Source: Selaginella moellendorffii (lineage: Eukaryota > Plantae > Lycopodiophyta). From it: a stretch of 64,000 bases of DNA. Under the pieces are notes generated by a model. The model ran no database searches, was not told the origin of the DNA, and saw only the letters and a program-made list of their open reading frames with translations. The stretch's first letter is position 1, and each line of letters opens with the position of its first letter. A program made the translations under genes and the position numbers. Shown here in pieces: positions 1 through 64,000 of the stretch. The stretch lies in contig NW_003314264.1 of assembly GCF_000143415.4 (NCBI RefSeq), forward strand, positions 2,427,710 through 2,491,709. The letters run 5' to 3'.

Positions 1-59
1 CTTGTCACAAGGTTGGCTTGTTTATCTCTCTCAGGTGATAGCTTAGCTGACTCCTGCGT

Positions 60-1545
60 CAATGCTCTTCCGCTGCAGCCGCCGCCACCGCCATCCATCT
101 CCAACACCCCAGGAGCAGCAACACCCCGATCAAACTTCTCGCTCATGCGGCTCCTCACGCCCCGCTCCGCAAGAACAGTGTCTCTTCCATTGCGATTCAC
201 GCTATCGTCTTCTTCGTCCGCGTCTCCGTCGTCTTCTTCGTCGACAGGGGCCGCGGCAGTGAGTCCAGATGCCATTAGAGAAAATTTGATCTCGTCATCA
301 AAGGTAGAACTTTTCTTTCTTTCTTTCATCGTCAACTTTGTCATCTCGTCTTCGCAGGGCAAGCAGATCAAACGCTCCAAGTCGGCGCTCGATGGTCACC
401 AAAAGGAGAAGAAGCTCACCCGGCTTTACTCCGGAACGTTTCTCGTCAAGCCGACCACTCCTCGTCCTCGTCCCCAGGAAACTTCACAAGCAGACGATGG
501 AGCCCAAGACACTGACCATGCCAACGACACCCAAGGTACGGAAACTTCCTATGATCAAGTTCATGGAGACCATGGTTCCATGATCTGAAAGTTTCAAAAC
601 TTTTAGACGGCGAGGACGAGGAGATCCCCGAGGAGGAAGCAGTGTGCCGCATTTGCCTGTGCGATCTGGGCGAGGAGGGCAAGACGCTCAAGCTCGAGTG
701 TAGCTGCAAAGGGGAGCTGGCGCTGGCTCACGAGGAGTGCGCTCTCAAGTGGTTTGGGATCCGAGGCAACCGCGAGTGCGATGTTTGTGGCCAGGAGGTC
801 GTCAATCTCCCCGTCACGCTCGTCAGGCTCCAGCAAAACCAAAACAATATCAACGCTGAAACTCAAGTTCTCCAGCAAGCTCAAATGGCGCAAATGAGTG
901 CTCCCAACAGGTAGATTCGTCTATCTCGCTCTATAGTTTTATAGATTCCATGGTGTTCTTCCAGGATTTGGCATGACGTTCCCGTGCTCGTCATGATCAG
1001 CATGCTCACGTACTTTTGCCTCCTCGAGCAGCTACTGGTGATAATTCTCTGATGATTTCGATTGATTTGCGAAGTTCTTGGATGGATTCTTTGTTGCCTA
1101 CTACAGGTGAGACGAAAGGGCCCTCGAGCATTGATGCTAGCTCTGCCATTCGCCGTCATGTTTGGAATGCTCACTGCCATCACAGGATCAACGCTTGGTA
1201 AGATTTCGTTTCTCTCTCTTTCTCTCGAGCTCCTGTCTGTAACAATAGATTCTTTCGACGCACAGTGAGGCAGCGTTGTATGTGGCTCTTTGCCATCTTT
1301 CAGGTCGGTTTTGTCATACTATTTGCGCATGTTTTCTACAGTTGGGTAAGATCACTCTCTTAAAACTTTTTTAGTTCTTATTTCAAACCATGATCCAGAT
1401 GAAGTTGAACCCAATCTTGTCGATTTCGCTGGCCTGTTTTGCGGGATTCGGATTGTCCATGATCGTGAATGCTCTCCTCCTGGAATGTTGGAGCTGGAGA
1501 ACAAGAGCAGCGCGACAAGAAGACGCAAGCCAAGATATCGTATAA
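60..1545 (+). CDS. RING-CH/RINGv (MARCH-type) membrane E3 ubiquitin ligase, 5'-truncated; remaining exons intact
   Basis: [13 protein letters not shown]...[32 protein letters not shown] (C4HC3), then W-x-DVPVLV and TM-rich exons. GT-AG introns splice in frame to TAA at 1543-1545. Confidence 0.9.
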
Positions 1546-1561
1546 ATATGTACTGTAATTC

Positions 1562-2431
1562 TTACACACTTGTTTTGTGATAGAACAAAATGTATGCATC
1601 GCTCGAGCACCTCGATAGCTCAAAAATCTCTTCCACCACCTCATCGTCAAAGCTGTACCACTTTCCATTTGGAAGTTTGATGGTTGCCGTGTAGTGCCCA
1701 TAGTCGGAGTCCCCCATATGGTTAATCAATCCATACAGTTTGTACTCCTGTTCGCAAAGTGTCAAAATCTGTGGAAACTCCACCGTAGTGTCGATCTTCT
1801 CCACACTCCCCGAAGAATCGCACTTAAACCTTGCCAAATGGAGGATTAAATTCCGTGGGAGCTTCCCAAGCTCCAGTTTCTTGACAGCGTCCTTTTGGTT
1901 TCTCTTGCACTTTGGGCAGTGCCAGGAATCCAAAACATCGTCTTTGGTGTACTCCCGGATGCATGATCCCAGAGAAACCGGCTGCGCCGTCTCATGGACT
2001 GGCAGCGAGAGAGAGGTGAAAGATTCAGGCGTGGAGGAGACCATGTTGGAGCACTTCGGGCATTTCACTGTGGATTTGGTTTGGCCCTCGAAGAAATCTG
2101 CGACTGGAGAGGGGAGCTCTGGCCGCACCTTTTTTCCTTTAGGGGGATTCTCTTGCTTCTTGAATTCCTGATCCAGGGCACCCAAAAGAAAATCGAGATA
2201 CTCCTGTGCGTCCTGCTGGACGCTCGGATTTGTCAGCTTTGGCCCTGGTTTTACAGACTTGCTTGCGTTATTCCAAATCGCCCTCACCACTTTCCTAAAC
2301 TCGATTACTATCTCACCTCTTACGCTGTCTGATTTCAAGAAGAAGCTAGAGAGCTCCGGAGTGTGTGCAACGCACTGTAAAGCACTGTTGGCTGAACAAG
2401 AATTCCCTTGGTTTTGAAAGCCCACAGCCAT
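1562..2431 (-). CDS. Minimal intronless ubiquitin-specific protease (peptidase C19), intact copy
   Basis: Cys box GFQNQGNSCSANSALQC, QQDAQEYL, LPRNLILHLARF, His box HMGDSDYGHYTA...WYSFDD. ATG at 2431. Confidence 0.9.
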   Translation of the reverse strand: MAVGFQNQGNSCSANSALQCVAHTPELSSFFLKSDSVRGEIVIEFRKVVRAIWNNASKSVKPGPKLTNPSVQQDAQEYLDFLLGALDQEFKKQENPPKGKKVRPELPSPVADFFEGQTKSTVKCPKCSNMVSSTPESFTSLSLPVHETAQPVSLGSCIREYTKDDVLDSWHCPKCKRNQKDAVKKLELGKLPRNLILHLARFKCDSSGSVEKIDTTVEFPQILTLCEQEYKLYGLINHMGDSDYGHYTATIKLPNGKWYSFDDEVVEEIFELSRCSSDAYILFYHKTSV

Positions 2432-2654
2432 TTTCCTTGCACACAACCCAAAAGAAAACCTAGAATATTTAAAGAAAACAAACAGGCATGAAATAATTTA
2501 ATAATAATTATAAAATAGCAAAATTACCGATTTTACATTTAAATAATAAATTTAAATGGAGAGTTATTGATGATAAATGATAATATTAAAATAATTTATA
2601 AAATGCCTAAAAATATTTTTTAATTGTGTTATAAGCTTATATATAAACACATTT

Positions 2655-5500
2655 TGTGAGGGCCAAGTGTACAGTTACGATGCCGTATACTAATATACTA
2701 ATATTAGCGTAATGGGATTTTGGTAGCCGTTGGATTGGTTTCAATTTGGACCACTCGCTCCTATATATAAACTAGGGTTTTTGGGCTAATTGATATGCAC
2801 ATTTCGGTATTCCTATTCCATATTCCATGCACTCACATTAGTGGAGATGAAGGGCACTTTTGATTGTCCCTGGGGAGTGCTTGGATTTGGGACTTCGGTT
2901 TAGATCTAGCTTTTGCATCGTCTAAATTTAGCTTTTTCCATTTCCTTTCTTTTGTTCTTTCTTTTCAGAATTTTGGTTTAGATCTAGCTTTTTGCATTGT
3001 CTAGATCTACCATTTCTTTCCAGCTTTTTGTCATCTCTCTTCTTTTGCTCTTTCTTTTTCGTTCATCTTCATGGCTGATCCACAATCTCCTCCTTTGACT
3101 CTAGAGCAACATTTGGTTCAATTGCTTGATGCTATACGCTTGCAATTGAACAACCAAACTCAATTGATGATGGCATTCACAACACGTGGTCCAACTCCTC
3201 CTGCTCTTGGTGCCAATCCTCGTGTTCGGCCAGAGTTCTTTCGTGGGAATCTTGGGGATGATGTGTACCATTGGTTCGATCACTTCACGGTGATTGCCAC
3301 ATATCATTATTGGGATGATGCTCGACGTTTGCGTGAGTTTCCCACGTGTCTCCAAGGGACGGCGTTGCAGTGGTACAATGGATTGAGTGCGGCCACTTGT
3401 GAGGATTGGAGTGTTCTTCCGGACGTCTTCAAACACGCATTCGGACATGCCGACGATTGTGATGATGCCTTCCAACAATTGCATCGTCTTCGCCAAGGGC
3501 CATCTGAGTCGGTGATGCAATTTGGCGTTCGTTTCCGAAGTCTTTTGCTTCGTGCGAAGCCTAATATGTCGGAGCGGATCAAGCTAGGAATGTTGTGGCC
3601 AGCACTTCGTCAAGATCTTGTTGGCCTTGTGCATGCACTTGCTCCTGCCACCCTTGACAATGCTCTTTGCTTGGCACAACGTTACGAGACGTCGCCTCTT
3701 CCACTTCTCGCTGCACATCCTTCAGCTCCATTTCCTATGAGTGAGAGTCCTGTTCCAATGGAGGTTGATGCTGATGCCCTTTCTCGTGCTCCTCTTCCTT
3801 CTCCACTTTCTTCTCATGTTTCTGATGAGCCTATTGTTCTAGCATCTGTGGATTTTCTATACGAGGATTCAGTGCCGTTGGCGGTTGCTGTACTTGATGT
3901 TCAGTGTCCACAAGGCGTAGAGCAAGATCTACCTTCTCTTGATGAGGTTCGCGAGGCTCAAAAGATTGAGCCGTGGATTCGAAGGCTTCAAGATGCGTTT
4001 GAGGATCCTACATCACTTGCTGATGACTTGCCTTTTCGGCATTTACATTCTCAATATTGCCTTGAGGATGGCCTTCTTTATTTTGTGGGGACGGATCCTA
4101 ATGATCATTTACGACTGGTGGTGCCTTGTATCTTTATTCCACGGTTTCTCCATGCCTACCATGATTCTCTTGTTTTAGGTGGGCATATGGGACATCGTCG
4201 TGTGACCGAGAAGCTATGCAGGTCTTTCTATTGGCCAGAGATGAGACGTGATGTTATCCGGTATGTGCGTAACTGCGTTTGGTGCCAAGCTCATAATACT
4301 CCCCGTTGTGCTCCGGAAGGACGGTTGGAGTCAATTGCAGTTTCCCGTCCATTCGAGTTGGTGGCATTTGATCTTATGGGAACTTTTTCACGATCGACTG
4401 CTAGCAATGAGTATGTTATTATTGTTTCTGACTACTTGACTCGTTGGGTGGAAGTTGGTGCTCTTGCTAGCGCCTCTGCAACTGCTGTTGGATACTTTCT
4501 CCTCAATCGAGTGGTGTTCTAACATTCTTGTCCAGAGCGGATTCTTTCGGATAATGGTCCTGCATTTATGGCTGAGGTATTTCATGTTTTGACGTCTCAG
4601 TTGGGGATACACCACACTTTTACGAGTGCTTATCATCCACAATCAAACGGTCTGGTGGAACGGCTCGTTCGGACATTCAAATGGATGATTGCAAAGTATG
4701 TGAACTTTCAGCATTCGGATTGGGATGGTTATTTGCTGTCTCTTCGGTATGCCTATGTCACAGGGGTGCAGAGTTCTGTTGGTGCTTCACCATATAAACT
4801 TCTATATGGCCATGATCCAATATTACCAACGGAGCTGGGTTTACCTTCGCGATTGTCACGAGCTCTTGATGCTAGGTCATGGGATCAATATTTGACGAGC
4901 ATTCTTCCACTTGTCCGAGCAAAGTCTACCGAACACTTAGGCCATGTACAAGTGGGACAACAACGGCACTACAACTCCCATCATTGTCCACCTGCAGAGT
5001 ACAAAGTGGATGATTTGGTGTTAGTCCATTTTCCCCATCTTACGGTACGTGGTTTATCTAAGGGGCTCCTTGCGCAGTGGAAAGGACCATATCGGGTGTT
5101 GTGGCAAGTTGGACCGCAAGTTTATGAAATTCAGCATGACATTCAGCAGGCCGATCCTCCAAAGATTGTGCATGTGCAGCGGTTGAAACACTTCATACAA
5201 AGGGATCAAGAGCAGTTAATGCCATCTACAGATCCGCCGATGCCTCCTCCTGACATTCCTCCAGATCCCGGCCCATCTACAAGAGAACTCTGATAGCCTT
5301 CCATTATTCCGAGAGGAGGGGATGATGTGAGGGTCAAGTGTACGGTTACAATGCCGTACACTAATATTAGCATAGTGGGATTTTGGTAGCCGTCGGATTG
5401 GTTTCAATCCGGACCATTCGCTCTTGTATATAAGTTAGGGTTTTTGGGCTAATTGATATGCACATTTCTATATTCCTGTTCCATATTCCATGCACTCACA
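2655..5500 (+). mobile_element. Ty3/Gypsy LTR retrotransposon copy A, internally deleted (gag fused to integrase; no PR/RT/RNase H)
   Basis: LTRs 2655-2837 and 5326-5500 (TG...CA). 4-bp TSD ATTT, with empty site at ~35311. PBS-like TAGTGGAGATGAAGG after the 5' LTR and PPT GAGAGGAGGGG at 5311-5321. ORFs 3071-4522 (gag plus IN zinc finger/core) and 4568-5293 (IN C-terminus with GPY) are split by a stop. Confidence 0.95.
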
Positions 5501-6592
5501 ATTTCACATTATAGAATTAAACTTCACTACTTAAATATCTCTTTTAAAATTATACAAAGGATTAAATATCAAACTATTTCACACTTTTGTCTTTTATATT
5601 TTAGCTAATTGAATAAGTATCACACAACCAAATAAAAAAATATGAGGAAAGGGATTCAATATGTAATAATTATATTCTAATATAAATATATTTTAAGTTA
5701 TGATAGTAACTTTAAAAGTTTTAAACACTATTTCTATAAGGATTTCTTACACTCTTGACAAAAGTTTTTATAATTAAGAAAATGGAATAAAAAAAACATG
5801 AATGTAATCTACTAGGAATCTTGAAAGTTTTTTTTTTTTTTGTAACATTCAAAAATTCACAAGAGAAAATGCATATATGAAAAGCTAAAAACCACAATTT
5901 TTCTTAGGATAATTGACAAAAATATACAAGTGATGGTAGAAGAAAATACATGGAAGTTTAAAAATCCTTAATTTATATTTAGTGTATGGTAATGTTACTA
6001 TTTTTTTTTCACATGTAGTATAATATATCCTCTATGTAATTTCAAAGAGTTAACACATAAAACATTCCAATTTCGTTCTTCAACATTTTAGCTAAATTCT
6101 CTTTAATATCCTTTTTAGTATATTTTCTAAAAGAAGAAAAGGTTTTAATGATCTAAGACCCTTTTTGCTAAAGGCTTTTCTTTATTTAGATGCCTTTTGT
6201 GCTAAATAATGTATCAAAAATACTTTTCTTTCTTGTGATATAAAAATTTGATTTTGTGAAAAATACATTAACAAAAAGCTTTAGCATATTATGCTCAAGA
6301 TTTTGAAGACTGAAGACTAGAGGGACCAATTACAAGAGTGAAAGGAATCAAAACATGGTACATATTATCCCCAAGATATCAGAAGGCCATCACAAAGATG
6401 TTGAAGATTGCTGAAGTACATCTGGTTGGCTAGTTGCACTTAATATAGAGAGATCCACTTGCATGGGATCTGGCATTGGTTGATCCTTAGGACACTGCAT
6501 CGTGAAAGCGTAAAAAGCAAAAGAGAGAAATCAGAAATGAAAAACGAATAATATATTATCGAAGGTGACAATCATAACTGGGAATCTAAAAC

Positions 6593-8047
6593 TCATGTGT
6601 TAAACTTGTGGCGGTCGTGTGGAGTGGAGTAGTCGATGACGCTTCCAACAGGGATGACGCCATACGGATTGATGGAGGGATGACTTCCGTAGTAGTGCTT
6701 TTTGATGTGGTCCATGCGGACGGTGTCCGAGATCCCATCCATCTGGTACACGTCCTTGACGAAGTTGAAGAGGTTTGGGTACTCACGGATCAGCTTCTTG
6801 TTGCACTTGAAATGAACAACATAAACCTGGCATAGGTAATGAATTTGAATAAAACTTCGAGAGAAAGCAAGAAAAAAAAACACCCCAGAGCTTACTTCGT
6901 CGAATCTTATGAGCGTCTTGAAGAGCCGGAGATCTGCCTCAGTGAAAACGTTTCCGCACAGATACCTCTGCTTTGAGAGGATATCCTCGCAGCGATCCAG
7001 CGCATTGAACAGAGCCTCAAACGCCTGCGACAAGTAAAAGAACTTGGATTCATGGCTTCCGAACGAAGAAAAACTAAAGAAGAAAGGTTCTGAAGATTTA
7101 CCTCCTCATAAGGCTTCTGCTTGGTTGCAAAGCCACAGCGATAAACTCCGTTGTTGATGGAGTCATACACCCAAGCGTTCACTTCATCAATCTTGGCCTG
7201 GAGATCTCTCGGGTAAAGGTCGAAGTCGGGACGCTTTGCAAGATGGTTGAACTCGCTGTTGAGCATGCGGATGATATCAGAGCTCTCATTGTTCACGATA
7301 GTTTTCTTTGCTTTGTCCCAAAGAACCTGTTTACGTCAGGCAATCAAGCTGTGAAAACCTTGAAGGGAAAGAAAGAAACGAAGAAAGAAAGGAAGCGAGT
7401 ACTCACGGGAACAGTGTACTTTCCAGTGTAGTTTGGATTGGCGATGTCGTAAAGTTCACGGACAGTCTTGGCATCGTTTATGGGGTCAGGCTGAGCACCA
7501 GGTTCCTCGTTGTCAGAGGAAGGAAACGTCCATCCAAAGTGACTCTCGCCTTCTTTGGTTCTCTCCCACTTTGGTTTTGTGGACTACACGTTACGAGAGA
7601 AAGGTGTGAAGATCATCCTCAAGAAAACAAAAGAAGAAGCTTCTAGCACTTAGAATTGTCCAAAGCAACAAGGATACACGCCAACCATATGAAGCACAAG
7701 AATCGAAGAAAACAACACTTAGTTGTCACAAACAAACCATATGAAACACAGGAAATCGAAGAAAACGCTAGCTTCATGCAAGCGCGAGAAAGCTTCTAAC
7801 TTCCAAAAGAAAGAAGGAAATTTCTTTGACATACCGTGACGCCAATAGCATGGTCTAAGCCCTTGAGCTTGAGCGTAGCGAAGCACCGGGAAGCCCAGGG
7901 ACACGCATACGAGATGTAGAGATGGTACCTATCGGCCACGGCCGGAATATCACACCCTTCTTTGCTAGAAATCCAGCTGCGAAACGATGACTCGGTGCGC
8001 TTGAATTCCCCATCCGTCGATGTCTCATCGATCGCCGTCTTTCCCAT
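6593..8047 (-). CDS. Glutathionyl-hydroquinone reductase (GHR; GST Xi/omega-like, YqjG/ECM4 family), apparently intact
   Basis: [66 protein letters not shown] across spliced exons. Confidence 0.92.
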
Positions 8048-8217
8048 CGCTCGTCCAGTTCCAAATCGCCTCTTCTGGATCCGAGCGGCAAATCGCAGTG
8101 ATCCTCTGGCGATCCCGACGGAGAGAGCCGCCAGATTGACTTCCTGTTGCCCGCAACGTGGCAAGCATTTCTTTTCTACTTCGATTTGGATTACTTTGGG
8201 CTCTGTTTTTTAGGGTT

Positions 8218-9963
8218 ATGATGCTGGGAGCTGCCCAGCGATGGCGATGGCGTCTCCCGGCGTGGAATCTGGGAAGCAGGAGCTTGTATTCCACGCTCAT
8301 GGGTATGTTCTTGCGAAATGTAGGTGGATTGGAGTCATGGATTTTCTATCTCCAGACAAGCATGCGCGCATTCCCGACGATATTTTGCGAATTTTGGAGA
8401 AGAGAATGATCTCTATTGAAGACCGCCATGCCTGCCTTTCCGAAGCGCTTCTAGAGGTAAAGTGTAGATTCGGATTTCGTCCTTGAAAATACGATCGTGA
8501 ATGATTTCAGCCTGGGATTGCGTCAGAAAAGCTCATCAAGATGAACAAGGAGCTTCGCAATCTGGATTACTCCGTGGATATGATCAAGGCGCTGAGAGCC
8601 AAAGAAAAGGTTTGACGTCTAAAGTTTGGAAAAAAGAGACTCTTTGGTTGAATGCAGGAAGTAATTGGCTTGAAAGAATTGGTCAAAGAGTCCGTTGAAG
8701 ACGAAGAAATGCGTAGGCTGGCCTCTGGAGAACTTCAAACGGCCACCAGAGAAGTGAGAGATGCTCAGCACGATGTTCTCCTGGAGCTTATACCTAAAGA
8801 TGAAGCTGCTCGAAGCAGAGCAGGCAAGTGCTCTCTGATGTGCTTGATGTTTGATATGTTTCATCTAATTTTTAGGAGCTGGAGGTGACGAAGCGTCAAT
8901 TTTTGCGTCTGATCTCTTCAAGATGTAGGCACGTCTTTCTGGTTCATGTCGAATGCTTATTAGATTTCTATGAATGCTCTCAGGTATGACAAATATGCTG
9001 CAAACAACTCATGGAGGTTTGAAGTTCTGAGCATTACTACCACCGACACCCGAGGTTACAAGGTAACTATCCGGTTCTCCACGGGCGTATCTAAGCTTGT
9101 TTTTATAGGAGGCTAGTGCTGCAATATCTGGAGATGGTGTTTATGGAGCTCTTAAGTTCGAAAGTGGCGTTCATCGCGTCCAGGTACGACAGTAATTGCC
9201 GTGGTTTCATTTTTTTATATGCATCCGTGTGCAGCGTGTTCCTGTCACTGAGAAGGCTGGGCGTATACACACAAGTACTGCGTCAGTCGCTATTCTTCCC
9301 GAAGCGAATGAGGTTCACTCCAGGTTTACTAAACCTTTGCACTTGCATAGACCATTGATACATGTTTCTTTTTCTCGTTTTTCTGTTGCTGAAGTTTTGA
9401 CTATGCTGACAGGTTGATGTCGAGATCCGTAATGACGAGATAAAGATAGACACTTACCGAGCTGGTGGAGCCGGTGGACAGCATGTAAATACTACCTGCA
9501 GCGCAGTCCGAGTTACCCACGCTCCAACAGGTATCGTGGTCGCAATCCAAGACACAAGGTAATCCCTTCAACACGCGTGCTTTGCTACAACTGAGCTGAG
9601 ATTGTATAGAACAAAGCAAAAGCTTTGAGTATTTTATATGCTAGGCTGTACGAGCTCGAGCGGTCCCGAGCAGCGGCAAGTCGGTCTGAATTACGACAAG
9701 ATCAGGTAATTCAGTTTATTGTCGCAGAACGTTATTTTTTCTATTTTTATAAATTGTCACTCCAGATCGGCTCAAGCGACAGATCGGAGCGCATAAGAAC
9801 GTATAACTTTCCCCAAGGTCGGGTAACTGATCATCGAGTGGGAGTGACGCAACACGCGATTGAGCAAATTATGGAGGGGATTGGTCTGGAAATTTTTGTG
9901 AATGCGCTCAAGATGCAGCACGAAGCGAGCGCTTTGGCGTCGCTCAAATCTGCAGCAGCTTGA
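8218..9963 (+). pseudogene. prfA: Organellar (probably mitochondrial) peptide chain release factor 1, copy 1, disabled
   Basis: [24 protein letters not shown] and [14 protein letters not shown] motifs. Relative to copies 2/3 it has a net 18-nt loss in DSRGYILEV (~8808) and a 13-nt frameshift deletion of ERSQH (~9553). Confidence 0.88.
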
Positions 9964-10270
9964 CTACCCATAAGTTTCACTGTTTTTTTTTCTTCCTATG
10001 TTTTTTTACCGTGTCAGATGTTGACAATTGGAAGCATTTGTTTGAACGTCAGATGAGTGTTCTATTATAAATGGCAACAGCACTGACTTGTTTCCATGCA
10101 CAGGACCGTCATCGGATCAATGTGCGTGGACGGCACGAAGCTGATCATGTAGGCCTCTTTCGTGCGACGATGTGAGCTAAAAAATGGAGTGGGGGAAGTC
10201 AGAGGTGCCAGGCCACCTACTTAAACGTTTCTCCTGAAAGAATCAACATCTTGGTCAGTAGCAGAGGAGG

Positions 10271-10408
10271 ATGGAGTTTTGTGTGGAGTTTTGCGAGGAC
10301 GAGGAGCTTCTAGCTGTCAGCCTGTTCATCCCAGAAATGCAGGATTTTCCCTCTTTTGGGAATTCTTCTGAAAGGGAATTAGAATGCTTGCCGCCATCGC
10401 CTTGCTAG
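10271..10408 (+). pseudogene. OVATE-like gene remnant (ATG joined to the last ~45 codons)
   Basis: About 580 bp deleted relative to the intact copy at 40294-41013. Confidence 0.8.
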
Positions 10409-11065
10409 TTTAAAGGAATAACGTTTCTAGGAAAAAAGAAAAAACATCGTTAGTAAAGCATATTTTCACCACCATGACTTTTACTTTACATTTGAAAAGT
10501 TTCTAAAATATTAAATAGTCTTACCTCCATAAAGGTTTGAATAAACAATAGATTAGTTTTGGTTTAAACCAGACGAAAAGGTCGCCTCACAAGAAAAAAG
10601 TACCAGTCACTGAAAGTTTCACCTCTCCTCATCTCTCAGGAATCCACCTCTTTTGGTTTAAGCTTAATTTCGCCACAACCAGCTTGCTCTTGCTGCTCCG
10701 CCCAGCACGAGTTTGTGCTAGCCCGCACAACAAAAACAAAATAGATTTTACCCTTGTTGTAAACTCTGTATGGATCAGCAGGAAATCTGATCCAGACGAT
10801 AATCTTGTTGTGGGCTAGTGACATGGATTAAGTGGTCTAAAGTCTCTTTCATACTAAAGCCTTAAAAAGCTTTTCACAGAAGTTTAAGTAAAACAGGATG
10901 CCTCATGGATTGTGCATTGCCATGAGGGCTTGCGCAGATTTTACTCATAAAATATACTTTACATTCCAACAAATATTCTATACCGTATCAGAATATTTGT
11001 TTGAATGTATAGTATATTTTCATCGCCCTTAACAGCATACCTAGATTATTTGGTAGTCAGCAAGA

Positions 11066-12076
11066 ATGAGAAACGTGTTGGTCAAGGACATCCATCATCT
11101 CCAAGACTATCCAGTCTTTGGTTCACAGACATCGGCTTTTGTTACGTTTGGGAGCGTGGGGGAGCTCATGGCCTTCTTGCGACAGCAGCACCCGCTCTGC
11201 CCACACGGCTGCGATAGCTCGGCACTCACCAAGTTTGACTATTTCGAAAACCACATGCTGATCCAGCCGCGCTACAAGTGCACGGTGTGCAAACGGCACT
11301 TCACCCTGGGTGGCACAATACGAGCGAAACGAGCCAAGAAAGAAGATGGCGGTCGTCCAAGGAAGAGACCCAAGAAGGAGCAGCAGCAGAACAAGTCAAG
11401 GGGGCAGTGTCTTCCTCGCGAGATGGTGCCTTCGTCGATGATTCCATCGGCCGCAACCAGTGGGAGTCGCGGTTGTGCATCCCCGCACAGGGCAAGTCGC
11501 GGAGCTTCAAGGAGAACGGCGAGGCCATCACCAAGCACTACAGGTCAATGCCCTAGTCAACTCGTGGTCCGGGATCAGTCGTTGCCAGTCAACGCCTGTG
11601 ACCTCGAGGGATACGTGCAAGACGCGGAGATCTTCCAGGAGGTTGAGAAATTGTGGTGTAAAATGGATTTGGAGGACAAGGGTCCTTCCGTGGAGGACGA
11701 GGAGAAGAACTTTCTCAGGGATTTCAATGTCGATGATGGTGATGATCTAGATTTACTACTGGGTCTTGAGGAGTTCAGCCGGGAGTTCAGCAACCCACAG
11801 GGCCAGGGCACCCGATTCGATTTGGGCGAGGAGCAAAACAATTTTGCCATGGAGCTGGTGTGGCAAATGGAGGAAGAATTTCCCATCCCAGCACTAGACG
11901 AGGAGAATGATTTCGCCATGGAGTTGGAGCGGGAAATTGAGGAAGCATCTATGAAAGCAAAGGAGGAGGCAATGCTTGTATGGAAGGACGAAGTGAGTAA
12001 AATTCGAAATCAAGACAATCTCACATTCACCACAAATCACATTGGTTTTGGAGGTGCCCAAACTCTTAAATGCTGA
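11066..12076 (+). CDS. Atypical Dof-like C2C2 zinc-finger protein, copy 1 (336 aa, intronless)
   Basis: CPHGCDSSALTKFDYFENHMLIQPRYKCTVCKRHFTLGGTIR resembles the Dof consensus CPRC..TKFCYYNNY...QPR.FC..CRRYWT.GG.LR. It is followed by a basic NLS-like tract and an acidic C-terminus. Confidence 0.75.
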   Translation: MRNVLVKDIHHLQDYPVFGSQTSAFVTFGSVGELMAFLRQQHPLCPHGCDSSALTKFDYFENHMLIQPRYKCTVCKRHFTLGGTIRAKRAKKEDGGRPRKRPKKEQQQNKSRGQCLPREMVPSSMIPSAATSGSRGCASPHRASRGASRRTARPSPSTTGQCPSQLVVRDQSLPVNACDLEGYVQDAEIFQEVEKLWCKMDLEDKGPSVEDEEKNFLRDFNVDDGDDLDLLLGLEEFSREFSNPQGQGTRFDLGEEQNNFAMELVWQMEEEFPIPALDEENDFAMELEREIEEASMKAKEEAMLVWKDEVSKIRNQDNLTFTTNHIGFGGAQTLKC

Positions 12077-12404
12077 TCGATCAGCAAAAAATGAATGATA
12101 AATGAAAAGCATTAGCGAATAGAAGTAATTTTGTTTTTGGAACAAGTTCATTACATTATTTGTTATTAGGTGAAGAGTTTTTCGTGAAAAAAGACTCACC
12201 CATCCCTTGTGAAAGAAAGAAAAAAAGAAATTAGGGCGAATTAGGTCTCCATAAGGTCGTCCCCGGAGGCAGAGGAGCCGCGATGCTGTGATTGTCAACC
12301 GAGCAGGTATTCTGGTGGCGCCCTCGCCGACAATGCAGCGATCGTCCTAGCGATCGATCGATCGATCGATCGATCGCTCGCTCGCTCCGGAGAAGAGCAG
12401 AGAA

Positions 12405-12611
12405 ATGATCTGGGCAGGATTCGCGTACGCCGCGGGCGCCGCGATCGGCCACAGCTGCATCGATGCCAGCAGGAAATGGGCGTCCCAGCGCTTCTCGGAC
12501 CGCGAGCTCGTAGCTCTGGTGGCTCTCCTGGACGCGCTGCTCCTCTCCTCCATGGCGCTCCTCTCCGGCGGCTTCGATCTCTTCTCTTTGACGCGGCTGG
12601 ACACCGAGTAC
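12405..12611 (+). pseudogene. EamA/DMT transporter 5' fragment fused out of frame to RING-CH copy 2
   Basis: MIWAGFAYAAG...DTEY matches the gene starting at 43003, then switches to RING-CH sequence. Confidence 0.85.
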
Positions 12612-13920
12612 TTCGTCTGCTTCGTCGACAGGGGCCGCGGCAGTGAGTCCAGATGCCACTAGAGAAAATTTGATCTCGTCATCAAAGGTAGAACTTTTCT
12701 TTCTTTCTTTCATCGTCAACTTTGTCATCTCGTCTTCGCAGGACAAGCAGATCAAACGCTCCAGGTCGGCGCTCGATGGTCACCAAAAGGAGAAGAAGCT
12801 CACCCGGCTTTACTCCGGAACGTTTCTCGTCAAGCCGACCACTCCTCGTCCTCGTCCCCGGGAAACTTCACAAGGAGACGATGGAGCCCAAGACACTGAC
12901 CATGCCAACGACACCCAAGGTACGTAAACTTCCTATGATCAAGTTCATGGAGACCATGGTTCCATGATCTGAAAGTTTCAAAACTTTTAGACGGCGAGGC
13001 CGAGGAGATCCCGGAGGAGGAAGCAGTGTGCCGCATTTGCGTGTGCGATCTGGGAGAGGAGGGCAAGACGCTCAAGCTCGAGTTTAGCTGCAAAGGGGAG
13101 CTGGCGCTGGCTCACGAGGAGTGCGCTCTCAAGTGGTTTGGGATCCGAGGCAACCGCGAGTGCGATGTTTGTGGCCAGGAGGTCGTCAATCTCCCCGTCA
13201 CGCTCGTCAGGCTCCAGCAAAACCAAAACAATATCAACGCTGAAACTCAAGTTCTCCAGCAAGCTCAAATGGCGCAAATGAGTGCTCTCAACAGGTAGAT
13301 TCGTCCATCTCGCTCTATACTTTTGTAGATTCCATGGTGTTCTTCCAGGATTTGGCATGACGTTCCCGTGCTCGTCATGATCATCATGCTCACGTACTTT
13401 TGCCTCCTCGAGCAGCTACTGGTGATAATTCTCTGATGATTTCGATTGATTTGCGAAGTTCTTGGATGGATTTCTTTGTTGCCTACTACAGGTGAGACGA
13501 AAGGGCCCTCGAGCATTGATGCTAGCTCTGCCATTCGCCGTCATGTTTGGAATGCTCACTGCCATCACAGCATCAACGCTTGGTAAGATTTCGTTTCTCT
13601 CTCTTTCTCTCGAGCTCCTGTTTGTAACAATAGATTCTTTCGACGCACAGTGAGGCGGCGTTGTATGTGGCTCTTTGCCATCTTTCAGGTCGGTTTTGTC
13701 ATACTATTTGCGCATGTTTTGTAAGATCACTCTCTTAAAACTTTTTTAGCTCTTATTTCAATCCATGATCCAGATGAAGTTGAACCCAATCTTGTCAATT
13801 TCGCTGGCCGGTTTTGCGGGATTCGGATTGTCCATGATCGTGAATGCTCTCCTCCTGGAATGTTGGAGCTGTAGAACAAGAGCAGCGCGACAAGAAGACG
13901 CAAGCGAAGATATCGTGTAA
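12612..13920 (+). pseudogene. RING-CH E3 ligase, copy 2, disabled
   Basis: 5'-truncated. A zinc-ligand Cys is changed to Phe (LEFSCKG), and there is a small deletion at an exon end (~13720). Confidence 0.85.
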
Positions 13921-13936
13921 ATATGTACTGTAATTC

Positions 13937-14726
13937 TCACACACTTGTTTTGTGATAGAACAAAATGTATGCATCGCTCGAGCACCTCGATAGCTCAAAA
14001 ATCTCTTCCACCACCTCATCGTCAAAGCTGTACCACTTTCCATTTGGAAGTTTGATGGTTGCCGTGTAGTGCCCATAGTCGGAGTCTCCCATATGGTTAA
14101 TCAATCCATACAGTTTGTACTCCTGTTCCCAAAGTGTCAAAATCTGTGGAAACTCCACCGTGGTGTCGATCTTCTCCACACTCCCCGAAGAATCGCACTT
14201 AAACCTTGCCAAATGGAGGATCAAATTCCGTGGGAGCTTCCCAAGCTCCAGTTTCTTGACAGCGTCCTTTTGGTTTCTCTTGCACTTTGGGCAGTGCCAG
14301 GAATCCAAAACATCGTCTTTGGTGTACTCCCGGATGCATGATTCCAGAGAAACCGGCTGCGCCGTCTCATGGACTGGCAGCGAGAGAGAGGTGAAAGATT
14401 CAGGCGTGGAGGAGACCATGTTGGAGCACTTCGGGCATTTCACTGTGGATTTGGTTTGGCCCTCGAAGAAATCTGCGAATTCTTGATCCAGGACACCCAA
14501 AAGAAAATCGAGATACTCCTGTGCGTCCTGCTGGACGCTCGGATTTGTCAGCTTTGGCCCTGGTTTTACAGACTTGCTTGCGTTATTCCAAATCGCCCTC
14601 ACCACTTTCCTAAACTCGATTGCTATCTCACCTCTTACGCTGTCTGATTTGAAGAAGAAGCTAGAGAGCTCCGGCGTGTGAGCAACGCACTGTAAAGCAC
14701 TGTTGGTTTTGAAAGCCCACAGCCAT
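13937..14726 (-). pseudogene. USP deubiquitinase, copy 2, disabled
   Basis: A 20-nt deletion removes the catalytic Cys box and shifts the frame (~14705). There is also a 60-nt in-frame deletion. Confidence 0.88.
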
Positions 14727-17481
14727 TTTCCTTGCACACAACCCAAAAGAAAACCTAGAATATTTAAAGAAAACAAGCAGACATTATAAAATAATAAAAT
14801 TATCAATTCTACATTTTTATAATAAATTTTAAATGGAGAGTTATTCATGATAAATGATAATATTAAATTTATTTGTAAAATACCTATAAATTATTTTTAA
14901 TTGTATTATAAGCTTATATACAAACACATTTCACATTATAAAATTAAACTTCACTACTCAAATACATGATTTAAAATTATATAAAAGATTAAAATTATAG
15001 TGATTTTTAATAGTAAAAAAATATATAAAAATAGTTTATTTGCTATAAATAAATAACAAACTCTTGCTACCCTTACTCTTGTAATAGCAAATATTTCACG
15101 ATTTTATTTTTTGTATTTTAGCTAATTGAGTAAGTCATTGACATCATACAACCAAATTAAAACAAAATAAAAAATAAATTCAATATGTAATAATTATCTT
15201 CTAATATAATTATATTTTAGGTTATAAGAGTAACTTTAAAAGTTTTAAGTACTAGTTTTATAAGGATTTTTTACACACTCTTGACAACAGTTTCTATAAT
15301 TAAGAAAATGGGATAAAAACCATTATTACAAATTTTGAAAGATTGTATTTTTTCTTGTAACATTCAAAAATTCATAAGGGAAAGCATATGTATGAGAAGT
15401 TAAAAACCATAGATTTTCTTAGGATAATTGACAAAAATATGTAAATGATGGTGGAAGAAAATGCATGATACTTTTTATCTTTAAACTTTATAGTTTTAAT
15501 AAATTTAAACATCCTTAATATATATGTAGTGCATGGTAATATTACTAAAAAATATTTTTTTTCAGATGTAGTATAATATATCTCCTATATAATCGTAACA
15601 CACAAAACATTTTAATTTTATTCTTCAACATTACATTCCATCTAGCTAAATTCTCTTTAATATCCTTTTTAGTATATTATCTAAAAAAGAAAAGGTTTTA
15701 ATGATCTAATACTTTTTTTGCTAAAGGCTTTTCTTTATTTGGATGCCTTTTATGCTAAATAATGTATCAAGCTCAACTGCTATATTATCTTTCTTGTGAT
15801 ATAAAAATTTGATTTTGTGGCAAATACATCAACATAAGAAACAATTGCATAATGCTGCAAGACTAGAGGGACCAAGAGTGACAAGCAAATCAACTTGTAT
15901 CACTTACATTGTGGTTTAATGCCTTGAAAGCATGTAATAATTGAAGATTAATTCAAGAATCTACAAGACTGGTTACAAGAGTGAAAGGAATCAAAACCAA
16001 TGGTTCATATTATCCCCAAGATCTCAGAAGACCATCACAAAGATGTTGAAGATTGCTTAAGTACATCTGGTTGGCTAGTTGCACTTAATATATAGAGATC
16101 CACTTGCATGGGATCTGGCATTGGTTGATCCTTACGACACTGCATCGTGAAAGCGTAAAAAGCAAAAGAGAGAAAGCAGAAATGAGAAACGAATAATATA
16201 TTATCGAAGGTGACAATTATAACTGGGAATCTAAAACTCATGTGTTAAACTTGTGGCGGTCGTGTGGAGTGGAGTAGTCGATGACGCTTCCAACAGGGAT
16301 GACGCCATACGGATTGATGGAGGGATGACTTCCGTAGTAGTGCTTTTTGATGTGGTCCATGCGGACGGTGTCCGAGATCCCATCCATCTGGTACACGTCC
16401 TTGACGAAGTTGAAGAGGTTTGGGTACTCACGGATCAGCTTCTTGTTGCACTTGAAATGAACAACATAAACCTGGCATAGGTAATGAATTTGAATAAAAC
16501 TTCGAGAGAAAGCAAGAAAAAAAAACACCCCAGAGCTTACTTCGTCGAATCTTATGAGCGTCTTGAAGAGCCGGAGATCTGCCTCGGTGAAAACGTTTCC
16601 GCACAGATACCTCTGCTTTGAGAGGATATCCTCGCAGCGATCCAGCGCATTGAACAGAGCCTCAAACGCCTGCGACAAGTAAAAGAACTTGGATTCATGG
16701 CTTCCGAACGAAGAAAAACTAAAGAAGAAAGGTTCTGAAGATTTACCTCCTCATAAGGCTTCTGCTTGGTTGCAAAGCCACAGCGATAAACTCCGTTGTT
16801 GATGGAGTCATACACCCAAGCGTTCACTTCATCAATCTTGGCCTGGAGATCTCTCGGGTAAAGGTCGAAGTCGGGACGCTTTGCAAGATGGTTGAACTCG
16901 CTGTTGAGCATGCGGATGATATCAGAGCTCTCATTGTTCACGATAGTTTTCTTTGCTTTGTCCCAAAGAACCTGTTTACGTCAGGCTATCAAGCTCTGAA
17001 AACCTTGAAAGGAAAGAAAGAAACGAAGAAAGAAAGGTAGCAAGTACTCACGGGAACAGTGTACTTTCCAGTGTAGTTTGGATTGGCGATGTCGTAGAGT
17101 TCACGGACAGTCTTGGCATTGTTTATGGTGTCAGGCTGAGCACCAGGTTCCTCGTTGTCAGAGGAAGGAAACGTCCATCCAAAGTGACTCTCGCCTTCTT
17201 TGGTTCTCTCCCACTTTGGTTTTGTGGACTACACGTTACGAGAGAAAGGTGTGAAGATCATCCTCAAGAAAACAAAAGAAGAAGCTTCTAGCACTTAGAA
17301 TTGTCCAAAGCAACAAGGATACACGCCAACCATATGAAGCACAAGAATCGAAGAAAACAACACTTAGTTGTCACAAACAAACCATATGAAACACAGGAAA
17401 TCAAAGAAAACGCTAGCTTCATGCAAGCGCGAGAAAGCTTCTTAACTTCCAAAAGAAAGACGGAAATTTCTTTGACATACC

Positions 17482-20400
17482 TGTTACACGACACACCCTC
17501 GCCACGTGTCCATTAGGGTTTTCCTGTTCTGTCCGCTAGCGCGGTGCGCTTTGATCCCGATTTGTCTCATGGTATCGGAGCTGGGATAGCGCTATGGAAG
17601 GAAAGCCATCCATCCGCGAGTTTGATGGAGAAGGGTTTGAGGGATTCAAGATCCATCTTGAATCCTATCTCTTGTTTCATGGTTTGTTGGGGATTGTAGA
17701 TGGGACAGAGTCATCACCGGCTCCAGGCTCTAGCACTGCTGAGGTGCGTGATTGGAACCTTCGGGATTCCAAGGCTAGAGGGAGTATTGTGATGTGCTTG
17801 TCCTCAAATGTTCTCTTTGCTGCCCCATCAATTCCAAAGTCCACTGCGGCAGAGCTTTGGAAGTGGCTGAGTGACACTTATGGCACCAAGAGTGAAATGG
17901 ATGTCTTCAACATCCATTCACAAATGGATTCCTTGAGGCTAGAGGAAAATGGCAGTATCCAGACTCACACTGCCAAGCTCCAGGGCTTCTTCACACAACT
18001 TGCAGCTGCTGGGGCGAAGCACTGTCTCACGGATGAGCAGCAGAGGCTGCGGCTCTACAGGTCCTTGCCAGCGAGCTGGAAGAATGCAGTTGAGAGCCTG
18101 CTTCTCCAACCAGGGATGACTTGGGCAGATGCCGTGAGGAGTCTTCGCAACATTGAGGCCATGCGAAGCGAGAGAGCTGAAATGCCACAGGCTATGTATG
18201 CTTCGCAGGCTTCTGGTGATGCCCAGGTGGCAAAACCGCATGCAGCTGCAAATGCCCAGAAAGGGCAAAATTCCGTGGCATCTGGGCGTGCCAAGCCCAG
18301 ACTTGCTAAGAATCAGTGTGCTCGCTGCTTGGAGATGGGCCACTGGGCTCGAGATTGCCCTGCTCCCAAGCCTGTCAAGCGACTAGCTACGTTGGCGAAA
18401 GCTAATTTGCTTGAGCGTGATGGAATTGCTACTGCAAATGAGGCTGTTGAGGAGCTCTACAACGCAGAGGCAATTGCTGCACCAAGCCGGTGGCTCTTAG
18501 ACTCTGGTTGTACTAATCTTATGAGCAATAAGAAGAGTCTTTTTGAGTGTTATCAGCCGAGCATTGGAAAACGTGGTGTTCATTTAGGTGACAATACCAC
18601 CATCCCTGTGGACGGCATCGGGCAATTCCGGCTCTCACTCGATCATGGGAGGACCATGGCTTTTGATGGTGCCATGCATGTTTCCACCCTACGACGAAAC
18701 TTAATGTCCGTCGCCAAGATATGTGATCAAAATGCGGTGGTAGTCTTTGATGCAAAGGGAGTCTCTTTAGTTGACTCTAGCGACTTTCATATGCTTGGTA
18801 CACAGTTGCTTCGTGGGTCACGCATTGGGGACTTGTATGAGATTACTGCTGTCGACCCAGTTCAGGCCTTTCAGACTGTGGAGGCAGATTCTCGTGCGGA
18901 GCTTTGGCATAAAAGACTCGGTCATGTTCATTACCAATCTCTTCAACGGATGAAATCCCAAGATATTGTTACTGGATTGGATTTCCGACGTATCCCATCT
19001 ACATTTTGTGAAGCTTGTGTTTTAGGCAAGCATCACCGCCGGAATTTCTCACCGAGTAAGCATCGAGCACTTGGACTTCTGGACTTAGTCCATTCTGATC
19101 TTTGCGGCCCCATGGACGTGCCAAGTCACGATGGCGCAAGATATTTCATCACATTCATTGATGACTATAGCCGTCGAACATGCATCCACTTCTTGATGCG
19201 TAAGAGTGATGCAGTTGCTGCCTTTCAAACGTACAAGGCATACGTTGAAAACCTCCTTGGTCGAAAGATAAAAGCTCTTCGAGTTGATGGTGGTGGTGAA
19301 TACCTCAACAATGAGCTTCGGGGCATTTGTCGTGATGTAGGCATACAACTGCAAGCTACAGCCCGCTACACCCCCCAGCAAAATGGTGTTGCAGAAAGAA
19401 AGAATCGTACTCTTGTCAATGCTGCTCGTGCTTTGTTAGCCGATGCACATCTTGACAAGATGTTTTGGCAAGAGGCCATAGCCACAGCAATGCATGTACA
19501 AAATCGCCTTGCCACGGCTGCTTTGGATGGAAAAACCCCTGAGGCATTTTGGACAGGTTCTACTCCTGATGTGTCCCACTTTCGGGTCTTTGGTTGTGCA
19601 GCATACGCACATACCCCTGATCAACTTCGGAAAAAGCTAGATCCCAAGAGTAAAAAATTCATCTTCGTGGGATATGCACAAGACGACACTATCGGGAGAA
19701 AAGCTTACAAGTTGTGGGATCTCGCATCTCACAAGGCTCTTGTAAGCACAGATGTCATGTTCAATGAAGATGACTTTCCCATGCGTACAGAGGCTCTTCA
19801 AGATCCTTCTTTTATTGCTGAGACTCGACTTGTTCCTTTGATCCCACTTATGGGAGATGGTCCACTCTTGCCTCCGCCTCAAGATCCTCTTCATGAGTTG
19901 CCACCAGAGATTCCATTGGGGAATCCTCCACTTCTGGACATGCTTGAACCAGCTGATGCTCCTCTAGTTGAGGACAGGCCTCCGACACCTCCACCACCTT
20001 GTCGACGTCGTGGCATGCCTGATCCGATGCCAGTTCTTGATCACCCCCAGGAACGTCGGCCCTCGTTAAAAGTCCGGGAAAATGCTGAAGCAGATGCTGC
20101 AGAGCTTGATGACTTTTATGGCTTTGTTGACATCGGCATCCCCATGACCTATGATGAGGCCATCTCAGGACCTGAGGCTTCATCTTGGATGGAAGCTATT
20201 GCGGAAGAAGTTTCTTCCATTCGGGCTAACGGAACTTATGTTCCAGTTGATTCAGCACCACCGGGACGACGTGTTTTGGATCCAAAATGGATTTTCTCCA
20301 AAAAGTATGGGAAAGATGGCCAGGTTGTACGTTATAAGGCACGGTTGGTTGTTCGCGGTTTTCGCCAAGTCCATGGCCTTGACTACGATGAAACATTCTC

Positions 20401-21790
20401 ACCGGTTGTAAAAATGGCCAGCCTCCGTACTCTTTTTGCCCTTGCGGCTGCTCGCAAATGGCCAGTCCACCATATGGATGTCAAAACTGCATTTCTGAAT
20501 GGGGATTTGCAAGAGGACATCTATATGCATATACCTCCTGGTTTTGAGGACGATGTTGCCCCTGGTGGCCCTATATGGCAATTGCGGAAAGCTTTGTATG
20601 GCTTAAAACAGAGCTCCCGTATTTGGTATCAAAAATTTGATGCCACCCTACGTGCTCAAGGCTTTCGTCGCTGTCATGCTGATCACAATGTGTATGTCAA
20701 TGGTCATGCTGAGTGCATGGTTATTGTGGCCCTCTACGTTGATGATTTGCTCATCATGGGTGATGACAACGATGCCATTGCTGCTCTGAAAGATGCCCTC
20801 AGCCAGCAATTCCAGATGAAGGACCTTGGCCGAGTCTCCTACTTTCTTGGCTTTGAAGTCACACGTGACCCTGATTCTGGTGGCTACATGCTTAGCCAAC
20901 GCCGTAAAGTCGAAGTCTTGCTGGATCGGTTTGGTATGCGTGATTGCCACCCCGTCAAGACCCCGATGGTCGTTGGCGCTATCGACCTCACAGTTGAGCA
21001 GTCTGGTGAGCCTCTACCCACTGGGACTCCCTATCGGCATCTCATTGGTTGCCTCACATATTTGGCCCTAATGACTCGCCCCGACATCACATATGCGACT
21101 ATTGCCTTGAGTCAGTACAACACATCACCAACCACCATACATTGGCAAGCTGCCAAGCGTATTGTAAGATACCTCCGGGGCACTATGGACTATGGCATTG
21201 CTTATTCAGGGGGTGATGCATCATTAGCATGCTACACGGATGCTAGTTTTGCCAACAACAAAGGTCATCGCTCGACTTCTGGCATTTGCCTTTCCTTCTC
21301 AGGAGGTGCCATCACGTGGGCCTCCAAGCGACAATCTGTGGTGGCCCTTTCTAGTGCAGAAGCGGAGTACATCGCACTCACTACTGGTAGCAGGGACGTG
21401 GTCTGGGCTCGAGGGTTACTTGCCGAGCTGGGATGTGCACAAGATGGCCCCACTACTTCTTGGTGTGACAACCGAAGCAGCATTGCCATGTCCAAGAACC
21501 CCGTCCACCATGCCCGCTCGAAGCACATTGAAGTCCAATTTCACTACGTGCGTGAGTTGGTTGACGGTGGCACCCTCGCCGTCCAACATCTCGGGACACA
21601 GGATATGCCAGCCGATCTTCTCACTAAGCCGTTGGGGCCACACCAGTTTCAGCTCCTACGTGACAGATTTGGTTTGGTGAGTGGCTTCGGTTTGGGGGGG
21701 AGTGTTACACGACACACCCTCGCCACGTGTCCATTAGGGTTTTCCTGTTCTGTCCGCTAGCGCGGTGCGCTTTGATCCCGATTTGTCTCA
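17482..21790 (+). mobile_element. Intact Ty1/Copia LTR retrotransposon with identical 88-bp LTRs
   Basis: LTRs 17482-17569 and 21703-21790 are identical. 5-bp TSD ATACC, PBS TGGTATCGGAGC (tRNA-iMet) at 17570, PPT GGGGGGGAG before the 3' LTR. Confidence 0.98.
17594..21760 (+). CDS. Copia gag-pol polyprotein (1388 aa)
   Basis: CCHC knuckle [14 protein letters not shown], protease WLLDSGCT, integrase HKRLGH...HSDLCGP...[20 protein letters not shown], RNase H YTDAS...EAEYIA...ADLLTK. No stops. Confidence 0.97.
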
Positions 21791-21913
21791 ATACCGTGAC
21801 GCCAATAGCATGGTCTAAGCCCTTGAGCTTGAGCGTAGCGAAGCACCGGGAAGCCCAGGGACACGCATACGAGATGTAGAGATGGTACCTATCGGCCATG
21901 GCCGGAATATCAC

Positions 21914-23680
21914 GCCCAGCGATGGCGATGGCGTCTCCCGGCGTGGAATCTGGGAAGCACGAGCTTGTATTCCACGCTCATGGGTATGTTCTTGCGAAAT
22001 GTAGGTGGATTGAGCTGGAGACATGGATTTTCTATCTCCAGACAAGCATGCGCCCATTCCCGACGATATTTTGCGAATTTTGGAGAAGAGAATGATCTCT
22101 ATTGAAGACCGCCATGCCTGCCTTTCCAAAGCGCTTCTAGAGGTTAAGTGTAGATTCGGATTTCGTCCTTGAAAATGCGATCGTGAATGATTTCAGCCTG
22201 GGATTGCGTCAGACGAGCTCATCAAGATGAACAAGGAGCTTCGCAAGCTGGATTACTCCGTGGATATGATCAAGGCGCTGAGAGCCAAAGAAAAGGTTTG
22301 ACGTCGAAAGTTTGGAAAAAGAAGACTCTTTGGTTGAATGCAGGAAGTAATTGGCTTGAAAGAATTGGTAAAAGAGTCCGTTGAAGACGAAGAAATGCGT
22401 AGGCTGGCCTCTGGAGAACTTCAAACGGCCACCAGAGAAGTGAGAGATGCTCAGCACGATGTTCTCCTGGAGCTTATTCCTAAGGATGAAGCTGATAGCA
22501 GAGGTTATATTCTCGAAGTCAGAGCAGGCAAGTGCAACCCATAAGCTTGATGTTTGATATGTTTTATCTAATTTTTAGGAGCTGGAGGTGACGAAGCGTC
22601 AATTTTTGCGTCTGATCTCTTCAAGATGTAGGCACGTCTTTCTGGTTCATGTCGAATGCTTATTGGATTTCTATGAATGCTCTCAGGTATGAGAAATACA
22701 CTGCAAACAACTCATGGAGGTTTGAAGTTCTGAGCATTACTACCACCGACACCCGAGGTTACAAGGTAACTATCCGGTTCTCCACCGGCGTATCTGAGCT
22801 TGTCTTTATAGGAGGCTAGTGCTGTAATATCTGGAGATGGTGTTTATGGAGCTCTGAAGTTCGAAAGTGGCGTTCATCGCGTCCAGGTACGAAAGTAATT
22901 ACCGTGGTTTCATTTTTTTTATATGCATCCGTGTGCAGCGTGTTCCTGTCACTGAGAAGGCTGGGCGTATACACACAAGTACTGCGTCAGTCGCTATTCT
23001 TCCCGAAGCGAATGAGGTTCACTCCAGGTTTACTAAATCTTTGCACTTGCATAGACCATTGATACATGTTTTTTTTCTCTCGTTTTTCTGTTGCTGAAGT
23101 TTGACTATGCTGACAGGTTGATGTCGAGATCCGTAATGACGAGATAAAGATAGACACTTACCGAGCTGGTGGAGCCGGTGGACAGCATGTAAATACTACC
23201 TGCAGCGCAGTCCGAGTTACTCACGCTCCAACAGGTATCGTGGTCGCAATCCAAGACGAACGCTCTCAACACAAGGTAGGCCCTTCAACACCCGTGCTTT
23301 GCTACAACTGAGTTGAGATTGTATAGAACAAAGCAAAAGCTTTGAGTATTTTATATGCTAGGCTGTACGAGCTCGAGCGGTCCCGAGCAGCGGCAAGTCG
23401 GTCTGAATTACGACAAGATCAGGTAATTCAGTTTATTGTCGCAGAACGTTATTTTTTCTATTTTTATAAATTGTCACTCCAGATCGGCTCAAGCGACAGA
23501 TCGGAGCGCATAAGAACGTATAACTTTCCCCAAGGTCGGGTAACTGATCATCAAGTGGGAGTGACGCAACACGCGATTGAGCAAATTATGGAGGGGATTG
23601 GTCTGGAAATTTTTGTGAATGTGCTCAAGATGCAGCACGAAGCGAGCGCTTTGGCGTCGCTCAAATCTGCAGCAGCTTGA
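21914..23680 (+). pseudogene. prfA: Release factor 1, copy 2, start codon and promoter deleted
   Basis: Body carries PVT and GGQ motifs, but the first codons were removed by the deletion joining it to GHR exon 1 (CAC|GCCCAGC at 21913/21914). Confidence 0.82.
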
Positions 23681-23988
23681 CTACCCATAAGTTTCACTGT
23701 TTTTTTTTCTTCCTATGTTTTTTTTACCGTGTCAGATGTTGACAATTGGAAGCATTTGTTTGAACGTCAGGTGAGTGTTCTATTATAAATGGCAACAGCA
23801 CTGACTTGTTTCCATGCACAGGACCGTCATCGGATCAATGTGCGTGGACGGCACGAAGCTGATCATGTAGGCCTCTTTCGTACGACGATGTGAGCTAAAA
23901 AATGGAGTGGGGGAAGTCAGAGGTGCCAGGCCACCTACTTAAACGTTTCTCCTGAAAGAATCAACATCTTGGTCAGTAGCAGAGGAGG

Positions 23989-24534
23989 ATGGTTCATGAA
24001 ATGACGGCTGCCGATGGGACGCTACGGGTGGTTTCTTTTCCTTGGTGCATTAAGTTCCGGAGCGTTTGCAAGAATCTCTTGAAGCGGATGAAACTCATCG
24101 GTAGAAGGTCGTCAACTCGTGGGGTGCTGGTGAAGAGGAGCAGCAACAAGCACAGGATCAGTTGGACAGCGAGCTTTGCATACAGGCAGCAGCAGAAGCA
24201 AAAGCTCAAGAAGTCGGGAAGCAGTTTATGGTCGTTTAGTGGCTACAGCAAACTCAAGAACAGTGATAGCTGCACGGAAGCTTTAGATGGCCAGGAAGTC
24301 ATCCACCGCAACTTAGAGGACTCTCAGGCTTCGTCCAGCAGCTTCTCGTTCAAGAATGATGCGGAGGACCTTGGGCATGGCAAAGGCAAGAAGATTTTGT
24401 CACCGCATCCTGGCGTGCAGCGCAGTGAGGCTATGAAGCTCAAATCGAGGTGGGACGAAGTGGTGGAGATGGTTGTAGCGGACAGCTTTGATGATTTGGT
24501 GGACTTGGAGGAATTTCTGGGCTACTATATGCTG
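23989..24534 (+). pseudogene. OVATE-like gene, copy 2, 3' part deleted
   Basis: Matches the gene at 40294 up to GYYML, then jumps ~370 bp ahead into downstream sequence. Confidence 0.8.
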
Positions 24535-24962
24535 AGAAAAAAGTACCAGTCACTGAAAGTTTCACCTCAGGAATCCACCTCTTTTGGTTTAAGCTTAATT
24601 TCGCCACAACCAGCTTGCTCTTGCTGCTCCGCCCAGCACGAGTTTGTGCTAGCCCGCACGACAAAAACAAAATAGATTTTGCCCTTGTTGTAAACTCTGT
24701 ATGGATCAGCAGGAAATCTGATCCAGACGATAATCTTGTTGTGGGCTAGTGACATGGTCTAAAGTCTCTTCCGTACTAAAGCCTTAAAAAGCTTTTCACA
24801 GAAGTTTAAGTAAAACAGATGGATTTTGCAGGCTTGCGCAGATTTTACTCATAAAATACATTCCAACAAATATTCTATACCGTATCAGAATATTTGTTTG
24901 AATGTATAGTATATTTTCATCGCCCTTAACAGCATACCTAGATTATTTGGTAGTCAGCAAGA

Positions 24963-25973
24963 ATGAGAGACGTGTTGGTCAAGGACATCCATCATCTCCA
25001 AGACTATCCAGTCTTTGGTTCACAGACATCGGCTTTTGTTACGTTTGGGAGCGTGGGGGAGCTCATGGCCTTTTTGCGACAGCAGCACCCGCTCTGCCCA
25101 CACGGCTGCGATAGCTCGGCACTCACCAAGTTTGACTATTTCGAAAACCACATGCTGATCCAGCCGCGCTACAAGTGCACGGTGTGCAAACGGCACTTCA
25201 CCCTGGGTGGCACAATACGAGCGAAACGAGCCAAGAAAGAAGATGGCGGTCGTCCAAGGAAGAGACCCAAGAAGGAGCAGCAGCAGAACAAGTCAAGGGG
25301 GCAGTGTCTTCCTCGCGAGATGTTGCCTTCGTCAATGATTCCATCGGCCGCAACCAGTGGGAGTCGCGGTTGTGCATCCCCGCGCAGGGCAAGTCGCGGA
25401 GCTTCGAGGAGAACGCCGAGGCCATCACCAAGAACTACAGGTCAATGCCCTAGTCAACTCGTGGTCCGGGATCAGTCGTTGCCAGTCAACGCCTGTGACC
25501 TCGAGGGATACGTGCAGGACGAGGAGATCTTCCAGGAGGTTGAGAAATTGTGGTGTAAAATGGATTTGGAGGACAAGGGTCCTTCTGTGGAGGACGAGGA
25601 GAAGAACTTTCTCAAGGATTTCAATGTCGATGATGGTGATGATCTAGATTTACTACTGGGTCTTGAGGAGTTCAGCGGGGAGTTCAGCGACCAACAGGGC
25701 CAGGGCACCCGATTCGATTTGGGCGAGGAGCAAAACAATTTTGCCATGGAGCTGGTGCGGCAAATGGAGGAAGAATTTCCCATCCCAGTAGTAGATGAGG
25801 AGAATGATTTCGCCATGGAGTTGGAGCGGGAAATTGAGGAAGCATCTATGACAGCAAAGGAGGAGGCAATGCTTGTATGGAAGGACGAAGTACGTAAAAT
25901 TCGAAATCAAGACAATCTCACATTCACCACAAATCACATTGGTTTTGGAGGTGCCCAAACTCTTAAATGCTGA
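24963..25973 (+). CDS. Atypical Dof-like zinc-finger protein, copy 2 (336 aa)
   Basis: Intact ORF; zinc-finger region identical to copy 1. Confidence 0.75.
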   Translation: MRDVLVKDIHHLQDYPVFGSQTSAFVTFGSVGELMAFLRQQHPLCPHGCDSSALTKFDYFENHMLIQPRYKCTVCKRHFTLGGTIRAKRAKKEDGGRPRKRPKKEQQQNKSRGQCLPREMLPSSMIPSAATSGSRGCASPRRASRGASRRTPRPSPRTTGQCPSQLVVRDQSLPVNACDLEGYVQDEEIFQEVEKLWCKMDLEDKGPSVEDEEKNFLKDFNVDDGDDLDLLLGLEEFSGEFSDQQGQGTRFDLGEEQNNFAMELVRQMEEEFPIPVVDEENDFAMELEREIEEASMTAKEEAMLVWKDEVRKIRNQDNLTFTTNHIGFGGAQTLKC

Positions 25974-26296
25974 TCGATCAGCAAAAAATGGATGATAAAT
26001 GAAAAGTGAATAGAAGTAATTTTGTTTTTGGAACAAGTTCATTACATTATTTGTTATTAGGTGAAGAGTTTTTCGTGAAAAAAGACTCACCCATCCCTTG
26101 TGAAAGAAAGAAAAAAAGAAATTAGGGCGAATTAGGTCTCCATAAGGTCGTCCCCGGAGGCAGAGGAGCCGCGATGCTGTGATTGTCAACCGAGCAGGTA
26201 TTCTGGTGGCACCAATCGCGCCTTCGCCGACAATGCAGCGATCGTCCTAGCGATCGATCGATCGATCGATCGCTCGCTCCGGAGAAGAGCAGAGAA

Positions 26297-27258
26297 ATGA
26301 TCTGGGCAGGATTCGCGTACGCCGCGGGCGCCGCGATCGGCCACAGCTGCATCGATGCCAGCAGGAAATGGGCGTCCCAGCGCTTCTCGGACCGCGAGCT
26401 CGTAGCTCTGGTGGCTCTCCTGGACGCGCTGCTCCTCTCCTCCATGGCGCTCCTCTCCGGCGGCTTCGATCTCTTCTCTTTGACGCGGCTGGACACCGAG
26501 TACGTCGCCGCGCTCCTCGTCACCGCGGCGATCAAGGCTCTGGTGGGGTTCATGTACCAGCGTGCTCTCCACGTCTCCCCTCTCTCGGTCACTGTTCCTT
26601 ATCTAGCTTTCACTCCAGTTCTTCTGGTTTTTACGAGCTATGTGATCATCAACGAGCTCCCGAGCTCGCAGGGGCTCATGGGAATCGTGGTGGTCACTCT
26701 CGGCGGCTACTTCCTCGCGCTGGATCACCCGGCGGAGGTGGAGGTGAAGAAATCCGACGAGCCCCCGGGCAAGATCGTCTCGGTTCTTCCTTTGCTTCCT
26801 TGGAACTCGTCCAAGGCTTGTGACAAGGTCCCAAAGTTTTCCACCGATGGCGATGGTGTCGTGTTGGATCTCAGTGAGAAGAACTCCCCTCCGGTGGCGA
26901 TTCCTGGAGGGAATTCTTCCTGGTGGCCACAGATTCAATGGTAAAGATTTCTCTCTCTCTCTTTTTTCGCTTTTCCTGTTCTAAAGTTTGCAAAAGGGAA
27001 GAGGGGACGCTCCTCATGCTGGGTGTTGCAGCGTTACTGAGCATAAGTAACAGGTTCGTTTTCTCGAGATTCATTTATGGCTTCTTAGCTCCATTGTCTT
27101 TGCAGCCTTGACAAAATGGCTGGTCACTTGGCACCATCGCTTCTCAATTTTGCTGCTCTCCAACGAGGCTTTACGGCCGTTCCCGTGGTTTTATACCTAC
27201 TTGTCACAAGGTTGGCTTGTTTATCTCTCTCAGGTGATAGCTTAGCTGACTCCTGCGT
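26297..27258 (+). pseudogene. EamA/DMT transporter exons 1-3, truncated at the duplication junction
   Basis: Near-identical to 43003-43964; the 3' exons are replaced by RING-CH copy 3. Confidence 0.85.
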
Positions 27259-28713
27259 CAATGCTCTTCCGCCGCCACCGCCATCCATCTCCAACACCCC
27301 AGGAGCAGCAACACCCCGATCAAACTTCTCGCTCATGCGGCTCCTCACGCCCCGCTCCGCAAGAACAGTGTCTCTTCCATTGCGATTCACGCTATCGTCT
27401 TCTTCGTCCGCGTCTCCGTCGTCTTCTTCGTCGACAGGGGCCGCAGCAGTGAGTCCAGATCGTCATCAAAGGTAGAACTTTTCTTTCTTTCTTTCATCGT
27501 CAACTTTGTCATCTCGTCTTCGCAGGGCAAGCAGATCAAACGCTCCAAGTCGGCGCTCGATGGTCACCAAAAGGAGAAGAAGCTCACCCGGCTTTACTCC
27601 GGAACGTTTCTCGTCAAGCCGACCACTCCTCGTCCTCATCCCCGGGAAACTTCACAAGCAGACGATGGAGCCCAAGACACTGACCATGCCAACGACACCC
27701 AAGGTACGTAAGCTTCCTATGATCAAGTTCATGGAAACCATGGTTCCATGATCTGAAAGTTTCAAAACTTTTAGACGGCGAGGACGAGGAGATCCCCGAG
27801 GAGGAAGCAGTGTGCCGCATTTGCCTGTGCGATCTGGGCGAGGAGGGCAAGACGCTCAAGCTCGAGTGTAGCTGCAAAGGGGAGCTGGCGCTGGCTCACG
27901 AGGAGTGCGCTCTCAAGTGGTTTGGGATCTGAGGCAACCGCGAGTGCGATGTTTGTGGCCAGGAGGTCGTCAATCTCCCCGTCACGCTCGTCAGGCTCCA
28001 GCAAAACCAAAACAATATCAACGCTGAAACTCAAGTTCTCCAGCAAGCTCAAATGGCGCAAATGAGTGCTCTCAACAGGTAGATTCGTCTATCTCGCTCT
28101 ATAGTTTTATAGATTCCATGGTGTTCTTCCAGGATTTGGCATGACGTTCCCGTGCTCGTCATGATCAGCATGCTCACGTACTTTTGCCTCCTCGAGCAGC
28201 TACTGGTGATAGTTCTCTGATGATTTCGATTGATTTGCGAAGTTCTTGGATGGATTCTTTGTTGCCTACTACAGGTGAGACGAAAGGGCCCTCGAGCATT
28301 GATGCTAGCTCTGCCATTCGCCGTCATGTTTGGAATGCTCACTGCCATCACAGCATCAACGCTTGGTAAGATTTCGTCTCTCTCTCTTTCTCTCGAGCTC
28401 CTGTTTGTAACAATAGATTCTTTCGACGCACAGTGAGGCGGCGTTGTATGTGGCTCTTTGCCATCTTCCAGGTCGGTTTTGTCATACTATTTGCGCATGT
28501 TTTCTACAGTTGGGTAAGATCACTCTCTTAAAACTTTTTTAGCTCTTATTTCAATCCATGATCCAGATGAAGTTGAACCCAATCTTGTCAATTTCGCTGG
28601 CCGGTTTTGCGGGATTCGGATTGTCCATGATCGTGAATGCTCTCCTCCTGGAATGTTGGAGCTGTAGAACAAGAGCAGCGCGACAAGAAGACGCAAGCCA
28701 AGATATTGTGTAA
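27259..28713 (+). pseudogene. RING-CH E3 ligase, copy 3, disabled
   Basis: Frameshifting deletion at ~27460 and a CGA>TGA nonsense codon inside the RING (ATC TGA GGC, ~27930). Confidence 0.88.
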
Positions 28714-28729
28714 ATATGTACTGTAATTC

Positions 28730-29592
28730 TTACACACTTGTTTTGTGATAGAACAAAATGTATGCATCGCTCGAGCACCTCGATAGCTCAAAAATCTCTT
28801 CCACCACCTCATCGTCAAAGCTGTACCACTTTCCATTTGGAAGTTTGATGGTTGCCGTGTAGTGCCCATAGTCGGAGTCTCCCATATGGTTAATCAATCC
28901 ATACAGTTTGTACTCCTGTTCCCAAAGTGTCAAAATCTGTGGAAACTCCACCGTGGTGTCGATCTTCTCCACACTCCCCGAAGAATCGCACTTAAACCTT
29001 GCCAAATGGAGGATCAAATTCCGTGGGAGCTTCCCAAGCTCCAGTTTCTTGACAGCGTCCTTTTGGTTTCTCTTGCACTTTGGGCAGTGCCAGGAATCCA
29101 AAACATCGTCTTTGGTGTACTCCCGGATGCATGATTCCAGAGAAACCGGCTGCGCCGTCTCATGGACTGGCAGCGAGAGAGAGGTGAAAGATTCAGGCGT
29201 GGAGGAGACCATGTTGGAGCACTTCGGGCATTTCACTGTGGATTTGGTTTGGCCCTCGAAGAAATCTGCGACTGGAGAGGGGAGCTCTGGGCGCACCTTT
29301 TTTCCTTTAGGAGGATTCTCTTGCTTCTTGAATTCTTGATCCAGGGCACCCAAAAGAAAATCGAGATACTCCTGTGCGTCCTGCTGGACGCTCGGATTTG
29401 TCAGCTTTGGCCCTGGTTTTACAGACTTGCTTGCGTTATTCCAAATCGCCCTCACCACTTTCCTAAACTCGATTGCTATCTCACCTCTTACACTGTCTGA
29501 TTTCAAGAAGAAGCTAGAGAGCTCCGGCGTGTGAGCTGTAAAGCACTGTTGGCTGAACAAGAATTCCCTTGGTTTTGAAAGCCCACAGCCAT
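28730..29592 (-). pseudogene. USP deubiquitinase, copy 3, disabled
   Basis: 7-nt frameshift deletion just after the Cys box (~29536). Confidence 0.86.
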
Positions 29593-32500
29593 TTTACTTG
29601 CACACAACCCAAAAGAAAACCTAGAATATTTAAAGAAAACAAACAGGAATTAAATAATTAAATAATATATATAAAACAACTGTGAGTGCATGGAATATAG
29701 AAAAAAGAATACAGAAATGTGCATATCAATTAGCCCAAAAACTCTAACTTATACACAGGAGCGAGTGGTCCGGATTGAAACCAATCTGACGGCTACCAAA
29801 ATCCCACTACGCTAATATTAGTATACGGCATCGTAGCCGTACACTTGGCCCTCACATTAGCCCCTCCTCTCGGAATAATGGAAGGCCGTCAAGGTTCTTT
29901 TGTAGATGGGCCGGGATCTGGAGGAACGTCAAAAGGAGGCATCGGTGGATCTGTAGATGGTATTAACTACTCCTGATCCCTTTGTATGAAGCGTTTTAAC
30001 CATTGCACATGCACAATCTAAACCACGTACCGTAAGATAGGGAAAACGGACTAACACCAAATCATCCACTTTGTATTCCGCAGGTGGACGATGATGGGAA
30101 TTGTAGCGCTGTTGTTGTCCCACTTGTACACGGCCTAAGTGTTCAATAGACTCTGCTTGGACAAATGGAAAAATGCTTGTCAAATACTGATCCCATGACC
30201 TAGCATCAAGAGCTCATGGCAATCGCGAAGGTAAACCCAACTCTGTTAGTAATATTGGATCATGACCATATAGAAGTTTATATGGTGAAGCACCAACAGA
30301 ACTCTGAACCCCTGTGACATAGGCATACCGAAGAGACGGCAAATAACCATCCCAATCCGAATGCTGAAAGTTCACATACTTCGCAATCATCCCTTTGAAT
30401 GTCCGAACAAGCCGTTCCACCAGACTGTCTGATTGTGGATGATAAGCACTCGTAAAAGTGTGGCGTATCCCCAACCGAGATGTCAAAACATGAAATACCT
30501 CAGCCATAAATGCAGGACCATTATCCGAAAGAATCCACTCTAGACAAGAATGCTGGAACACCACTCGATTGAGGAGGAAGTATCCAACAGTAGTTGCAGA
30601 GGCACTAGCAAGAGCACCAACTTCCACCCAACGAGTCAAGTAGTCAGAAGCAATAATAACATACTCATTGCCAGCAGTCGATCGTGGAAAAGGTCCTATA
30701 AGATCAAACGCCACCAACTCAAACGGACGAAAAACTGCAATTGACTCCAACCATCCTTCCGCAGCACAAGGGGGAGTATTACTAGCTTGGCACCAAACGC
30801 AGCTACGCACATACTGGATAATATCACATTGCATCTCTGGCCAATAGAAAGATCTGCGCAGCTTCTCGGTGACACGACGGTGTCCCATATGCCCACCTAG
30901 AACAGAAGAATCATGGTAGGCATGGAGAAACCGCGGAATAAACATCGAAGGCACCACTAGCCGTAAATGATCATCAGGATCCGTCCCCACAAAATAAAGA
31001 AGGCCATCTTCAAGGCGATATTGAGAATATAAATGCCGGAAAGGCAAGTCATCAGCAAGTGATGCAGAATTCTCAAACCCATCTCGAAGCCTTCGAATCC
31101 ATGGCTCAATCTTTTGAGCCTCGCGAACCTCATCAAGAGAAGGTAGATCTTGCTCTGCGCCCTGTGGACACTGAACGTCAAGGACAGCAACCGCCGACGG
31201 CACAAAATCCTCATCTAGAAAATCCACAGATGCTGGAACAACAAGTTCGTCAGAAACATGAGAAGTGAGTGGAGAAGGAAAAGGAGCTCGAGAAAGGGCA
31301 TCAGCATCAGCCATAGAACTCCCTGGGTGATGAACAACATCGAAATTATATATCTGAAGCTTCAAAGCCCATCGAGCCGTATGACCAACCAGGTTCTTCC
31401 GCTTCAATAATGAAGTAACAGCAGCATGGTCACCTTCAAGTAACGTCCGAGAACCATGTAGATATGCATGAAGTTTGTCGAAACCCCAGACTGCTGCTAA
31501 ACACTCCTTCTCCATCGTGGAGTAGTTCATCTCCGCTGGTTGTAATGTACGGCTTATGTATGTAATAGGATGGCGCTGACCAGGCACACTTGAGCTCTCT
31601 TGCATCAACACACCTCTAAGACCAATGTCAGAAGCATCCACACGCAAAATAAAAGGTCGAGTGTAGTCAGGATATGCCAAAACCGGAGGAGTCGTCAATA
31701 GCTCTTTGAGATTCACGAACGCCCGCTCACAATCCGGAGACCAGATGAAAGATGACGTTGATGACTTCAGCAACGCTCGCAATGGTGTAGTGCGATCGGA
31801 AAGATGATCCACAAAACGACTGAGATACTGCATCTTACCCAAAAAGCGCTACATATCATTCACACACTCCGGAGTAGGGAACTTTAGAACAGCCACAAGT
31901 TTGTCAGGGTCAACTTGCAAACCCTTACGAGAAATACAGTACCTAAGATAAGTTCTGTCCTTGGACCCAAACACGCTTCAGCTTCAAACCAACGTCGCGT
32001 AGCCGATCCAACACTTTACAAACATCACGAACGTGCTCCTCCCACATCCCCTCTGAGTGGATCAAGACATCATCAATAAAGTCAGCCGTCACCTTCGGCA
32101 TATCGCAAAGAACCTCATCCATCATCCGCTGAAAAGTTGCTGGAGCATTGTTCAAACCAAACGGCATCACCAAGAACTTGTACAAACCAAATGGTGTACG
32201 AAAAGCAGTCTTAGGAATATCTTCTTCGGCCATCGGTACTTGCTAATACCCAGAAGCAAGATCTAGCTTGGTGAACTAACGACTTCGCTCCAGACGATCC
32301 AAGAGATCAGCAGTGTGAGGAAGAGGGTACACGTCCGGGATCGTCACTTCATTTAATGGACGATAGTCGATGCAGAAACGAATACTCCCATCAGGCTTCG
32401 TCACAAGATGAGGTTCACATGCCCAAGGACTCCGCAACTTCCGAATAACACCCTTCTCCAACATCTCCTTGACGTTTGCACGTAAAATCTTGATCTCCTT

Positions 32501-33148
32501 GGGTGACCGACGACGAACAAGAACCTTGATTGGACGAGCATCCCCGGTTGGAATGGGATGATGTGTGGCAATCTTGGCCCCAGACGATAGATCAAATTCA
32601 AAGAGATCAGAATACTCCTTCATGAGCTGGTCAACAGCTGCAACACAAAGATCATCGGAGGGATCGGAAAAGGGAAGAGCAGAACAAGATGGAAACACAA
32701 TAGGAAACAGTGGGGGAACAAAAGTAATAGAAGCAGAGGTAGAAGTAAAGGGATGAAGAGGTACGGAAGTGAGAGGAATGGATGAAACATAAGGAAGAAC
32801 GAGATAAGGGGGAGAAGCCTCAAAATCACACTTGGCATGATTGCGCTGCAACCAATCCATACCAAGAATGAGGTCAAAAGCTTGACTCGGCACCACCCGC
32901 AACGACTGCAACTCAAGCTCGAGATTGCCCACACGCACAACTAAGTCCGCCTCATCTCGTGCACATGCATGTGTACGGCCGTTGCCATAAAGAATGAAAA
33001 CTGGATCCGCCGCATGACGCAAGTGTAGACGACAACGTGTGGCAACAGGTCGAGCAATAGAAGATAAACTCGAACCTGTATCAACCAACACAAAGAGAAG
33101 AATAGGAGACCTCTTGTTATAAAAACGAGCTTGGAAAGTAAACACTGG

Positions 33149-33742
33149 TGTAAGCTCCTGAGTTTGGACTTCCTGGGAGGTCACCCAACCCAGTACTATT
33201 CAAACCCAAGGACGCTTAACCCCAAATATCCCAAGACCCTTAACCGATTGGAAAAGGGGGTGCACTCTTATTCATTGGCCCTTTCCCTCTATATTTGAAC
33301 CCCATGGATCGTCTCTCAAGTCGTTCCCTTTGGTTGCTTACAATCCACCACACTTCCCTGCAAGTTCACGCCCTCGTGAACGGAAGCTGAGAGCCGCGGC
33401 TCTCCCGAGAGCCCCACTCTCTTGACACCCTACCCCTCGGGTCAAGCCCAGCGGGAGCAAACTGGACCAGCCAGATGTCAATCAACATGTGGTGTGATTC
33501 CCCTAGTCAACCAACAGAGTCGAACCTGAGACCCTCTCTGATACCAAATGTAAGCTCCTGAGTTTGGACTTCCCGGGAGGTCACCCAGCCCAGTACTATT
33601 CAAACTCAAGGACGCTTAACCCCAAATATCCCAAGACCCTTAACCGATTGGAAAAGGGGGTGCACTCTTATTCATGGGCCCTTTCCTTCTATATTTGAAC
33701 CCCATGGATCGTCTCTCAAGTCATTCCCTTTGGTTGCTTACA
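33149..33742 (-). mobile_element. Cassandra-type TRIM (5S rRNA-like LTRs) nested in Gypsy B
   Basis: Two 194-bp LTRs (33149-33342, 33549-33742) and a 206-bp non-coding interior. PBS TGGTATCAGAG, PPT AGGGAAGTGTGGTGG, TSD ACTGG/ATTGG. Each LTR contains GTTAAGCGTCCTTG...TAGTACTGGG.TGGGTGACCTCCC.GGAAGTCC, matching the 5S rRNA A-box/IE/C-box region. Confidence 0.93.
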
Positions 33743-33795
33743 ATTGGATGAACCGGTGCCGAGTGAACCCCTTGATGATACTCCCGAAAGAAAGA

Positions 33796-33858
33796 TGGAG
33801 GGGTCACTAACTTATTCGCGCAAGGTCCCTCCATTACTCGCGCGACTCCTCGTTTCCC
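33796..33858 (-). promoter_or_regulatory. Predicted -1 programmed ribosomal frameshift signal between gag and pol
   Basis: G_GGA_AAC in the gag frame (33858-33852), a 6-nt spacer, stem 1 UCGCGCGAG/CUUGCGCGA and stem 2 UGGAGGG/CCCUCCA. Pol lies in the -1 frame. Confidence 0.8.
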
Positions 33859-36709
33859 GAATGCACCTCGGTATCCAAACCTTCCACCACAGCAGCACCA
33901 ACGGGACGTTGCTGACGCCAAGGTCTCCACCCAGGAAATGGAGGTCGCCAATCTGGAAAGCGCCGACAACGCCAATAAGTATGACCAACTTCATCACATG
34001 CCCAGCAACGAACATCACGGCCACGACCACGTCCTTGCCCTTGTCCTTGGACTCGAGTAGCAGCAGCATCAACCTCCATGGGAACAGGACCATCACTCAT
34101 AGGAAGTGGAGCTGAAGGACGTGTAACAAGAAGTGGAAGAAGCAACGTCTCATAACATTGTGCTAAGCGAAGAGCATCGTCAAAGGTGGCAGGAGCAAGT
34201 GCATGCACAAGTCCGACAAGATCTTGACGAAGTGCTGGCCACAACATTCCTAGCTTGATCCGCTCCGATATATTTGGCTCCGCACGAAGCAAAAAACTTC
34301 GGAAACAAACGCCAAATTGCATCACCGACTCAGATGGCCCTTGGCGAAGACGATGAAATTGTTGGAAGGCATCATCACAATCGTTGGCGTGTCCGAAGGC
34401 GCATTTGAAGACGTCCGGAAGAACACTCCAATCACCACGAGTGGCTACGCTCAATCCATTATACCACTGCAATGCCGTCCCTTGGAGACATGTGGGGAAC
34501 TCACGCAAACATCGAGCATCATCCCAAGAATGATATGTGGCAATCACCGTGAAGTGATCGAACCAATGGTACACATCATCCCCAGGAGTCCCACGAAAGA
34601 ACTCCGGCCGAACACGAGGATTGGCACCAAGAGCAGGAGGAGTTGTACCATGTGCCATGAACACTACCATCAATTGAGTTTGGTTGTTCAATTGCAAGCG
34701 CATAGCATCAAGCAATTGAACCAACTGCTGCTCTAGAGTCAAAGGAGGAGATTGCGGATCGGCCATGAAGATGAATGAAAAAAAGAAAGAGCAAAAGAAG
34801 AGAAATGACAAAAAAACTGGAAAGAAATGGTAGATCTAGACAATGCAAAAAGCTAGATCTAAACCAAAATCCTGAAAGGAAAGAACAAAAGAAAGGAAAT
34901 GGAAAAAACTAAATCTAGACAATGCAAAAGCTAGATCTAAACCGAAATCCCAAATTTAAGCACTCCCCAGAGACAATCAAAGGTGCCCCTCACCTCCACG
35001 AATGTGAATACATGGAATATGGAAAGGGAATACAGAAATATGCATATCAATTAGCCCAAAAACCCTAGTTTATATACAGGAGCGAGTGGTCCGGATTGAA
35101 ACCGATCCGACGGCTACCAAAATCCCACTATGCTAATATTAGTATACGGCATCGTAGCCGTACACTTGGCCCTCACACAACAAAATTACCGATTTTACAT
35201 TTATATAATAAATATAAATGGAGAGTTATTGATGATAGATGATAATATTAAAATTATTTATAAAATGCCTTAAAATATTTTTTAATTGTGTTATAAGCTT
35301 ATATAAACACATTTCACATTATAGAATTAAACTTCACTACTTAAATATCTATTTTAAAATTATACAAAGGATCAAAATATTAGTGATTTGTAATATAAAA
35401 ATTTTAAAAATGTTTTATTTGCTATAAATAAATAATAGACCTTTGCTACACTTACTCTTGTGATAACAATTATTTCACACTTTTTTCTTTTGTATTTTAG
35501 CTAATTGAATAAGTCATTGACATCACACAACCAAATTATAAAAAAAATGAGGAAAGGGATTCAATATGTAATAAGGATATTCTAATATAAATATATTTTA
35601 GGTTATGATAGTAACTTTAAAAGTTTTAAACACTATTTTTATAAGGATTTTTTACACACTCTTGACAAAAGTATCTATAATTAAGAAAATGGAATTAAAA
35701 AAACATGATTATAATTTACTAGGGATTTTAAAACATTAATTGTTTTTGTAACATTCAAAAATTCACAAGAGAAAATGCATATATAAAAAGTTAAAGACCA
35801 CAGGCCTTGTTGGGATAATTGACAAAAATATATAAGTGATGGTAGAAGAAAATACATGGAAGTTTAAACATCCTTAATTTATATTTAGTGTATGGTAATG
35901 TTACTTTTTTTTTTTCAAATGTAGTATAGTATATCTTCTATATAATTTATATTTAGTGTATGGTAATGTTACTATTTTTTTTTCAAATGTAGTATAGTAT
36001 ATCTTCTATATAATCTCAAAGAGTTAACACAGAAAACATTTTAATTTTATTCTTCAACATTACTTTCCATTTAGCTAAATTCTCTTTAATATCCTTTTTA
36101 GTAAATTTTCTAAAAAAAGAAAAGGTTTTAATGATCTAAGATCCCTTTTGCTAAAAGCTTTTCTTTATTTAGATGCCTTTTGTGCTAAATAATGTATCAA
36201 AAATATTTTTCTTTCTTGTGATAGAAAAATTTGATTTTTTTAAAAATACATTAACAAAAAAAACAATTGAATAATGCTGCAAGGAATTTGCTTAAGCTTT
36301 AGCATATTATCCTCAAGATTTTGAAGACTAAAGACTAGAGGGACCAAGAGTGACAAGCAAATCAACTTTTATCCCTTACATTGTGGTTTAATGCCTTGAA
36401 AGCATGTAATAATTGAAGATTAATTCAAGAATCTGAAAGACTGGTTACAAGAGTGAAAGGAATCAAAACCAATGGTACATATTATCCCCAAGATCTCAGA
36501 AGACCATCACAAAGATGTTGAAGATTGCTGAAGTACATCTGGTTGGCTAGTTGCACTTAATATATAGAGATCCACTTGCATGGGATCTGGCATTGGTTGA
36601 TCCTTAGGACACTGCATCGTGAAAGCGTAAAAAGCAAAAGAGAGAAAGCAGAAATGGAAAACGAATAATATATTATCGAAGGTAACAATCATAACTGGGA
36701 ATCTAAAAC

Positions 36710-38151
36710 TCATGTGTTAAACTTGTGGCGGTCGTGTGGAGTGGAGTAGTCGATGACGCTTCCAACAGGGATGACGCCATACGGATTGATGGAGGGATGA
36801 CTTCCGTAGTAGTGCTTTTTGATGTGGTCCATGCGGACGGTGTCCGAGATCCGATCCATCTGGTACACGTCCTTGACGAAGTTGAAGAGGTTTGGGTACT
36901 CACGGATCAGCTTCTTGTTGCACTTGAAATGAACAACATAAACCTGGCATAGGTAATGAATTTGAATAAAACTTCGAGAGAAAGCAAGAAAAAAAACACC
37001 CCAGAGCTTACTTCGTCGAATCTTATCAGCGTCTTGAAGAGCCGGAGATCTGCCTCGGTGAAAACGTTTCCGCACAGATACCTCTGCTTTGAGAGGATAT
37101 CCTCGCAGCGATCCAGCGCATTGAACAGAGCCTCAAACGCCTGCGACAAGTAAAAGAACTTGGATTCATAAGAAAAACTAAAGAAGAAAAGTTCTGAAGA
37201 TTTACCTCCTCATAAGGCTTCTGCTTGGTTGCAAAGCCACAGCGATAAACTCCGTTGTTGATGGAGTCATACACCCAAGCGTTCACTTCATCAATCTTGG
37301 CCTGGAGATCTCTCGGGTAAAGGTCGAAATCGGGACGCTTTGCAAGATGGTTGAACTCGCTGTTGAGCATGCGGATGATATCAGAGCTCTCATTGTTCAC
37401 GATAGTTTTCTTTGCTTTGTCCCAAAGAACCTGTTTACGTCAGGCAATCAAGCTGTGAAAACCTTGAAGGGAAAGAAAGAAACGAAGAAAGAAAGGAAGC
37501 GAGTACTCACGGGAACAGTGTACTTTCCAGTGTAGTTTGGATTGGCGATGTCGTAAAGTTCACGGACAGTCTTGGCATCGTTTATGGGGTCAGGCTGAGC
37601 ACCAGGTTCCTCGTTGTCAGAGGAAGGAAACGTCCATCCAAAGTGACTCTCGCCTTCTTTGGTTCTCTCCCACTTTGGTTTTGTGGACTACACGTTACGA
37701 GAGAAAGGTGTGAAGATCATCCTCAAGAAAACAAAAGAAGAAGCTTCTAGCACTTAGAATTGTCCAAAGCAACAAGGATACACGCCAACCATATGAAGCA
37801 CAAGAATCGAAGAAAACAACACTTAGTTGTCACAAACAAACCATATGAAACACAGGAAATCGAAGAAAACGCTAGCTTCATGCAAGCGCGAGAAAGCTTC
37901 TAACTTCCAAAAGAAAGAAGGAAATTTCTTTGACATACCGTGACGCCAATAGCATGGTCTAAGCCCTTGAGCTTGAGCGTAGCGAAGCACCGGGAAGCCC
38001 AGGGACACGCATACGAGATGTAGAGATGGTACCTATCGGCCACGGCCGGAATATCACACCCTTCTTTGCTAGAAATCCAGCTGCGAAACGATGACTCGGT
38101 GCGCTTGAATTCCCCATCCGTCGATGTCTCATCGATCGCCGTCTTTCCCAT
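36710..38151 (-). CDS. Glutathionyl-hydroquinone reductase, copy 3, apparently intact
   Basis: Same exons as copy 1, including CPWA. Only intronic indels and a G>R substitution were seen. Confidence 0.88.
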
Positions 38152-38321
38152 CGCTCGTCCAGCTCCAAATCGCCTCTTCTGGATCCGAGCGGCAAATCGC
38201 AGTGATCCTCTGGCGATCCCGACGGAGAGAGCCGCCAGATTGACTTCCTGTTGCCCGCAACGTGGCAAGCATTTCTTTTCTACTGCGATTTGGATTACTT
38301 TGGGCTCTGGTTTTTAGGGTT

Positions 38322-40098
38322 ATGATGCTGGGAGCTGCCCGGCGATGGCGATGGCGTCTCCCGGCGTGGAATCTGGGAAGCAGGAGCTTGTATTCCACGC
38401 TCATGGGTATGTTCTTGCGAAATGTAGGTGGATTGGAGACATGGATTTTCTATCTCCAGACAAGCATGCGCCCATTCCCGACGATATTTTGCGAATTTTG
38501 GAGAAGAGAATGAGCTCTATTGAAGACCGCCATGCTTGTCTTTCCAAAGCGCTTCTAGAGGTAAAGTGTAGATTCGGATTTCGTCCTTGAAAATACGATC
38601 GTGAATGATTTCAGCCTGGGATTGCGTCAGAAAAGCTCATCAAGATGAACAAGGAGCTTCGCAATCTGGATTACTCCGTGGATATGATCAAGGCGCTGAG
38701 AGCCAAAGAAAAGGTTTGACGTCTAAAGTTTGGAAAAAAGAGACTCTTTGGTTGAATGCAGGAAGTAATTGGCTTGAAAGAATTGGTCAAAGAGTCCGTT
38801 GAAGACGAAGAAATGCGTAGGCTGGCCTCTGGAGAACTTCAAACGGCCACCAGAGAAGTGAGAGATGCTCAGCACGATGTTCTCCTGGAGCTTATTCCTA
38901 AGGATGAAGCTGATAGCAGAGGTTATATTCTCGAAGTCAGAGCAGGCAAGTGCAACCCATAAGCTTGATGTTTGATATGTTTTATCTAATTTTTAGGAGC
39001 TGGAGGTGACGAAGCGTCAATTTTTGCGTCTGATCTCTTCAAGATGTAGGCACGTCTTTCTGGTTCATGTCGAATGCTTATTGGATTTCTATGAATGCTC
39101 TCAGGTATGAGAAATACGCTGCAAACAACTCATGGAGGTTTGAAGTTCTGAGCATTACTACCACCGACACCTGAGGTTACAAGGTAACTATCCGGTTCTC
39201 CACCGGCGTATCTGAGCTTGTCTTTATAGGAGGCTAGTGCTGTAATATCTGGAGATGGTGTTTATGGAGCTCTGAAGTTCGAAAGTGGCGTTCATCGCGT
39301 CCAGGTACGAAAGTAATTACCGTGGTTTCATTTTTTTTATATGCATCCGTGTGCAGCGTGTTCCTGTCACTGAGAAGGCTGGGCGTATACACACAAGTAC
39401 TGCGTCAGTCGCTATTCTTCCCGAAGCGAATGAGGTTCACTCCAGGTTTACTAAACCTTTGCACTTGCATAGACCATTGATACATGTTTTTTTTTTCTCG
39501 TTTTTCTGTTGCTGAAGTTTGACTATGCTGACAGGTTGATGTCGAGATCCGTAATGACGAGATAAAGATAGACACTTACCGAGCTGGTGGAGCCGGTGGA
39601 CAGCATGTAAATACTACCTGCAGCGCAGTCCGAGTTACCCACGCTCCAACAGGTATCGTGGTCGCAATCCAAGACGAACGCTCTCAACACAAGGTAGGCC
39701 CTTCAACACGCGTGCTTTGCTACAACTGAGCTGAGATTGTATAGAACAAAGCAAAAGCTTTGAGTATTTTATATGCTAGGCTGTACGAGCTCGAGCGGTC
39801 CCGAGCAGTGGCAAGTCGGTCTGAATTACGACAAGATCAGGTAATTCAGTTTATTGTCGCAGAACGTTATTTTTTCTACTTTTATAAATTGTCACTCCAG
39901 ATTGGCTCAAGCGACAGATCGGAGCGCATAAGAACGTATAACTTTCCCCAAGGTCGGGTAACTGATCATCGAGTGGGAGTGACGCAACACGCGATTGAGC
40001 AAATTATGGAGGGGATTGGTCTGGAAATTTTTGTGAATGCGCTCAAGATGCAGCACGAAGCGAGCGCTTTGGCGTCGCTCAAAGCTGCAGCAGCTTGA
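38322..40098 (+). pseudogene. prfA: Release factor 1, copy 3, with a nonsense mutation
   Basis: ACC TGA GGT at 39172-39174 where copies 1 and 2 have ACC CGA GGT (T-R-G); otherwise complete. Confidence 0.85.
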
Positions 40099-40293
40099 CT
40101 ACCCATAAGTTTCACTGTTTTTTTTTCTTCCTATGTTATTTTTACCGTGTCAGATGTTGACAATTGGAAGCATTTGTTTGAACGTCAGGTGAGTGTTCCA
40201 TTATAAATGGCAACAGCACTGACTTGTTTCCATGCACAGGACCGTCATCGGATCAATGTGCGTGGTCAACATCTTGGTCAGTAGCAGAGGAGG

Positions 40294-41013
40294 ATGGTTC
40301 ATGAAATGACAGCTGCCGATGGGACGCTACGGGTGGTTTCTTTTCCTTGGTGCATTAAGTTCCGGAGCGTTTGCAAGAATCTCTTGAAGCGGATGAAACT
40401 CATCGGTAGAAGGTCGTCAATTCGTGGGGTGCTGGTGAAGAGCAGCAGCAACAAGCACAGGATCAGTTGGAGAGCGAGCTTTGCATACAGGCAGCAGCAG
40501 AAGCAAAAGCTCAAGAAGTCGGGAAGCAGTTTATGGTCGTTTAGTGGCTACAGCAAACTCAAGAACAGCTGCACGGAAGCTTTAGATCGCCAGGAAGTCA
40601 TCCACCGCAACTTAGAGGACTCTCAGGCTTCGTCCAGCAGCTTCTCGTTCAAGAATGATGCGGAGGACCTTGGGCATGGCAAAGGCAAGAAGATTTTGTC
40701 ACCGCATCCTGGCGTGCAGCGCAGTGAGGCTATGAAGCTCAAATCGAGGTGGGACGAAGTGGTGGAGATGGTTGTAGCGGACAGCTTTGATGATTTGGTG
40801 GACTTGGAGGAATTTCTGGGCTACTATATGCTGCTCAATTGCCCCGTCTTTCGAGCCATGGTGCAGAGGTTTTTTAGCGAGTTTTGTGTGGAGTTTTGCG
40901 AGGACGAGGAGCTTCTAGCTGTCAGCCTGTTCATCCCAGAAATGCAGGATTTTCCCTCTTTTGGGAATTCTTCTGAAAGGGAATTAGAATGCTTGCCGCC
41001 ATCGCCTTGCTAG
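40294..41013 (+). CDS. OVATE-family-like protein (divergent, OFP17/19-like), intact, 239 aa
   Basis: C-terminal EVVEMVVA...LVDLEEFLGYYMLLNCPVFRAMVQRFF resembles the OVATE/DUF623 domain. Basic N-terminus; intronless. Confidence 0.65.
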   Translation: MVHEMTAADGTLRVVSFPWCIKFRSVCKNLLKRMKLIGRRSSIRGVLVKSSSNKHRISWRASFAYRQQQKQKLKKSGSSLWSFSGYSKLKNSCTEALDRQEVIHRNLEDSQASSSSFSFKNDAEDLGHGKGKKILSPHPGVQRSEAMKLKSRWDEVVEMVVADSFDDLVDLEEFLGYYMLLNCPVFRAMVQRFFSEFCVEFCEDEELLAVSLFIPEMQDFPSFGNSSERELECLPPSPC

Positions 41014-41647
41014 TTTAAAGGAATAACGTTTCTAGGAAAAAAGAAAAAACATCGTTAGTAAAGCATATTTTCACCACCATGACTTTTACTTTACATTTTA
41101 AAAGTTTCTAAAATATTAAATAGTCTTACCTCCATAAAGGTTTGAATAAACAATAGATTAGTTTTGGTTTAAACCAGACGAAAAGGTCGCCTCACAAGAA
41201 AAAAGTACCAGTCACTGAAAGTTTCACCTCTCCTCATCTCTCAGGAATCCACCTCTTTTGGTTTAAGCTTAATTTCGCCACAACCAGCTTGCTCTTGCTG
41301 CTCCGCCCAGCACGAGTTTGTGCTAGCCCGCACAACAAAAACAAAATAGATTTTGCCCTTGTTGTAAACTCTGTACGGATCAGCAGGAAATCTGATCCAG
41401 ACGATAATCTTGTTGTGGGCTAGTGACATGGATTAAGTGGTCTAAAGTCTCTTCCGTACTAAAGCCTTAAAAAGATTTTCACAGAAGTTTAAGTTAAAAC
41501 AGGATGCCTCATGGATTCTTGCGCAGATTTCACTCAACTTTACATTCCAACAAATATTCTGATACTGTATCAGAATATTTGTTTGAATGTAAAGTATATT
41601 TTCATCGCCCTTAACAGCATACCTAGATTATTTGGTAGTCAGTAAAA

Positions 41648-42673
41648 ATGACAGAAATGAGAGACGTGCTAGTCAAGGACATCCATCATCTCCAAAACTA
41701 CCCAGTTTTTGGTTCACAGACATCACAGCAGGCTTTTGTTACGTTTGGGAGCGTGGGGGAGCTCATGGCCTTCTTGCGACAGCAGCACCCGCTCTGCCCA
41801 CACGGCTGCGATAGCTCGGCACTCACCAAGTTTGACTATTTCGAAAACCACATGCTGATCCAGCCGCGCTACAAGTGCACGGTGTGCAAACGGCACTTCA
41901 CCCTGGGTGGCACAATACGAGCGAAACGAGCCAAGAAAGAAGATGGCGGTCGTCCAAGGAAGAGACCCAAGAAGGAGCAGCAGCAGAACAAGTCAAGGGG
42001 GCAGTGTCTTCCTCGCGAGATGTTGCCTTCGCCGATGATTCCATCGGCCGCAACCAGTGGGAGTCGCGGTTGTGCATCCCCGCGCAGGGCAAGTCGCGGA
42101 GCTTCGAGGAGAACGGCGAGGCCATCACCAAGCACTACAGGTCAATGCCCTAGTCAACTCGTGGTCCGGGATCAGTCGTTGCCAGTCAACGCCTGTGACC
42201 TCGAGGGATACGTGCAAGACGAGGAGATCTTCCAGGAGGTTGAGAAATTGTGGTGTAAAATGGATTTGGAGGACAAGGGTCCTTCTGTGGAGGACGAGGA
42301 GAAGAACTTTCTCAAGGATTTCAATGTCGATGATGGTGATGATCTAGATTTACTACTGGGTCTTGAGGAGTTCAGCCGGGAGTTCAGCGACCAACAGGGC
42401 CAGGGCACCCGATTCGATTTGGGCGAGGAGCAAAACAATTTTGCCATGGAGCTGGTGCGGCAAATGGAGGAAGAACTTCCCATCCCAGTAGTAGATGAGG
42501 AGAATGATTTCGCCATGGAGTTGGAGCGGGAAATTGAGGAAGCATCTATGAAAGCAAAGGAACAAGCAATGCTTGTATGGAAGGACGAAGTGAGTAAAAT
42601 TCGAAATCAAGACAATCTCACATTCACCACAAATCACATTGGTTTTGGAGGTGCCCAAACTCTTAAATGCTGA
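41648..42673 (+). CDS. Atypical Dof-like zinc-finger protein, copy 3 (341 aa)
   Basis: Intact ORF; indels relative to the other copies are in frame. Confidence 0.75.
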   Translation: MTEMRDVLVKDIHHLQNYPVFGSQTSQQAFVTFGSVGELMAFLRQQHPLCPHGCDSSALTKFDYFENHMLIQPRYKCTVCKRHFTLGGTIRAKRAKKEDGGRPRKRPKKEQQQNKSRGQCLPREMLPSPMIPSAATSGSRGCASPRRASRGASRRTARPSPSTTGQCPSQLVVRDQSLPVNACDLEGYVQDEEIFQEVEKLWCKMDLEDKGPSVEDEEKNFLKDFNVDDGDDLDLLLGLEEFSREFSDQQGQGTRFDLGEEQNNFAMELVRQMEEELPIPVVDEENDFAMELEREIEEASMKAKEQAMLVWKDEVSKIRNQDNLTFTTNHIGFGGAQTLKC

Positions 42674-43002
42674 TCGATCAGCAAAAAATGGATGATAAAT
42701 GAAAAGCATTAGTGAATAGAAGTAATTTTGTTTTTGGAACAAGTTCATTACATTATTTGTTTTTCGGTGAAGAGTTTTTCATGAAAAAAGACTCACCCAT
42801 CCCTTGTGAAAGAAAGAAAAAAAGAAATTAGGGCGAATTAGGTCTCCATAAGGTCGTCCCCGGAGGCAGAGGAGCCGGGATGCTGTGATTGTCAACCGAG
42901 CAGGTATTCTGGTGGCACCAATCGCGCCCTCGCCGACAATGCAGCGATCGTCCTAGCGATCGATCGATCGATCGATCGCTCGCTCCGGAGAAGAGCAGAG
43001 AA

Positions 43003-44421
43003 ATGATCTGGGCAGGATTCGCGTACGCCGCGGGCGCCGCGATCGGCCACAGCTGCATCGATGCCAGCAGGAAATGGGCGTCCCAGCGCTTCTCGGACCG
43101 CGAGCTCGTAGCTCTGGTGGCTCTCCTGGACGCGCTGCTCCTCTCCTCCATGGCGCTCCTCTCCGGCGGCTTCGATCTCTTCTCTTTGACGCGGCTGGAC
43201 ACCGAGTACGTCGCCGCGCTCCTCGTCACCGCGGCGATCAAGGCTCTGGTGGGGTTCATGTACCAGCGTGCTCTCCACGTCTCCCCTCTCTCGGTCACTG
43301 TTCCTTATCTAGCTTTCACTCCAGTTCTTCTGGTTTTTACGAGCTATGTGATCATCAACGAGCTCCCGAGCTCGCAGGGGCTCATGGGAATCGTGGTGGT
43401 CACTCTCGGCGGCTACTTCCTCGCGCTGGATCACCCGGCGGAGGTGGAGGTGAAGAAATCCGACGAGCCCCCGGGCAAGATCGTCTCGGTTCTTCCTTTG
43501 CTTCCTTGGAACTCGTCCAAGGCTTGTGACAAGGTCCCAAAGTTTTCCACCGATGGCGATGGTGTCGTGTTGGATCTCAGTGAGAAGAACTCCCCTCCGG
43601 TGGCGATTCCTGGAGGGAATTCTTCCTGGTGGCCACAGATTCAATGGTAAAGATTTCTCTCTCTCTCTTTTTTCGCTTTTCCTGTTCTAAAGTTTGCAAA
43701 AGGGAAGAGGGGACGCTCCTCATGCTGGGTGTTGCAGCGTTACTGAGCATAAGTAACAGGTTCGTTTTCTCGAGATTCATTTATGGCTTCTTAGCTCCAT
43801 TGTCTTTGCAGCCTTGACAAAATGGCTGGTCACTTGGCACCATCGCTTCTCAATTTTGCTGCTCTCCAACGAGGCTTTACGGCCGTTCCCGTGGTTTTAT
43901 ATCTACTTGTCACAAGGTTGGCTTGTTTATCTCTCTCAGGTGATAGCTTGGCTGACTCCTGCGTTCTCTTTTACAGCCCAAAGTCATTCTCGCTTTTGAT
44001 TCACTTCTTTCCAGTGCTGCTGGCCATCTCTCTGTTTGAGGTCGTAGCCTTCATTTGCTACCTCAAGAGCTTGGAGATCCTGCTCGTCTCGTACGCTGTT
44101 GCGGTAAGCAATCTCTTCCTGCCTCTCTTTGTTTTCTCTTTTCTCCACTTCTTTGGTCTTTTCTCTCCTTTGTTTCTGGCTCAAGAAAAGCAAACCGGGG
44201 ACTTTTCTAATGCGGACTTTGAGTGCAGGCTAAGCGCAGCAACGTGCTACTCTCAGTTTTGATAGGAAGAGTGGTGTTCAAGGTAGCAAATGGTCGTCCC
44301 GCAGCTTTTGAAATTGTCTTCCTTTTGACTCGTTTGACGTCCTTTGCAGGAAAAGATATGGAGGCGATTGCCATTCATTTTGATGATGGTTGGCGGAATG
44401 ACGCTTATTTTGCTGGCTTAA
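43003..44421 (+). CDS. EamA/DMT-superfamily membrane transporter, complete copy
   Basis: Multiple TM segments; ALHVSPLSVTVPYLAFTPV, NELPS..GLMGI, LVSYAVAAKRSNVLLSVLIG...FKEK. Five exons splice to TAA at 44419-44421. Confidence 0.85.
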
Positions 44422-44536
44422 AGCGAATTTCGTTGGTAAACCCTAAACCCTGAACAAAAGGAGAAGAAAATTCTTGTAGTTGGAACTGTGGATATATCTT
44501 GTAAAAACTAGTCATTCTATTTCCTAGGGTTAGGTT

Positions 44537-45046
44537 ATGGGAGCACTGGGCTGGACAAGGGCGCATTTTCTTCCCCCTCTCCCTCCCTCGCCATCGCGGC
44601 ACAAGAATTCGCTCTTCTTGGTAAATGGGAGAAATGCGCCCGCGAGGAGGAGCCGGTTACGCTCCCAGTCGTCATCCAAGCAGGAATCTGGCGCAGAGGA
44701 ATCCGCGCGCATCGCGCCTCTTGACTTGCCGGTCCAGGAAGGATCCCAGGAATCCCAGGACTCCTCAGCACAGGGCGAGCTTCAACAAGCTCGCGGGCAG
44801 CAGGAGCAGCAAGAAATTGGCGAAGCTCTGCGGAAGCTGAGAAAGCAGGCCGCGCCATCGCCAAGCTCGGTGGGATTTTGGGAGGGATTGGCGCAGGAGA
44901 TTGGGATGATCGAGTGGCCAAATCCGGGCAAAGTGTTTGGGACCACGGTGGTAGTCCTTAGCATCATCTTTGCTTCCTCAATCGTGCTGCTCACTGTAAA
45001 TTTCCTCCTGGCTGAGCTCTCGGACGTAGTCTTCAAGACCCAATAG
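44537..45046 (+). CDS. SECE1: Plastid preprotein translocase subunit SecE
   Basis: Transit-peptide-like N-terminus; FWEGLAQEIGMIEWPNPGKVFGTTVVVL...TVNFLLAELSD. Confidence 0.9.
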   Translation: MGALGWTRAHFLPPLPPSPSRHKNSLFLVNGRNAPARRSRLRSQSSSKQESGAEESARIAPLDLPVQEGSQESQDSSAQGELQQARGQQEQQEIGEALRKLRKQAAPSPSSVGFWEGLAQEIGMIEWPNPGKVFGTTVVVLSIIFASSIVLLTVNFLLAELSDVVFKTQ

Positions 45047-45398
45047 AGATAACGCGCCAATGAGGTGGCACCGCGTGGCGCCTTTCATGCTGACACGGCT
45101 GCTGTGTCATCATCAATTTTGCCACCTTTTGGAAAAACAAAGCTTTGCCTCAAAATTTTCTTTTCGCAATTCTCACAGAAAATCCACAGTAAAAACCTGC
45201 GAGTGTACAATCTTGGAAAAACCGCGTTGTTTCTTTATATATGTATTTACGTATGTTGTTGAAACTCTTCTTCTAGTAGGATTGTTGTTGGTCGATCGTT
45301 GTCTCGCTCTCCAAGAACCAAAAAAAAAAAAAAAAAACACAAAAAAAATCCTCCTCTCAGGGGAAAAGGAGAAGAGAAAGCAATACCTCCACAGCGAT

Positions 45399-46744
45399 TC
45401 ACTCGATATAAGATAGGATCGATCGTCGCTGATACTCTGGAGAAGTGACAGCAGCGCTGTTGTGTCTGCCTCTGGATTGAGCTCGAGCTGCCGTGGCCGG
45501 GGCGCATCTGTCCATCGCCAGACACGCTTTTGTCCGCTTGAGCTGTTCGTAGCATCCCTTTCTATCCGCCACCACACCACTGTTATTGTACCTGTTGTTG
45601 TTTGTGGTGGTGTTCTTGGAGGACCCATCACTGGCACGAACAGCCGCTGCCCTGTCCGATCCTGGCCCCAGCAATCCTATCTCTCTGTCGTAAGGCGAGA
45701 GCCACTTGGCGGAGACGTAGTCGAAGGTCCTCCATGGCGGCAAGTGCATCGCGTTCTGCTTGAGCGAGAACTTGGCGGCGTCAGACATCACCTGTAAGAC
45801 CTGGCGCAGCCTCCGAGGGGTGGCGACCAGGGGCGTGGGGAGAATCCTCACGGCCGCCTTGTAGCTCTGGATCGGCCGGGCAATCTCGAAGTGCGACTGG
45901 AAGTCGAGGTCCACAATGAGGCGCTCGGGGGAGGAGTCCGAGCCGGGTGGCGGGGAGGTTTCGACGTCGATGTACTCGTACTCGCCTGGAAAGATGGGCC
46001 ACGAAGAAGTTTGTGAGTTGCGAGTGACTTAAGTTGTGTGTGAGATACCTACCTCCAGGAACTCGTCCCACGCTCTGCCATCGCGACTTGCAGATTCCAG
46101 CGTCGTACCCGGCTTTTCGCAGGCGTTTCACAAGAAAGGAGCGGAGGCAGCGGCCCTTGCAATCAATTCCGCGGTGGCATAAGCCATCCATCCGGTCCTC
46201 GGTCATGGAACACAAGATGCGGATCACCGCGCTGCGCAACTCTTTTTCAACGGGTGACGCGGTCGAGATAAAAGCCTGCATTGGAAAAACGCCAAGGGAA
46301 AGAATGTCAAAAACTTGTGGTGGCAGTGGCAGCAGGAGTAAAGAAGAAAATAAAATACCACCCTCTTACCTTGAGTTTTTCAAAGAAGACTGCGAACCCG
46401 GTGGGTGTTGGGGACTCTTTGTCGCTGCTATCATAGCCATCGGCCCCGTTTTCCATGAAATCGTGAACCATGGCCGCCAAATCATTCTCGCTGTCGCTGC
46501 TGCTCATAAGAACAGTGGCGGGGCCATGTATCGTCGTTGGAGCCGCCGCAACCGCCACGAGTTTGGAGCGTGATTTGCTTCGGGCAGCTTGAATTTCCGG
46601 CTGGCAATTTCTGATCGCCACCAAAGGAATGCGGCGTGACGAATCCAGATGATCGGGCCTTCGCTGCCAATAATCCCTGTCCCTGCCTCCAAACAGCAGC
46701 GCGTCGGCCTCGATCGCTGGAGAGGCGTAGGGAATGCCAGGCAT
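45399..46744 (-). CDS. DUF506 (plant PD-(D/E)XK-like) family protein
   Basis: DLAAMVHDFMEN; LRKAGYDAGICKSRW...GEYEYIDV; DFQSHFEIARP; SLKQNAMHLPPWR...AKWLSPY. Three exons. Confidence 0.9.
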
Positions 46745-47158
46745 CGTGACGCGAGAATGGAGCAAATCCAGGGCCTGGATCCCTGAAATTCTACCAAAAT
46801 TTTCCTAGGAGATCATCACTCGCGGCGACGGCGGCGAATTCCGGCATCCATACCTGGCAATTGATCTCAATTGCGGGGAAATGCCGGCTACCGCGGAGGA
46901 ATCACGGGCAATCGACTGCGCGCCATGGTTTCTCGATCGTCCGAGAGAGCCCCAAGGCGCAAGCCCTAAAAAATGCGCCTCTCCAGGCAAGACTCGAGAC
47001 AAAGAATGGAAGCACTTTGCAAGTGTGCGCCTTTAAATAGTGGTTTCCGTTTAATGCGGTTTCCACTTTCGTTATTTGAACGGAGAGATTTTTGAAAGTT
47101 TCTTTGTCCGCGTAGCGCATCACCTAATATCATCTGTTAGACGTTTTTAACTCGAATT

Positions 47159-47163
47159 GCGGG

Positions 47164-47206
<43 letters not shown>

Positions 47207-47231
47207 GCGTGTTCGATCCACGCTCACCGCA
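47159..47231 (+). tRNA. tRNA-Phe(GAA)
   Basis: GCGGGGATAGCTCAGTTGGGAGAGCGTCAGACTGAAGATCTGAAGGTCGCGTGTTCGATCCACGCTCACCGCA, the canonical plant cytosolic tRNA-Phe, with T-rich sequence downstream. Confidence 0.97.
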
Positions 47232-47285
47232 ACGTTTATATTTTCGAATGTTTAAATTTTTTTTTGCGGTAAGAATTTAGGGCTT

Positions 47286-49957
47286 ATGGTTAACCCCTCG
47301 GCTATGGCGCTCTTGACGCACGGGTGGGCGCCGTCGTCCTCGCATTTTCACTGCCGCTACCATTCGAGGAAATGCTGGACACCGCTACACTGCTCGGTGG
47401 GTTCTGTAGAGGCCGTGACGGCCGGAGAGGATAGAATTCTTGTGAGTAGTGGTGCCAGTGGCAGGGATTTGATCGAGCCCGGGGAGAAACCCTGTTCTAG
47501 TAGCGAAGATCCAGGAAAGGAAGAGGTTTCTCCTGCGGAGTTTGCCAGGGAAATTGGAAGAAGGCGCAACTTTGCCATAATCTCGCATCCAGATGCTGGA
47601 AAAACAACGCTGGTATGTCTCAGTTGTTTGCTTCCTCTTTTGTTTTGTAAGAGAGGATTCTGTGTAGACAGAAAAGCTACTTCTCTATGGAGGTGCCATA
47701 CACGAGGCTGGTGCTGTCAAAGCTCGGAGAGCTTCAAGGCATGCTACGTCAGATTGGATGGAGCTCGAAAAGCAAAGAGGTGATTCTCTCTGTTTGTTTG
47801 GTTCTCGGGCATAATCTTTTGTATAATTCTATCCAGGGATATCTATCACGTCCACAGCCATGGTTTTTGAAACTAGAGGCCAGCTGATAACGTTGCTTGA
47901 CACTCCCGGCCATCAGGTACTTGGCTCTATTTTCTGTTTCGTAGATGAAGTTGTCAATCTAAATAGTAAACTCCAGGATTTTGGTGAAGACACTTACAGG
48001 TGGGAGTTCCTTTTTAATCTTGGTTCTATTTGCTGAAGTTGGATGATTTTAACTTGTAGAACCCTGGCAGCAGCAGATAACGCTGTCATGCTTGTTGATG
48101 CGGGGAAAGGCTTAGAGCCGCAGACAAGAAAGTTGTTTGAGGTAACGTAACACTACTTCTTGCTCAAAATCGTTCATATAAACCTTTCGCAGGTATGTAG
48201 AATGCGTAAGTTGCCAGTGTTTACAGTCTTTAACAAGCTGGATAGACCAGCTTTACAACCGCTAGAGCTCATCGATGAAATCGAAAAGGAGTTTGAGCTC
48301 CCTACTTATCCTGTCAGCTGGCCAATTGGTTCTGGCGACAGGTGTTTTGCTTTGATATTATTTGATCGTTTTGATTTTCATCACTTACGTTTTGTTTTTG
48401 TGCACAGGTTTCTTGGTGTCTACTATAGGCCGAGACGACAGGTTCATCTTTTCGAACGAGGTGGCAAACATGGTAGTGTTGGAGCTGCAGTGCGAGTCCT
48501 TGATTATATGGATCCTAGTCTAAAGACAATTATACCCACCGATCTCTACAAACAGCTTGAGGTAGGAGCCTTTCTCCCAGGTTTTTATTGTAAGCATGTT
48601 GTGTTCCATCGGAAGCGGCTTACGTAGGAAGAAGTGGAAATGCTGGAAGAGTTGACACCGCCGCTGGACATTTCGAAGGTTCACTCAGGCGATTTGTCAC
48701 CTGTATATTTTGCAAGTGCCATGAACAACTTCGGCGTAAGGATCTTGAGAAGTGACTGCCAATTCTGAAAATTTTATTGTTCTTCTGTTGAAGGTTGAGC
48801 TCTTTTTGGAAAGTTTTCTAGAGTACTCTGTAAAGCCGGGAGCACACTCGAGCGACATTGGTGAGATCCATCCAGAAAACCCATCCTTTTCCGGATTTGT
48901 CTTTAAGGTGAATACTATTGTCTTTGTAGAACCATCTAATATGCTCATTGCAGCTACAAGCGAACATGGATCCGAAACACAGAGACAAAGTTGCTTTTGT
49001 TCGTGTATGCTCGGGTCAGTTCAAGAAAGGGATGAAAGTTCAAGTGTCCAGAACAGGCAAAACTATCGCGCTGACAAGGCCGCAGAAAATGTTTGCGCAA
49101 GATCGCTCCATAGTTGACAACGGATTTGCCGGAGATGGTTCGTTTTATTCTCCCTTCTCTCTCCATCTAACAAGCACGTTGTGTGTTATGGTTGTAGTTA
49201 TCGGTCTTAATAATCCAAACGCATTTTGCATCGGTGACACAGTTTTCTCTGGCCGACAAATACGTTACCCAGGAATTCCATCCTTCTCCCCAGAACTCTT
49301 CAGCTACATGCGAAACACGAACCCGGCAAAGTACAAGCAGTTCCAGAAAGGCATTAACGAGCTTCTCGGTGAAGGAGCTGTTCAGGTTTTATAACTTGAG
49401 AAGCTCAAATGGATTGATTACTATTGTTGATAATCAGGTGCTCTACTCAGTCGACGCAGGAAAAAACGATCCGATTCTAGCAGCAGTCGGACAATTACAG
49501 TTTGAGGTACGTCACCATAAAGCTCCTTTGTTTCCATATCCAAAACCTTGCTAACTGGATCAGGTAGTGCAATATCGGATGCTAAACGAGTACGGTATCG
49601 AAACCAAGCTGGAACCTCTTGGTTACAGCGTTGCTCGGTGGGTAACAGGAGGATGGCCTGCGATCGAGAAAGCTGGAAGACTCTACAATTGCATGGTTGT
49701 CAAGGACCAGGTTTTGAAAACTCTAAACTCTACGCAGATTTCTTTGAGAAACTTATGCTCTCCTTTTTGTTGTTTCCAGTGGGGACGTCCCGTGCTTCTC
49801 TTCCGCAACGAATGGAATCTGACTCAACTTATGGTAAGTTTCAAGCGCTGGAATCAAAATCAAAGTGATAAGTCTGACTGTATTTCAGGGCGACAACAAG
49901 GACATTGGTGATCTGGTTCCCATCGCATTGCCTCCCGAAGAGAAAACAAGAAAGTAG
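47286..49957 (+). CDS. prfC: Bacterial-type peptide chain release factor 3 GTPase, probably plastid-targeted
   Basis: [96 protein letters not shown]. Many short introns and an N-terminal extension. Confidence 0.93.
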
Positions 49958-50244
49958 TCCAGAGCCAATCCATTCCAGCGGGTAGCATGCGATCATCAAA
50001 GTGTTCTAACGCGTGTCAGGGATAAGCTCGCTCTACCTACGTGTTCTCTTGATCCAAAGAATACATTCTTATCATCTATATCATACAAGACAATATATGA
50101 TATAGAAAATCTATGGAAAATTCAAAGCGATCAAATTTCTGAAGCTTGCTGTTCTCTTCATCCAAAGAAAAGATGCTTATCATGAAAAATTCAACGCTAT
50201 CAACCTTTCTTAGATTCTTTTAGTCAAAAAGTTCTACAGGTAAA

Positions 50245-50249
50245 GCGGG

Positions 50250-50292
<43 letters not shown>

Positions 50293-50317
50293 GCGTGTTC
50301 GATCCACGCTCACCGCA
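50245..50317 (+). tRNA. tRNA-Phe(GAA), identical to 47159-47231
   Basis: Same 73-nt sequence followed by TTT. Confidence 0.97.
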
Positions 50318-50776
50318 TTTCTTTATATGGCCTTTGGTATCGTTTAGTGGAGCATTTCCAAGTTTTTATAATGGTTTACCTCTGGTCGATTCAACAAACG
50401 CGGAAAGGGATCTTTTGTTACAGCGCATGGAATCGATTGTATAACATCGCCAGATTATTCCCATTCAAAAGTTTGATACCAGCACATGTGTTAAATGGAA
50501 GTGCCATCCAAATAGTAGAACTCCTGCGCCAAGTCACAGTGCCGACGTGGAGCTTCGATCTCCTGCCTTGAAATTTCTCGCGGCTCGCATTTGTCGGCGC
50601 AACCCTAAAAGAGTAAAAGAGTTTTTAGCTTCTTTCCCCTCCATTCAACGCTTGCCGCCGGCCAAGAAGGCGCGATCAGCTTCTTTCTCATCGGTCGATC
50701 GACCGATCGATCGCGCGCGGCGGGGCGGATTGTTGTTGGATTGGATCGTTGGATCGTCGCGTCGGCGTCGGCGGCT

Positions 50777-52414
50777 ATGGCTTCTGCGTTTCTTGCAAAC
50801 AGCCCTTGCTCCCCAATGCTCGGGAGAATCCAGCTCCGTAGCGAATGCAGAGCTTGTGGCTTGGCTCTTGGATCGTCGCGCAAGCGCGGATTTTTGCCGG
50901 TGACGGCCAGTGTCGCCGAGCACCTCACTTTCCCCAAATCTTCTCCTTCCGACTACGAGGTATGGATGAAGTTCTTTGTGTTGATTCTTCCTCTTCTTTC
51001 TTTGTTGTAATTCTTTTGATCTTCTCTCCAGGCCGATCTTAGAAAACTTTTATCGGGACGCGACGTTCTACACTCCCGAGCATTCCAGCTCCATAGCTCC
51101 AGGCCTGAAGAACGCTTGAAAATTTTCTCTGGTACTGCCAACTTACCGTTAGCCACGGTACACTCTCTTTGTTCTTCCGGTTCCTTACGAACTGACGCTC
51201 GAGCTTTCAGGAAATTGCGTGCTATATGGGCCTCGAGCTGGGCAAAAGAACGATCAAGCGGTTTGCCGATGGTGAAATCCATGTCCATCTCGAAGAGAGC
51301 GTTCGCGGCTGTGATATTTTCTTGGTCCAGCCGACTTGCCCTCCTGCCAACGAGAACTTAATGGAGCTGTTTGTGATGATCGATGCTTGCAGACGCGCGC
51401 ATGCTAAAACGATCACTGCCGTGATTCCATACTTCGGATATGCTAGAGCTGACAGAAAGGTAGCGAAGTTTCTCATCTTAGTTTTCTTCGGATGTTCTAA
51501 CGCTGGCGAATTCTTTCCAGACTCTTGGTCGAGAGTCGATTGCTGCAAAGCTTGTAGCGAACCTTATAACTGAGGCAGGTGCAAATCGTGTTCTTGCGTG
51601 TGACCTTCACTCTGGACAAAGTATGGGGTACTTCGATATTCCTGTTGATCACGTCTATGGACAGGTATGTGCGTCATATTTTTCTCAACGTCACCATTCC
51701 CGTACAAAAATCTCTTTGCTCTTTCTTGCAGCCTGTCATTTTGGACTACCTTGCCAGCAAAATGATCTCCGCAGATGACTTAGTAGTAGTTTCTCCAGAT
51801 GTTGGTGGTGTCGCAAGAGCTCGGGCATTTGCCAAGAAATTGTCTGATGCCCCGCTTGCCATCGTCGACAAGCGCAGACAAGGTCACAATGTTTCAGAGG
51901 TAGACGGCATCCTCTTCTGGCTGTTTTCTCATGCGTGTTGATTTGCTACTGCAGGTCATGAACTTGATTGGCGATGTCAAAGGCAAGATCGCGATTATGG
52001 TCGATGACATGATCGACACCGCTGGTAGGCCCGAAAGCATGGTTTTGATGTTCTTCTTTGCAGAGTAGCATCTGACACGTTTCTTTCCAGGAACAATAAC
52101 AAACGGAGCAGCACTTTTGCGCCAAGAAGGTGCAAAGGCGGTCTATGCTTGCTGCACACACGGCGTTTTCAGGTAAAGAAGTTGATCCATTTTTTTTCTT
52201 TTTTTCTTTTGTTTGCTAACTCTATTCGGCCACTCGAAGCCCACCAGCGATCGAGAGGCTCTCTGGAGGCCTGTTCGAGGAGGTGATAGTGACCAACACC
52301 ATACCAGTGAAGCACAGCTTCAAGCAGCTCACGATTCTCTCCGTCGCAAATCTCCTGGGCGAAACAATCTGGCGAGTCTACGATGATAGCTCCGTGAGCA
52401 GCATCTTCAGATAA
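50777..52414 (+). CDS. PRS: Ribose-phosphate pyrophosphokinase (class I PRPP synthetase) with transit peptide
   Basis: [59 protein letters not shown]. Stop at 52412-52414. Confidence 0.95.
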
Positions 52415-52752
52415 CGATGGCTGGAGAAGGAAGAATCAAGAAAAAAAAAAATCTTCTTATGCTTTTTAGAATTTTTTTCTGCCGAGTCGTGCTCGGTGAC
52501 GACGATGATGAAATCCACTGCCTCGGAAATATTTCCTCGTCTTTGTAAAGAAAACTAACTGTTCTTCTGTCTAGTTAACTTTTCGTTTGACCTAAATGTC
52601 AATGTCGCGGGTTCGAATCCTTTCGCGCCGCATTTATTGTGAAGAGGTGCAAACGTTTTGTTTCCAAGGTTCTGGGTTAGGGTTTATTGCCAGGCGGAAG
52701 TGGAGCGCTCGCGCGGTCGATTGATCGATCCACTGGTCTTCGCTGCTGATTT

Positions 52753-54108
52753 ATGTCTTCGGCAAGGGATCAGCAGCAACAGCAGCAGCAAAATTCGACC
52801 GGCGGCAGCAATTGCTGCTCCTCGAGGTATGGGTATGGCGACGTGAGCAGCGCCGATGTCCACCTAGAGCTGGTGCCGATCAGCGGAAATTCACTGCCGC
52901 TCCACCTCCACTCCCACGTCCTCCGTCGATCGGAATATTTCGAGGCACGCCTCTCGGAGCGCTGGAACAATGTGAGCGCCGGCCGCCCAATCGAGCTGTG
53001 CCTCGACAAGTGCAAGGATCCCTCTGCCTATGTCCGCTGCTTCGAGGTCCTCTACGTCCCCGATCGCCTCAAGCTCTCGGCGTTTGCGGATGTCCAGGAC
53101 GCGCTCACCGTGCTCGAGGTAGCGGCGGAGCTCCTCCTCCACGAGTGTGTGGCGGCGTGCATGAAGTACCTGGAGGCTGTTCCATGGACCCCCGACGCCG
53201 AGGAGGCGATCCGGAGTTGTGTGTCGTCGCTCCACTTGCGACCCAGCCCGGATCTGGCTGCTAGGCTGTGTACTCTTGGGAGCATGCCCGATTGCAAGCC
53301 CGTGGACGTGATGAAGGAGGTGCTGGGAGAGCTCTTGTCGCTCGTCTCCAACGGAGCTCCTCCAAAGGCCAGGGACATCACCGAGAGAGTTCTTCTCGCC
53401 AACGTCCAGGCCCCGGCGTCGTCGGCCTTTGCTGCGGTGAACGAGGTGGCGCTCTTCAAGGAGGTCCAGACCAACTTGGAGGCGCTCAAGATCCAGCTCA
53501 ACAAGTTCGTCAACTTCTTCTCCTGGAACTCCCACCAGGTGAATGTGGCGTGCTCGGCTCTGCGGTGGCTGCTCGAGGAGCTGTTCTCGCTCCAGATTGC
53601 CGAGACGGCGATCAAGATGCTGGCCGAGGAGGAGGACCTGGCGCAGCTGATGGTGTCGAGGATCTACCAGAACCCGTTCACCGAGACGCTGTTCTGCATC
53701 CTGGTGAGGATCTTCCAGGCGCTGCAAAAGGGAGAGGTGGTGGTGGCCAGGAACTTGAGGCTGGCGCTGGTCACGACTTGGCTGCCGGTGATCGCCAAGC
53801 TCGTCCACGACGCGGACGATAGCATGGGTAAGGACAACGAGCTCCAGCGGAGCTTGGAGGAGGGGCTGAGCGCGGTGGTGGCGACGCTGCCGCTGGTGGA
53901 CCAGGAGGCGGTGTTTAAGATCTGGATCGGTTCGTGTCTCAAGAGCAGGAAGGCTTTCCCCGACTTGAGCGACGCTTTCGAGAGCTGGTGTTGCAAGCTC
54001 CGGCAGGCCCAGCTGGACAAAGAGCACGACGGTGGCGGGCCGACTATGGCTGCCTCGACGCCGAGCAAGGGAGAGAGCTTCGCCACGACGTTGGAGGAAG
54101 CTCACTAA
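52753..54108 (+). CDS. Plant BTB/POZ domain protein, 451 aa, intronless
   Basis: ADVHLEL...LHLHSHVLRRSEYFEARLSERW; ACMKYLEAVPW..EEE; TLPLVDQE..F..W. Confidence 0.85.
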   Translation: MSSARDQQQQQQQNSTGGSNCCSSRYGYGDVSSADVHLELVPISGNSLPLHLHSHVLRRSEYFEARLSERWNNVSAGRPIELCLDKCKDPSAYVRCFEVLYVPDRLKLSAFADVQDALTVLEVAAELLLHECVAACMKYLEAVPWTPDAEEAIRSCVSSLHLRPSPDLAARLCTLGSMPDCKPVDVMKEVLGELLSLVSNGAPPKARDITERVLLANVQAPASSAFAAVNEVALFKEVQTNLEALKIQLNKFVNFFSWNSHQVNVACSALRWLLEELFSLQIAETAIKMLAEEEDLAQLMVSRIYQNPFTETLFCILVRIFQALQKGEVVVARNLRLALVTTWLPVIAKLVHDADDSMGKDNELQRSLEEGLSAVVATLPLVDQEAVFKIWIGSCLKSRKAFPDLSDAFESWCCKLRQAQLDKEHDGGGPTMAASTPSKGESFATTLEEAH

Positions 54109-56183
54109 GCTTGGAGCGATGGAGCACACTGTGTCTACTGTACAGGCTGCGAGTAAGGTACGTTACGCATTTCTCGCTTCTAGACTAAGTTCTTCTCTCG
54201 GTCTCACGCAGGTTTTTCTTTTCCTTCGTTTTTTTCAGCGATCGATCGATCAGGGAATTCTTTTGTTATCGTGTATAGTGAATGAGGGAAGAAAAATTTC
54301 CATCGAGTGATTGTATCTTTGTAACAGGATCGAAGTTTTGCTCGTCCGTCAAACGAAATGTTTGTTCCTTCTCGAAAAGTAAAGTTGTTTGTTGGGCAAT
54401 TACCTTCTCTTTTGCCCTATCCAATCGCTTTATGTGATACTTTGAGTTTAACAAGTAATTAACAAAATTAAGGTGTTTAAAACCTACAAACATCATGTGC
54501 AAATCTATTGCAAAGATACCATGAACATTGGGGTTGAGGAAAAAACAGCCATTCACCATGTTTTGAAGGTATTTTCATGCTTGTTTTGTTTTATTTTTTC
54601 CTCTATTGACTCTTTATCTGTTCTTAGCTTATTGTGGATGGCTTTATGAGAGAACTGAAGTGTCTGAATCCAAGAGTAAGCGAGGACTTAGCCAGTGTCA
54701 ACGTTACAGCAGGGAGCAAACTAGAGAATTTATCAGATATAAAACAGCTAGACACATAATCAGTCACATGTCCATGTGAACGGTGAGGAGATAAAAGGCT
54801 AGCCCCAGTGGATATTGACAGCTGTAAAGAGTTGGTAATCCTTGAACTCCTGACGTTAGAACAAATTGTTTAGTGAGATAGATGAAGGGACTTGCAATGT
54901 ATAGGAGACACTAGAGGTAAGTGATAGGCCTAGAGGGCAGATAGGTGAAGGACCTGGTAGTGTATAGGAGACATCAGAGATAAGTGACAGTACAGAGACG
55001 TGAACAGCATCAGTAAACCACACTAATAGTAAGCAGCAAGTCCAAAACTCGATTGATTGGGACCTGTTTACCATGATTGTAACTGATATTTTGTATTTAT
55101 TGCTTGATAACAGTGATTGAGTAATAATTCATTCACTTCTAGACATCAATTTAATTTGAGCCAAGGAACCCAGTTAAAAGAGAAGGTCTATCAGCAATTG
55201 CAAAATTGTTTGAACTTCCGCCAGTTATAGCAATAGAAGAAACACCAAATACTGGTAATTTCTAGTAGTTCTTACAAGAATGTTTTTTGTTTGACTTATA
55301 GTTTGGTGAAGGGGCTTGTTGATGGTGCAAAGCAACAAGATCAATTATTTTATATCCACATTAATGAGACATTAAAATTACTATCTTTCTCTGCATTGAC
55401 ATAAGAGTACACTATTACCAAAATTATTTATAGGCTAATTTATGAAACAAATTACAAATTTGTACAATAGTGATAAATAAAAAAACATTTTATTACTAGT
55501 TTTGTCAATTTTATCATTATTTTTAGAATAAAATTAGTTTATTTTTTGTTAAAAATTATTTCATTTTAATAATTTTAAAACAAACTGATCACTTCTTACC
55601 ACTTTTTTTGGTTATTGAACATGTTCAAGCAATTGCATTTACCATTTAACCATTATTCTTGCAGCTTTAAATTCTAAAAAATTATAATTATAATATCCTC
55701 TTAAGGCACAATTTATAGTGGTAATAGGCAATAAATATATTTTGAGTAATTTCTAGTAATTTACAAATAAAGTGAAACTTTGGAACTTCTTTTACTTAAA
55801 GTTTTTATAAATAATAAAAGTATAGAAAACATTTAACTCAAATTTATAAAATAATTTAGAGTGATTTTTCTAAGTTAAAAGTCTAAAAGGTCTCATTAAG
55901 TAATCTACTTTAATTTTCATTTTTGAGAATTATACTAAAATTATCAGATTTTTAAAAAGCTTTTATTGTCATCATAAATTTGTTAAACCAACTCAGCATA
56001 TTCATACAGTTAACAAAACTAATACTATAAAATGAACTTTTAAATAAACTTTCAATATAATAATTATAGTGATAGATTAGATGTATCATATCTTAGATCA
56101 CTTTTAATTAGCAGTCTTATAAAATTTATATATTTTGTTAAATTATTTTTCACTAAAAGCTTAAAATATTAAGAATAATATTT

Positions 56184-59100
56184 GGAAGAGGAGCTTGAGA
56201 AAGGATATCAACATCAGCTATAGAACTCCCTAAGCAATGAACAACATCAAAATTATATATCTGAAACTTCAAAACCCACCAAGTAATATGATCAACCAAG
56301 TTCTTCCACTTCAATAATGATGTAATTACGACATGATCACCTTCTAATAACATTCAAGAACCATGTAGATATGCATAAAGTTTTTCAAAACTCCAAATTG
56401 ATACTAAACACTGATACTCTGTCATGGTGTAGTTCACTTTTGTTAGTTGTAATGTATAGCTAATATATGCAATAGGATGGCACTGACCAAGCACACTTGG
56501 GTTCTTTTGCATCAACACACCTTTCAAACTGATATCAAAAGCATCTACACACAAAATAAAAAATCAAGTATAATTAGGATATGCCAAAATTGAAGGAGTT
56601 GTCAATAGCACTTTGAGATTTGTAAACTCCCGCTTACAGTTTGTAGACCAAATGAAAGATGACATTGACAACTTTAGCATGCTCGCAATGGTGCAGTGTG
56701 ATTAGAAAGATGATCCACAAAATGACTGAAATACTGCACCCTACTCAAGAAGCATTGCACATCATTCACACACTTTGGAGTAAGGAACTTTAGAACAACT
56801 ATAAGTTTGTTATGATCAACTTGCAAACCCTTATGAGAAATATAATACTCAAGATAAATCGTGTCCTTAGACCCAAATATGCACTTCGATTGCTTCAGTT
56901 TTAAACCAACTTCCTAAGTTGATTCAACATCTTACAAACATCACGGACATGTTCCTCCCCTTCCAAGTGGATCAAGACATCTTCAATAAAATTAATAGTC
57001 GCCTTCGGCATATTACAAAGAACTTTGTCCATAATCTGCTAGAAAGTTGTTGGAGCATTGTTCAAACCAAACGACATCACCAACAACTCCTACAAACTAA
57101 ATGGTGTACAAAAAGTAGTCTTAAGAATATTATCTTTGGTTATTGGTACTTGTTAGTAACCAAAAGTAATATCTAACTTGGTGAATTAGTGACTTCTCCC
57201 CAGATGATCCAAGATATTAACAGTGTGAAGAAGAGGGTACACATCTGGGATTGTCACTTCATTTAAAGAATGATAATCAATGTAGAAACGAATATTCCCA
57301 TTAAGCTTTGTCATAAAATGAGGTTCACATGCCCAATGACTCTGCAACTTTCAAATAACACCCTTTTCTAACATCTCCTTAATATTTGCATATACAATCT
57401 TAATTTCTTTAGGTGCAAGACAATGAACATGAAACTTGATTGGGTGAGCATCCCCAATTAAAATAGAATGACATGTTGCAATTTTGGCCCTAAACAAAAG
57501 GTCAAATTCAAAGAGATCAGCATACTCTTTTATGAGCTGGTCAACTACTGTAACACAAAAACCATAAGAGGGATTGGAAAAGAGAAAAGAGGAACAAAAG
57601 CGAAATATAAAAGAAAGTAATGGGAAAATAAAAGTGATGGAAGTAAAGTTAGAAGCAAAGTGACAAAGAAGAACATAAGTAAAAGGAATGGAAAAAATAT
57701 AAATATGAGATAAGGGGGTAAAGTTTCAAAGTCACACTTGACATGATTGCATTGCAACCAATCTATATCAAGGATAGGTCAAAAGCTTAACTTGGCACTA
57801 TCTGTAATGACTGCAACTCAAGTTTAAAAGCATCTATATACACAACCAGGTTTGTCTCATCTTCTGTACATGCTCAAGGACTCCTCAACTTTTGAATAAC
57901 ACTTTTTTCCAACATTTCTTTAACGTTTGCATGTAAAATCTTAATTTTTTTGGGTAACTAACAATGAACAGAAACCTTGATTGGGTGAGCATTGCCAATT
58001 GGAATAAGATGATGTATTGCAATTTTAGCCTTAGATAATAGGTTAAATTTAAAAAGATTAGTATACTCCTTCATGAATTGATCAACCATTGTAACACAAA
58101 GACTGTCAGAGGGATTTAAATAAGGATTAAAGGAACAAGACAAAAGTGATGGAGAGATAAAACTAATTGAAATAAAAGTAGAAGTAAAAGGACAAAAAGG
58201 TACAAAAGTGAGAGGAATAGATGAAATATAAGGAAATATGAAACAAGGGGGAGAAGCCTTAAAGTCACACTTGGCATAATTGCGCTGAAACCAATCCATA
58301 CTAAGGATGAAGTCAAAAGCTTGACTCGACACCACCTGCAAGGACGGGAACTCAAGCTTGAGATTGCCCACACGCACAACCAGGTCCGCCTCATCCCATG
58401 CACATGCATGTGTATGGCCGTTGCCATAAAGAATGAAAACTGGTTCCACCACATGACGCAAATGTAAATAGCAACGTGTGGCAATAGGTCGAGCAATAGA
58501 AGATAAACTTGAACCTATATCAACCAACACAAAGAGAATAATATGAGACCTCTTGTTATAAAAACGAGCTTGGAAAGTAAACATTAGATGAGTTGGTGTA
58601 CAGTGAACCCCTTGATGATACTCCTAAAAGAAAGATGGAGGGGTCTAACTTATTTGTGCAAGATCCTCTCTGCTACTCATGTGACTCCTCATTTCTCGAA
58701 GCATCTCGGTGTCCAGACCTTCCACTACAACAACACCAACAGAACATTGTTAACACTAAAGTCTCCACCCAAAAAATAAAGGTTGCTAATTCGGAAAATG
58801 CCGACAATGCCGATAAGTGTGACTACACGCTTAGTAGTAGACATCACGGCCATGATTATATCCTCGCCCTTGTCCTTGAACTTGGGTAGCAGCAACATCA
58901 ACCTCAATTGGAATAGAACTATCTTCTGCCCTTGTCCTTGAACTTGGGTAGTAGTAACATCAACTTCCATTAGAATAAGACCATCTCTCATATGACGTGG
59001 AGCTGAAGAATGTGTAGCAAGAAGTGGAAGATGCGACATCTCATAATATTGTGCTAAGCGAAAAGCATCGTCAAAGGTGGTAGGAGCAAGTGCATGCACA

Positions 59101-60502
59101 AGTCTTTGTAAGCTTCTTAATTTAGACTTCCCAACACCCAGCCCAATACTATTCAAGCCTAAGAACACTTAACCCTAAATATCTCAAGACCCTTAACTGA
59201 TTAAAAAACTGTTATTCATTGGCTCTTTTCTTCTATATTTGAACTCTATATATTGTCCCTTGAGTAATTCCCTTTGGTTGTTTATAATCCACCACACTTC
59301 CCTATAAATTTATGCCTTCGTGAATGAAAGTTGAGAAGTAAAGCTTTCCCGAGAGCCTTGCACTTTTGACATCTTACCCCTTGGGTCGAGCAAATTTGAT
59401 CTACCAAATATCAATTAATATGTGGTGATTCCCCTAAGCCAATTAACAAAGTCGGACCCAAGACTTGCTCCGATACCAAATGTAAAATCTTGAATTTAAA
59501 CTTCCTGGGAAGTCATCTAACTTAATACTATTTAAACCCAAGGACACTTAACCAATTAAAAAAGGGGGTGCACTTTTGTTTATAGGCCTTTTCCATCTAT
59601 ATTTGAACCATTGTGGATCATCTTTCAAGTTATTCCCTTTGGTTGTTTACAAGATTTTAATGGCCACAACATTCCCAACTCTTACATATTTAACTCCACA
59701 TGAAGTAAAAAGCTTTGGAAACGAATGCTAAATTGCATCATGGACTTAAATGGCCCTTAACAAAAATGATGCAATTGTTGAAAGGCATCATCACAATTGT
59801 CAACATGTCAAAATGCGTATTTGAAGACATTTGGGAAAAAACTCCAATCCTCATGAGTGGTTGTGCTCAAACCACTATACTATTGCAATGTTATCGTTTA
59901 AAGGCATATAGGAAATTCATGCAAACATCAAGCATCATCTTAATAATGATATGTGGTAATCACTATGAAGTGATCAAACCAATAGTATATATCATCTCTA
60001 GGATTCTCATGGAAAAACTCTAGCCAGACAGTAAGAGTAGGAGGAGTTATACCACGTGCCATGAATATCGCTATCAATTGAGTTTGATTATTCAATTGCA
60101 ACCACATAACATTAAGCAATTGCACTAATTGCTACTCCAAAGTCAAAGGAGGAGGAGGTTATTGCTCTGCCATGAAAATGAACAAAAAGGAAAAAAGCAA
60201 AAAAATACATATTAAAAAGGCTATAAAGAAAGGGAGATCTAGACATTGCAAAAGCTAGATCTACAACAGAATCCCAAATCTAGACACTCTTCAGGGACAA
60301 TCAAAATTACCCCTCATCTTCACCAATATGAGTGCATGGAATATTGAAATGGGATATAGAAAATATATATATCAATTAGCCCAAAAACCTTAGTTTATGT
60401 ATAGAAGTGAGTGGTCTGGATTGAAACAAATCTAACAATTACCAAAATCCCACTATGCTAATATTAATATATAGCATCGTAGCTATACACTTGGACCTCA
60501 CA
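56184..60502 (-). mobile_element. Ty3/Gypsy copy C: old, 3'-truncated, heavily transition-mutated
   Basis: 5' LTR 60327-60502, PBS TGGTGAAGATGAGGGG, decayed gag/PR/RT/RNase H colinear with copy B. Integrase and 3' LTR are missing. Internal ~540-bp tandem duplication. Confidence 0.92.
59107..59651 (-). mobile_element. Second, degenerate Cassandra-type TRIM nested in the gag of Gypsy C
   Basis: LTRs ~59107-59286 and 59481-59651, PBS TGGTATCGGAGC, interior homologous to 33343-33548. TSD not recognisable. Confidence 0.88.
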
Positions 60503-61479
60503 TCTTGAAATTTTAAATAAGCATTGTTAGATTTAATTACACTTTATAAGTAATTGAAATGAAAAAAGACTATTAATTTGGTGCCTTCTAATATAGTTTA
60601 GAGTGAAAATTACTAATCCACTAATATTAGTTAATTCTTGAAAAGATCAGCTAGAGAATGTTTTGGGATGGGTTTATAAGTATAAAATAGCCCTTAAGTA
60701 CAATCCAAAGATGTTTATTTTAAAACTATTTAAAGCATATTAAAATAGAAAAACCAAAATCTTATTTGGTTATTTCTTGAAAATTCTAAAAAATTTGTAT
60801 TGAGTACATAGTGATTTAAATTCTAAACTTGAAAATTATGAGTATTAATACTATAGAATTTTAATTAAATTAAACATCTGTTTAGTTGGAGAGAAACCCC
60901 ACCTTGCCACTCCAAGAGCTACCCAAAGGAGGTCACTTACTTCTATAGTGTGAAATATAGTGTGTGCATTCAAGGGGTGATTCAATACCACATTGAGTAG
61001 AAATTTTTTTTTATAGGTTTTATAAGAGGGATATTTGGAATTCAAAACATTCAGCACCATTCTCTTTTTTTCACTCAACTTATTATGTTGTTGAATACAG
61101 TGATCTCTGTCTCTCTCTCTCTCACACACACATAAATTCACAAGTAAAAACTTACATTTTCTAAAAGTAGTTTTACCTAGTATGCAAAATATTTTGTCTA
61201 GATCAAACCCTAACAACAGCCTACCTGTACAAAAAAGTCCATGCTCTTATACTTGCACCATAAATAGCATTCTTTCTTGTCTTTCTTTCTGATGATGAGC
61301 TTCCAGCTAAAAAGATAAATAACTGCAAGCCTTTGGATCCATTAGAGAGTGCGCATAAGAGTATAGTGTGCTATATGCAACACTCATACTTTCACAATGG
61401 GCTGTACACGAGGTGAAAATGTGGTAGAACTAAGATCTTCGTGGAAGTGGAAGAAGACGCATTGTAAATTGGATATGTA

Positions 61480-61920
61480 ATGCCATACAACTGGCTGTTG
61501 TCTTCCCTGGTTGCCAAAGACATGCGAAAGAAAAAATCAAAACTTACTCTTGGTTGCTGGCATGGATTCAAAAAGCATCGTTCTCAACTGAGCTTGTGTT
61601 CTCCACAATCTTGGAGTGTGCTTGAGCATCTGCCATCACACCAGCAGTCATCAAACTTTTCTATGCTAGATGGCAAGCACTAATGAACAAGTAGCCTTAT
61701 TGCATTTTCAACTTTGATGAGATTGGGATCTGTCATGTTGTGTCTAAAAAGCGAGGATAGAGGTTTATGCTGTAGCTACTAATGGAAGTAAGCTCCTGAT
61801 TCACAATATTTAAAGGGGAAAACCAAGTAGGCTGGTTAAAGAGCTATGTGAGCAAGGAGCATCCATGCACATAAACACATTAATTCATGGATGAGCAATA
61901 ATGGGCTTGTCATCTCATGT
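61480..61920 (+). mobile_element. Possible degenerate pogo/Tc1-mariner transposase relic
   Basis: Fragments across frames: GCWHGFKKHRSQLSLCSPQ (CENP-B-type HTH end), NFDEIG, AVATNGSKL, IFKGE, SWMSN. No TIRs found. Confidence 0.45.
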
Positions 61921-62618
61921 GGCATCTCTTTAATAAATCTCATAGTGGTGAGGCTGTTGTGGAGAAGGCATTTGAGTTCATATTTCAGGCAGAGGGAATA
62001 AGATTACCATATACCTCATACAACCTCTTGACATGAGTTACTTTCCAAGGTAATTATTTGTGCCAAGTACATGGGTTGATAGCTGCACTCCCACAAAGAT
62101 CTTAGTAGAAATAAAAAGACCAAAAGTGTTGAGATATGCAAAACCTTCAAAAACATGTATTATAACTCACTCCCATTCGGGCCACAGGGTGTGGCCGGTG
62201 CCAGGGATAGGCAGCTAATGGTATGTTGGAGAAACACCTGGATCAACGTCCTAGCACAATAAAGGACGACATCTCCTTCACTTTGAGGTTGCTAGAGGAC
62301 CTGAGTTGTTCAACACTTTTTGGTCAAAAGTATAAATGTGGCAAAAGATATCAGTGTTAAAAGCATTGCATTTGCATCCTCATGCCTCCCAAAAACATGT
62401 ATATTACTCCCATTTTTTACAGAAATTTTGCAAGTATCTCCAACCTCCTCAACATACTTGGAGCCCCAGCTATGGCTGGCTCTCATGACTGAAAATAGCT
62501 GATTAAAAAAACTACTTCAGCCATGAGCCTTATCGTGAGTTGTATATCAAATTTTCAAGAAACTGCAGTCAGTTCTCCGTTTGACAAAAGAAAATGAAAC
62601 AAGAGTTGGATTATCAAT

Positions 62619-63569
62619 TCACAGAGAAGACCAGAGTTGGATTCCAGGCAAAGTGTGACCACCATCTTCGAGATAGATCTGGCCGGTGATATAAGACGAG
62701 TGCTCATCGCTCGCGAGAATGAGCACGAGAGACGTCAAGCCTGGAGATACTAGTCCGAAGCGGCGCAGTGGAACGATCGTGGCCGCTGCGTCGTGGACCC
62801 AGGCTTGATCGAGAAGGCCTTCAGTGATCTCCGATCGAAAGATCCCAGCTGCGATGGCGTTTACTCGGATCTTAAACTTGCCAAGCTCCAAGGCCATGAT
62901 CTAAAAGAGGTTAGAATCGCGATCACGGAAGAAAGATCTGGGGCTGGTACCTGAGTCAAGCGATTGATCGCAGCCTTGGATGAACCGTATGCCGTCCCGC
63001 CGGGAAGAATGCCCCCGGATGATGCAGAGGAGGAGATATTGATGATCGAGCCGGGTTTCTTGGCAGCCACCATCCTCCTCGCGACAGCCTTGGAAACCAG
63101 CCATGTACCTCTCGTGTTCGTGTTAAAGGTTTTGTTCCAATCCTCTTCGTCCAACTCCAGAGGCGATTTTACAGGCCCTGTGAAGAAAAAAAAAAAACTA
63201 CTATCACAAGAGAGTCAAGGAATCTTCACGGGAAAAAAAAAAAAAAAAAACAAACAAGCGACGGGAGGGAATTTGCAAGCGAGAGAGAGAGAGAGAGTTG
63301 CCTCTAATGCCTGCATTGTTGATGAGCACGTCCACGCCTCCAAAGAAACTCCACGCCCGATCAATGGCGGCATCGATGGATCTCTCACTTGCGCTCACAT
63401 CCAGCTCCACAGCGCGCGCATCGTCGCGCCCGATCTCCTCGCACACCGTCCGCGCAGCGAGCACCACCCGATAAGATCCATGCCGTGCGAACGCGATCGC
63501 GAATTCCTAGCCCAGCCCGGACGATGCTCCCGTGACCAAGACCACTCTCTTCTTCTTCTCGCCCTCCAT
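62619..63569 (-). pseudogene. Short-chain dehydrogenase/reductase with PTS1-like SSL end and a premature stop
   Basis: VVLVTGASSGLG*EFA (TAG at 63507-63509), LINNAG, YGSSK, IRVNAIAAG, ending WSSL. Confidence 0.82.
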
Positions 63570-63889
63570 CCAACCTAGTGTTTTGGCTGTTAAATGCAAA
63601 TTTCTATTTACAACCATTTCCCCCCTCGTTAGAAACAAAGGCATCGCAAATATTTGTGAAGAAACGAATGGTCATTTCTCTGCGAGTTCGCCACCACTTT
63701 GCTTGTTTTTTTCTTTTTTTTTTCTTCGTGCCCCTGTAGATGCCTGAATGATCATACTTACAAGCAGCTATCTATCAGGAAGAATGAAAGAACAAGGCAT
63801 AGGAGGAAGAAGAAGAACATCAAAGTAAAATAGAACAACGAGGAGAAGCGAGAAGAAGATCGGCGACGAGAGAAAGAAGCGAGAGGATA

Positions 63890-64000
63890 TTAGAAGTGGA
63901 TCTGCCGGCAATGGCTGGACGAGGCCTCCATGGGACAGTAGGGGCACTTGAAAGGCCGAGTGTTACCTTTGGCGAGCTTGACGATGGACTGCTTGCACAG
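63890..64000 (-). CDS. 3' end of an RMD5/GID2-like (CTLH complex) RING protein, partial
   Basis: LCKQSIVKLAKGNTRPFKCPYCPMEASSSHCRQIHF*. Confidence 0.8.
   Translation of the reverse strand: MCKQSIVKLAKGNTRPFKCPYCPMEASSSHCRQIHF

Follow-up and report, generated by a model that had tools for sequence, protein, structure and literature searches.

How can a retrotransposon obtain the products of its pol gene if gag closes with a stop codon and pol lies in another reading frame? This question is raised by a Ty3/Gypsy copy, here called copy B, in a stretch of 64,000 nucleotides of the Selaginella moellendorffii genome (contig NW_003314264.1, positions 2,427,710 to 2,491,709), which we refer to as the window. 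The original prediction was that the family makes Gag-Pol by -1 frameshifting at a slippery heptamer followed by an H-type pseudoknot. Our sequence-based follow-up supports this view, as the protease frame of insertion-free copies, the majority form of the cassette and its conservation in a sister clade point in the same direction: the family very probably produces Gag-Pol by programmed -1 frameshifting at G_GGA_AAC, stimulated by a predicted pseudoknot.

Copy B is located on the minus strand. Its LTRs (5' LTR at 35003-35177 with TG...CA ends, 3' LTR at 29681-29856) are bordered by a 4-bp target duplication (35178-35181 and 29677-29680) and enclose a decayed primer-binding site of the TGGTGGAGA type (34986-35001), which is seen in all three Gypsy copies of the window (A, B and C) and which presumably corresponds to tRNA-Ala. 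The interior contains an open gag of 310 amino acids with a zinc knuckle and a Pfam Retrotrans_gag match (33834-34766), a broken pol encoding protease, RT, RNase H and integrase (29932-33143) and a polypurine tract (29861-29871). LTRs, primer site, polypurine tract and the order Gag-PR-RT-RH-IN identify the copy as a Ty3/Gypsy LTR retrotransposon, and a comparison of both LTRs revealed 162 identical columns out of 175, with transitions at all 13 differing ones. A chromodomain or an additional RNase H was matched neither in the pol of copy B, whose integrase end is broken, nor in the end of copy A, which gave an Integrase_p58_C match. With a 594-bp insertion in pol the length is 5497 bp, without it 4898 bp. 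Due to this insertion and the broken pol, which has at least four stops plus one frame change, copy B is dead and unable itself to make Gag-Pol. The -1 frame is open from the heptamer as far as the insertion (33743-33858) and ends at about 33724 inside the inserted element without reaching pol. The claim that pol starts in the -1 frame and overlaps the end of gag therefore does not hold for copy B itself, but it does for contigs from insertion-free copies of the same family (see below).

The insertion (33149-33742, minus strand) lies about 110 nt past the heptamer and consists of two 194-bp LTRs with TG...CA ends, which are identical at 188 of 194 positions; a 5-bp target duplication is present at 33743-33747 and 33144-33148. 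Both LTRs contain 5S rRNA-like sequence, with RF00001 matches of 36.2 and 31.4 bits (E 1e-5 and 2e-4) that lie under the gathering score of 38. Cassandra elements have a length of 565-860 bp according to PMC10886601, a range that includes the 594 bp found here. Judged by its features, that is short, non-coding and with 5S-like sequence in both LTRs, the insertion is a Cassandra-type TRIM. A second one (about 59107-59652, minus strand) is nested in the gag of copy C, so both sit within copies of one Gypsy family. No RNA data set was listed as containing the Gypsy element. RNA reads from runs X21 and X22, sampled at about 12% of each run, fell almost exclusively on the Cassandra part, nearly all on one strand and with loose ends toward other loci; near the gag-pol junction the depth was at most 1 in these two runs, and run X20 gave no reads.

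At the junction itself (33796-33858, minus strand) the layout of the cassette agrees with the original prediction in every element. Gag runs from the ATG at 34766 to the TAA at 33836-33834, as predicted with a stop at 33834. Its C-terminus reads Ser-Gly-Asn-Glu-Glu-Ser-Arg-Glu-stop, which places the heptamer G_GGA_AAC at 33858-33852 in the gag frame. A spacer of 6 nt (33851-33846) leads to the 5' arm of stem 1 (33845-33837); loop 1 (33836-33834) is the gag stop, overlapped by an ATG of the -1 frame (TAATG). The 5' arm of stem 2 (33833-33827), a 2-nt loop 2 (33826-33825), the 3' arm of stem 1 (33824-33816), a 13-nt loop 3 (33815-33803) and the 3' arm of stem 2 (33802-33796) complete the predicted H-type pseudoknot. 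Stem 1 comprises 9 bp including one G-U pair and stem 2 comprises 7 bp, with a possible eighth A-U pair that uses the last base of the gag stop. The distance of 6 nt between the heptamer and the putative stimulatory structure lies within the 5-9 nt expected of -1 frameshift signals. Readthrough of the gag stop was considered as well and is ruled out, since gag and pol are in different frames.

To score the pseudoknot we used a finder that sums stacking energies in place of a full energy model. On the minus strand of the junction it recovered the predicted fold with a score of -36.1, which was equalled by none of 5000 dinucleotide shuffles. Among 691 X_XXY_YYZ sites on both strands of the window the site of copy B ranks first (runner-up -24.4), and its score was reached at only 2 of 21,304 sampled positions. 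Nested folding of the junction showed no excess stability (z about -0.6) and yielded either stem 1 or stem 2 depending on the segment chosen, which is expected for two crossing stems. A search of the junction against Rfam matched no frameshift-element family.

The state of the family was judged from contigs of public sequencing runs, in place of a genome-wide alignment of copies. The family is very high-copy, with 30,487 contigs over 1.25 kb in run X1, Cassandra copies counted in. The 15 best-supported joints listed for X1 include six between 33142-33147 and 33745-33748, together 29 contigs. Four of them (25 contigs) have a net skip of 599 nt, the combined length of the insertion and its target duplication; the remaining two joints (4 contigs) have inserted letters that are listed in part only. 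Joints bridging the insertion site are also present in run X17. In the contigs from insertion-free copies, recognized by the 599-nt skip, the protease is in the -1 frame, and the distance from the heptamer to the protease Asp is 177 nt without the insertion, a whole number of codons from the start of the -1 frame.

The cassette of copy B is the majority form of the family, as indicated by the variation among contigs, whose depth is a rough proxy for copy share, and by the deepest spanning contig of run X4, which differs from copy B at 1 of 151 bases. Among 2443 X1 contigs no indel reached 2% in the region 33750-33905, and the changes listed there are transitions throughout. The frequency of change is 3-6% of the depth at the heptamer positions, which is close to that of CpG-type sites elsewhere, and 3-12% at the CpG positions of stem 1; such changes may reflect methylation decay after insertion. 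Changes above 15% were found at three positions upstream of the heptamer, at two in loop 3 and at position 33833, which belongs to the outermost stem 2 pair, and at none in the heptamer, stem 1 or the core of stem 2 in the X1 contigs. The change at 33833 (18% of the depth in X1, 24% in X17) breaks the outer U-A pair, and no partner change is listed. The sameness of the cassette among family members is by itself no demonstration of selection, since it comes cheaply with one expansion from few masters; the absence of common changes at 37 key positions versus six such changes elsewhere in the 156 nt gives an estimated p of about 0.2, which is not significant.

The nearest pol protein, P0001 (1043 aa), is 51% identical over RH-IN and starts at the protease with no gag attached. 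A metagenome scan, which covered the best 80 of 435 relatives, gave 79 loci. In an RH-IN tree of 42 of the 96 rows, copy B and P0001 (support 100/100) join 12 of these loci at 100/99, and a FastTree analysis of all 96 rows agrees with this grouping. The loci of this sister clade also hold the closest gags, with 29-35% identity, and seven of the nine examined have an intact TGGTGGAGA primer site like that of copy B. Gag and protease are both present in 21 sister-clade loci, four of which were placed by likeness of gag and junction and not by the tree. These 21 loci have 23 junctions, of which 22 place pol in the -1 frame; only in a second copy in L010 do gag and protease share one frame, apparently after a deletion. 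A slippery heptamer was found in 20 of the 21 loci, and the first junctions carry G_GGA_AAC in 13 cases, G_GAA_AAC in six and G_GGA_AAU in one, while the heptamer of L014 is decayed.

These data bear on the objection that an accidental offset between the frames became fixed in dead copies, and that the motif arose by chance. It is true that all three Gypsy copies in the window are defective. The same offset, however, occurs in the insertion-free contigs and in members of the sister clade whose pol frames are open over long distances, among them L025 with its identical 345-bp LTRs, and the chance tests (none of 5000 shuffles, first of 691 sites) oppose such a reading as well. We consider an accident extremely improbable and already largely refuted.

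The contigs of the sister clade are almost all element, and in the nearest Atlas cluster a phylum is given for one of 73 members, which is Streptophyta. A word-based search with gag gave no matches, and the viral contigs returned no locus with a single query and one distant locus with an alignment. Outside the sister group the 79 loci comprise about a dozen single-frame elements as well as other -1 elements. Six distant Gypsy loci from outside the clade (L032, L045, L046, L066, L037 and L038) have G_GGA_AAC in the gag frame and pol in -1, and a strong pseudoknot is predicted for L045, L046 and L066. Gypsy pol-like sequence was also seen in contigs of six bacterial genome bins of GTDB (L080-L085), all of them distant and probably the result of eukaryotic contamination.

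For the conservation of the signal we compared 16 non-redundant sister rows, which represent about 12-13 families; the shuffle controls ignore relatedness among them. The first base of the heptamer is a synonymous site, being the third base of a codon for Pro or Gln, and it is G in 16 of 16 rows versus a background of 19% (CCG) and 27% (CAG). The Asn codon is AAC in 15 of 16 rows versus 47% in the background. In none of the 16 rows is the -1 frame interrupted between heptamer and protease, which are 126 nt apart in 14 of them. A pseudoknot of the same geometry is predicted for 15 of the 16, and in each of these it was matched by no more than 14 of 300 shuffles (range 0-14), in a test whose search range was chosen after the sequences had been seen; L005 fails with 239 of 300. 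In an alignment that was not fitted to structure 86.7% of the cells pair, versus 80.2 +/- 1.2 after shuffling and 39-65% when slid, five of eleven pairs have changed on both sides, and RNAalifold recovers stem 2 unaided. Pseudoknot finders limited to perfect stems or one defect miss several relatives, and 5 of 15 clade rows were missed by a stricter finder.

MAFFT put copy B, L001, L013 and L025 out of register, and copy B was therefore compared by fixed offsets with L001 and L025 excluded. The 6-bp core of its stem 2 has the same offset of 19 nt from the heptamer as that of the 14 sister rows compared, and all six pairs are kept through two A-U to G-C swaps. This agreement stands against a background of only 11-17 matches in the first 36 bases, and stem 1 of copy B is unlike that of the sister clade in sequence, yet fully paired. 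A covariance model built without copy B ranks its site first in the window (E 0.022). This search has to be regarded as weak, because a second match at 12854-12892, which has a heptamer and no pseudoknot, scores almost equally (E 0.029). GN within the last 20 residues was found in 15 of 80 gag-only proteins versus 67 of 1361 windows (gag tails, 150 distant matches); it is a general Gypsy trait and we did not count it as support. Taken as a prediction from aligned sequences, one pseudoknot geometry is conserved in a diverged sister clade, with compensatory changes in stem 2.

The conserved spacing also separates frameshifting from its best rival, according to which translation ends at the gag TAA and begins again at the -1-frame ATG of the TAATG, so that Pol is made as a separate protein and the pseudoknot serves to hold the ribosome. 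Stop-start motifs occur in RNA viruses, and besides the overlap in copy B an ATG is found at the same offset in 4 of 16 sister rows and overlaps the stop in L024 as well. However, the ATG is lost in 18-24% of the family depth by the change at 33833 and also in copy C, and a -1-frame ATG is absent over 45 nt in 7 of the 16 sister rows. Furthermore, the sister gag stop lies 0, 3 or 15 nt past the heptamer, varying by family, whereas the distance between heptamer and pseudoknot is fixed. We therefore regard restart as very unlikely.

A similarly small chance is left for the idea that splicing joins gag to pol, or that Gag is translated from a short RNA of its own, as known from Ogre and from Copia elements of plants, with the cassette as a relic or a packaging signal. 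Control by splicing is an established plant route (PMC5580714, PMC12786077 and PMC6317226), but it leaves the fixed synonymous G, the AAC codon and the fixed distance to the pseudoknot unexplained, and equally the lack of any stop in the -1 frame between heptamer and protease in 16 of 16 sister rows.

Frameshifting accounts best for these features. Following established -1 frameshift biology, the ribosome would stall at the predicted pseudoknot with the heptamer in its P and A sites. A minority of ribosomes would slip back by one base, enter the protease frame and produce Gag-Pol, while most would translate five more codons, terminate at the loop 1 stop and set Gag free, so that the slipping minority would set the excess of Gag over Pol. 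Folding of the pseudoknot, slippage and its rate are inferred in this scheme by analogy.

The combination of an X_XXY_YYZ heptamer, a short spacer and a structured stimulator is shared with retroviral gag-pro/pol junctions and with plant-virus signals. The -1 signals of luteo-, polero- and umbraviruses indicate that plant ribosomes are capable of a -1 shift. Unlike these viral RNAs, the element described here is nuclear and has neither env nor a virus gene. According to PMC5009743, few heptamers are as shifty as G_GGA_AAC, and G_GA is known as a first triplet. The use of this heptamer by the Gypsy-derived gene PEG10, which the original prediction had stated, is confirmed in PMC2800197. PEG10 and PNMA3 likewise combine a -1 shift at a heptamer with a downstream pseudoknot, the spacer of PEG10 being 5 nt compared to 6 nt here; they differ in being domesticated mammalian genes from another branch of the superfamily with measured frameshifting, whereas the signal of Selaginella is predicted from sequence.

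Among plant elements the closest description is that of Selgy. The element of the window has a 4-bp duplication (copies A and B), 4898 bp without the insertion, a coding region that fills the interior, overlapping gag and pol frames, no chromodomain or extra RNase H and, in A, B and C, the decayed TGGTGGAGA-type primer site, which is presumably of the tRNA-Ala type. In REXdb, Selgy is a non-chromovirus Ty3/Gypsy lineage of Selaginella with a 4-bp duplication in 96%, a mean length of 5044 bp (4.4-6.7 kb), a tRNA-Ala primer in 90% and overlapping gag/pol in 65%; the overlap is given without direction, signal or mechanism in the accessible part of this source (PMC6317226). By this feature table the element is Selgy-like. 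PMC6317226 also reports a gag/pol overlap in 60% of the elements scored for the Tcn1 chromoviruses of mosses and lycophytes. Unlike the element here, these are self-priming, encode a chromodomain and have a 5-bp duplication. For Tcn1, the word "frameshift" is absent from the accessible part of PMC2864245. Sireviruses and one other plant type also have separate frames, but with a +1 offset and a hairpin; they are the only two plant types with separate gag and pol frames in a 2003 survey, as cited in PMC5009743. The original prediction had implied that separate gag and pol frames are exceptional for plant LTR elements. This is right insofar as most have a single frame, but overlapping gag and pol had already been recorded for two lineages outside the seed plants, Selgy and Tcn1.

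Frameshifting itself is a well-known mechanism, and these overlaps are no novelty either. For a -1 heptamer plus pseudoknot in a plant LTR element we found no description in the literature covered, which mostly does not extend to subscription papers. It is conceivable, though we would only tentatively propose it, that this is the first defined -1 signal in a nuclear retrotransposon of land plants, and that it is characteristic of an old Gypsy lineage with a tRNA-Ala primer (Selgy and the unnamed sister clade), which has retained a single pseudoknot architecture although its families are deeply diverged. On that reading, if the host of the sister clade is not a plant, the element would have entered land plants sideways, together with a recoding strategy unused by seed-plant elements. 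Plant LTR elements are generally held to have, for the most part, a single gag-pol frame and to adjust the ratio of Gag to Pol by splicing. With a concrete signal of about 65 nt and compensatory variants found in nature, Pol expression in elements of non-seed plants becomes testable, and a -1 signal encoded in a plant genome is available for comparison with those of plant viruses. For annotators it would mean that the gag/pol break in the Selgy-like lineage is not a mutation.

The other two copies in the window contribute little to the junction. Copy C had been predicted to carry a stop at the matching place. The position is correct, but the stop is a TAG (58675-58673) in a decayed cassette (58636-58697, minus strand) with the heptamer G_AGA_AAU, indels and CpG-decayed stems, in which the finder detected no pseudoknot; for these reasons copy C is weak support. 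Its junction has no Cassandra insertion. A tandem duplication of about 540 bp was noticed in its protease-RT region (57327-58583, minus strand) and another one in its gag. Copy A (2655-5500, plus strand) lacks the junction by an internal deletion from the end of gag to RNase H, which occurred near 3770 via a short shared word and fuses gag in frame to integrase sequence, resulting in a frame of 505 codons. Empty sites were found in the window for both copies A and B, each with a 4-bp duplication; the one of copy A is near 14915-14950.

Copies A (2655) and B (29677-35181) are independent insertions into parallel copies of a repeated unit of about 10-15 kb, at sites that differ by about 135 bp. 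This unit is present in three to four copies (about 1-2650, 6300-17480, 21900-29676 and 35180-43960), which are 95-98% alike across kilobase blocks. The region of both insertions is AT-rich, and a third copy of the unit has neither element. The unit, in which parts of genes for ubiquitin hydrolase (UCH), Dof, Ovate and EamA domains are found, could have arisen by tandem duplication or be a transposon that captures genes. The window contains Dof, Ovate and BTB/At3g05675-like sequences, and the BTB gene is at about the same distance, with 57-68% identity, from proteins of moss, liverwort, fern and gymnosperm, with no close named match. Finally, a very young Ty1/Copia element (17482-21790, plus strand) has identical 88-bp LTRs, a 5-bp duplication, a primer site that is presumably of the tRNA-Met type and a single open frame of 1401 codons whose stop lies within the 3' LTR.
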